The notes under the pieces were generated by a model. The model searched no databases. It saw nothing but the letters and a program-made list of their open reading frames with translations, and was not told where the DNA came from. Below are positions 1 through 64,000 of a stretch of 64,000 nucleotides of DNA, in pieces. A program made the position numbers and the translations under genes. Origin of the DNA: an uncultured Clostridium sp. (lineage in GTDB: Bacteria; Bacillota; Clostridia; TANB77; CAG-508); assembly GCA_948471115.1 (NCBI GenBank), contig CAOKRJ010000002.1:4805-68804 (forward strand). Reading direction: 5' to 3'. The stretch's first letter is position 1. Every line of letters starts with the position of its first letter.

Positions 1-10600: not shown

Positions 10601-12922
10601 TCTAAAGAAACGAGACAAAATTACAGATATAGTAGATGATTGGGTAGAAATAGCAGAAAATGAGGATGGAATAAGAATAAATAAATACTTTGCAGACCAC
10701 CCCGAAATGATACTTCGGAAAAATGGAAATCGTGCCAACTCAATATGGTATGGACTCAACTTGTAAGGCACACGAGTATGTAGAATTACCAAAATTATTA
10801 AATGATGCAATAGTTTATTTAGAAAATAAAATTGACGATTACCAAATAGATATGATAGACGAAGATGAAAAAACTATTCCAGCAAATCCTAATGTAAGAA
10901 ATTTTTCATATACAATAGTTGATGAACAGGTGTATTATAGAGAAAATAGCCAAATGATTTTACAAGACCTACCAATAACATCTATTAACAGAATTAAAAG
11001 TATGATAGCAATAAGGGAATGTGTAAGAGAACTTATAGATGTACAAATGGAAGATGGTTCAAATGACGAAATAAAAGAGTTACAAGCAAGATTGAATGGA
11101 CTATATGATAATTTTACTAATAAATATGGACTAATAAATAGTACTACAAATGAAAGAGCATTTTCTGAGGATAGTAGTTATTATCTATTATGCTCACTTG
11201 AAATATTAAACGAGAATAAGAAATTTATACGAAAAGCTGATATGTTTACCAAGAGAACAATAAAGCCAAATAGAACAGTAACGAAAGTAGATAATAGTAT
11301 TGATAGTTTAATTTTATCAATATCAGAAAAAGCACGAGTAGATTTAGAATATATGCAAGGTCTAACAGGAAAAACACAAGAAGAACTTATAGAGGAACTA
11401 GAAGGTAGTATATATAAAGATCCTATAAGTGAAGAATATGTTACAGCAGACGAATATCTTTCTGGAAATGTAAGAGAAAAGCTAAAAATAGCAAGAAGAA
11501 TGGCAGAAAATGATAAGGAGTATGAAATCAATGTAAAAGCATTAGAACAAGTAAAAATACCAGATTTGTCAGCTAGTGAAATCAGTGTAAGATTAGGTGC
11601 GACGTGGATACCTCTTTCAGATATAGAACAATTTATGTATGAACTGCTTGGAACAAGCGATAACAAAAAGAGATATATAAAAGTACACTATTCGGACTAT
11701 ACATCTGAGTGGAATATTAGTGGTAAAGGCGAAGATTGTAGTAATGTAAAGGCTTTTAACACTTATGGTACAAGGAGAGTAAATGCGTATAAGATAATTG
11801 AAACTACATTAAATTTAAAAGACGTAAGAATATATGATACAGTTATTAATATTGATGGAAAAGAAGAAAGAGTATTAAATGCAAAAGAAACGGCTATTGC
11901 ACAGTCTAAACAAGAACTTATAAAAGAAAAGTTTACAGAATGGATATGGAAGGATCAATCTAGGCGTGAAAGATTAGTCAATTTATATAATGATAAATTT
12001 AATAATATTAGACCAAGAGAATATAATGGGAGATATATAAATTTTGGAGGAATTAATCCAGAGATAAGGCTAAGAAAACATCAAGAAAATGCAATAGCAC
12101 ATATTCTTTATGGTGGTAATACATTGTTAGCACATGAAGTTGGTGCAGGTAAAACATTTGAAATGGTAGCAGGAGCTATGGAAGCTAAAAGGCTTGGACT
12201 TTGTAACAAGTCTTTATTTTGTGTTCCAAACCACATAATAGAACAATTTGCAAGTGAATTTATGCAGTTGTATCCAAGTGCAAATATTCTTGTTGCAACG
12301 AAAAAGGACTTTACAACTAATAATCGTAAAAAGTTCTGTTCAAAAATAGCAACAGGAGATTATGATGCTGTAATTATTCGGACACTCGCAATTTGAGAAA
12401 ATACCAATATCAAAAGAAAGACAAGAAGCAATATTACAAGAACAGATAAATGATTTAGTGTTATCAATAGATAATTTAAAAAATAATGACGGAGAATATT
12501 ATTCAATAAAGCAACTAGAGAAAAGTAAAAGTAAAATAGAAGAAAAGCTAAAGAGATTAAATGACCAGAGCAAAAAGGACAATGTAATAACTTTTGAGCA
12601 ACTAGGTTGTGATAGACTTTTTATTGACGAGGCACATTATTTTAAGAACTTATTTTTATTTACTAAAATGCGTAATGTTGGTGGAATTGCACAAACAGAG
12701 GCACAGAAAAGTTCTGATTTATTTATGAAATGTAGATATTTAGACGAATTAACTGGAGGAAAAGGTATTGTTTTTGCAACTGGGACACCTATCTCTAATT
12801 CAATGGTAGAACTTTATACAATGCAAAGGTATTTACAGTATAGTACATTAGTAGAAAGGGGACTAATACAATTCGACAGTTGGGCAAGTACCTTTGGAGA
12901 AACAGTAACAGCACTGGAACTA
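7658..12922 (+). CDS. Giant ArdC-like / N6-adenine DNA methyltransferase / SNF2-helicase protein, 5' part (needs +1 at 10148, 10155, 10327, 10343, 10716, 12379; interrupted by nested element at 12922)
   Basis: ATG 7658 follows GAGGTG. Five consecutive ORFs are linked at in-frame CGGs. Recoded motifs are EPSCGVGNFFG, GNVPFG and helicase AHEVGAGKT. Homology continues at 21915 (..TALEL|APEGTGY..). Confidence 0.8.
8490..8840 (+). CDS. TnpV-like protein encoded in an alternative frame entirely inside the giant gene
   Basis: SD AAGGAGG (8475-8481) lies 8 nt before ATG 8490. The product aligns along its length with TnpV at 13039-13422 (..PNL..GKYA..L..L....Y..LL..KL...L....E.....I..L.KQE.ITEE.KA...EW....NN.). 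The host frame also stays open. Confidence 0.6.
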   Translation: MEKIEYTKIKDYNIPNLAMEKEKIPNGKYARMRLKFLRENKKAYYSILLMDKSLNEELMRVQEQATEMINKIIEKLVKQEGITEEMKARDPMEWTGVMNNCKMIAEGQVIRELIYS

Positions 12923-13038
12923 AAAGTAATCAAAATGTTTGACCGAATGTATAATACTAAATATCAAAAAGTTGCTTAATACACATTTGAAAAAGGCTAC
13001 AAAGTAAAGTAAAATCAGTATTGAAAGGTGGTATAATT

Positions 13039-13422
13039 ATGGAATTAAAAAATGAATATGTTGATGAAAGAACTGGAATAACTTACACACTAAAAGGAGA
13101 TTATTATTTTCCAAATCTAACAATACCAAAAGATACAAACTTTACTATTGGAAGATATGGAAAAGCACATTTAAGACATATAAAACAATATAACAAACCT
13201 TTATATACAGACTTATTACTAGATGGAAAACTAAACAATTATTTACATTCAATAGATGAAAAATGTAATTCTCTTTTAGACAGTATAATAACAAAATTAG
13301 CTAAACAAGAAAATGTTACAGAAGAATTAAAAGCTAATCATCAATTAGAATGGGTGGCTAGAATGAATAATATTAAGAATAGAGCCGAAGAAATAGTTTA
13401 TAACGAGTATGTATATAACTAA
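13039..13422 (+). CDS. tnpV: TnpV-family transposon protein
   Basis: MELKNEYVDERTGITYTLKGDYYFPNLT...LAKQENVTEELKANHQLEWVARMNNIKNRAEEIV has the TnpV family signature. RBS GAAAGGTGG is present. Confidence 0.7.
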   Translation: MELKNEYVDERTGITYTLKGDYYFPNLTIPKDTNFTIGRYGKAHLRHIKQYNKPLYTDLLLDGKLNNYLHSIDEKCNSLLDSIITKLAKQENVTEELKANHQLEWVARMNNIKNRAEEIVYNEYVYN

Positions 13423-13558
13423 AAAGGAAAATTGAATATAAAGGAAATACATAGCCTTATATCTAATGTAAAAACATTGATATAGGGTTTATTTTTTTAC
13501 TAACTGAAAAGCAATATATTTTTCTTTAGCTAGTAAAAGGAAAGGAGGAAACAGCCAA

Positions 13559-14593
13559 ATGAAAGAACTAGAAGTTATTGATGCAGAAACTTTATTATAT
13601 AACCCTTTAGGGCAAACAGAATTTATCATTGAGAATATTTTACCTATTGGACTACACTTATTTTGTGGAGCTTCTAAAATAGGCAAAAGTTGGTTAATGC
13701 TAAAAATATGTTTACAAGTATCAAAAGGAGAGTCTATATGGGAATTAAAAACAAAAGAATGTGATGTTTTATATTTATGTTTAGAAGATACATTTTCAAG
13801 AATACAAAGCAGATTATTTAAAATCACAGATACAGCAAACAACAGATTACATTTTGCAACATCTACAAATAAAATTTCAAATGGACTTATATTACAACTA
13901 GAAAGCCATATAAAGCAATTTCCAAATACAAGACTAATAGTTATAGATACATTGCAAAAAATCCGTAATCAAGGAAATGACAACAGTTATTCAAGTGATT
14001 ATGGAGATGTATCAGTTTTAAAAGATTTTGCAGACAAATATAAAATAGCAATTATATTAGTACACCATATAAGAAAGCAAGGCGATAACGATGTATTCAA
14101 TAAAGTTTCTGGAACAAATGGCATAATGGGAAGTAGTGATACAACATTTATACTAGATAAGAAATCACGAACAGACAGCACAGCTACTTTATATATAACT
14201 GGTAGAGATGTAGAATATCAAGAATTTGTTTTGAGATTTAATAATTGTAACTGGGAACTAATCAGCCAAGCAACACAAAAAGAAATTGAAGAACAACAGA
14301 CCCCAGAAGTAATATATAAAGTTGTAGAGCTTATGAAAAATAAAATGGAATGGCGAGGTAGTGCAACAGAACTACTAAAAGAACTAGAAGAAAAAGAAAT
14401 TGCACCTACAGTTATTACAAAGATATTGAATGAATATCACTTTACAAAATTAAAAGAAAACAACATTGTATATTCTTTATGCAGAGATAAGAACGGAAGA
14501 AAAATAATATTAAAAAGAAATGTCATTGATGACAATGATGACAACAATGACAATGATATTGAGATACCGACATTGTCATCAAATAAAAATTAA
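13559..14593 (+). CDS. AAA_25/RepA-like (RecA-fold) ATPase
   Basis: Walker A is GASKIGKS and Walker B-like is LIVIDTLQ. It has an acidic DDNDDNNDND tail. Confidence 0.65.
   Translation: MKELEVIDAETLLYNPLGQTEFIIENILPIGLHLFCGASKIGKSWLMLKICLQVSKGESIWELKTKECDVLYLCLEDTFSRIQSRLFKITDTANNRLHFATSTNKISNGLILQLESHIKQFPNTRLIVIDTLQKIRNQGNDNSYSSDYGDVSVLKDFADKYKIAIILVHHIRKQGDNDVFNKVSGTNGIMGSSDTTFILDKKSRTDSTATLYITGRDVEYQEFVLRFNNCNWELISQATQKEIEEQQTPEVIYKVVELMKNKMEWRGSATELLKELEEKEIAPTVITKILNEYHFTKLKENNIVYSLCRDKNGRKIILKRNVIDDNDDNNDNDIEIPTLSSNKN
14525..14557. repeat. GATGACAAY 9-bp iteron-like array (left arm)
   Basis: GATGACAAT GATGACAAC AATGACAAT. The inverted array lies at 15054-15090 and a further copy at 15563-15580. 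Confidence 0.5.
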
Positions 14594-14603
14594 GGAGGAG
14601 CTT

Positions 14604-15023
14604 ATGAAATTTATAGATAGTAAACACAGAGAATTTTGGAATGAAAAATACAAAGAAATGCAAACAATGGGAAAAACAGATGTGTATTATAAAGCAATAG
14701 TTTATACATTAGGAATATGTGAAACAACAAGAGATAATTTCAATAAAATATTTAATTTAAAGAATGGAGAAATAAACATTGATTCAATCAATGGAGCATA
14801 TCAAACAAGTACAAGTGAAAAAGTAACAAGAATGGCATTTAGTTTATGGAATAGATGTAACTATGATAGTGAAAAAGATATTGAAAACGAAAAAGTTGCC
14901 GACCGATATAATGTAAGCGAAATATTTAGTTGTAGTTATGCACCATATTTCTATGAGGGCATTAAAATAAGATACCCAGAATATACAAAAGAACAAAATA
15001 GAAATTATGATAGAGGACTATAA
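14604..15023 (+). CDS. Hypothetical protein
   Basis: RBS AAGGAGGAG precedes ATG 14604. 139 aa, no confident family. Confidence 0.55.
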   Translation: MKFIDSKHREFWNEKYKEMQTMGKTDVYYKAIVYTLGICETTRDNFNKIFNLKNGEINIDSINGAYQTSTSEKVTRMAFSLWNRCNYDSEKDIENEKVADRYNVSEIFSCSYAPYFYEGIKIRYPEYTKEQNRNYDRGL

Positions 15024-15053
15024 AATTTTTTATGACAAGAGGGCTATCACAAA

Positions 15054-15090
15054 ATCAATGTCATCATTGTCATCGTTGTCATCACTGTCA
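15054..15090. repeat. GATGACAAY iteron-like array (right arm, inverted)
   Basis: The reverse complement reads GATGACAAC GATGACAAT GATGACATT. Confidence 0.5.
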
Positions 15091-15150
15091 AAAAAATAGA
15101 AAATTTTAGAGTAAAAAACAATAAGAAATAATCAAGTAGAAATCTGCATT

Positions 15151-15245
15151 GATAGATTTATCTATCAGTGTAGCGAGCATAGGTTTTGTGTCGCACCCAA
15201 AACCGACAACATTCGTTGAAAGGGGTTTTGCACCCCTATAACCCC
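15151..15245 (+). promoter_or_regulatory. oriT-like region of the nested element
   Basis: Contains palindrome GATAGAtttaTCTATC and hairpins GGTTTTG-N9-CAAAACC and AGGGGTtttgCACCCCT followed by ATAACCCC. It lies directly upstream of the MobC/relaxase genes. A related hairpin lies at 25577-25598. Confidence 0.45.
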
Positions 15246-15276
15246 AGCTAAAAAAGTTGAAAGGAAGTGGATTATT

Positions 15277-15600
15277 TTGAAAAATAAAAAGGTAGAAATT
15301 CATTTAAGAGTGAGTGAAAATGAAAAGAAAAAATTAGAAAGAAATGCGAAAAATAGTGGTACAAACTTATCAGCATATTTAAGAAAAGTTGGACTAAAAA
15401 AAGAAATTTACCCAGTACCAGATAAAGAATTTTATAAAATTTATATTGATATTTGCAAAGTAAAAAGTAATGTTAATAGGTTAGAAAAAGAAAAAATAAT
15501 ACAATGTTTAGAGTTAATTGAAAAGAAATTTTTAGACATTTATTATTCAAAAAATAATGGAGATGATGACAATGGCAACAACGAAAATATGGGCAATTAA
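15277..15600 (+). CDS. MobC-like relaxosome accessory protein (RHH)
   Basis: HLRVSENEKKKLERNAKNSGTNLSAYLRKVGL matches the MobC pattern. It is a paralogue of 25613-25942. Confidence 0.7.
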   Translation: MKNKKVEIHLRVSENEKKKLERNAKNSGTNLSAYLRKVGLKKEIYPVPDKEFYKIYIDICKVKSNVNRLEKEKIIQCLELIEKKFLDIYYSKNNGDDDNGNNENMGN

Positions 15601-16951
15601 AGATAGTTTATCAAGAGTAGTTGACTATGCAAGTAACCCAGAAAAAACAACTTTTGCAGACCTAAAGCAAGTATTATTATATGCAGAAAATAAAGACAAA
15701 ACCATTGATGAAAATGAAAAAACTATGTATGTAACTGGTGTAAATTGTAATAGAGAAACAGCATTTGAAGAAATGAGTTATATACAAAAAAAGTATGATA
15801 AACAAGATGGAAATGTAGCATATCACGCATATCAAAGTTTTAAAACTGGCGAAGTATCTCCAGAACAAGCACATAAAATTGGAGTAGAACTAGCAAGGAA
15901 AATGTGGGGAGAACATCAAGTAATAATAGCAACACACTTTAATACTGGCACATATCATAATCATTTTGTAGTAAATTCAGTTAATATGTTTACTGGCAAA
16001 AAGTTTAATTGTAACAAAGGAGCATATTATCGTTTTAGAGGGTTATCAGATGAATTGTGTGCTGAAAATAATCTAACTGTTATAAAAAATCCCAAAGGAA
16101 GAACACCAAGAAATATATATTTTGCAGAAAAAAGAGGAGAGCCAACAAAGTATAATCTAATGAGAAAAGCAATAGATGAAACACTAGAAATATGTGTAAG
16201 CTATGCACAATTTAAAAAGGCAATGTATAAGAAAGGCTATATTATAAATGATGATCCAAACCGAAAGTATGCAACGATTCGTTCAATAAATGATAAAAAA
16301 GCAACAAGAATGTATCAGTTAGGAGAACAATATACACCGAAAAACATTGCTGAAAGAGTATTCCATAACCCTTGCTATGTGCAAGAAGAATACTACAAAT
16401 TAGTAAAACCAAAAAAGAAATATAAGAAATACAAAGTTTATAAATATAAAGGGAGTTTTAAAAGCATAAGTAAAATGTCTGGAATAGAAATGCTTTTTGT
16501 AGCTCTCTTTTATTTTATGGGGCTATTACCAAAAGAAAAACCACACTATAAACCATTATCACCAGAAATGAAACAAGCAGTTAGAAAAATGGAAAGATAT
16601 TCAAATCAAGTAAGGTTAGTTGCAAAAGAAAAATTAAGCACTATTGAAGATGTAAAAGCTTATATTTCACAAACTGAAAAAGATATTGCAAATGTAACCA
16701 ATATAAGACAGAAATATAGAAATAAGTTAAGAAATTGCACCGACAATGACTTAATAAATGAATACAAACTAAAACGAGATAATTGTACTACACTTCTAAA
16801 AGATTATAGAAAAAGTTTAAAAATTGCTAATCAAATTATAGAAGATGTCCCTAAAATCAAAGAAGTAGTACAAATAGAGAAACAAACGAGAAATGAAGAA
16901 CTAACACAAAACAAAGAAAAAAATAAATATAGAGATAGAGGAGGCAGATAA
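15572..16951 (+). CDS. Relaxase/mobilisation nuclease
   Basis: MATTKIWAIK.. parallels MATTRIWKIE of the ICE relaxase. The HFNTGTYHNHFVVNSV histidine triad is present. An in-frame upstream ATG at 15557 is also possible. Confidence 0.8.
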   Translation: MATTKIWAIKDSLSRVVDYASNPEKTTFADLKQVLLYAENKDKTIDENEKTMYVTGVNCNRETAFEEMSYIQKKYDKQDGNVAYHAYQSFKTGEVSPEQAHKIGVELARKMWGEHQVIIATHFNTGTYHNHFVVNSVNMFTGKKFNCNKGAYYRFRGLSDELCAENNLTVIKNPKGRTPRNIYFAEKRGEPTKYNLMRKAIDETLEICVSYAQFKKAMYKKGYIINDDPNRKYATIRSINDKKATRMYQLGEQYTPKNIAERVFHNPCYVQEEYYKLVKPKKKYKKYKVYKYKGSFKSISKMSGIEMLFVALFYFMGLLPKEKPHYKPLSPEMKQAVRKMERYSNQVRLVAKEKLSTIEDVKAYISQTEKDIANVTNIRQKYRNKLRNCTDNDLINEYKLKRDNCTTLLKDYRKSLKIANQIIEDVPKIKEVVQIEKQTRNEELTQNKEKNKYRDRGGR

Positions 16952-16953
16952 AA

Positions 16954-17778
16954 TTGAGTGAAAAAACTGTAAGCATAAATGATTTATATGAGTTTAAAGA
17001 TAACCCATATAAAGTAAAAGATAATGAAGAAATGCAAGATTTAATAGATAGCATAAAAAAATATGGAATTATAGAACCCTTAATCGTACGAAAAAGAGAT
17101 AAAGGAGGGTATGAAATTATAAGTGGGCATAGAAGAAAATATGCTTGTGAAAAGGCAGGAATAAAACAAGTTCCTGTCTTAATTCGTGATATGGACAAAA
17201 ACCTAGCAGTTATAACTGTTGTCGATAGTAATTTACAAAGACAAGATATACTTCCATCAGAGAAAGCATTTGCTTTTAAGATGAAACTAGATGCAGAAAG
17301 ACATCAAGGTAAAACTTCTGGACAAGATGTCCAGAAGTGGACACGAGAAAATATAACAGATAATATGAGTGGTAGACAAGTTCAAAGATATGTAAGACTA
17401 ACAGAACTAATACCAGAATTATTGAAGTTAGTTGATGAAAATAAAATGGCGATGTCCCCAGCAGTAGAAATATCTTATTTAAAAAATCAAGAACAAAAGG
17501 ACTTATTAGAAACAATAGAAAGTGAAGATTGCACACCATCATACCCACAAGCAATAAGAATGAGAGAATTAAGCAAACAAAATAAATTAGATATGGACAC
17601 GATTTTCAATATAATGACAGAGCAAAAGCCAAATCAAAAAGAGCAAATAAAATTTAAAGTGGAAAAATTAAAAGGTTATTTTCCAAAAGGTTATAGTACA
17701 AAACAAATGGAAGATGTTATTGAAAATTTACTGAAACAATATAAACAGAGATGGAAAAATAGAGAGTTAGGAAGATAA
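16954..17778 (+). CDS. ParB/Srx-domain protein (paralogue of 1295-2248)
   Basis: ISGHRRKYA, SNLQRQDILPSEKAFAFK and the C-terminal PNQKEQIKF..YFP block are shared with the ICE copy. Confidence 0.75.
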   Translation: MSEKTVSINDLYEFKDNPYKVKDNEEMQDLIDSIKKYGIIEPLIVRKRDKGGYEIISGHRRKYACEKAGIKQVPVLIRDMDKNLAVITVVDSNLQRQDILPSEKAFAFKMKLDAERHQGKTSGQDVQKWTRENITDNMSGRQVQRYVRLTELIPELLKLVDENKMAMSPAVEISYLKNQEQKDLLETIESEDCTPSYPQAIRMRELSKQNKLDMDTIFNIMTEQKPNQKEQIKFKVEKLKGYFPKGYSTKQMEDVIENLLKQYKQRWKNRELGR

Positions 17779-17800
17779 AAAAAGACTAGCATATAAAATG

Positions 17801-18037
17801 TTAGTCATCATCTATATCATTAAAAATTGGGTCATCAAAAAATTCTTTTAAGGTTATATCAAAACCAAAGCATATACGAATAATTGTAAGCAATTTAGGA
17901 TTTTGACTTGTACCATCAACTAAACTGTTAACTGTTGATTGATTCATTCCAGATAAAGTAGCAAGTTTGTTGATAGAAATATCTTTCTTTTTGCATAGAT
18001 ATATTATTCTTGATTTAACAGCTTGTTGTAAGTCCAT
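17801..18037 (-). CDS. XRE-family HTH regulator
   Basis: MDLQQAVKSRIIYLCKKKDISINKLATLSGMNQSTVNSLV is preceded by SD AAAGGAG. It is divergent from the promoter at 18100. Confidence 0.7.
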   Translation of the reverse strand: MDLQQAVKSRIIYLCKKKDISINKLATLSGMNQSTVNSLVDGTSQNPKLLTIIRICFGFDITLKEFFDDPIFNDIDDD

Positions 18038-18099
18038 AGCAAATTCTCCTTTCAAAATTAGTATAACAAATTATACCCTTGAATATTACCGACACATTG

Positions 18100-18128
18100 T
18101 TGACTTGTAAAAATAAAAAATATACAAT
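18100..18128 (+). promoter_or_regulatory. Sigma-A-type promoter flanked by TACCGACA direct repeats
   Basis: TTGACT-N17-TACAAT. TACCGACA occurs at 18087-18094 and 18128-18135. Confidence 0.5.
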
Positions 18129-18159
18129 ACCGACAGAATGGTAATAAGGAGGAAAATGT

Positions 18160-18729
18160 ATGAAAGAAAATCATAAAATTAAAATATTAGATGAGTTGTA
18201 TGAAATAAGAGAAGGAGAGGTTGAAAAGCAGTATATAGCAAAATATGGAGAGCCAGTAGAAATTGACAAAGCACACAAAGCAGATGATGAATTAGTAAAT
18301 TTTATGAAGAAATTTATAAAAGATGAAAAAGATATGCAAGAATTATTTAATAAAATAAATAACTATGAATTGAAAGCAATGGGAGAAATGTGTTTTTGGT
18401 ATAAACCATATTATAAGGCTGGATTTATTGACGCAGTATTACTAAAAAAACAGTTACAAGAAGAAAGAATTAAAAATAAATCTAATGAAGATAGTATTTA
18501 TGATAAATTTGATGATATATGGGACTATGTAGATAAAACAAAGCACAATAATTTAAAATCAAATGAATATTATAATAGCATTAAAAAAGAACTTATTGAA
18601 ATATATAGTAAATATCCTAGAGTAGAGGACTTTATTTACAATGAAAAAATTGAAGAATTTACACCAGAAGAAATGAAAGCAATTTTAAAAGTAATAAGTT
18701 TATACAATGATAGATTTACAATAGAGTAA
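18160..18729 (+). CDS. Hypothetical protein (paralogue pair A)
   Basis: Shares a FW(Y/N)K.YYK.GF.D...LKK core and overall layout with 18786-19427. Confidence 0.55.
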   Translation: MKENHKIKILDELYEIREGEVEKQYIAKYGEPVEIDKAHKADDELVNFMKKFIKDEKDMQELFNKINNYELKAMGEMCFWYKPYYKAGFIDAVLLKKQLQEERIKNKSNEDSIYDKFDDIWDYVDKTKHNNLKSNEYYNSIKKELIEIYSKYPRVEDFIYNEKIEEFTPEEMKAILKVISLYNDRFTIE

Positions 18730-18785
18730 GAAGAAATGTTTAAAATTGGTGTAAGAACAGGAAAGTCATTGTAGGAGGGTAAAAA

Positions 18786-19427
18786 ATGGAAAAAAGAGAA
18801 TATACAGTAAATGAGTTATTTGAAAATCAAGTTTTAAATGATATATACGAAACAAGAGGAGATGGACTACAAAGCTTATATATTAGTATGTATGGAAAAA
18901 CAGAAGAAATAACAAAAGTTGAAAAAGCAAAGAAAGAATTAGAAAACTTAATGTATCAATTAGTAAAAGATAAGGAAAAACAAAAACAATTATGGCTAAA
19001 ATTAGACAGATTTGAGGGTGCTATGTCTGGAGAAAGTAGTTTTTGGAATAAACAGTATTATAAATTAGGCTTTTTAGATAGAATATACCTAAAAAAAGAA
19101 ATAGCAGATAATAAAAGAAAATTCGTAGAAAATAATGTTGAAAATTTAGAAGATACTTTAATTTACAAAAGTATGTGTTTTATAAAAGAAATGTTAGGTT
19201 CAAATCTTTGGAATATAAAAAAATATAAAGAGATAGTACACAAAATGAGTAAAATAAAAGAAGAATACCCCAATGTAAAGGAATTTATAGAAAGAAACGA
19301 AATAGTAAACTTTACTAAAAAGGAAATAAAAGCATTAAGTGAATATCTAAAATTAGCTGATGATATGCAAGATATTGAGTTTATAGAAACTTTTAAATTA
19401 GGACTAAAAGATAATAGTTTGTTATAG
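18786..19427 (+). CDS. Hypothetical protein (paralogue pair B)
   Basis: See 18160-18729. RBS GGAGGG is present. Confidence 0.55.
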   Translation: MEKREYTVNELFENQVLNDIYETRGDGLQSLYISMYGKTEEITKVEKAKKELENLMYQLVKDKEKQKQLWLKLDRFEGAMSGESSFWNKQYYKLGFLDRIYLKKEIADNKRKFVENNVENLEDTLIYKSMCFIKEMLGSNLWNIKKYKEIVHKMSKIKEEYPNVKEFIERNEIVNFTKKEIKALSEYLKLADDMQDIEFIETFKLGLKDNSLL

Positions 19428-19471
19428 AGATAGAAATAACGAAACCTTATAAAAGAAAATAATAAATTGAC

Positions 19472-19506
19472 AGAGATATTAAGAAATTAGTATCTCTATT
19501 TTTTTT
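19472..19506 (+). terminator. Rho-independent terminator
   Basis: AGAGATA-N12-TATCTCT is followed by a T-run. Confidence 0.55.
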
Positions 19507-19538
19507 ATGCTTAAAAACAGGAAGGAGGAGTAAAAAAG

Positions 19539-19721
19539 ATGTCTAACACGAAGAATAATAAAGACAGAAAAGATAATAAAATAATAGAAAAGACTATTAT
19601 TGAACGAAAATATACAAATGAAATTACTCCTATTCAAGCTATATTACCATTAGTAATGGAAGAAATTGATAGGAAAAGGAAACAATACAGAAAAGAACAC
19701 CCAGAAGAATTTGAAGAATAA
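19539..19721 (+). CDS. Hypothetical small basic protein
   Basis: A 60-aa ORF with RBS GGAAGGAGGAG. Confidence 0.4.
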   Translation: MSNTKNNKDRKDNKIIEKTIIERKYTNEITPIQAILPLVMEEIDRKRKQYRKEHPEEFEE

Positions 19722-19818
19722 TCACATAATTGTAATTATAATGATTTTAAATATAATCAAATAGAGAAATGAACTAGAACAATCTAGTCTTTTTTAATTT
19801 ATAGGAGGTGGAAGAAAT

Positions 19819-21846
19819 ATGCTTATGAACAAAAATACTTACAGAGTTGGAATATATACAAGACTTTCAATAGATGACGGAACAAACGAAGAAAGTGTAA
19901 GTATTGACACACAAAAGAAAATATTAACAGAGTTTGTTGCTAAAAAAGGGTGGCAGATAGTAAAAATATATGTTGATGATGGTTATTCTGGAGGAAATTT
20001 TGAAAGACCAGATTTTAAACTAATGATACAAGATATTGAAAATAAAGAAATAGACTGTGTTGTTACAAAAGATTTATCAAGATTAGGAAGAAATTATATA
20101 GACTGTGGTTATTATTTAGAGATATATTTTCCAGAACACCAAGTAAGATATATTGCAGTAAATGATGGAGTAGATACAATAAGTAATTCATCAATGGACA
20201 TCACACCATTTAAAAATATATTGAATGAAATGTATGTAAAAGATATTTCAGTAAAAGTAAGTAGTGCAAAGAAAGCAAGATTACAAGACGGAAAGTATAT
20301 GACAACAATAGCTCCTATTGGTTATATGAAAGACCCACAAGATCATAATCACTTAATTATAGATGAAGAATATGCACCTACTGTAAAAAAGATATATGAA
20401 TTGTATAATAGTGGAAAAGGTACAAATTTTATTACAAACTATTTAGAGGACAATAAAATAATAAGACCGACAGAATATTGGTTAAGAAAAGGCTTAATGA
20501 AAAGTGTAGGAAAGAGAAATAAAAGCATTTATTACTGGAGCAATAAAACAATATTAGATATTTTATCTAACCCAGTATATAAAGGAGCAGTAGTAGGAAA
20601 TAAGACTAAAAAAGTTTCGCCTAAAAGCAAAAAGTTGATTAAAATACCAAAGGAGCAATGGACTGTTATAGAAGATATGCACGAGCCTATTGTTAGCAAA
20701 GAATTATTTGATAATGTGCAGAGAATAAGAGAAAATCATAAAATAATGTATCAGCACAAAATGAATGAAGAACGATATACAAATATATTCAGTAGAATTT
20801 TAAGATGTCCTTATGATAAAAGTATGACTTGCAGAAAGATAGACAATAGAGGAAATTCAGTAGATATTGAAAATAGAAAATATTGTTGTAGTGATAAATG
20901 CCCACATAGAACAAAAGACTGTAAAAATGTTTATATAAGAGCAGAAAAACTATACAATATTGTTTTAGAAGATATAAACAAATATGCAAATGACTTTTAT
21001 AATAATAAAGAAAACTATAATATTTTAGAGCAGAAATTGGAAGAACTAACAAATCAAAATACAAAAGTTTATGAGAATGAGAAAAACAAGTTGCAAAATA
21101 GACTAAACGAATTGAATCAGTTAATTACAGCTAGTTATGAAGATAAAGTATTTAAGAGAATAACAGAAGATACATTTATAATTATTATGAGTAAATACGA
21201 GAATGAACAAAAAGAAATAAAAGAAAAACTAGAGAATGTCATAAAAGAGTTAGAAACAACAAAACGAAATAATAATAATGCAATGAGTTTTAGTAAATTG
21301 TTAAAAGAATTTAAAGGAACAAGCGAATTGACAATAAGTACAATAGCAAATCTAATTGATAAAATAACTGTATTTCCTAGCGAAATTATTATAAATGAAA
21401 AAGGACAAAAAGAAAAAACACAAAAAGTTGAAATATGTTACAGATATGTAGGTTGTCTAATACCAACAACAATAAAGTTTGAAACAATAAATTATAAAAC
21501 AAGATATGCAGATAGAGTTTGCGAAAAATGTAATAAAACATTTACACCTACAACATCTACACAAAAATATTGTATAGACTGTAAAAATGAAGCTACAAAA
21601 TTAAGAAGAAAACAAAGATATAGAGAAAAAATCAAAGCACAGGGTGGAAATAAAGGGTACAAAGAAAGAACTTGTCAGCTATGTGGAAAAACTTATAAGC
21701 CAAATAGTTCGGGACAAAAATTTTGTAGTAATTGTAAAGAACAGGCTAGAGAGATATTAAAACACGAGTGGTATATTAAGAAAAAGGAAATAAGACAAGC
21801 TAAAAAGAAAGAAAAAGAAGATATGAAACAAAGACAGAGTGCATAA
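19819..21846 (+). CDS. Large serine recombinase (TnpX/TndX-like)
   Basis: YRVGIYTRLSIDDG has the catalytic Ser context, plus a resolvase and recombinase domain. The C-terminal coiled coil is followed by two CxxC..(Y/F)CxxC zinc ribbons. It abuts the right end of the nested element. Confidence 0.85.
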   Translation: MLMNKNTYRVGIYTRLSIDDGTNEESVSIDTQKKILTEFVAKKGWQIVKIYVDDGYSGGNFERPDFKLMIQDIENKEIDCVVTKDLSRLGRNYIDCGYYLEIYFPEHQVRYIAVNDGVDTISNSSMDITPFKNILNEMYVKDISVKVSSAKKARLQDGKYMTTIAPIGYMKDPQDHNHLIIDEEYAPTVKKIYELYNSGKGTNFITNYLEDNKIIRPTEYWLRKGLMKSVGKRNKSIYYWSNKTILDILSNPVYKGAVVGNKTKKVSPKSKKLIKIPKEQWTVIEDMHEPIVSKELFDNVQRIRENHKIMYQHKMNEERYTNIFSRILRCPYDKSMTCRKIDNRGNSVDIENRKYCCSDKCPHRTKDCKNVYIRAEKLYNIVLEDINKYANDFYNNKENYNILEQKLEELTNQNTKVYENEKNKLQNRLNELNQLITASYEDKVFKRITEDTFIIIMSKYENEQKEIKEKLENVIKELETTKRNNNNAMSFSKLLKEFKGTSELTISTIANLIDKITVFPSEIIINEKGQKEKTQKVEICYRYVGCLIPTTIKFETINYKTRYADRVCEKCNKTFTPTTSTQKYCIDCKNEATKLRRKQRYREKIKAQGGNKGYKERTCQLCGKTYKPNSSGQKFCSNCKEQAREILKHEWYIKKKEIRQAKKKEKEDMKQRQSA

Positions 21847-21914
21847 AAACACTTATTTTTTATAACTTGAAATTGTCGTTTCGGTGCATACTTTTGAACA
21901 CAGCAAGGGAACTA

Positions 21915-23606
21915 GCACCAGAAGGAACAGGATACAGATCAAAAACGAGATTTTCAAAATTTTATAATCTTCCAGAACTGATGTCTATGTTTAAAGAAAT
22001 AGCAGATATTCAAACAGCAGATACATTAAATCTACCAGTACCAAAAGTAAATGCTTACACAATAGATGTTGATGCAAGTGATATACAAAAGGGTATGGTA
22101 CAAGACTTAGCAAAAAGAGCAGAAAGAATTAGAAAGAAGCAAGTTAATTCAAAAACAGATAATATGCTTAGAATAACAAATGAAGGACGAAAGCTTGCAC
22201 TAGACCAAAGAATAATAAATGATATGCTACCAGATTATGAAAATGGAAAAGTAAATGTGTGTGCTAATAATATATATAAGATATGGGAAAAAACTAAGGA
22301 TAAAAAGTCAACACAGCTAGTGTTTTGTGATTTATCAACTCCCAAGAGTTTAGGTACAGAAGATAATCCATATGAAATGGAATTTTTAAATGGAGAGTGG
22401 TATTTAAAAGATAGACCATTTACGGATGTTTATACTGACTTAAAGAGAAAACTAATATCTAAAGGAATACCAGAAGATGAGATAGCTTTTATACATGACG
22501 CTACAACAGAAACAAAAAAGAAGGAACTATTTGCAAAGGTTAAGAGTGGAAATATAAGGGTTTTGATGGGTTCAACCTCTAAAATGGGAGCAGGTACAAA
22601 CGTACAAAATAAAATTAAAGCAATACACCATTTAGATGTACCATGGAGACCTAGTGATTTACAACAACGAAATGGTCGTGGAGTTCGTCAAGGAAATGAA
22701 AATGAAGAAATAGATATTTACACTTATGTTACAAAAGGAACATTTGATGCTTATTCTTATCAAACAGTAGAAAGAAAACAGAGAGGTGTATCACAAATAA
22801 TGACCTCAAAAGTAATATCACGTTCTGAGGAAGATATTGATGAAAAAGCACTTTCTTATGCTGAAATAAAGGCACTTGCTACTGGAAATCCATTGATAAT
22901 TGAAAAAGCAGAATTAGAAGAACAGAGTTCTAAGTTAAAAATATTAAAACAAAGTTATTTAAGTGAAATTTATAGACTTGAAGACGCAATAGTAAAATTT
23001 TATCCAGTAGAAATAAAGAACAATGAAGAATTAATTAGTAATATGCAAAAAGATTTGGAACTGGTTAAAGAAAATACAGAACTTAATAATGAGGACAAGT
23101 TTTCTCCTATAATTTTAAAAGGAAAACAATATGTAAAAAAAGAAGATGCAGGAAAAATGATACTTGAAATATGTAAAAGTAAGGAAAATAAAGAAATAGA
23201 AGAAATAGGTAAATATAGAGGGTTAAAAATGGAACTTGAAATTGTAGCAGGAGATTATATTTTAGCTTTAAAAGGAGAATCTGCATATAGTATAAAATTA
23301 GGAAAAGATGTCTTTGGAAATATAACGAGAATGGATAATGCTATTACTGATATAGAGAAAAAATTGAATAATACTAATAATGATCTAGAAAATTTAAAAC
23401 AGCAATTTGAAAATGCAAAAATACAAGTAAAAGTACCATTTGACAAAGAAAGAGAGTTACAAGAAAAAATTATACGATTGAATGAAGTAAATAAAGAACT
23501 TGAGATCAAGGACAATGAACACGAAATGGTAGATGATGAAATAGAGGAACAGGAAGATTATATTCCAGAAAAAGATAATAGAAGCTATGAATTAGAGGCA
23601 AGATAA
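21915..23606 (+). CDS. Giant methyltransferase/helicase protein, 3' part (SNF2 helicase C-terminal domain)
   Basis: APEGTGYRSKTRF.. continues the 12922 frame. The helicase C motif STSKMGAGTNVQ..H.LD.PWRPSDLQQRNGRG.RQGN is present. The tracked ORF start at 21867 lies in element-end sequence. Confidence 0.8.
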   Translation, partial: APEGTGYRSKTRFSKFYNLPELMSMFKEIADIQTADTLNLPVPKVNAYTIDVDASDIQKGMVQDLAKRAERIRKKQVNSKTDNMLRITNEGRKLALDQRIINDMLPDYENGKVNVCANNIYKIWEKTKDKKSTQLVFCDLSTPKSLGTEDNPYEMEFLNGEWYLKDRPFTDVYTDLKRKLISKGIPEDEIAFIHDATTETKKKELFAKVKSGNIRVLMGSTSKMGAGTNVQNKIKAIHHLDVPWRPSDLQQRNGRGVRQGNENEEIDIYTYVTKGTFDAYSYQTVERKQRGVSQIMTSKVISRSEEDIDEKALSYAEIKALATGNPLIIEKAELEEQSSKLKILKQSYLSEIYRLEDAIVKFYPVEIKNNEELISNMQKDLELVKENTELNNEDKFSPIILKGKQYVKKEDAGKMILEICKSKENKEIEEIGKYRGLKMELEIVAGDYILALKGESAYSIKLGKDVFGNITRMDNAITDIEKKLNNTNNDLENLKQQFENAKIQVKVPFDKERELQEKIIRLNEVNKELEIKDNEHEMVDDEIEEQEDYIPEKDNRSYELEAR

Positions 23607-23615
23607 AAAGTTTAA

Positions 23616-23644
23616 TTGACATAAATAAAAATAAATAGTATAAT
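23616..23644 (+). promoter_or_regulatory. Consensus sigma-A promoter ahead of the transfer-gene block
   Basis: TTGACA-N17-TATAAT exactly. Confidence 0.6.
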
Positions 23645-23680
23645 TATTTTAGTTAATAGAAAATTTAAAGGAGATTTAAT

Positions 23681-24040
23681 ATGGAAATAAAGACAAAGAA
23701 GATGATTAATACTATTATTTTTTCTATAATAGGATGTATAGCATTTGGTTGTGCAATTCATGAAGGTATTGGCTATCAAATAAATAATGAAGGTAGTGAT
23801 ATATGGTATAGACATGCACCTCTTGACAAAATTAAAGCATACCGTGAAAAACTTGGAATACAATTTCGTGATTCAGGAATTAATAATTTAAGTGATCAGA
23901 AATACTCTCAGCTAGAGAGAGAGATGCGTAAAGCAGATAATGTTATAAGTGCTAGGGAGAATGCCATATATGAAAGAGAACATCCAAACGCTCAACCAGT
24001 ATATCACAGCAACGGATACTATTTAGAAAGTGATGATTAA
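23681..24040 (+). CDS. Hypothetical small membrane protein
   Basis: Has an N-terminal TM helix and RBS AAAGGAG. Confidence 0.5.
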   Translation: MEIKTKKMINTIIFSIIGCIAFGCAIHEGIGYQINNEGSDIWYRHAPLDKIKAYREKLGIQFRDSGINNLSDQKYSQLEREMRKADNVISARENAIYEREHPNAQPVYHSNGYYLESDD

Positions 24041-24177
24041 GTCTAGTTATTTAATTAAATATGAAAGTAAGAAAGAAGTAGATAAAAATATTTACTTCTT
24101 TTTTATTGGAAAGGTAGGAAAAATCAAATGGAAACAATAAAAGAAATGAAAAAAATCAAGAGAAAGTAGATGATATT

Positions 24178-25152
24178 ATGGGATTTGTTGCTCCAGAAAT
24201 TGTCAAAGAAATAAAGAAAATGGACTTAATAACATACTTTCAAATGTGCGAACCTGACGAATTAGTAAAGGACTGTAGGACACAATATTCAACAAAAACT
24301 CATTCAAGTTTGAAAATGTCAAATGGATATTGGCACTATATGAATGGAAGAATAGGAGGCAGAAATGCTGTTGATTATGTAGAAAGAATGTTAGGATATA
24401 AGTTCCCAGAATCAGTTGAATATATACTTGAGAGATTAAACGGAAAAAAACCGATTTGTGTTCCTCAAGAAGAAAAAAAGAAGATACAAAATTTAATTTT
24501 ACCAGATAAAAATACAAATGAAAATCAAATAATAAGTTATCTAAAATCACGAGGAATTGATGAAGAAATAATACAAAAATGTATTCAAAAACATCTAATA
24601 TATGAGGAAAAATATTATCACAATGTAGTATTTGTAGGTTATGATGAAATGGGAAATGCAAAATATGCAGGGGTAAGAGCAACAAACGAAAGCAAGTTTA
24701 AAAATGATGCAACAGGTAGCAGTAAACAATATTCTTTTAGACTAGAAAGTAAGATAAAATCTAATGAAATATATGTATTTGAAAGTAGCATTGATGCATT
24801 ATCATTCGCTACTTTTTTTAAGTTGTATGGAATAAATTGGGAAGAAAAAAACATGCTTTCACTTGCTGGAGTTTATCAACCTGCAGGTCAGATGTCAGCA
24901 AGTAAAGTTCCTATTGCTTTGCAAAATTATTTAGAAAAGCACACAGAAATAACAAAAATATATTTATGTTTAGATAATGATGAAGCAGGTAGAAAAGCAA
25001 CAAAAGCGTTGCAAATGGTTATACCAAACAGATATGAAGTGATAGACAGACCTGCTAAAAAAGGAAAAGACTATAACGATTATTTGTGTATATCACTAGG
25101 TATAAAAAGAGAAGAAAGAAAGAAAAAAATTGAAATAGGAAGGATAAGATAA
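24178..25152 (+). CDS. DUF3991/Toprim-domain protein
   Basis: The N-terminal block is ..YFQ..PDELV...HSSLKMSNGYW...GGRNAVDYV. The C-terminal Toprim-like block is YLCLDNDEAGRKAT ... GKDYNDYL. Confidence 0.65.
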   Translation: MGFVAPEIVKEIKKMDLITYFQMCEPDELVKDCRTQYSTKTHSSLKMSNGYWHYMNGRIGGRNAVDYVERMLGYKFPESVEYILERLNGKKPICVPQEEKKKIQNLILPDKNTNENQIISYLKSRGIDEEIIQKCIQKHLIYEEKYYHNVVFVGYDEMGNAKYAGVRATNESKFKNDATGSSKQYSFRLESKIKSNEIYVFESSIDALSFATFFKLYGINWEEKNMLSLAGVYQPAGQMSASKVPIALQNYLEKHTEITKIYLCLDNDEAGRKATKALQMVIPNRYEVIDRPAKKGKDYNDYLCISLGIKREERKKKIEIGRIR

Positions 25153-25154
25153 AT

Positions 25155-25535
25155 ATGAAAAAATATGAATTTACAATTAGAAAAGTATTAGAAAAAAATA
25201 TAGAAATCGAAGGTGAAAATAAGAAACAAGCCTTTGAAAAAGTAATAAAGTTATTAGCACTAGGAGAAAAAATTATATTCAAAAACATAGATAAAAATAA
25301 CGAGGTTTATGAAATAAAAATGAATAAAATTTTAAATGAAAATCACATCGAAAAGGAGAAAGATATTGAAAAAATTATAAATAAAATCATGCAAAAAGTG
25401 GAACTAAACTTAGAAGAAAATAGCGAAAGTTTTAATGAAAATAACGAAGAAATTGAGGACAATTTAATAGTAGATACAGACGAAATAACATGTCAGAAAT
25501 GTGGAAATCATATCTCGCTAGAAAAATTTTTATAG
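25155..25535 (+). CDS. Hypothetical acidic protein
   Basis: A 126-aa ORF translationally coupled to the upstream gene. Confidence 0.45.
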   Translation: MKKYEFTIRKVLEKNIEIEGENKKQAFEKVIKLLALGEKIIFKNIDKNNEVYEIKMNKILNENHIEKEKDIEKIINKIMQKVELNLEENSESFNENNEEIEDNLIVDTDEITCQKCGNHISLEKFL

Positions 25536-25549
25536 TCCTAACAAGCAAC

Positions 25550-25598
25550 ACATTTGTATATACACAAATGTAAATATGGGGTTTACACCCCAATCCCC
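25550..25598 (+). promoter_or_regulatory. oriT-like region of the ICE
   Basis: Palindrome ACATTTGTatatACACAAATGT and hairpin TGGGGTttaCACCCCA followed by ATCCCC, just upstream of MobC/relaxase. Resembles 15221-15245. Confidence 0.45.
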
Positions 25599-25612
25599 AA
25601 TAAGAATAAGGA

Positions 25613-25942
25613 GTGAAAAATTTGAAAGAAGATCCAAGAGATATTATTGTACCAATTAGAATGAATTTTTTAGAAAAAGAAAAAATAAAAAAACGAGCCA
25701 ATAAAACAGGAAAAAATTTATCAAGTTTTATTAGAGAATCAGCTTTAGGTTGTGAAATAAAGCAAAAGCCAGATAAAATATTTTATGATGTAACAACAAG
25801 AGAAATGGGAAAATTTATGAGAACCTTATCAGAACTTGAAAGATTACTTTATCACAGAAATTTTATTGATGAAAGAATATTAAAAAATGAAATTGCAGAA
25901 TGGAGAAAATTCAGAACACAAATAAGAGATAGATATTTGTGA
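25613..25942 (+). CDS. MobC-like relaxosome accessory protein
   Basis: PIRMNFLEKEKIKKRANKTGKNLSSFIRESAL follows the MobC RHH pattern. Confidence 0.7.
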   Translation: MKNLKEDPRDIIVPIRMNFLEKEKIKKRANKTGKNLSSFIRESALGCEIKQKPDKIFYDVTTREMGKFMRTLSELERLLYHRNFIDERILKNEIAEWRKFRTQIRDRYL

Positions 25943-25949
25943 GGTTATC

Positions 25950-27317
25950 ATGGCAACTACACGTATATGGAAGATAGAAAATAGAATAGATAAAGTAATA
26001 AGTTATACCATTAATCCAGAGAAAACAGAAAATCAAAATTATGAGAAAGAATTGTATAAGAGTTTGCACAATACAATAGAGTATGCAAAGGCAGATTATA
26101 AAACAGAAAAACAATTCTATGTTACTGGAATAAATTGCATAGCAGAGACCGTATTGCAAGATATGATACAAACTAAGAAACACTTTGGAAAAACAAAAGG
26201 AATATTAGCTTTTCACGGCTATCAATCATTTGCAAAAGGAGAGGTAACGGCAAAACAAGCACATGAAATAGGAGTAAAACTTGCAGAAGAAATTTGGGGA
26301 GATAAATATGAAGTATTAGTTTCTACACATCTTAATACAAACTGTTATCATAATCATATAGTGTTAAATTCTGTTTCTTTTGTAGATGGAAAAGTTTATA
26401 CAAATACAGTCGAACATTATGCTTTAATTAGAAAAACATCAGATGACTTATGTAGAGAATATGGACTAAGTGTAATAGAAGAAAAGCCATGTGGAAAATT
26501 AAAAATAGATTATACAAAATTCTATAATTCATATATTCAAAAATCAGATTATTATACTGATACAAAAGATGATGTAGACTATGCAATTTCACAAAGTTAT
26601 TCGTATGATAATTTCAAAAAACTTTTAGAAGATATGGGGTATAAAGTTACAATAAGAGCAAACAAAATAAGTCTATGTAGACCTCCATATAAAAGAAATA
26701 TAAGAATTGAAAGAAGTTTTGGAGAAGAATATAGCATAATTAATATAGAAGAAAGAATACTAAATGCACAAATTCCAAAAGTATTTTTCCCAGAAATTAG
26801 AACACAGAACAGAAGATATTATAGAAGAAATAAATATAATAAAAAATTGAACAATAGTAGAGGAAGTTTATATAAATTATATCTATACTATTGTTATTTG
26901 ATTAAAAAATTTCCAGATAATAGAAATAAGGTAAAAATATCAACGAATATGAGGAAAGATATAAAAAAAATGGAGATTATATCAAGCGAAATTAAGTTCC
27001 TTCGTAGTCATCATATAGAAACTACGAAGGAACTTTTTTCATTTAAAGAACAAACTATTGATAAATTAAAGAAATATTTACACGAAAGAGCAAAACTAAG
27101 AAGAAAAAGGACGAAAATTACAGATGTACAAGAAAGAAAAGAATTATGTGATAAAATTTTGAATTTATCAGATTGCATTGGCAAAATAAACAAGGAGTTA
27201 GGATACTGTCAAGACATAGAAAATAGAATGCTAACGATAAAAGAAAATATAAACGAACTAGAAGAAAAAGACAAAAGTAAAGATGATAAACAAAAAGGAA
27301 AGGAGAAAATAAAGTGA
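25950..27317 (+). CDS. Relaxase/mobilisation nuclease
   Basis: MATTRIWKI.., HLNTNCYHNHIVLNSV histidine triad. It is a paralogue of 15572-16951. Confidence 0.8.
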   Translation: MATTRIWKIENRIDKVISYTINPEKTENQNYEKELYKSLHNTIEYAKADYKTEKQFYVTGINCIAETVLQDMIQTKKHFGKTKGILAFHGYQSFAKGEVTAKQAHEIGVKLAEEIWGDKYEVLVSTHLNTNCYHNHIVLNSVSFVDGKVYTNTVEHYALIRKTSDDLCREYGLSVIEEKPCGKLKIDYTKFYNSYIQKSDYYTDTKDDVDYAISQSYSYDNFKKLLEDMGYKVTIRANKISLCRPPYKRNIRIERSFGEEYSIINIEERILNAQIPKVFFPEIRTQNRRYYRRNKYNKKLNNSRGSLYKLYLYYCYLIKKFPDNRNKVKISTNMRKDIKKMEIISSEIKFLRSHHIETTKELFSFKEQTIDKLKKYLHERAKLRRKRTKITDVQERKELCDKILNLSDCIGKINKELGYCQDIENRMLTIKENINELEEKDKSKDDKQKGKEKIK

Positions 27318-28180
27318 ACTCATCAGATTCAGCAGAAGAACTTATTAAAATTTATTTAGACGGGATAAGTTTTACATTAAAAATTGCAGGGGAAGGCTCA
27401 AAAAATCTTATAGCTTTTCTAATGGCAATGCAAAAAGAAAAAGTACAAATAAAAGGTAAAACACGTTTGACGAATATGCTAAAGACAGGAAAACAACTAA
27501 AAATATTTACAATAAAAGCAGAAGATTTAAAGAAATTTTCACAAGAGGCAAAAAAGTATGGAATATTGTATTGCGTTTTAGCAAATAAGAAAAATGAAAA
27601 AATTGACGGCTTGGTAGATGTAATGGTAAGAGAAGAAGATGCATCAAAGGTAAATCGTATAGCAGAAAGGTTTAAATTTGCAGATGTTGCTACTATAAAA
27701 AAAGAAATGGAGAAAGAAGAAAAAGCAAAAGTAGAACAATTAAGTAAAAAAAGCAAAGATGAACAAATGTTAGACGAGTTATTTGCAGAGCCACCAAAAG
27801 AGGAAAAGGAACAGACACCCAGTAATGAACAGTCGGAAGAAAAGAGTCAGTCAGAGCATTCCTTAAATACCAAGAAGAACTTAGAAGAAAACAGGGTAAA
27901 TAATAGTAGAAGGTCTGTAAAAAAAGAATTGAGGGACATTGAAAAAGAACTAAAACAAAAAGAAAAATTAGAGCAAAAAGAAGAACTATTTACAGATAAG
28001 AATGAAAATGCAGTAGAAACTAATACACCTAAACATTTAAAGACTAAAGAAGTAAAAAAGGAAGAACAAATGCAAGAAAACAATAAAGCAAAGCACTTAA
28101 AAGAGCCAAAGCATTTTGAACAACAAAATCATAATAGTAAGAGAAGAAAAAGGAATAAAAGAAAGGGGCAAACCAAATGA
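27314..28180 (+). CDS. PcfB/DUF3801-family protein
   Basis: The N-terminal block is ..LIKIYLDGISFTLKIAGEGSKNLIAFLMAM..KGKTRL..ML, followed by a KE-rich tail. Confidence 0.6.
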   Translation: MNSSDSAEELIKIYLDGISFTLKIAGEGSKNLIAFLMAMQKEKVQIKGKTRLTNMLKTGKQLKIFTIKAEDLKKFSQEAKKYGILYCVLANKKNEKIDGLVDVMVREEDASKVNRIAERFKFADVATIKKEMEKEEKAKVEQLSKKSKDEQMLDELFAEPPKEEKEQTPSNEQSEEKSQSEHSLNTKKNLEENRVNNSRRSVKKELRDIEKELKQKEKLEQKEELFTDKNENAVETNTPKHLKTKEVKKEEQMQENNKAKHLKEPKHFEQQNHNSKRRKRNKRKGQTK

Positions 28181-29058
28181 ACGAAAAAACAAAAATAAAC
28201 AATGACCTAAATGATATATTTGAACAAGGCAAAAGTAAAAACAATAATTATAATAATCAAAATAAATGGAAAGAACAAAATGAAAAAAGAAAAGAGTTAT
28301 ACAAAAAAATTACTGATGCATCTTTTAATATAGTTAAAGACAGCAATTTGTTTAAAGAATATTTGAACGTATTGAGTAGATTTTATAAGTATTCTGTTGG
28401 TAATTGTATGCTTATTCTTGAATCAGAGCCTAATGCAAAGCAAATAAAATCAGAGCAGGACTGGATAGACAAGGGATATGATAAATTAGAAGGAGCAAAA
28501 GCAATTATAATATTAGAACCTAATAAGTCAAATGGAAAGATATATTATAATCCAAAAGAAGAATACGATATTTCACAAACAAATGCACCTATACCAAAAG
28601 AAAAAAATTATACAGCAAGAGAAATAACATCAGCATTATTTACTATGTGTAAAGCTGAAAGAGAGGTAGTTGATATTTTACCAAATGGAGAGAAAGGATC
28701 ACAATATGTGGAAAGTGAAAACAAGCTATATATATGTAAAGGGTTAAAACCAGAATATGTAGCAAAAACTGTCATCCAAGAATTTCTAAAAAGTGAAATG
28801 CAAGGTATGGAACAAAGTGAGATGAACGAGTTTAAGACATATTGTATTTCATATATGATGTGCAGAAAATATGGAATAGATGTAACTGGATTTGAATTTA
28901 CAGAATTGCCACAAGAATTAGTTAATCAAAAGGATAGTAAAAATATAAGACAAGAGCTAGAAGGAATAAGACAAGACTTTGAAACCCTTAGTACAAAGGT
29001 TAATGAATATTTTATACAAGAGGAAAAAATCAAAAAAAATAAAGAACAAGGAAGGTAG
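28177..29058 (+). CDS. Hypothetical protein with ArdC-like ssDNA-binding N-terminal signature
   Basis: The YSVGNCMLILESEPNAKQIKSEQDWIDKGY..GAKAIIILEP pattern resembles the ArdC N domain. This is a weak call. Confidence 0.4.
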   Translation: MNEKTKINNDLNDIFEQGKSKNNNYNNQNKWKEQNEKRKELYKKITDASFNIVKDSNLFKEYLNVLSRFYKYSVGNCMLILESEPNAKQIKSEQDWIDKGYDKLEGAKAIIILEPNKSNGKIYYNPKEEYDISQTNAPIPKEKNYTAREITSALFTMCKAEREVVDILPNGEKGSQYVESENKLYICKGLKPEYVAKTVIQEFLKSEMQGMEQSEMNEFKTYCISYMMCRKYGIDVTGFEFTELPQELVNQKDSKNIRQELEGIRQDFETLSTKVNEYFIQEEKIKKNKEQGR

Positions 29059-29065
29059 CCTATAA

Positions 29066-29263
29066 ATGAAGGATGATAGAGTATTAATTTTAGATAAATA
29101 TGATTATGGAGAAGTATTGAGCATTATAAATGATAAAAGAAACGAATTAATAGGTAAGAAGGAAGATACTAGAGAAATAAACGAATTATTTGAAAAAGTT
29201 GTAAATGCCCCAACAAAGAAAAAAAGTAAACTAAGACGAGAAAGGTCAGCATGTGAACGATAA
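29066..29263 (+). CDS. Hypothetical small protein
   Basis: A 65-aa ORF overlapping the T4CP start. Confidence 0.4.
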   Translation: MKDDRVLILDKYDYGEVLSIINDKRNELIGKKEDTREINELFEKVVNAPTKKKSKLRRERSACER

Positions 29264-31101
29264 CAGACAAACAAGTATTGTTTTATTAGTATTAGGTGGA
29301 ATTGCAGTAATATGGATAAGTCTATTAGTTGCACCATATATAGATGGTGGATTAATCGAAATTGTAAATAATTTGCCAAAACAAATAGAAACACCATTTC
29401 AAATAGAATTTTGCAAGGATAGTTTGAGGTCTATTCTTATTTTTTTACTAATTTATCTATTAGGATTAGGTATGTATTTTTCGACTAGAAGAAATTATAG
29501 AAGAGGCAAGGAATATGGCTCAGCAGAGTGGGGCAATGCTAAGAAAATAAACAAAAAATATATGCAATTTCCAAAAAATCAAAATAAAGTATTAACACAA
29601 AATGTTATGTTAGGTTTTAATGCAAAAAAGCATAGAAGAAATTTGAATGTATTAGTTGTAGGTGGAAGTGGAGCAGGTAAAACGAGATTCTATGGAAAAC
29701 CAAATGTAATGCAATGCAATAGTTCATATGTTATATTAGACCCAAAACGGAGAAATTTTAAGGGATACAGGATACTTACTAGAAAAAGAAGGATATAAAG
29801 TAAGAGTATTAGACCTAGTCAATACAGAAAAAAGTCATTGTTATAATCCTTTTATTTATATAAGAGATGATAATGATATACAAAAGCTAGTAAGTAATCT
29901 ATTTAAGAGTACAACACCAAAAGGCAGTCAGTCAAATGATCCATTTTGGGACATAAGTGCTTCAATGCTTTTATCAGCATTATTTTATTACTTGAAATAT
30001 GAGGCTCAAGAGGAAGAACAAAATTTTTCGATGGCATCTGAAATGTTAAAGGCAGGAAAGCCAAAAGATGATGATGACTATGAAACAGCACTTGATATAT
30101 TGTTTAAAAGATTAGAGAATAGAAATCCAAATCATATAGCAGTGAAATATTATAAGGATTATCATAGTCGGAGCAGGAAGGACATTACAATCAATAAATG
30201 TTACTCTTGCATCAAAACTAGAAAAATTTAATCTTGATTCAATAGAAGGAATAACAAAAACAGATGAATTAGAGTTAGATAAGCTTGGAGAGGAAAAAAT
30301 GGCACTATTTGCAATTATTCCAGATAATAGTACAGATATGAATTTCTTAGTAAGTATATTATATACACAAATATTTCAAGTATTATATTACAAAGCAGAT
30401 TATAAATATAATGGCTCACTACCAATATCTGTACATTTCATTATGGATGAATTTGCGAATGTTGCTCTACCAAATGATTTTGAAAAGGTACTTTCTACAA
30501 TGCGTTCAAGAAATATATCAGTTTCAATTATCATACAAAATATGGCTCAACTCAAATCATTATTTGAAAAGCAATGGGAAAGCATAGTTCGGTAATTGTG
30601 ATGAGTTCTTATATCTGGGTGGGAATGAACAATCAAGCTATAAGTATGTGTCAGAACTATTAGGAAAAGAAACGATAGACACAAACACATATCGGAAAAT
30701 CAACAGGACATTCTGGAAATTACTCTACTAATTATCAAAATGCAGGTAGAGAACTATTGACGCAAGATGAAATAAGGACGTTAGATAATGATAAAGCAAT
30801 ATTGCTAATAAGAGGAGAAAAGCCAATAATAGACCAAAAGTATAACATTTTAAAACACCCCAATGTAAAAGAAACAACAGATGGAAAAGCTAAACCATAT
30901 GAACATGGAAGAATAGATAGGGCAAATGCAAGTATATTACAATTAGAACCAAACGAAATAGATATAAACAAGCTTAAAGACATAACAGAATATAAACGAG
31001 CAGAAAAAAATAATACAGAACTTTTATCTGAAGAAGATATAGAAATTTATTATTTAATGGAGGAATATGAAAATGAAAAAGAACAAGAAAATAAGAAATA
31101 A
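29253..31101 (+). CDS. Type IV coupling protein (VirD4/TraG family) (needs +1 at 29748, 30169, 30590, 30693)
   Basis: Two N-terminal TM helices and Walker A GGSGAGKT. Five frame segments join at in-frame CGGs, giving ILDPKGEIL, YHSGAGRT, SIVGNCDEFLYLGG and NTYGKSTG. Confidence 0.8.
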
Positions 31102-31393
31102 AGTAATTAGTATAGGTTTAAAGGTAGCAACAATATTTGTTGCGTTTTTTTTAATGAAAAATACAGTATTTGGAACAGATAATCCATTAACAGTTATAAA
31201 TAATTTATCAACTTTTATTTTTAGTATAGTAAAAGCAATTGGAATGATACTACTGCTTTGGGGAATCGTACAAATCGGAATGGCATTAAAGAGCCATGAC
31301 CCAGCACAAAGAGCGAGTGGATTTATGACATTAGGAGGTGCAGTAATAATAACATTCGCAAAAGAAATTCTTGATTTAATCACAGGAGGATAA
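31067..31393 (+). CDS. Maff2-family small membrane protein
   Basis: Signal/TM helix plus a C-terminal ..LLLWGIVQIGMALKSHDPAQRASGFMTLGGAVII pattern typical of Maff2. Confidence 0.6.
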   Translation: MKMKKNKKIRNKVISIGLKVATIFVAFFLMKNTVFGTDNPLTVINNLSTFIFSIVKAIGMILLLWGIVQIGMALKSHDPAQRASGFMTLGGAVIITFAKEILDLITGG

Positions 31394-31468
31394 AACAAAT
31401 TTAAAATATAAATAAACAAGGGCAAATCTTTAAGAGTTGTCTTTGTTTATCTAAAGGATGGATGAGAA

Positions 31469-32041
31469 GTGAAAAAATATAAAATTATTTATGCCGATCC
31501 ACCATGGAATTATAGGGTATGGTCAAAGAAAGGAGATGGAAGATCGGCAAGAAATCATTATGAAACAATGAATACAGAAGAAATATGCAATTTGCCAATA
31601 AAAAATATTGCAGATAAAGATAGTGTACTTTTTTTATGGGTTACATTTCCATGCCTATTGGATGGATTAAAAACGATGATAAGATGGGGATTCAAGTATA
31701 AAACATGTGGATTTACTTGGGTAAAAAAAAATAAAAAGGGCATTGGTTGGTTTTTCGGGCTTGGATATTGGACACGTGCAAATGCAGAATTATGTTTAAT
31801 AGGCACAAGGGGAAAAATAAGTAGAAAATCAAATAGGATATCACAAGTAATAGATACACCAATAGAAGAACACAGTAAAAAACCAAATATTGTAAGAGAG
31901 AAGATAGTAGAACTGATGGGAGATCTACCTAGAATCGAACTTTTTGCAAGACAAAAAGTAAATGGTTGGGATGTATGGGGAAATGAGATTGAAAGTGATA
32001 TAAATATGAGTGATTATGAAGGAGGAAAAGATGTCGGATAA
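31469..32041 (+). CDS. MT-A70-family N6-adenine DNA methyltransferase
   Basis: Contains IIYADPPWNY (DPPW catalytic motif), with a GTG start. Confidence 0.8.
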   Translation: MKKYKIIYADPPWNYRVWSKKGDGRSARNHYETMNTEEICNLPIKNIADKDSVLFLWVTFPCLLDGLKTMIRWGFKYKTCGFTWVKKNKKGIGWFFGLGYWTRANAELCLIGTRGKISRKSNRISQVIDTPIEEHSKKPNIVREKIVELMGDLPRIELFARQKVNGWDVWGNEIESDINMSDYEGGKDVG

Positions 32042-32871
32042 CTGGGTTGTAGGAAATTTACAAAATGCCTTAAATACGTGGAATGAAAAATTAAATGAAA
32101 TATGGACTCTTGTTACACAAACGCCAGAGACATTTAAAGGACGGTAGTATTTGGAATATTATTGTAAATATAAATGGAGCAGTACAAGCAATAGGACTAG
32201 CATTACTTGTTTTATTTTTTGTAGTAGGAATAGTAAAAACATGCTCTAGTTTTGCAGAGGTAAAAAGACCTGAACAGGTTTTGAAATTATTTATAAGGTT
32301 TATATTGACTAAGACAGCCATAACATACGGATTAGAGTTAATGTTAGCGATATTTAAAATAACGCAAGGTGTAGTTCAGACAATAATGCAGACAGCAGGA
32401 ATAGGAGGAGCAACACAAAGTGAATTGCCACAAGAAATGATAATAGCAATAGAAAGTTGTCGGATTTATTGAGAGCATACCTCTATGGGCAGTAGCATTT
32501 ATACGGAAGTTTCTTAGTAAACGTATTAGCTTATGTTATGATACTTTCGGTTTATGGTAGATTTTTCAAAATATATTTATATACTGCAATAGCACCTATT
32601 CCGTTAAGTACATTTGGAGGAGAGCCAACAGGACATATTGGTAGAAGTTTTATAAAAGGATTTTGTGCAGTATGTCTTGAAGGAGCAATAATAATGCTTG
32701 CTTGTATTATATTTTCACAATTTGCAAGTTCTCCACCAGTTGTAGATGCAAATGCACAAGCAGTAAATCAAGTATGGAGTTATCTAGGAGAATTAGTATT
32801 CAATATGTTAGTGCTAGTTCGGAACAGTAAAAATGAGTGATAAAGTAGTTCATGAAATGATGGGATTATAG
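32031..32871 (+). CDS. VirB6/TrbL-like polytopic membrane protein (needs +1 at 32142, 32461, 32504, 32820)
   Basis: ATG 32031 overlaps the MT-A70 stop. Multiple TM helices are present. Five frame segments link at in-frame CGGs, and the product ends HEMMGL* at 32871. Confidence 0.7.
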
Positions 32872-32890
32872 AGAGGAGCAGATAAAATCT

Positions 32891-33742
32891 ATGTTAGTAA
32901 AAAATGAAATGGAAAAAGTATGGTTAATTGAAGACAATAAGTTGAAATGTACAAATAAGATTGTATCAAAATTAAATTATTTTGGAAAAGAAGTAGCCAT
33001 ACTGAAAACAAAAGCAAATTGGGACGGACAAGAAATGTTATTTAAAGATAAAAAAGAAAATTGCTATTGGGAATTAGGAATAGCACCAATACGTTTCAGT
33101 ATGTTTTTAAGAAATGTACTAGACAATAATGAAAAGGATAATTCCTGTAATGAAATGCTAGATATTTTTAATGAAGAAAATATAATAAGGCTTTTCAAAA
33201 AAAGTATAGATAAAAAGTCATATTTTAATACGTGTCAATTAAAATTTATAAATAAACATTGTGATATGGATATGTTTGAAAGAGCAAAAGAAAGCAGAGA
33301 AGACTTTTTATATAATAAAAAGCAAGAAGATGAAATCTGGAAAGAAGAACAGCAAAGGAAAGCTGAAGAGAAAATAAAACAAGTTAATAATAAATTTTAT
33401 GAACAAGTAAAAGGAATAAAAAACAGAATACAATTAAGAGAAATCGTTAAGTCAGAAAAGCTAAAATTTTATAAAGATAACAAATATGAAAATGGTATTA
33501 CAGAACAAAACTGTTTTTTGTATTTAGCAAAGCAATATGGAATCAATATACCACTTGCAACACAAGGATTTATAAACAATAAATTAGTAGATTATAATTT
33601 TGGAACTGGACAATATAGATTTCTAGTAATAAATGGAAACAAAAAAGGTAGTGAAGAAATACACAAATATTTTAAACAGATATATCAAAAGGTTGTAGAA
33701 GAAACAAAAGAATATAAAGAGCAAAAACAAGCAAAGAATTAG
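32891..33742 (+). CDS. Hypothetical protein
   Basis: A 283-aa ORF with an RBS. No family recognised. Confidence 0.5.
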   Translation: MLVKNEMEKVWLIEDNKLKCTNKIVSKLNYFGKEVAILKTKANWDGQEMLFKDKKENCYWELGIAPIRFSMFLRNVLDNNEKDNSCNEMLDIFNEENIIRLFKKSIDKKSYFNTCQLKFINKHCDMDMFERAKESREDFLYNKKQEDEIWKEEQQRKAEEKIKQVNNKFYEQVKGIKNRIQLREIVKSEKLKFYKDNKYENGITEQNCFLYLAKQYGINIPLATQGFINNKLVDYNFGTGQYRFLVINGNKKGSEEIHKYFKQIYQKVVEETKEYKEQKQAKN

Positions 33743-33764
33743 TTATTAGGTAGGAGGAAATGGA

Positions 33765-34250
33765 GTGGAAATTAAGATAAACAAGGAGATAAGGGACTAT
33801 AAAGAAAAAGTATTTTTTGGACTATCTATGAGGCAATGTATATTTTCTGCTTTAGCTTGTGGAGTAGCAGTATTGATATATTTTTTATTAAGAAATCATT
33901 TGGGTTTAGAAACATTATCTTGGCTATGTATATTAAGTGCTATTCCATTTGGGTTTTTAGGCTTTGTAAGGTATAACGGAATGAATGCAGAACAATTTAT
34001 AATTACTTGGGTTAAGTCAGAAATTCTAATGCCAAAAGTTTTATATTTTAAACCAGAAAATATGTATAATGAATTATTAGAACAGGAATATAGAAGGAAA
34101 AAGAAGGAGGAAAAGCAACATGAGATTTTTAATGGGATTTTTAAAATTAAATCAAGACAAGGAAAAAATGAAAATACCCAAAAGTGTTCAAAAGGCAATA
34201 CCAATCAAGAGGATATACGAAAATGGAACATTTCAAGTTGGGAGAAATAA
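33765..34250 (+). CDS. PrgI-family (VirB3-like) membrane protein
   Basis: KEKVFFGLSMRQCIFSALACGVAVLIYF plus a second TM helix. The 3' 131 nt overlap the VirB4 ORF. Confidence 0.6.
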   Translation: MEIKINKEIRDYKEKVFFGLSMRQCIFSALACGVAVLIYFLLRNHLGLETLSWLCILSAIPFGFLGFVRYNGMNAEQFIITWVKSEILMPKVLYFKPENMYNELLEQEYRRKKKEEKQHEIFNGIFKIKSRQGKNENTQKCSKGNTNQEDIRKWNISSWEK

Positions 34251-36469
34251 CTACTCAAAAAGTTATAGATTTACAGATATAAATTATATTGTAGCAGATA
34301 AGGAAGAACAAGAGATGATTGCAATAGATTATGGAAGTATATTAAATTTATTAGACTATTCATTATTACCTAAAATAACTATTGTAAATAGGAAGTTAAA
34401 TGGTATTGATTTTGAAAACAAAATAAAAATGCAGTTAGGAAATGATAATCTAACGAAGTATAGAAAAGAGTTCAATAATATGTTATTACAAAATACAATG
34501 GAGGCACAGGGAATAATACAAGAAAAGATAATGACTATTACAGTAAACAAGAGAAAAGTAGAAGATGCAGAAATGTGTTTAAATAGAACAAGTGCAGAAT
34601 TAAGTAATGGCTTTTCAAAATTAGGCTCTAAGATTACAGAGCTGGATATAAATGAAAGACTAAGGGTATTTCATGATTTCTTCAGAACAGGAGAAGAAGA
34701 TTTATACAACTTTGATATTAAAAAAACAATGCAAAAAGGACATAGTTTTAAGGATTATATTTGTCCAGACATATTTGAATTTAAAACAGACTTCTTTAAA
34801 ATGGGTAATAGGTATGGGAGAGTACTATTTATAAAGGAATTTGCAAACTTTTTAAATGATGATATAATATCAGAACTAACAGACCTAAATAAGAATATGA
34901 TGCTAAGTATTGACATGAAAGCAGTTCCAATAGAGGAAGCAATAAAACTTGCAAATGATAAAATAATGGCAGTGGAAACAGATATAGCAAGGTGGCAGAA
35001 AAGCCAAAATGAAAATGGAAATTTTTCTGCAGAGATACCATTTGAGTTACAAAAACAAAGAGAAGAAAGTAAAGAATTTTTAGAGGACTTGATGACACGA
35101 GATCAAAAGATGTTTCTAGCAACAATAACAATAGTTCATACAGCAAATACTAAAGAAGAATTAGATAATGATACGGAAAACCTAAAAGCAATCGCAGGTA
35201 AACGCATGTGTCAGTTAGGAATATTCAATTATCAGCAATTAGACGGACTTAATACTGTATTGCCATATGGAATAAATCAAATAAAGTTAAATAGAACACT
35301 AACAACAGAAAGTTTGTCATCATTTATGCCTTTTAAAGTTCAAGAGGTTCAAGATACAAATGGGATATTCTATGGAAAAAATATCATTTCTAAAAATATG
35401 ATATTAATAGATAGACATGAGTTACTAAACGGTAACTCATTTATCTTGGGCGTAAGTCGGAAGTGGAAAAAGTTTTACAGCAAAGCAAGAGATTACGGAA
35501 ATAGCGTTGCAGGATAAGGATGCAGATATTATAGTAATAGATCCAGAGGCAGAATATAGAGCGTTGATAAAAAATCTTGGAGGAGAAGTAATTAAAATAT
35601 CTGCAAATAGTAATAATCATATTAATGCATTAGATATAAATAAGGATTATGGAGAGGGAAAGAGTCCATTAAATGATAAAGCGGAATTTGTACTTTCACT
35701 ATGTGAACAAATCATGGGAACGGATAATGGAATAGGAAAAGATAAATCACTAATTGATAGATGTGTAAAAATTGTATATCAAGATTACGAAAATAGAAAA
35801 TATCAAGGAACACCACCAACACTGGAAGATTTTAGAAAAGTATTACTAAGACAACCAGAAAGAGAGGCAAAAGACATAGCATTATCGATAGAATTGTTTA
35901 CTAAAGGAAGTCTTAATACATTTGCGAAACAGACTAATGTACAAGTAAACAATAGAATAATATGCTATGATATAATAGACCTAGGAGGACAACTAATGCC
36001 AATAGGAATGTTGGTGATTTTAGATAGCATATTAAACAGAATTTCAAAAAATAGAATACAAGGAAAAACAACATATATCTTCATAGATGAAATTTATCTA
36101 TTATTCAAACATTCATATACATCATTCTTTATAGAAAAATTATGGAGAAGGATAAGAAAATACGGAGGTTTTGCAACAGGGATAACACAAAACATTGCAG
36201 ATATATTGAAAAATCAAAAAGCAACAACAATGTTATCTAATAGTGAACTTGTAATAATGTTGAATCAGTCAGCAACAGATAGGAAAAAACTAGCAGAACT
36301 ATTGCAAATATCAGAAAAAGAACTAAGTTTTATTACTAACTCAGGAACAGGTCAAGGATTAATAAAAGTAAGTAATGCAATAATACCGTTTAAAAATATA
36401 TTTCCCAAAAATACAGAGTTATACAAATTAATGACAACCAAGCCCAAAGAGTTCGAGGTGCAGGAATGA
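34120..36469 (+). CDS. VirB4-family conjugation ATPase (needs +1 at 35458)
   Basis: SD AAGGAGG precedes ATG 34120. Skipping C35458 gives Walker A GVSGSGKSFTAK and joins 35507-36469 (Walker B YIFIDEIY). Confidence 0.85.
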
Positions 36470-37207
36470 AAAAAGTCATGTATAAAATAACAATAATACT
36501 ACTAATAGGCATAATGCTTATTAGTAGTTACTTTGTTTTTAGAGATTGTAAAGAAGATAAAAAACAAGAGAAAATATTTGAAGAATTGATAGTTATTGCA
36601 AACAATGAAGGCAACGAAAAAGAACAAATACAAGAAGATGAAATTAATCTTGAAGAACTGTATAAAATCAATAGTGATGTTGTTGGGTGGATAAGGATAA
36701 AAAATACAAATATGAATTATCCCATAATGCAATCAAAATATAGTCCTAATTATTATCTGACTAGGAATTTTTATAAAAATTATTCAAGTAATGGAACACC
36801 ATATATGGCAGAAAATTGTGATATAGAAAAAAGCGACAACTTAATAATATATGGTCATAATATAAATGGAAAGAGAGTTTTTGGAGAACTAGAAAATTAT
36901 AAAAAGGAAAAGTATTACAATGAGCATAGTATAATACAATTTCATACTTTAAAAGAGTATGCAGAATATGAAATAATTGCAGTATTCAAAACAGTAGCAT
37001 ATAGTTCAAAAGGTTTTGATTACTACAATTATTATAATTTAAAAGATGAAAAAGAGTTTAATATATTTGTAAATAAATGTATGGAACTCTCTTTTTATAA
37101 TACAGGAAAAAAAGCACAATATGGAGATAGGTTGATTACATTATCTACTTGTGAATACTCAAACAAAAATCGGAAGATTAGTAGTTGTAGCAAAAAAAGT
37201 AATCTAG
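36466..37207 (+). CDS. Sortase (SrtB-like) (needs +1 at 37171)
   Basis: NLIIYGHNI and the LITLSTCEY catalytic Cys are present. The shift at 37171 gives the end ..KNGRLVVVAKKVI* at 37207 instead of a nonsense tail. Confidence 0.75.
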
Positions 37208-37221
37208 GAGGTGTGAAGTAA

Positions 37222-38328
37222 TTGACAGAAATACAAAGAAGAATAAAACAAAAGGAAGATGCAAAAATACCTATAAAAAAATTAGATAGAAAAGCATTAT
37301 ATAAACAAAAATTAAAAAATAATATAGGAAAAACAAAAGAAAATGTAGATGAGAAAGAAAATAATAATCCAAATGAATATAGCATAAATAAAATAATAGA
37401 AACAGAAAAAGGGATATACCATAGAGGAATTGTAGATTTAGAAAAATATGCAAAAAAAGCAGTAAAAGAAACGAAACAAAATGCAAATTATACAGTACAA
37501 AAAATAAAACAAAAGAAATCAAATAAAACAATAAAGAGAAAGGCAAAAGAAACAACAAAAAGATTAAAACAGGGCAGAAAAACAATAAAAACATCAAAAA
37601 GAACAGGAAAATTTGCATACAAAACAACAAAACAAACTGAAAAAATAGCAATAAAAACGAGCAAAAAAGCATATCAAGGTGCTAAAGAAGGAACAAAGGC
37701 AACAATTAAAGGAATAAAAATAGGAGTAAAAGCAACCATAAAAGCTGTAAAAACAACAGTGGTAACTGCAAAATCAATGTTGTCGCTATTTTTAGCAGGA
37801 GGGTGGATAGCTTTCGTTGTAATTTTAGTATTATGCATTGTAGGAATGGCTTGTGCAATGATGTTTGGAGAAAGCACAGAACAAAACAGTAGTATTGTTG
37901 CAGTAGCTATGGGGCAAGTTGGAAATGTTGGAGGAGAAAAGTTTTGGAAGTGGTATGGATTTAACGAGCATGTAGAATGGTGTGCAATTTTTGTAAGTTG
38001 GTGTGCTAATGAGTGTGGATATATAGAAAGTGGAACTATACCTAAATTTTCTAGTTGTAAATATGAAGGAGTGCCTTTTTTTAAGGAAAAAGGATTATGG
38101 AAAGATAGAGGATATATCGCAAAATCTGGAGATATTATATTTTTCGACTGGGAGCAAGATGGACTTGCCGATCATGTTGGCATTGTACAAAAAACGGAAA
38201 ATGATATAGTTTATACAATAGAAGGAAATTCTAGTGGGGATACTTGTAGACAGAAAGAATATAATATTAATAGTAATGTCATTTATGGTTATGGAACACC
38301 ATTATATTTGACTGAGAGGAGAGTATAG
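37222..38328 (+). CDS. Membrane-anchored CHAP/NlpC-P60 peptidoglycan hydrolase
   Basis: Lys-rich N-terminus and a TM helix. The CHAP motifs are EWCAIFVSWC and GDIIFFDWEQDGLADHVGIV. Confidence 0.75.
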   Translation: MTEIQRRIKQKEDAKIPIKKLDRKALYKQKLKNNIGKTKENVDEKENNNPNEYSINKIIETEKGIYHRGIVDLEKYAKKAVKETKQNANYTVQKIKQKKSNKTIKRKAKETTKRLKQGRKTIKTSKRTGKFAYKTTKQTEKIAIKTSKKAYQGAKEGTKATIKGIKIGVKATIKAVKTTVVTAKSMLSLFLAGGWIAFVVILVLCIVGMACAMMFGESTEQNSSIVAVAMGQVGNVGGEKFWKWYGFNEHVEWCAIFVSWCANECGYIESGTIPKFSSCKYEGVPFFKEKGLWKDRGYIAKSGDIIFFDWEQDGLADHVGIVQKTENDIVYTIEGNSSGDTCRQKEYNINSNVIYGYGTPLYLTERRV

Positions 38329-38333
38329 AAAAA

Positions 38334-38358
38334 GGTACTAACTGAGATAGTTAGTACC
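38334..38358. terminator. Bidirectional terminator hairpin
   Basis: GGTACTAACT-gaga-TAGTTAGTACC lies between convergent genes. Confidence 0.6.
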
Positions 38359-38366
38359 AAAATTTT

Positions 38367-38642
38367 TTATTTATTTACAGCGTCTTTTAACACTTTACCT
38401 GCTTTGAACACAGGAACAGTAGATGCTGGTATTCTTAATTCTTCGCCAGTTCTAGGATTCTTACCCTTTCTATCAGATCGTTTTCTTGTTTCAAAAGAGC
38501 CAAATCCAACAAGTTGAATTTTACCTTTATTTTTTAATTCCTCAGAAATTATTTCAATTAAAGTATCTAAATTTTCTTCAGCAGATTTTTTTGAAGAACC
38601 TACTTTTTGAGCAATACTTGCTACTAATTCACTTTTATTCAT
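38367..38642 (-). CDS. hup: HU-family DNA-binding protein
   Basis: MNKSELVASIAQK...FGSFETRKRSDRKGKNPRTGEELRIPASTVPVFKAGK is canonical HU. SD AAGGGGG is present. Confidence 0.9.
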   Translation of the reverse strand: MNKSELVASIAQKVGSSKKSAEENLDTLIEIISEELKNKGKIQLVGFGSFETRKRSDRKGKNPRTGEELRIPASTVPVFKAGKVLKDAVNK

Positions 38643-38758
38643 TATGATATAACCCCCTTTCACAAATATATTGTAAATAATTTATCAAAGTTATTTAATA
38701 ATGTCAAGGAGTGTCGAAAAATTAAATATATTAGCAAATGTATAAGAAAATAGAAAAT

Positions 38759-38780
38759 GAGGAACGATTTATCGTTCCTC
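38759..38780 (-). terminator. Terminator of the 38841-39308 gene
   Basis: GAGGAACGA-ttta-TCGTTCCTC, with a T-run on the minus strand. Confidence 0.55.
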
Positions 38781-38840
38781 AAAATAATAGCTGTGGATGG
38801 GTTTATAGTTTCAATTAGTTTTGCTCTGTCTTATTTCACA

Positions 38841-39308
38841 TTATCCATAAATGTGAATGGTTACTTTCATATTCTGATGAAGATTAGAAAAAGTAAAAAG
38901 AACAGAATTGTTTCCATAGTGAGTTATACCGTCCACGAAGTAATACGTACCATTTGTGCTAATGAGATTATTTTTTTTGCTATCAATAAATGTAGCATTC
39001 TTGCTACCACCGTACGCAGTTGCAGTCACTCTGATAGGTTCCGTTACTGAACATTCAGTCACAATAGTTATGCCAACTCCACCAGAACCATCACTATTTA
39101 AAGGTACTGAAACCTTTGGATTCTGAGGAGTAACAGTTCCACTGTAATAACCCGATATGCTTGAATATGGAACAATTCCATCATCCTCAGAAGTAACTGT
39201 AACTTCAGGGATAACTCCATTTGTATCGGGTTCTGCAGCGAAAACCTCAAGAGGCATAGCAGTCATAAGTGATGCTGTAAGAAGGAACGCAAATAATTTC
39301 TTTAACAT
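38841..39308 (-). CDS. Hypothetical secreted protein
   Basis: Signal peptide is MLKKLFAFLLTASLMTAMPLEVFA. 155 aa. Confidence 0.6.
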   Translation of the reverse strand: MLKKLFAFLLTASLMTAMPLEVFAAEPDTNGVIPEVTVTSEDDGIVPYSSISGYYSGTVTPQNPKVSVPLNSDGSGGVGITIVTECSVTEPIRVTATAYGGSKNATFIDSKKNNLISTNGTYYFVDGITHYGNNSVLFTFSNLHQNMKVTIHIYG

Positions 39309-39478
39309 AATAAATTCTCCTTTATTGGTGGCTCCACAGCTATTATATAGAAAAGAAACAAGAAGTTTCTAATCTACCTAAACAAACAATTATTATTGCT
39401 TAATTTCTCATATAAATAATAACACAAATAATAAATAACAACATAAAAAGACACATTTAGACACAAATTTTATTTTTT

Positions 39479-39507
39479 TGTAACTTTTTGTAGAGTTAGA
39501 TGTCTAT
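39479..39507 (+). promoter_or_regulatory. ECF-sigma-type promoter upstream of the glycosyltransferase gene
   Basis: TGTAAC-N17-GTCTAT(ATATATGAG) is nearly identical to the element at 41219-41247. Confidence 0.5.
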
Positions 39508-39582
39508 ATATATGAGAAAAAATTGTAAATTGTCAAATTATAGCAAATAAAAAATAATAATCTGTGGGAGGATAAATAGAGA

Positions 39583-41130
39583 ATGAAAGATAATAAAAAG
39601 AAGTATTTAGATAAGAAAAAAATAATATTTATAATACTAATAAATATAGGAATTATAATAAGAATTGTTAATTTTCCAAATGCAATTTCAGAAATAAATG
39701 GTGATGAAATAATGACAATTATAAATGCCAAAGACATAGCAGATACTGGTAAAGATGCAAATGGAATATCATTTCCTGTCTATTTGCAAGGATGGGGAGG
39801 ACAAAGTGTGATGCTATTATATTTAATGGCATTAATTTTTAAGATTTTTAACTATTCATTATTTACAGCAAGATTACCTATGTTAATTGTTAGTATAATA
39901 TCACTATTTGTGTTTTACGATTTTACGAAGAAAATTACAAAGAATGAAAAAATTGCTCTAATTGGACTAGCTGTACTTGTAATTTCTCCTTGGCATATAT
40001 TACAGTCTATTTGGGCATTAGACTGTAATATGTTTCCACATTTTTTATTAATAGCAATGGATTTACTATATACAGGAATTACAAAAAGTAATAATAAACT
40101 AATATATATTTCAATGATATTTTATGCAATAACATTATATTGTTATGGAGTGGCAATATATTTTGTACCATTATTCCTATTAATATTTTGCATTTATTTA
40201 GTTAAGAATAAAATTATAAATTATAAAAATGCAATAATTTGCATTATTTTATTTTTAGTATTTGCAATGCCTATAATACTAATGTTTGCAATAAATGCTT
40301 TACATATAAATACACAAATAAAAATTTTCAATATAACTATTCCATATTATCCTAATTTATCAAGAACTCAAGATATGTTATTTTTTTCTGATAACAAACT
40401 ATCTCAGTTATTTAATAACATAATTGCAACAATAGGAGTAATGTTTATACAATCAGATGGAGAAGAATGGAATTCATCAGCTATATTTGGAACTACATAT
40501 CATATAACGATTGTATTTATAATAGTAATTATTATAAGTATTATTAAAACTATAGCAAAAGAAAAGAAGAAAATAAATATAGAATTATTTTTAGTGCTTA
40601 TATGGTTGAGTATAAGTATATTAACAGGATTTATTATAAACAACACTAATATAAACAGATTGAATTCAGTATGGTATATATTATTGATTTTATCAGCAAA
40701 GGGAATATATATAATTTATGAATATATTAAATATAAAAAAGCATATATAGTCATAACTATTAGTATTTATGTGATACTATTTATAAGTTATAATATATAT
40801 TTCTATTCATATTATTCTAATGTAATTGATAAATCAGTCTGTTTTTCAAAAGGATTTTACCAAGCATTAAGTTATGTGAAAAATACAGATAAAAAAGAAG
40901 TGTTTTATGATAATATAATGGATGATGGTAATCTAAGATTATATTTAGATTTTAATCATGATGATAATAAAATATATACAGAAATTAAAAATGATAATAA
41001 ATTAAAAGAAAAAATAGATAATTTAAATGATGATGAAGCAATTATTATATATGTAAAATTTGAAGATTATCATACAGAATTAAATAGCTATAGAATAGGA
41101 GATTATAAAATAATATATAATGACAATTAG
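39583..41130 (+). CDS. Polytopic membrane glycosyltransferase (GT39/ArnT/PMT-like)
   Basis: More than 10 predicted TM helices. The N-terminal ..FPN..SEINGDE.. loop pattern resembles ArnT/PMT-type enzymes. This is a moderate call. Confidence 0.55.
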   Translation: MKDNKKKYLDKKKIIFIILINIGIIIRIVNFPNAISEINGDEIMTIINAKDIADTGKDANGISFPVYLQGWGGQSVMLLYLMALIFKIFNYSLFTARLPMLIVSIISLFVFYDFTKKITKNEKIALIGLAVLVISPWHILQSIWALDCNMFPHFLLIAMDLLYTGITKSNNKLIYISMIFYAITLYCYGVAIYFVPLFLLIFCIYLVKNKIINYKNAIICIILFLVFAMPIILMFAINALHINTQIKIFNITIPYYPNLSRTQDMLFFSDNKLSQLFNNIIATIGVMFIQSDGEEWNSSAIFGTTYHITIVFIIVIIISIIKTIAKEKKKINIELFLVLIWLSISILTGFIINNTNINRLNSVWYILLILSAKGIYIIYEYIKYKKAYIVITISIYVILFISYNIYFYSYYSNVIDKSVCFSKGFYQALSYVKNTDKKEVFYDNIMDDGNLRLYLDFNHDDNKIYTEIKNDNKLKEKIDNLNDDEAIIIYVKFEDYHTELNSYRIGDYKIIYNDN

Positions 41131-41218
41131 TAAATGCCTATGCAAAAATTAGACTATGTTATAATTATACAATAATTAAAGTAAAAAATACAAAAAAAAC
41201 AATTTTATTTAAAATTTT

Positions 41219-41247
41219 TGTAACATTTTTAGTTTTCAGTTGTCTAT
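41219..41247 (+). promoter_or_regulatory. ECF-sigma-type (autoregulatory) promoter
   Basis: TGTAAC-N17-GTCTAT(ATACATGAG) lies directly upstream of the ECF sigma gene. Confidence 0.5.
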
Positions 41248-41267
41248 ATACATGAGGGGGAGTATTT

Positions 41268-41741
41268 GTGAATGAAGAAATGTATGAAAAATATGCTTCA
41301 AAGATATATAAATATATTTATTCATTATGCAAAAATAATGATATAGCTGAGGAAATATTACAAGATACATTTTATAATGCAATGAAAAATACAGAGAGTT
41401 TTAAAGGAAATAGTAGTATTTATACATGGTTGTGTAAAATAGCAAAAAACAATTGGAATAATTATTTAAAAAGAAAAAGTAAAATAGAATTTGTTCCTTT
41501 AGAAGAAAATACACTTTATAATTCGGATTTTGAAAATATAGAAGATAAACAAGAATTATTAAGAGTTTATCAAGAGATAAACAAATTAGATTCCACAACT
41601 AAAGAAATTTTGCTTATAAAAATGCATTCAAATTTAACTTTTAAAGAAATAGGAAATTTATTTAATAAATCTGAACAATGGGCAAGAACTAGGTTTTATA
41701 GAGGTAAATTAAAATTAAAGGAGGAATTGGAAAATGAATAA
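41268..41741 (+). CDS. ECF-type sigma-70 family RNA polymerase sigma factor
   Basis: Region 2 is (..AEEILQDTFYNAMKN...F.G.SS..TWL..IAKN) and region 4 is (LTFKEIGNLFNKSEQWARTRFYRGK). Confidence 0.8.
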   Translation: MNEEMYEKYASKIYKYIYSLCKNNDIAEEILQDTFYNAMKNTESFKGNSSIYTWLCKIAKNNWNNYLKRKSKIEFVPLEENTLYNSDFENIEDKQELLRVYQEINKLDSTTKEILLIKMHSNLTFKEIGNLFNKSEQWARTRFYRGKLKLKEELENE

Positions 41742-42684
41742 AAAGATTTGTAATATTGTATTAGACTTACTTCCCATATATGTAGAAGATGATGTAACTA
41801 ATGACACAAAAGAATTTATAGAAGAACATATAAAAGAGTGTAGTAATTGCAAAAATAAATTAGATATTATGAAAATGGATATTGTTAAAGAAGAAGACAA
41901 GTTAAAAAATGATACTAAAATTGAAGTGGAAAAAATAAAAAAGGTCAATAAAAAGCTACAAATGCATAAAGGTATATTACAAGTTAGTAGTATTATTATA
42001 TCAATAATAGCTATAATATTTTTAGGCTGTACAATATATAAAGAATTTAATAAGACTTTATATGATAATATTCAAGAAATTTACGATGAAAATATGAAAT
42101 TAGACAATTATCATTTGACTCAAAAAAATATATACAAAAATTATTTTGAAACAGGAAGTTTTGAAATAAGTAATGATATTTATTGTAAAGATAGTAAATT
42201 CAAAATATATGAAAATTTTAAAAGTATGAATGCAGATAAAACTGAAAAAGTAAGATATGGCGAAATAGGTTCAGATAAAATTACAGAAATAGATATTAAT
42301 GATAATAGTATTAAAGAAATACACATTAATGATGAAAATAGTACAGATGTTATTAAACATTCTTCTTATGTTGATAATAAATATATATTAGACGATATAG
42401 GATATCATGCAAGTTTAGATGACTTTAAGAATATAGATTATAAGGATATGGAAATAAAATTTTTTGAAGAAAGAGAATGGTATGTTTATAGAGAGGGTAA
42501 CGAAATAAATTACAATGAATATTGGATTGATAAAAATAACTTAACTGATATAAGACTAATAGAAAGTAATGAAAAGTTTTACAGGGAAACATCATTTGTT
42601 TTTGAAAGAAATGTTGTAACAGAAGAAAAATTGAATATAAATTATGATACTACAAATTTTAAGAGAATAGAATTATATGATTAA
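41734..42684 (+). CDS. Anti-sigma factor (zf-HC2) with TM helix and extracytoplasmic domain
   Basis: It overlaps the sigma gene stop. HIKECSNCKNKLD zinc-finger motif and a single TM helix are present. Confidence 0.7.
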   Translation: MNKKICNIVLDLLPIYVEDDVTNDTKEFIEEHIKECSNCKNKLDIMKMDIVKEEDKLKNDTKIEVEKIKKVNKKLQMHKGILQVSSIIISIIAIIFLGCTIYKEFNKTLYDNIQEIYDENMKLDNYHLTQKNIYKNYFETGSFEISNDIYCKDSKFKIYENFKSMNADKTEKVRYGEIGSDKITEIDINDNSIKEIHINDENSTDVIKHSSYVDNKYILDDIGYHASLDDFKNIDYKDMEIKFFEEREWYVYREGNEINYNEYWIDKNNLTDIRLIESNEKFYRETSFVFERNVVTEEKLNINYDTTNFKRIELYD

Positions 42685-42704
42685 GGAGCATATAAGAAAG
42701 AATA

Positions 42705-43421
42705 ATGATAAAAATATTAATCGTAGATGACAATTTAGAATACGCAATTAAAATAATGAATAATATAAATAAAACAAATCAAGATATACAGGTTTATAAT
42801 ATAGTGGAAAATGAAAAGAAGGCTTTGAATATATTGAATAATAGGAATGATATAGATATAGTTATATTAAGTTTAAATATAAATACAGAAATTGAATTTA
42901 TAAAACTACTAAAAGATAAGGAAAAATATAAAAAATCTATTATAGTAATATCAGAAAATTTATACAATTATAATAAATTATGTATAAATGATATAATTTT
43001 TTCTATAATATATAAAAATATCAATATGAATGAAATTATAAAAAAGATAAATGAATTGATAGAATTGAAAAATAAAATAGAAGTAGAATATACAGTAAAA
43101 GAAAGGATTATTAACGAAATTCTTAATTTAAATTATGATATGTCTAATTTAGGAACACAATATTTAGTTACAGCAATAGAATATATTATTATTAATATGC
43201 CAAATAAAGACTTTAATAATCTAAAGACAGATGTATATCCTTTTGTAGCAGAATTTAATAATACATCAGTTCATAATGTAAAAAATAATATAGTAAGAGC
43301 TACTGATAAAATGTATTGTCAATGTGAAATAGAAAAGTTGAAAAAGTATTTTCATTATTACAATGATACAAAGCCAGATACAAGAACTATTATAAGGACT
43401 GTAATAAATAAAGTATCATAA
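42705..43421 (+). CDS. Spo0A-C-terminal-domain DNA-binding protein with degenerate receiver domain
   Basis: The C-terminus aligns with the Spo0A effector domain (G.QYL..AIEY, VYPFVAEFNNTSVHNVKNNIVRAT, KPDTRTIIRTVINKV). The receiver keeps DD but has LSL where the phospho-Asp is expected. Confidence 0.65.
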   Translation: MIKILIVDDNLEYAIKIMNNINKTNQDIQVYNIVENEKKALNILNNRNDIDIVILSLNINTEIEFIKLLKDKEKYKKSIIVISENLYNYNKLCINDIIFSIIYKNINMNEIIKKINELIELKNKIEVEYTVKERIINEILNLNYDMSNLGTQYLVTAIEYIIINMPNKDFNNLKTDVYPFVAEFNNTSVHNVKNNIVRATDKMYCQCEIEKLKKYFHYYNDTKPDTRTIIRTVINKVS

Positions 43422-43623
43422 TTATTCTGATTGTTCCCTTTTCTATTGTTTCAAAATAAAAGTAAACAAAAGAAGATATTTATTATAATATTAATGAAAA
43501 GAATGAATATTATACAACCCTTACATACACCATAATACATTATATAAAAATATAAAATACATTACATAAAAGAGTTAAAAGGATATTTTATTTACGTTAT
43601 AATAGTGTAGCAGGGAGGTTGAA

Positions 43624-43956
43624 ATGAGTATATTTGAAGAACGATTATGGAAAAAAGATAAAATTTTAAGACGAAGAATAGAAATAGATAATACATTGTA
43701 TGAAGGTTTACAAAAAATTGTAGAAGAATATGATACAAATATAAGTAATTTGGTAAATATATCAATAGAAAATTTAATTAAAACAGAAAAAGTTAAATTA
43801 TATGAAAGAGCAGAAGATGAAATTGTAGAGGCTCATAATTTTTCGATAAGAGAAGGATTTTATAGAGAGTTAGAAAAGTTAAGAGCAAAGTATGGAATAT
43901 CTGTATATAAGTTAACGAATATTGCAATATACAATGCTTTGAATGATAGAATATAA
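43624..43956 (+). CDS. Hypothetical protein
   Basis: A 110-aa ORF with RBS GGGAGG and a terminator-like hairpin downstream. Confidence 0.5.
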   Translation: MSIFEERLWKKDKILRRRIEIDNTLYEGLQKIVEEYDTNISNLVNISIENLIKTEKVKLYERAEDEIVEAHNFSIREGFYRELEKLRAKYGISVYKLTNIAIYNALNDRI

Positions 43957-44290
43957 AGGACTAGAATAATCTAGTTCTTTTTTTAATGAAAATTAGTACA
44001 TAAATATTCATTATTTAGATATACACATAATAGAGAGTATTTTACAACACGCAAGGGTTGACTAATCATAAAAAACTAACTATAATTATAAATGAATTAA
44101 AATATAAAATATTCAGGAAGGAGGAGAAAATGTAAGATACAAAAGATAGTATTTGGTCGAGTAATAGTAGATAAATTTATTCAATAAATAAACTTGTGTC
44201 TATAAAAAAAGTATGAGAAGATATTTTTTATTAAAAACTGTGTACTCAGTAATGGCAAAACAAAAAAATATTCATAGCACTGTATGAATA

Positions 44291-44569
44291 TTAAGACTCA
44301 AAATATTTAGCTGTATCTTCAAATAATTGATTGTAAGTAATTCCAAGAATATCACAAATGGCTTTCTGCTCAAAATCACGAATAAACAAAGTATTAGCTT
44401 CAATACGAGATATATCAGAATGATATAAAGTAACACCTAATAAAGCAAGTTTATTAGATAGTTCCACTTGGGAAATTCCTTTTTGTTCTCTATATTTTTG
44501 AATGTTAGCACCAACAATATTTGAATAGCCATTTAACTTTTTCGTTTTCATATATATAGTATTACTCAC
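44291..44569 (-). CDS. XRE-family HTH regulator
   Basis: IVGANIQKYREQKGISQVELSNKLALLG. It is a paralogue of 45130-45387. Confidence 0.75.
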   Translation of the reverse strand: MSNTIYMKTKKLNGYSNIVGANIQKYREQKGISQVELSNKLALLGVTLYHSDISRIEANTLFIRDFEQKAICDILGITYNQLFEDTAKYFES

Positions 44570-44762
44570 CTCATAAAAAATACTTTTAACTAATAATACT
44601 ATATTTTTTTAAAATATTCTTTGCGTACATAGAAAAGGAAAAATTAGAAGGAAGAATGAGGTATTATAGGTAAAAGCTTTATATAGTAGTTCATTGAGAT
44701 TTTTATAAATCAGAAAACTATATGATGTAAAGGATGAAAATAATTAATAGGAGGTTTTTAAA

Positions 44763-45083
44763 ATGCAAAAAAAAGGAATGACAGAGTTAATTAGTAATTT
44801 TATAAATTTAAATAAACAAAATATGAATAAGGAAACAGAGGATTTTCTAGATGACTTTGAAGAGTTTGTTGAAATAAGGCTTGATATGGTATGTAATAAA
44901 TTAGAAAAGATGGAAAAGTATAAGAAATTGCAAGACAAATATAATAAGGCACATGATTACTTTTCAACAAGAATACTAGAAACAGAAGTAAATGAATTTG
45001 AAAGAAATATAAATAAAACACATGAATTGGAGAAAGTTTATATTTACTTACAAGGATTGATTGATGGAAGAACAACAGTATAA
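44763..45083 (+). CDS. Hypothetical protein divergent from XRE
   Basis: A 106-aa ORF with RBS AGGAGG. Confidence 0.5.
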   Translation: MQKKGMTELISNFINLNKQNMNKETEDFLDDFEEFVEIRLDMVCNKLEKMEKYKKLQDKYNKAHDYFSTRILETEVNEFERNINKTHELEKVYIYLQGLIDGRTTV

Positions 45084-45129
45084 AGCCTAATAGTTATATA
45101 AGTTTAATAACATTGTAAAATAATAATAA

Positions 45130-45387
45130 TTAATCAAATATATTATCAGTATCTTCAAATAATTGTTCATAGGATACATTGAAAACTTTACAAAATGCAA
45201 TTATTTCAAAATCCTTTAATAACAATTTTTGATTTTCTATTTGGGAAATATCCGAATGATAAATATCTATACCTAGTAGTGCCAGTTTATTTGATAACTC
45301 TCTTTGGGTAAGGTGGCGAAGTTCTCTATATTTCTTTATATTTTTGCCTATAACATTCGATTTACCATTAAATTTTTTAACTCGCAT
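45130..45387 (-). CDS. XRE-family HTH regulator
   Basis: VIGKNIKKYRELRHLTQRELSNKLALLG. Confidence 0.75.
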   Translation of the reverse strand: MRVKKFNGKSNVIGKNIKKYRELRHLTQRELSNKLALLGIDIYHSDISQIENQKLLLKDFEIIAFCKVFNVSYEQLFEDTDNIFD

Positions 45388-45499
45388 TTATGACAATTCC
45401 TTTCTATTTATAATTATTATTTTATATTTTACAATATTTATTTGCCATTCTTGGTAGACTATTTAAACCTAAAGCAGAAAATTATAAAGTAGGGGAAAT

Positions 45500-45790
45500 A
45501 TGGAAGAATTAGAATTAATTTTAGTAGATGAAATTTGTAAACAACAGGATTTTGATGAAATTTTATTACAAATAGCTAGACCTAAAAAAAACAATACTAT
45601 AAAAAGAATAATAAAACTAATTGATGAGAATGTTGAAATAGATGAAAAAGTAAAAAGAAAAATATATGATGGGATTTTTGAATATGTCAATGATATAAAT
45701 GAGAATCTAAAAGTTAATATTAAGGAAATTTATTCATATGCAGTAAAGGAAACTATAAAGAAATTTAATAATAAAGAAGGAGAAGAGTAA
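45500..45790 (+). CDS. Hypothetical protein divergent from XRE
   Basis: A 96-aa ORF with RBS-like GGGGAAATATGG. Confidence 0.45.
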   Translation: MEELELILVDEICKQQDFDEILLQIARPKKNNTIKRIIKLIDENVEIDEKVKRKIYDGIFEYVNDINENLKVNIKEIYSYAVKETIKKFNNKEGEE

Positions 45791-45794
45791 TAAT

Positions 45795-46475
45795 ATGTAT
45801 CCAAAAGTTAAAATAATAATTGCAGATGATAATAAAGAGTTTTGCAATTTTCTAGCAAAATATTTAAGAAAATATAATAATATAGAAATTTTAGGAATTG
45901 CAAATACTGATGAGGAAGAAATTGATATGATAGAAAACTTGAAACCAGAAATTGTAATAACAGATCTATTAAGAAATAATAGATATACAGGTTTAGATAT
46001 TATAAAAAAGTATTATGGTACAAAAAACTCTCCTGAGTTTTTAGTTATTTCTGCTGATAGAGAGCAGGATGTAATAACTGATGAAATAAAAGTTGCAGGA
46101 TATATAAAAAAGCCTTTTATAGATTATAATATAACATATGAAAGTTTAATTAAAATAAGAAATCAATTAATAGATAAAGAATATTTAGAATGGAACGATA
46201 GATACCATAATAATGAAATTATTGAATTAAATAAATACTTTATAGATAAAGAATTTAAAACAATGGAAAAATTAGGAATAAAGATTAAAAATAAAATTTA
46301 TACGGAATGTGAGTTTGAAGTAGTATATATTCAATTATTGAAGTACTATGAAGATGAAGATATGGACGAGGAAGAATTAATGAAAGTTAAAGATTTAGAA
46401 AATACAGGAGTTAGTAGAAAAGACTATAATGATTTAATGAAAAAGTTTGGAAATATCATACAGCGTAGAGAATGA
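45795..46475 (+). CDS. Response-regulator receiver protein with Spo0A-like receiver and non-Spo0A C-terminal region
   Basis: KIIIADDNKEF...LGIANTDEEEI...PEIVITDLL...KKPF parallels the Spo0A receiver (VADDNRE, GVAYNG.E, VLDIIMP, KPF). No HTH is recognisable. Confidence 0.65.
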   Translation: MYPKVKIIIADDNKEFCNFLAKYLRKYNNIEILGIANTDEEEIDMIENLKPEIVITDLLRNNRYTGLDIIKKYYGTKNSPEFLVISADREQDVITDEIKVAGYIKKPFIDYNITYESLIKIRNQLIDKEYLEWNDRYHNNEIIELNKYFIDKEFKTMEKLGIKIKNKIYTECEFEVVYIQLLKYYEDEDMDEEELMKVKDLENTGVSRKDYNDLMKKFGNIIQRRE

Positions 46476-46982
46476 GAATTATAGATTAGAAACAATAATT
46501 ATATAATAAAAAGTATATAGAATGTCAAAAAATGAGGTTCTATATACTTTTTTTATTTTCGCAAAAACCGACAGATTTCGACAAGATAGATATGGTATAA
46601 TATTTACATAATATATTTACAAAAGCGTAAAACTAATTATTAATTTATTAAAACGTATCATTTCAATAAAAAGTAACAGTAAAAAAGTTTTATAAGTTAA
46701 AAGTTAGAATTTTATTAAATACACCAACTTATAAAATTTTTTGAATTGTAAATGGGGGTTATTTTCAAAGTTTTAGAGTGATGTGTTGGTGTATAATAAA
46801 TACAAGCTTTTTAATTAAATATTATTATGCCAAAAAAGAGATTAGATTTATTTTTGTAAATAACAAGAATAAGTGTGATTTCTTTTTTTTTAAGTATGAA
46901 CAAAACAAATTAATTTTTACCAATGGTTGTCGTAGTCCTCCTAGTTCAATTTCAAAATTTGAAATTGAATGGAGGAAAAAAT

Positions 46983-47444
46983 TTGAAAGATAAGTCTAAA
47001 AAAATAAAAGTATATGTACTTCTTAATAATGATTTAAAAACTATTACTACATATAAAAGTTTGAGTGGAACGGCAAAGTCTGCAAAAATGAATAAAATTA
47101 TAAATAATGAATTTCAAAGACGAAAAAATGAAGATAAATCACAAAGAAATGAATTTGATAGACACATAGAACATTTACAACTGACAGAATGCCAAATAAA
47201 TATAAGAGCAGTACATAAAGCACCTAGTATGGAAGAAATGTTATTAGAGAAAGAGGGAGAACGAGAAATTATCAGAAAAATTTGGGATTTACCAATACCA
47301 CAGAATAGACGAGTATATATGTTTATTGTAGATGAGTTTTCACTCACTGAAATAGCAAGAATAGAAAAACGTGATGTTTCGGTTATTAAAAGAAGTGTTG
47401 ATGCAGGAATTAGAAAATTACAAAAAAATTTAAAAAATTTTTAA
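46983..47444 (+). CDS. Sigma-70 region-4-like HTH regulator (conjugative-transposon Orf7-like)
   Basis: RRVYMFIVDEFSLTEIARIEKRDVSVIKRSVDAGIRKLQKNL. The likely start is TTG 46983 after GGAGGA. The tracked ORF begins at 46923. Confidence 0.55.
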   Translation: MKDKSKKIKVYVLLNNDLKTITTYKSLSGTAKSAKMNKIINNEFQRRKNEDKSQRNEFDRHIEHLQLTECQINIRAVHKAPSMEEMLLEKEGEREIIRKIWDLPIPQNRRVYMFIVDEFSLTEIARIEKRDVSVIKRSVDAGIRKLQKNLKNF

Positions 47445-47476
47445 TTTACTAACAAAAAACAGGGGGTAAAGTGAGG

Positions 47477-47514
47477 AATAAAGTGAGAGGGTATAAAAAC
47501 TTTCTCACTTTATT
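47477..47514 (+). terminator. Rho-independent terminator
   Basis: A 12-bp stem AATAAAGTGAGA / TCTCACTTTATT. Confidence 0.6.
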
Positions 47515-47821
47515 CAATTTTTAATAAAGAAAATGTACTTTGACAACTTAATAATATCATTAGAAACACTATTACTGGAGCTAGTGTGGGAAACAACACT
47601 CATATACACTAAAAAACATTAAGTAGCACTTAATGAGGCGAGGATAGTAATAGGTTGAAAACACTTGCATAGTCATAACTTGAGCGTTAAGAGCGTCGCA
47701 CGTATTGAGTGCAAATCTGTGAAAAAAGCAGATAGGTGGGATAAAATCTGTGAGCAATTTAGCAAATTGCTATCTAATGATATAGAGAACAATTAAAATA
47801 TATTACAATGGAGGAATAAAA

Positions 47822-48193
47822 GTGGAAAGAGAGATATATAGAGGGGAAATATATTATGCAAGATTATATGAAACAGTAGGAAGTGAACAGTCTGGAGTTA
47901 GACCAGTTGTAATAGTTCAAAATAATACAGGAAATAGATATTCAAAAACAGTTATTATTGTTCCATTAACAAAGAAAATTGAAACAAATGAAATACAGCC
48001 AACACATGTTATAGTTAAGGCATTTGGAAATATAAAATATGATTCAACAATACTAACTGAGCAAGTAAGAACAATAGACAAAAAAAGACTGGGAGAAAGA
48101 ATTGGAACATTACCACATAGATATATAAAATACTTAGATGAAGCATTAAAAATTGCACAAGGAATAAAGAATTATAGTGATATTAAGAAATAA
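47822..48193 (+). CDS. mazF: MazF/PemK-family endoribonuclease toxin
   Basis: GEIYYARL...SEQSGVRPVVIVQNNTGNRYSKTVIIVPLT is canonical MazF/NdoA. GTG start follows GGAGGA. Confidence 0.85.
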   Translation: MEREIYRGEIYYARLYETVGSEQSGVRPVVIVQNNTGNRYSKTVIIVPLTKKIETNEIQPTHVIVKAFGNIKYDSTILTEQVRTIDKKRLGERIGTLPHRYIKYLDEALKIAQGIKNYSDIKK

Positions 48194-48237
48194 GTATATT
48201 GATTACTTGTTTCTTTATTTATTGGAAAGGAATAGGA

Positions 48238-48615
48238 ATGGATGAAAAAATAGTTCAAAAATTAATAAGTCAAAGATATTCTGTAAAACAAATGATAGCT
48301 TATTTTATATTTGGGTATTTAAACACTGAAGATAAAGAGGAATTTAAAAATATATTAAATTCGATTTCATCCCAAATAATAAAGATAGATAAAACAGAAA
48401 TATTAAAAATGATAAGAGTAAAGTATATAGAAGATATTGATATTTACTGGAGATTAACTGCCGAACAAATGCTTTGCTATGCCTATATAGTTTTTGAAAG
48501 TCTTATGAAAGAAAATCGAAAAATTCGAATACAAGATATAAAAAATGAGTTTATAGTGCTATCAAAGCTATACTCTCCTAGTAATGCAGTCGAATATGTA
48601 GAAAATATTAAGTAA
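48238..48615 (+). CDS. Hypothetical protein
   Basis: The likely start is MDEKIVQKL. No family recognised. Confidence 0.45.
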   Translation: MDEKIVQKLISQRYSVKQMIAYFIFGYLNTEDKEEFKNILNSISSQIIKIDKTEILKMIRVKYIEDIDIYWRLTAEQMLCYAYIVFESLMKENRKIRIQDIKNEFIVLSKLYSPSNAVEYVENIK

Positions 48616-48881
48616 ACAATAGATGAATAATATAAAAAAGTGAGAATATGATTTTGTTAAGGAGGAATGCTTATGAAATGTAAATATGAAATAAATTATA
48701 CTTTTCCAAAATCATTATCATTTGAAGAAATAAAGGAAATTGTGTGCGAGAAAATTGCAAAGTTAATGATTTTAGATGAAAAATAAAAATCACACATTTT
48801 TATTTTTGATAAATAAAAAATATAATAATGGAGGTATTAAAATAGGCATTTAGCCGAATCAATAGGAAAGGAAAGTTGATT

Positions 48882-50861
48882 ATGGTAATAAATGTATTTA
48901 AAGAAGGAAATGATGAAAATGATGCATTAGATAAGAATAATTATAGTATAAAAGAGGGAGATGATGATAGTGAGGTACAAAAAATAAAATCACATTTAGA
49001 TATAACATATTTAAAATATGTTTCTGATAACATTAAATATTTATTAAAACTTAATATTACAAATGATAATGAGTGCTTTGAAAAAAGTAATAAATATACT
49101 AAAGATAAAGAAACAGGAGATAAATATAGAGTAATTTTATATATAAGACTTTCTGTTGAGGATGGAGATGTAATTGATGGAGATGTTAGCAAGAGTATAA
49201 GAAATCAATTGTTAATTTTATTAGATGAATGTGAAAAGAGAGGTTGGGTTGTTGTTGCAATATTTTGTGAAGAAGGAATTTCTGGTGCAGATGATAATAG
49301 ACCAGAATGGAATAAGTCTTTAAAGTTTTGTGAATATGGAAATACAGAAATTGTATTGTGCAAAAGCCAATCTAGATTTTCAAGAAGTATGGAAATGATA
49401 GAAAAATATTTACATAACGAATTTATTACATGGAATATAAGATTTGTAGGGTTAGTAGATAGTACAGACACATCTGTTATAGGAAACAAAAAAACTAGAC
49501 AGATAAATGGATTAGTAAATGAGTGGCAAGTAGAGGATCAATCAATAAACATAAGAGCAGTATTAAAAAATAAACAATCTAATGGTTTATTTACTGGTGC
49601 ATTTGCTCCATACGGTTATCTAAAAGACCCAAAAGATAAATATCATTTTATAATAGATGAAGATGCAGCAAGAGTTGTTAGAAAAATTTTCGAAATGTAT
49701 GCAAGTGGAAACGGAGCAACTAAGATATGTTTATATTTGAATGAGAATAAAATACCAATTCCTAGTATATATAAACATCAAAAAGGTTTAAAATTCAATT
49801 GTCCAACTGTTAAATATGATCAAAGAATAACATACCAAGTTGAAAAAGGAGATAGCTTAGTTGCAATAGCAGATAAATATCAATCAACAGTAAAAGAAAT
49901 AATACAATATAATTCAATGGAAAGTGAAGAAATTACTGAAGGTCAGATAATAATAATACCAGTTGTTCATGTATGGAGAACAAATACAATATATAATCTG
50001 TTAAAAAATGAGGTATATATTGGAACATTAATACAACATAAAAATGAAATTATAAGTTATAAAAATAAAAAAGAAAGGAGTATTCCAAAAGAGCAAAGGA
50101 TAGTAGTTCCACATTGTCATGAAGCTATAATAGATAAAGAAACATGGAATATAGTAAGTGCAAGATTTGAAAGATATAGAAAAGTAAAATCAAATAAAAA
50201 AGGAGAAATATCATTGTTTTCTGGAAAATTGAAATGTGGATGTTGTGGACACGCATTATATAGAGATTATCATGAGAGGGGAAATAAAACATATTCTTAT
50301 TGGTTATGTGGAAATAGATATGGAACTGCTAAATTTTTATGTAACAATAAAAAACTTGTTAATGAACAGGAGATAGAGAGAATATTACTAGATGAAATTA
50401 ATAAACAATTGGATATATATTATGATAAATCATTAGTAGAAGAAAAGTATTATGAACAGAAAGTAGTTAATTCTTTAGAAGATGAAATAAAATTATTACA
50501 AAAAGAAAAGAAGGAATTAGAAAATAATATAAGTAAAAAGCAAAACACAATATCATTACTATATGAAGATAGAGCGAATGGAATTATTGATTTAACAGAA
50601 TTTACAATGATAAAAAATAAAAATAGTATAGATATTGGACATTTTCAAGAAAGACTAAGAAATATAGAAAGTGAATTATTAGACTTAAATAAGAAAAAAC
50701 TAGAAAAGTATGATACAGAAAAAATATTAAAAAAATATAAAAAAATTGAAAGTCTAACTAGAAGTATATTGGATGAATTTATATCAAAAATTCACATAGG
50801 CTATTATAATCCAGAAACAAAAACAAGAAAGATTGAAATAGAGTGGAATATAAGTACCTAA
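48882..50861 (+). CDS. Large serine recombinase with N-terminal acidic extension and embedded LysM-like segment
   Basis: YRVILYIRLSVEDGD catalytic region, recombinase domain, a zinc-ribbon-like CGCCGH...C and a coiled coil. LysM-like YQVEKGDSLVAIADKYQSTVKEIIQYN...GQIIIIP lies at 49827-49964. It is the last gene before attR. Confidence 0.85.
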   Translation: MVINVFKEGNDENDALDKNNYSIKEGDDDSEVQKIKSHLDITYLKYVSDNIKYLLKLNITNDNECFEKSNKYTKDKETGDKYRVILYIRLSVEDGDVIDGDVSKSIRNQLLILLDECEKRGWVVVAIFCEEGISGADDNRPEWNKSLKFCEYGNTEIVLCKSQSRFSRSMEMIEKYLHNEFITWNIRFVGLVDSTDTSVIGNKKTRQINGLVNEWQVEDQSINIRAVLKNKQSNGLFTGAFAPYGYLKDPKDKYHFIIDEDAARVVRKIFEMYASGNGATKICLYLNENKIPIPSIYKHQKGLKFNCPTVKYDQRITYQVEKGDSLVAIADKYQSTVKEIIQYNSMESEEITEGQIIIIPVVHVWRTNTIYNLLKNEVYIGTLIQHKNEIISYKNKKERSIPKEQRIVVPHCHEAIIDKETWNIVSARFERYRKVKSNKKGEISLFSGKLKCGCCGHALYRDYHERGNKTYSYWLCGNRYGTAKFLCNNKKLVNEQEIERILLDEINKQLDIYYDKSLVEEKYYEQKVVNSLEDEIKLLQKEKKELENNISKKQNTISLLYEDRANGIIDLTEFTMIKNKNSIDIGHFQERLRNIESELLDLNKKKLEKYDTEKILKKYKKIESLTRSILDEFISKIHIGYYNPETKTRKIEIEWNIST

Positions 50862-50864
50862 TAT

Positions 50865-50876
50865 TTTTTCGGTATA
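50865..50876. repeat. Right subterminal inverted repeat of the ICE
   Basis: TTTTTCGGTATA is the reverse complement of TATACCGAAAAA at 257-268. Confidence 0.55.
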
Positions 50877-50892
50877 TTAAAAACTAGCACAT

Positions 50893-51252
50893 GATGGAAT
50901 GATAAAGAATGGAACAGGTTTTACAGATATATATAATTATAGAAATTCTAGATATTTTATAAACACAGTAAAAGAGGCAAGAAAAGCTTCTGTGGATAGG
51001 GAGCTAGTTATATTTGCAGGTGCATGCCAAAGCTTTTTTGAAGCAATTATGGAATCAGGAGCAAACTTTGCCTCATCTCCAGCAAGAGTATTAATAGATT
51101 TTATGGATCCATTAACAATTGCAGAAAAAGTTGCAATAACCTCAGAAGAAAAAAATATTACTATGAAAGAAATATCATATTTACTAAAAGACGATAATAA
51201 AAGAGTAGGAGGAATAACCTCAAGGGGAAGAAAGAAAAAATATACAATATAA
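50893..51252 (+). CDS. yabG: YabG sporulation-specific protease, 3' portion
   Basis: DGMIKNG...YNYRNSRYFINTVKEARK...LVIFAGACQSFFEAIMESGANFASSPARV matches B. subtilis YabG (AYRHSKHFVETVQTARK, LVIFAGACQSHFESLIRAGANFASSPSRV). Confidence 0.85.
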   Translation, partial: DGMIKNGTGFTDIYNYRNSRYFINTVKEARKASVDRELVIFAGACQSFFEAIMESGANFASSPARVLIDFMDPLTIAEKVAITSEEKNITMKEISYLLKDDNKRVGGITSRGRKKKYTI

Positions 51253-51268
51253 CAAAATATTACAATTC

Positions 51269-51297
51269 TGTAACAAAACTGTAACACAAATGTAATA
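51269..51297 (+). promoter_or_regulatory. Three helically phased TGTAA(C/T)A repeats
   Basis: TGTAACA at 51269 and 51280, and TGTAATA at 51291, at 11-bp spacing. They lie ~70 bp upstream of the veg promoter. Confidence 0.3.
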
Positions 51298-51366
51298 AGA
51301 ATGCAAAGAAACTATACAACAATTGGAAGAGTAAGGATATGAAAGAAACATGTTAGCTAAGTTTTT

Positions 51367-51395
51367 TTGACATTTAATGGTATAAATGCTATAAT
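51367..51395 (+). promoter_or_regulatory. veg promoter (consensus sigma-A)
   Basis: TTGACA-N17-TATAAT exactly, ~30 nt before the veg start. Confidence 0.7.
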
Positions 51396-51425
51396 TTGAA
51401 CATCAATAGAGAAGTAGGTGGTTAT

Positions 51426-51728
51426 ATGTTTTGTAAAAGTGACATAGATAATGTAAAGACAGATATTGAAGCACAAATAGGACAAAAGATACTTATAAAA
51501 GGAACATTAGGAAGAAGTAAAATATATGAAAAAGTAGGTACAGTAAAAAATGTTTATTCAAATTTATTTGTAATAAAATGTGACAAAGACGAGGGAAATA
51601 TATCATATAACTATACAGATATATTAACAAAAAGTGTAGAAGTATCTATTTTTAATGGTACAGATTATTTACCATTAGACATACCAATATTTGATGAAAA
51701 AAAAGCTAAAAAAGTGGCTATTGTATAA
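51426..51728 (+). CDS. veg: Veg protein
   Basis: ..IKGTLGRSKIYEKVGTVKNVYSNLFVIKCDKDEGNISYNYTDILTKSVEV parallels B. subtilis Veg. yabG-veg synteny is conserved. Confidence 0.85.
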   Translation: MFCKSDIDNVKTDIEAQIGQKILIKGTLGRSKIYEKVGTVKNVYSNLFVIKCDKDEGNISYNYTDILTKSVEVSIFNGTDYLPLDIPIFDEKKAKKVAIV

Positions 51729-51769
51729 AATAGAATGAAAAATAAATATTTAAAATAGTAAGATTTTTG

Positions 51770-51798
51770 AAATTCCTAGTAAAACTAGGAATTTTTTT
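51770..51798 (+). terminator. veg terminator
   Basis: AAATTCCTAGT-aaa-ACTAGGAATTT followed by TTTTT. Confidence 0.7.
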
Positions 51799-51841
51799 AA
51801 GCATTTATACATATATATATTAAAAATAAGGAGGATAAAAT

Positions 51842-53392
51842 ATGAAGGTAGAAACAGTAAAGAAAAATATATGTATAAATAGAATAGTAACTCAAAAAAC
51901 ACAAAATTTTATCTTAGAAGAGGATGCTATAATTCCAGATATAAAACCTGATATATTAAAGCCAGTAAGTACAAGTGGGAATGTATGCATATATAGAAAA
52001 GAAGTATCAGATGGGAAGATAAAATTAGATGGAAATGTAAATGTTTACTTAATTTATTTAGCAGATAGTGAAACAGATAACATAAGAGGAATAAACACTA
52101 ATATTGACTTTAAACAAATAATTGAATGCAAAGAAGCATTAAATGGAATGAATGCTAATGAGAAAGTCACAATAAAATCAATAGAATGTAAAGTTTTAAA
52201 TGGAAGAAAAGTAAATTTAAATATACAGCTAGAAGTAGAAATAACCTTATATGCTAATGAAGATTTGGACATAGTAAATAATATTCAAAACATAAAAGAT
52301 ATTCAAGAGATTAGAAAAAATGTAAAATTCAACTCTGTAATTGGTAGTAATTCTACAAAAACATATGCAAAAGAAACTATAAAAATTGATTCAGGGGATA
52401 ACCTAGCAGAAATACTAAGAGTAGATTTTAGTATCATAAATAAAGACAGTAAGATGAGTTATAATAAGATATTAGCTAAAGCAGATGCAGATGTTAAAAT
52501 AATGTATCTAACAGAAGATAATAGAATTAGAAATGTGGAAGAAAAAATACCAATAATGGGATTTGTTGAAATGCTTAATGTCTCTGATAATGATATATGT
52601 GATACCAAATATACAATTAGGAATATATTAATAAAACCTAATTCAGAAGAAGAACATTCTATATATGTTGAAATAGAATTAGATGTATCATGTAATGCAA
52701 TTAGAGAAGAAGAAATAGAAATATTAGAAGATTTATATAGTCCAAGTATGAATTTAGAGTTTAACTCTAGAAATATAGTGACAATGGTAGATAAAAAGAA
52801 CAAAAGTGATGTATATGAAATAAGAGAAAAAATGCAAATACAGGAGTTAGCAGGGGAGAAAATAAGAGACATAAGAATTACTCCTAACATTAATAGTGCA
52901 ACTATTTCTAGGGGAAAGATAAAATATGATGGAGAAATAAAAGTAGATTTCTTAATTACCTCTAACAATCAAACAACAGTAGAAGGGATAACTAAAACTA
53001 TACCAATTATGTATGTAATGGACTATGAGGAGGTTACAGAAAGTAGTAAAATAGATACAAATATAGAAATAGCAATGCAAGATTTTGTTATCGAAGACTC
53101 AGAAGTCACGCTAAACATCAACTTGAATTTTGAGGTGAGTCAATATAATCAAATAAATATGAACATTATAGAGGATGTAAATATTAATGAAGAAAAATGT
53201 ACTGAAAATCCATACAGTATGACAATATATTTTGTTAAACCAGGTGATAGTTTATGGAAAATTGCTAAAAGATATAGGAGCACAATAGAAGATATAATGA
53301 GACTAAATGAAATAGAAGATCCAAATAAAATTGATGTAGGAATGCAATTATTTATTCCCAAATATGTTTGCACAAAGAATAACATTAGTTAA
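51842..53392 (+). CDS. DUF3794 (SPOCS)-repeat protein with C-terminal LysM domain (spore-coat-assembly-like)
   Basis: Contains repeated beta-rich DUF3794-like segments. The C-terminal LysM is YFVKPGDSLWKIAKRYRSTIEDIMRLNEI..IDVGMQLFIP. Confidence 0.65.
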   Translation: MKVETVKKNICINRIVTQKTQNFILEEDAIIPDIKPDILKPVSTSGNVCIYRKEVSDGKIKLDGNVNVYLIYLADSETDNIRGINTNIDFKQIIECKEALNGMNANEKVTIKSIECKVLNGRKVNLNIQLEVEITLYANEDLDIVNNIQNIKDIQEIRKNVKFNSVIGSNSTKTYAKETIKIDSGDNLAEILRVDFSIINKDSKMSYNKILAKADADVKIMYLTEDNRIRNVEEKIPIMGFVEMLNVSDNDICDTKYTIRNILIKPNSEEEHSIYVEIELDVSCNAIREEEIEILEDLYSPSMNLEFNSRNIVTMVDKKNKSDVYEIREKMQIQELAGEKIRDIRITPNINSATISRGKIKYDGEIKVDFLITSNNQTTVEGITKTIPIMYVMDYEEVTESSKIDTNIEIAMQDFVIEDSEVTLNINLNFEVSQYNQINMNIIEDVNINEEKCTENPYSMTIYFVKPGDSLWKIAKRYRSTIEDIMRLNEIEDPNKIDVGMQLFIPKYVCTKNNIS

Positions 53393-53471
53393 GTTTGGAA
53401 AATAATTGTTATTTGTCTGTGCTGTTCAGCTATGCCAAATAGCAATTATTTTTTAACCGAGAAGGTAAAAT

Positions 53472-54152
53472 ATGGATAAGATATATTCAAGAACAAAAAT
53501 ACGATTTCCCAAAGTAATGTATGGAGGGAAAAAAGGTAATGAAAATTATAAAAAGATAATAAAAATAATATTAGTTCTAATTATAGCTATATTTGTAATG
53601 ATAAATATGCTAAAAGCCATTAATCCTATATTCGAGAAACTGTGTATAGATGAAGCAAAAAGTATAGTAACAATAGAAATAAATAGAATAACAACAATAA
53701 ATGTAGACAGGTATCAAGAAAATGAATTAATAACTATTAAGCAAGACGGAAATGGGAATATACAATTATTACAAGTAAACTCTAGGCCATTAAACAATAT
53801 GATATCAAGCATAACAAATGATATTCAAGTAAGTCTAAACGATAATGATACATTAACATCACACATACCATTTGGTAGTATAACAGGAATAAAGTGGGTT
53901 TCTGGTGTTGGACCTAAAATTCCTTTAAAAGTAGCATTATCAGGAACAATTCAGACTAAAATAAGAAATGAATTTGATGATGCTGGAATAAATCAAACAT
54001 TGCATAGGCTATGGTTGGATGTAACATGTGATATAAATATATTAACACCATATGAAATAATACAAACACAAGTAACAAGTGAATTAGTATTAAGTGAAAA
54101 TGTAATTATTGGAGGAGTTCCAAATGTCTATTTAAATACTGATACAAATTAA
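53472..54152 (+). CDS. yunB: Sporulation protein YunB
   Basis: An N-terminal TM helix and ~226 aa. The ..PFGSITGIKWVSGVGPKIPLKV..G.I... pattern is typical of YunB. Confidence 0.65.
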   Translation: MDKIYSRTKIRFPKVMYGGKKGNENYKKIIKIILVLIIAIFVMINMLKAINPIFEKLCIDEAKSIVTIEINRITTINVDRYQENELITIKQDGNGNIQLLQVNSRPLNNMISSITNDIQVSLNDNDTLTSHIPFGSITGIKWVSGVGPKIPLKVALSGTIQTKIRNEFDDAGINQTLHRLWLDVTCDINILTPYEIIQTQVTSELVLSENVIIGGVPNVYLNTDTN

Positions 54153-54172
54153 AAAGGGCCATTATGCCCTTT
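54153..54172. terminator. Bidirectional terminator
   Basis: AAAGGGC-cattat-GCCCTTT lies between convergent yunB and the lon-like gene. Confidence 0.6.
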
Positions 54173-56564
54173 ATTTTAATGCTGCAACAGCATTTGAATA
54201 TTTTTTCAATTTTTCATAAGCGAGATAATTTATAGTTCCAGCAGGGAAATTACCCGATGTATCTTTACGACCAGCAGGAACACCAGTTAAAATTTCAATA
54301 CCTTCTTCAATAGTAGAAATTGCATAAATATGAAATTCCTTATTTTTAACAGACTCTATAACTTCATCGGATAAACTCAAATTCATTACATTTTGAATAG
54401 GAATTATAACTCCATGTTTTCCTGTTAATCCTTTAGTTTTGCAAACATGATAAAAACCTTCAATTTTATCATTAACCCCACCTATTGGTTGAATTTCGCC
54501 CTTTTGATTAACAGAACCAGTAACAGCAATTGCTTGATTTATAGGTACATTTGATAAGCTAGAAAGTAAAGCATATAGCTCTGTACTAGAAGCACTATCT
54601 CCATCAACTCCATTATATAATTGTTCAAAACAAATACTTGCAGTAAGAGAAAGAGGGAAATCCTGAGCAAATTGCTCACCAATATAACCAGTTAAAATCA
54701 ACACTCCCTTAGAATGTGATGAACCAGAAAGTTCAACCTCTCTTTCTATATTTATAATGCCAGATTTTCCAGTATAAGTATTAGCTGTTATCCTAGCAGG
54801 TTTTCCAAAAGTATAATCACCAGTAGTCATTATAGTTAATCCATTAATTTGACCAACTTTATATCCATCTGTATCAATTAAAAGCATATCGTCTTTAATC
54901 ATTTCAGACAATCTATTATCATATTTTTGAACTCTAGCAATTTTCTCATAAATAGCTTTTTTTATAAACTTTTCAGTAATAACCTTAGAACGAGCCATCA
55001 TAGCCCAAGTACCTGCTTCACTAATTATTTGAGACAAATCATTAAAACGAGTAGAAAGTTTTCTTTTATCATCAGCAAGTTTTGAAGCATATTCAATCAT
55101 TCTTGCAACAGCCTCTTTATCCAATTGTGGTAAATGTTCTCTTTCACAGAAAGAATGCATAAATCTTGCTAACAATAAAACATTTTCCTCGGTAAGAGGT
55201 GCATCTTCTGCAAACTCTATTTTAATTTTAAACAATTTTTTAAAGTTAGGATCCATAGCAAGTAAAGTTTGATATATCTCTTCACTACCTATTAAAATTA
55301 CTTTTAAATCAAGAGGGATAGGCTCTGGTTTTAAAGATATCATAACCATAGCACTACGTTGTTCCTGAGAATTATCAATACCAATTTCCTTTACTCTTAA
55401 AACTCTTTTTAAATTTTCGTAGCAAGCGGGACTAGATAATAAATCCTCTGCTTGAAAAATTATATAACCGCCATTAGCAATATGAAGAAGACCAGGTTTT
55501 AACATTGTAAAATCAGTTTTAAACATTCCCATATAATTTTCATATTCAAGTTTTCCAAAAATATTTTGGAAAGAATAGTTAGAATCCATTATTACAGGAG
55601 AACCCTCTAACCTACTATTATCTACAAAAAGGTTAACTCTGTAATTTAACCAAGGCTTAGTAGTATCAGGAGTAGGGGAAGTATCACTCTTTTTATCCTG
55701 TTCCTCACTAGTATTAACGAAATATTGGATATTTTTTAAAATATCTTTTTTAATATTATCCATAAAATGGCTAATTTTTTTATTTCTTTTAAACTTTGAT
55801 TTAACATAATTAACATGTACATTAACAGTTAATAAAGATACATTAGATTGCCATTCTTCAATTTTTTTATCAGACTGTTTTTCAATAGCTTTTATTTCAC
55901 TAATAGCACTAATTATATATTCTTGAACTATTGAAGAATTATTTTCATATTCTTGTCTAATTTTTTCATCTAATTTTTCAAAATCCTCTTCCTCTAAAGT
56001 TTTTCCATCATAAACTGGCATCATATATACACCATTTTGGGCAGTTTTAACTATAAAATTATATTTAGAAGCTTTTTCATTTAGCTTATCCAATAAATCA
56101 GCACGTTTTTGTTCAAACTCTTGGCGGATTAAAGTTTTTTCTTTTTCAAAATCTTCATTACTAAAAGTCTTTGCAATATCCATTTTAACATCTTTTATAA
56201 ATCCATCCATAGTTTCTTGAAAATCTTTACCTTGACCAGCAGGTAGAGAAACAGCTATAGGTTCATTCGGATTATCAAAATTATAAATGTAACACCAATC
56301 AACTGGAACTTTCTTTTTAGAAGAAAGTTTTTCCAAATAATTTCTAGTATACATAGTTTTTCCAACACCACTTGGACCCTCAAGATATAAATTATTTCCA
56401 CGAACATCAACATTAAGACCAAATTCAAGTGAACGGATAGCACTATCTTGACCTATCCCTTTATCATTACTATCAAGTTCTGCAGTAGTCTCAAAATTAA
56501 AACTATCTGTATTACAAAAAGCTTTTAAATCCTTGTAGCTTAATTCATTTTTCTTATTCATCAT
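54171..56564 (-). CDS. Lon-like ATP-dependent protease (AAA+ N-terminal, S16 C-terminal)
   Basis: Walker A is EGPSGVGKT. The C-terminal S16 domain has VDGDSASSTELYALLSSLS...IAVTGSVNQKGEIQPIGGVNDKIEGF. Confidence 0.8.
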   Translation of the reverse strand: MMNKKNELSYKDLKAFCNTDSFNFETTAELDSNDKGIGQDSAIRSLEFGLNVDVRGNNLYLEGPSGVGKTMYTRNYLEKLSSKKKVPVDWCYIYNFDNPNEPIAVSLPAGQGKDFQETMDGFIKDVKMDIAKTFSNEDFEKEKTLIRQEFEQKRADLLDKLNEKASKYNFIVKTAQNGVYMMPVYDGKTLEEEDFEKLDEKIRQEYENNSSIVQEYIISAISEIKAIEKQSDKKIEEWQSNVSLLTVNVHVNYVKSKFKRNKKISHFMDNIKKDILKNIQYFVNTSEEQDKKSDTSPTPDTTKPWLNYRVNLFVDNSRLEGSPVIMDSNYSFQNIFGKLEYENYMGMFKTDFTMLKPGLLHIANGGYIIFQAEDLLSSPACYENLKRVLRVKEIGIDNSQEQRSAMVMISLKPEPIPLDLKVILIGSEEIYQTLLAMDPNFKKLFKIKIEFAEDAPLTEENVLLLARFMHSFCEREHLPQLDKEAVARMIEYASKLADDKRKLSTRFNDLSQIISEAGTWAMMARSKVITEKFIKKAIYEKIARVQKYDNRLSEMIKDDMLLIDTDGYKVGQINGLTIMTTGDYTFGKPARITANTYTGKSGIINIEREVELSGSSHSKGVLILTGYIGEQFAQDFPLSLTASICFEQLYNGVDGDSASSTELYALLSSLSNVPINQAIAVTGSVNQKGEIQPIGGVNDKIEGFYHVCKTKGLTGKHGVIIPIQNVMNLSLSDEVIESVKNKEFHIYAISTIEEGIEILTGVPAGRKDTSGNFPAGTINYLAYEKLKKYSNAVAALK

Positions 56565-56661
56565 AAGTACCTTCTTTCATTTAAATTCATATGTATTTTA
56601 ATACCTTTTTTACATTAAAAGCTATTATTTTAATAGTTACACAAATCAAGTTGGAAAAGAA

Positions 56662-57096
56662 TTATTTTTCAACTTCCAATTTCATAATATAAGCATCAGT
56701 TTGTCCATTATAATAATTTTTCCTAATTCCAAGAGTTTTAAACCCAAAATTCTCATATAATTTAATAGCAGGAGAATTTTCTACATTTACCTCTAAAGTA
56801 ATAAAAGAGCAATTCAACGACTTAGAAATATCAATTAAATTTTGTAAAATCTTAGAACCAATTTTAATATCCCTTTTATCAACTCTAACAGCTATATTAT
56901 TTATATTAGCCTCATCTAAAACTACGGAAATTCCACCAAATCCTAAAATATTTTCATCTTCAACGGCAACAATATAATGACACTTAGGATTAATTAATTC
57001 ATCTTTAAAAATACCAAATGTCCAAAAATCATCGAAATTATTTAGATTACTAGCGATTTTATTCAAATCATCTAAAGACATCCTACGAAATTCCAT
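56662..57096 (-). CDS. rimI: Ribosomal-protein-alanine N-acetyltransferase
   Basis: GNAT fold (..ANINNIAVRVDKRDIKIGSKIL...LEVNVENSPAIKLYENFGF), in tsaE-tsaB-rimI operon context. Confidence 0.8.
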   Translation of the reverse strand: MEFRRMSLDDLNKIASNLNNFDDFWTFGIFKDELINPKCHYIVAVEDENILGFGGISVVLDEANINNIAVRVDKRDIKIGSKILQNLIDISKSLNCSFITLEVNVENSPAIKLYENFGFKTLGIRKNYYNGQTDAYIMKLEVEK

Positions 57097-57825
57097 TAAT
57101 TTTTACCTATACTTTCTGCACTAGACTTTTTTAAATACAAAGGAGTAAGAAAACTTGAATCTCCATAAAGACCATTACAATATTTATCAAAAGCACATCT
57201 TCCAATATCTATAGCTGATATAATATCATTAGGATTAATTTGTATTTTATCCGATTGTATCATATCATTTAAAATTATTCTACAATTTCCCACAAAAAAA
57301 ATATTTTTTTGTAGATTATTTACGAAATCTAAAATATTATCAATAGAATCAAAGAAATAATCATGAGTTTGAACTAGTCTTCCATTATCGAATTTAAAAA
57401 TCCCACAATATGCGTTACCATGATTAGCATTTAATAAAGAACAAATATAATATGAATTAGCAGTTTGTAAGGGTAAGCACTGTTTATCCATAAAATCTGG
57501 ATTAGGCATATTACATAATTTATATGCGAACCCCTCTAATGATGTAATACCAATACAAAGTTTATTTGTAACATCACAAAAAGCTTTAATAGTAGAAATC
57601 CCAATTCTAATTCCAGTAAAAGAACCGTGGTCCTTTATCACAAGCAAATAAATCAATATCATTAAGAGTTAAATTAGTTTCAAAGAGTACATCTTTAATA
57701 AGTGGCATAAGTGCGACAGAATGGGTATTAACAGCAGCTAAAGTCTTTTCTAAAACAATATTTTTATCTTCTAAAATTGCAACAGAGCAAACCTCTGTAA
57801 CAGTATCAATAGCTAAAATTTTCAT
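57096..57825 (-). CDS. tsaB: tRNA t6A biosynthesis protein TsaB (needs +1 at CGG, plus-strand 57625-57627)
   Basis: MKILAIDT...ACDKGP then CGG. Skipping that C gives the conserved GPGSFTGIRIGIS motif and joins ORF 57096-57662. Confidence 0.8.
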
Positions 57826-57857
57826 TACAAAACCTTTCTTATAAAAAATAAAATTTA

Positions 57858-64000: not shown

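Follow-up and report, generated by a model that had tools for sequence, protein, structure and literature searches.

Two Spo0A-like proteins of a conjugative element in yabG are probably independent orphan response regulators

Do two proteins that resemble different parts of Spo0A, encoded by a single conjugative element within a sporulation gene, act together on host sporulation, or does each serve its own part of the element? The question was raised by a sequence-only reading of the locus, in which one protein (ProtA), with a Spo0A-type DNA-binding domain and a dead receiver, and another (ProtB), with a live Spo0A-type receiver and no DNA-binding domain, were considered the halves of a "split Spo0A." We analyzed a window of 64,000 nt from an uncultured gut Clostridia bacterium. 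The element of 50.6 kb (approximately 245 to 50889) cleanly divides yabG. The end of the 5' yabG fragment, up to attL, is located at 1 to 244 on the forward strand (the fragment, truncated by the start of the window, has approximately 270 nt in it), and the 3' fragment, supported by alignment and RNA contigs, begins at attR (50890 to 51252, forward strand). On intact yabG, both halves abut with an overlap of 3 bp, and the break follows "...ILVITGH"; the proposed insertion in a sporulation gene is thus confirmed. The gene next to the right junction (48876 to 50861, forward strand) encodes a large serine recombinase into which a LysM domain is inserted, and attR lies 28 bp past the end of this gene.

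Based on domain matches, the element contains genes for a relaxase (at 25950), a PrgI-family protein (at 33765), a TraG P-loop protein (at 35507), and a CHAP cell wall hydrolase (at 37222), as well as sortase and SpaA proteins. With its relaxase, VirB4/TraG-type ATPase, PrgI, cell wall hydrolase, integrase, and defined ends, it is a Firmicutes conjugative transposon (Tn1549/CTn5-like integrative and conjugative element [ICE]), placed by gene content rather than by phylogeny. Its insertion within the coding sequence of yabG, with the recombinase at the junction, also makes it a sporulation gene-intervening element of the skin/yin type. Like skin in sigK and yin in yabG of Clostridium botulinum (PMC10747680), it interrupts a mother-cell sporulation gene and has a large serine recombinase by the junction, and it shares its target gene with yin. 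However, skin and yin are prophage-like remnants, whereas the element in the window is a complete conjugative element.

ProtB (226 amino acids; 45795 to 46475, forward strand) is composed of a live receiver of the Spo0A type and a C-terminal domain without an assigned fold family, according to Pfam, NCBIfam, and PDB comparisons. It reached 32.3 bits with Pfam Response_reg (cut-off of 30.2) and possesses a complete active site (D11, D12, D57, S86, and K106-P107). The top NCBIfam match was the N-terminal half of the spore_0_A equivalog TIGR02875 (63.1 bits), and the next family scored 31 bits; this score covers the receiver half only, and neither ProtB nor ProtA (31.6 bits) reaches the curated equivalog cut-off of 200 bits. 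Spo0A receivers were also at the top of a PDB search with the single ProtB sequence (45.5 bits), and they matched the ProtB family profile with 51, 50.6, 49.5, and 45.5 bits, the next PDB match having 38 bits. These data bear out the assignment of a live Spo0A-type receiver. The description of the C terminus as unrelated also agrees with the searches: Spo0A_C is absent, the hhalign probability for a relationship with the DNA-binding domain of ProtA is 0.7%, and the C-terminal approximately 100 amino acids have no match in Pfam or the PDB. ProtB thus differs from Spo0A in the lack of a DNA-binding domain and, like ProtA, in its location on mobile DNA. Only two of five helix-1 positions, which we take to be the partner specificity positions of the Spo0A receiver, are identical in ProtB and Bacillus Spo0A. 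Judged from its sequence, ProtB may engage in cross talk with sporulation kinases, conceivably as a phosphoryl sink or by competing for the kinases of Spo0A. ProtB is preceded by an ORF of 96 amino acids (45500 to 45790, forward strand) that ends with TAA TAA; the ProtB start is 4 nt further on, in the +1 frame. In most ProtB relatives this ORF is fused to ProtB in one protein of 326 amino acids, and it corresponds to an N-terminal helical domain that was modeled with low confidence.

The genomic context of ProtB is conserved. A gene for a divergent Xre-type helix-turn-helix repressor is located at 45130 to 45387 on the reverse strand, and the pair of reverse-strand Xre and forward-strand ProtB genes was present in all 13 ProtB family loci examined. 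In five loci (L012 to L016), the repressor is 88 to 90% identical, whereas ProtB is only 55 to 67% identical. Seven of the 13 loci share with the window a sigma-like gene, MazF, and an integrase, which is of the tyrosine type in these seven and of the serine type in the window. The window genes encode a small protein resembling sigma factor region 4 (46923 to 47444, forward strand; profile match and synteny), which may play a role like that of Orf7 of Tn916, and a MazF/PemK toxin identified by a domain match (47822 to 48193, forward strand). A metatranscriptome RNA contig runs unbroken over 44105 to 46375, and as many as 985 collection blocks are listed for a single ProtB relative. No kinase gene was found near ProtB. 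An orphan response regulator and a sigma-like gene beside large serine recombinases were reported for Tn6105/CTn5-like elements of Clostridioides difficile (Brouwer et al. 2011, PMC3158075). The likeness to the window concerns this arrangement in the recombination/regulation region, and the regulator genes of those elements are uncharacterized, as is ProtB.

From its sequence and context, ProtB is most likely the signal input of the ICE. Together with the preceding ORF, it would be the response regulator of a module composed of the Xre repressor, ProtB, the sigma-like protein, MazF, and the recombinase. Its intact receiver would be phosphorylated by a host kinase or phosphodonor, and its N- and C-terminal domains, which do not bind DNA, may relay the signal to the control of ICE excision and transfer.

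A motif search identified a tandem CGACA-N5-CGACA (46569 to 46583, forward strand) with a perfect 0A box (TTCGACA, 46577 to 46583), 12 nt upstream of the extended -10 element TGGTATAAT. A CCGACA box 22 nt before the -10 hexamer resembles the arrangement at Spo0A-activated promoters such as spoIIG. A perfect 0A box recurs at the homologous place in L012 to L015 and L047 to L049, where it is the sole one in loci of 7 to 21 kb. It is conceivable, though unlikely, that the onset of sporulation triggers ICE excision via the ProtB receiver and/or Spo0A~P at the 0A box pair, so that the mother cell rebuilds yabG, as in the cases of skin, SPbeta, and yin. Besides this promoter, the clean insertion with a serine recombinase at the junction is in line with such a role, as is the departure of yin from yabG during sporulation (PMC10747680). 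RNA contigs of intact yabG were detected in the same metatranscriptome runs as ICE transcripts, but ICE-free strains in the same sample can supply this RNA, and strain mixtures explain the co-occurrence equally well. Furthermore, ProtB loci with other downstream modules carry TTGACT or TTGGTCA at the same place, so that the 0A box may be a mere -35 variant, and the tandem CGACA pattern was defined post hoc, once noticed. Elsewhere, the ProtB module lies beside tyrosine integrases, with no interrupted sporulation gene seen there, and spores can form without yabG, which is not essential. We consider it doubtful that a very widespread family of gut Clostridia ICEs uses a Spo0A-mimicking ProtB receiver and a Spo0A box promoter in front of the sigma-like, MazF, and recombinase genes to tap or disturb the host phosphorelay, here by timing excision from yabG or by titrating phosphoryl groups or receiver dimers off Spo0A.

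ProtA (238 amino acids; 42705 to 43421, forward strand) is an atypical response regulator with a degenerate receiver and a diverged Spo0A_C-type DNA-binding domain (amino acids 138 to 236), as derived from Pfam, alignment, and modeling. It has the same order of receiver and helix-turn-helix domain as Spo0A. The Spo0A effector domain stood up to scrutiny, with a score of 33.9 bits (cut-off of 25) for Pfam Spo0A_C and with the family profile of the C-terminal domain matching, in the PDB, only the Spo0A DNA-binding domains 1LQ1 and 1FC3 (E of approximately 2e-6). The Pfam analysis supported Spo0A_C in ProtA and Response_reg in ProtB, whereas the ProtA score for Response_reg (PF00072) was 25.3 bits, under the cut-off of 30.2. 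The AlphaFold2 model (pLDDT of 89) comprises a receiver fold and, C-terminal to it, a helical domain. ProtA keeps the acidic pair D8/D9, S83, and K104. In agreement with the proposed loss of the phospho-acceptor Asp (D56 in Bacillus subtilis Spo0A), this position is occupied by Ser56 ("VILSLN" versus "ILLDLKMP" in relatives), and the receiver loop is two residues shorter than that of relatives.

The acceptor Asp is missing in 3 near-identical sequences and kept in the other 17 aligned ProtA relatives; since most relatives retain it, it was lost recently, in a single small clade. Between the window ProtA and sequence P0002, 17 of 120 receiver positions differ, versus 1 of 101 in the DNA-binding domain. 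The ratios of receiver to DNA-binding domain divergence are approximately 1.1 to 1.6 in relatives with live receivers. The ProtA receiver is thus drifting while its DNA-binding domain stays conserved. Among atypical response regulators, HP1043 and ChxR have degenerate receivers and act independently of phosphorylation. ProtA shares with them the retained receiver fold, the replaced Asp, and an output domain under purifying selection, but differs in that it has a Spo0A_C-type output domain, its Asp loss is very recent, and its close relatives are canonical. The wider family comprises 1,072 clusters at 50% identity that match the domain, and among 69 full-length representatives, the Asp is absent in 17 and the acidic pair in many more. 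In this analysis, the family was encountered only in bacteria that have not been cultured, chiefly Clostridia of the gut; neither IMG/VR nor the GenBank phages yielded a relative.

The proposal that ProtA occupies 0A boxes is improbable. The recognition helices of ProtA (HNVKNNIVRATDKMY) and Spo0A (SRVERAIRHAIEVAW) are identical at only 3 of 15 positions, and Spo0A E213, R214, and R217, presumably the base-contacting positions (reportedly identified by Zhao et al. 2002), align with K, N, and V. Because of these replacements, ProtA binding to 0A boxes is unlikely, as far as can be judged from the helix. The ProtA family has a signature of its own, unlike that of Spo0A, with invariant S188, K193, and I196 and a nearly invariant H190. 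The number of perfect 0A boxes in the window is at chance level (4 observed versus 2.08 expected). The distant Spo0A proteins of B. subtilis and C. difficile, by comparison, conserve all DNA-contacting residues (PMC3485338).

ProtA is encoded by the last gene of an operon that starts with an ECF sigma factor gene (41268 to 41741, forward strand; Sigma70_r2 and r4, SigM subfamily), followed by a gene for a zf-HC2 domain anti-sigma factor (41734 to 42684, forward strand). The two overlap by 8 nt, 20 nt separate the second from ProtA, and no terminator was predicted from the sigma/anti-sigma genes through ProtA before 43955 to 43980. RNA contigs cover 42492 to 42983, across the anti-sigma/ProtA junction, and 42974 to 44090, with low depth over ProtA, although such contigs may contain contaminating DNA and depth is only rough. 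An ECF-type promoter, TGTAAC-N17-GTCTA, is present in exactly two copies in the window (0.10 expected), namely, before this operon (41219 to 41246, forward strand) and before a gene for a PMT_2-family membrane glycosyltransferase (39479 to 39506, forward strand). It also precedes the ECF sigma genes of L010, L011, L037, and L022; in the first three, these genes adjoin ProtA relatives. The PMT_2 gene (39583 to 41130, forward strand; domain match and synteny) belongs to a cargo cassette with a small protein of 155 amino acids (orf155; 38841 to 39308, reverse strand; synteny), which has a signal peptide-like N terminus and is very highly represented in gut metatranscriptomes. The cassette of orf155, PMT_2, sigma, anti-sigma, and ProtA-like genes is also found in L010 and L011, where its neighbors are metabolic genes and ICE genes were not seen, and L037 has the sigma/anti-sigma/ProtA-like trio. 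A perfect tandem repeat with a 10-bp period, AGACACA-TTT-AGACACA (39449 to 39465, forward strand), is a candidate ProtA operator. The same 17-mer stands in the corresponding intergenic region of L010 and L011, although protein identity between these loci and the window is just 48 to 66%; it is absent from L037.

Together, these sequence features indicate that ProtA most likely works without phosphorylation as a regulator of its own cassette. Given its position in the ECF operon, the helix signature of its own family, and the recent Asp loss, its level may be set by the autoregulated ECF promoter rather than by phosphorylation. It would bind its own operator instead of 0A boxes, the candidate being the AGACACA-N3-AGACACA repeat near the cassette promoters, and would control the membrane glycosyltransferase and the highly expressed small secreted protein. 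The operator candidate is based on a single conserved 17-mer common to two lineages. An Asp-less receiver could equally hold ProtA in an inactive state.

The relatives of the two regulators did not co-occur. No ProtB relative was found within 8 to 10 kb of approximately 20 ProtA family loci, and no ProtA relative near any of the 13 ProtB family loci. In the window, both genes lie in different transcription units, and the receivers share 22% identity, indicative of generic homology only. The "split Spo0A" is unsupported because the ProtA cassette is also found in non-ICE surroundings that lack ProtB, because the ProtB module is found in many elements without ProtA, and because the dead receiver is recent and the ProtA helix unlike that of Spo0A. 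ProtA and ProtB are thus probably two orphan response regulators that work independently, each for a different module of the same conjugative element.

It is very improbable that ProtA holds host 0A boxes in a phosphorylation-free manner while ProtB drains Spo0A kinases, both jointly reprogramming sporulation. The Asp-less Spo0A_C protein, the Spo0A-like ProtB receiver, and the location in yabG would suit such a role, and there are precedents: receiver-less spo0A homologues on human gut phages (Schwartz et al. 2023, PMC10294663), DevI of ICEBs1, which delays sporulation (PMC8032392), and the yin element, linked to earlier sporulation (PMC10747680). The host Spo0A pathway is disturbed by DevI as well as by Rap proteins of plasmids or ICEs (PMC8032392, PMC3035606), but these proteins are unrelated to ProtA and ProtB. 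Against this stand the divergent helix, the chance-level 0A boxes, the lack of co-inheritance, the mostly ordinary live regulators among ProtA relatives, and the wiring of ProtA into an ECF sigma operon. That ProtA is a functionless, decaying remnant is just as improbable: although Asp and two loop residues were lost, the receiver evolves fast, and RNA depth is low, the gene is transcribed, its ORF is intact in 22 of 22 contigs read (the index lists ProtA in 98 collection blocks), the DNA-binding domain is nearly unchanged, and the model is confidently folded.

Previous reports of Spo0A-type effectors on mobile DNA were limited to truncated phage genes and to a statistical enrichment of PF08769 among gut mobile elements of Firmicutes (Jiang et al., bioRxiv 10.1101/214213). 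Like the phage-borne proteins, ProtA is a Spo0A-type effector on a mobile element and is probably free of phosphorylation control; however, it retains a folded, dead receiver of 120 amino acids and is borne by an ICE. ProtA places such an effector in a defined regulatory circuit, with an ECF sigma operon and a candidate operator, and represents a so far unstudied family, with over 1,000 sequence clusters, in which dead receivers arise repeatedly. Two Spo0A-flavored genes that share one element need not make a system. ProtB, in turn, defines a common, uncharacterized control module of gut conjugative elements, and if it does sample sporulation kinases, it would provide a direct molecular connection between sporulation in the gut and horizontal gene transfer.

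ProtA, the 238-aa product of the gene at 42705-43421 on the conjugative element (ICE), had been proposed in the sequence-only reading to carry the Spo0A DNA-binding domain, and this call withstood the profile searches. Its score against Pfam Spo0A_C was 33.9 (cut-off, 25), and a search of the whole PDB with a profile of the ProtA-family C terminus matched only the two solved Spo0A DNA-binding domains (E about 2e-6). The family profile was needed for this match, as these domains were missed when the PDB was searched with the ProtA sequence alone. The Response_reg score of 25.3 was just under the Pfam cut-off of 30.2. In the confident AlphaFold2 model (pLDDT 89), a five-helix bundle follows a five-stranded receiver, and Foldseek matched the receiver part at probability 1.0. 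With full-length models, Foldseek returned receiver matches only and was uninformative for both the ProtA effector domain and the C-terminal domain of ProtB, the 226-aa product of the gene at 45795-46475.

The phospho-acceptor Asp of ProtA, noted earlier as missing, is replaced by Ser56, and D8, D9, S83, and K104 are kept. The Ser, together with a two-residue loop deletion, was found only in the window ProtA and two near-identical relatives (87-90% identity); the remaining 17 aligned relatives (43-70% identity) all had the canonical LLD[LY]KMP. The closest pair of this dead-receiver clade differed at 17 of 120 receiver positions versus 1 of 101 in the effector domain, and the receiver/effector divergence ratios of live-receiver relatives were near 1.1-1.6. 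The receiver thus diverges far faster in this clade, and the Asp was therefore lost recently. The receiver is drifting, whereas the DNA-binding domain is strongly constrained.

An exhaustive profile search retrieved 1,072 50%-identity clusters with the ProtA domain type, mostly of about 240 aa, some being shorter or consisting of the effector domain alone. The Asp was absent in 17 of the 69 full-length representatives and the acidic pair in many; thus, pseudo-receivers are recurrent in this family. All ProtA relatives revealed by the genome scan came from MAGs of uncultured bacteria. Most of these were gut-associated Clostridia; one MAG belonged to Bacilli and one to Erysipelothrix. No relatives of ProtA or ProtB were found in IMG/VR; ProtA was unmatched in plasmids, where ProtB matched generic receivers only, and the ProtA C-terminal domain was unmatched in GenBank phages. 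A 237-aa regulator (L006:12641-13354, - strand) is encoded by another ICE bearing a ProtA relative; it is annotated by Pfam as Response_reg only, but its C terminus resembles, by eye, a further diverged Spo0A_C-type domain. It was rejected as a ProtB homologue, the alignment being limited to the initial ~55 residues of the receiver (34% identity).

In the profile alignment to the Spo0A structure 1LQ1, the Spo0A segment SRVERAIRHAIEVAW pairs without gaps with HNVKNNIVRATDKMY of ProtA, and only three positions are identical. Residues E213, R214, and R217 of Spo0A, which Zhao et al. reportedly described in 2002 as making base-specific contacts, are aligned with K, N, and V in ProtA. The far-apart Spo0A proteins of B. 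subtilis and C. difficile conserve all DNA-contacting residues and share one target, the TGTCGAA box (PMC3485338). A conserved signature of its own, S-x-H-N-[VI]-K-x-x-I, marks the ProtA family, and the predicted recognition helix of ProtA differs from that of Spo0A. Perfect 0A boxes were not enriched in the window (4 observed versus 2.08 expected).

The ProtA gene follows genes for an ECF sigma factor and a zf-HC2 anti-sigma factor, which overlap by 8 nt, and starts 20 nt further on. The first predicted terminator is beyond the small gene after ProtA, and RNA contigs bridge these genes. Alignment of upstream regions of the window and its relatives revealed an ECF-type promoter motif, TGTAAC-N17-GTCTA, ahead of a PMT_2 glycosyltransferase gene (39479-39506, + strand) and of the ECF sigma gene (41219-41246, + strand). 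These are exactly two occurrences in the window versus 0.10 expected, a count that is not independent because the motif was derived from the same sequences; its recurrence in other loci, ahead of the ECF sigma genes of L010, L011, L037, and L022, is an independent test. The full cassette (orf155, PMT_2, sigma, anti-sigma, and a ProtA-like gene) is also present in L010 and L011, beside metabolic genes, and no conjugation genes were visible there. Located 14 bp upstream of the PMT_2 promoter is a perfect tandem repeat, AGACACA-TTT-AGACACA (39449-39465, + strand), which is identical at the equivalent intergenic place in L010 and L011, where the flanking proteins share only 48-66% identity. In 1LQ1, Spo0A is said to be arranged head to tail on tandem 0A boxes, with seven-base boxes and a three-base spacer. 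Since the repeat has this same geometry, we propose it as a candidate ProtA operator.

In the cassette, orf155 (38841-39308, - strand) encodes 155 aa with a signal-peptide-like N terminus. Its contig depths reached 470-8,500 in four metatranscriptomes versus 3-40 for its neighbours, and Rfam identified nothing in this highly expressed 38.8-39.4 kb region. At 38971, RNA contigs from three runs had a poly-T tract shortened by one base, altering the C-terminal frame, and copies of 155 and 127 aa occur in other contigs.

For ProtB, a live Spo0A-type receiver had been proposed, and the data agree: the Response_reg score was 32.3 against the cut-off of 30.2, and D11, D12, D57, S86, and K106-P107 are present. 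The best NCBIfam match was the receiver half of spore_0_A with 63 bits (next family, 31 bits), and the four best PDB matches of the ProtB-family profile were all Spo0A receivers (45-51 bits; next, 38). The C-terminal ~100 residues had no match in Pfam or structure searches, the 34 relatives inspected with Pfam gave only weak and inconsistent C-terminal matches (DUF5928, DUF2201, GMT-wHTH), and PHROGs returned nothing useful. That this C terminus is a diverged Spo0A_C domain was rejected at an hhalign probability of 0.7%, and it is unrelated to the ProtA effector domain. ProtB has at least 567 relatives, most of 326 aa, whose first ~100 residues correspond to a separate ORF in the window (45500-45790); this N-terminal part is wholly absent from some relatives. 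The ORF ends with TAA TAA, and ProtB begins 4 nt on in another frame, after an AAGGAG motif; both are intact and under one RNA contig.

A divergent Xre-type repressor gene preceded the ProtB-family gene in all 13 contexts examined. In L012-L016, the repressor was, where compared, 88-90% identical to that of the window, whereas ProtB was only 55-67% identical. Genes for a sigma-region-4-like protein, MazF, and an integrase follow ProtB in seven of the 13 contexts and in the window, the integrase being of the tyrosine type in those seven and of the serine type in the window; in five other contexts, ProtB is followed by genes for a 193-aa protein and a reverse transcriptase. One ProtB relative alone occurred in 985 blocks of the collection. 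Given these recurrent contexts and this abundance, ProtB is a core control-region part of a common gut mobile-element family and not sporulation-directed cargo. In Tn6105 of C. difficile, too, an orphan regulator and a sigma-like gene lie next to serine recombinases (PMC3158075).

After the ProtB terminator, CGACA-N5-CGACA (46569-46583, + strand), the second half of which is a perfect 0A box, is located 12 nt upstream of an extended -10 element, TGGTATAAT, ahead of the sigma-like, MazF, and recombinase genes. Seven loci (L012-L015 and L047-L049) have a perfect 0A box at the homologous place, the sole one per locus. Loci with a different downstream module have TTGACT or TTGGTCA there, which suggests that the 0A box may be no more than a variant -35 element.

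The window is AT-rich (20-31% G+C) and derives from an uncultured gut Clostridia bacterium; most RNA runs holding the region were mouse-gut metatranscriptomes. A single ICE spans ~245 to 50889 and encodes ParA/ParB, SpaA-type surface proteins, a PrgI-family protein, a TraG-type ATPase, a sortase, a CHAP hydrolase, HU, two MobA/VirD2-type relaxases, and two large serine recombinases. To its right are the host sporulation genes, namely, a yabG 3' fragment, veg, sipL, yunB, and lonC. The claim that the ICE sits inside a sporulation gene was borne out, as yabG is split. When aligned to 10-244 and 50890-51238, the intact 275-aa yabG of a related contig shows a 3-bp overlap; therefore, the ICE interrupts yabG cleanly after '...ILVITGH'. 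The ICE ends bear imperfect inverted repeats, TATACCGAAAAAT and ATTTTTTCGGTATA, and other ICE copies have a 157-aa yabG 5' fragment ~285 bp ahead of ParA. At 50890, RNA contigs from two metatranscriptomes run leftwards into yabG 5' sequence (TATAAACCAGATATACTTGTTATTACAGGT), representing an uninterrupted yabG transcript; these intact contigs join exactly at 50890, in runs also containing ICE transcripts. Excision and strain mixtures alike would explain this coexistence. In C. botulinum, the yabG-borne element yin is able to excise during sporulation, shifting its timing (PMC10747680).

The yabG locus appears to be a hotspot for insertions (L017:831-5432; L022:2672-9716): one related contig has yabG pieces of 41, 275 (apparently intact), and 67 aa, and in another, an additional yabG fragment and three ECF sigma/anti-sigma pairs lie upstream of the ICE. 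An apparent second mobile element of ~9.4 kb (~12400-21860) is nested inside an SNF2-like helicase gene (10723-12396 and 21867-23606); it encodes an AAA_25 ATPase and a ParB-like protein, together with a relaxase (15557-16951) and a serine recombinase (19819-21846). In the ICE copy NODE_514, the interval from ParA to ProtA is shorter by 8,992 bp. An unusual insertion, a LysM domain (aa 320-362), interrupts the recombinase domain of the large serine recombinase at 48876-50861 (+ strand) and is also seen in other ICE copies. A conserved ~37-39-aa ORF just ahead of this recombinase gene (48667-48786, + strand) is a candidate directionality factor. The MazF/PemK toxin gene (47822-48193, + strand) has no recognisable antitoxin gene, and only a 43-aa ORF lies upstream.

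The original observation is real, and the domain calls withstood the profile-search check put forward to refute them. The further proposal that ProtA and ProtB act as a 'split Spo0A' manipulating sporulation is unsupported, as they belong to separate modules, their receivers share 22% identity, and their relatives are not co-located. In the loci compared, no ProtB relative was within 8-10 kb of any ProtA relative, nor was any ProtA relative near ProtB relatives; the two co-occur only in this ICE and its near-identical copies. The best reading is that ProtA is an atypical regulator under ECF control with a DNA specificity of its own, and that ProtB is the ICE's own signal receiver. The Spo0A-like receiver of ProtB might connect the behaviour of the ICE to the sporulation phosphorelay, and the 0A box is another possible link to sporulation. 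Spo0A-type domains on gut mobile elements have already been documented (PMC10294663; bioRxiv 10.1101/214213).
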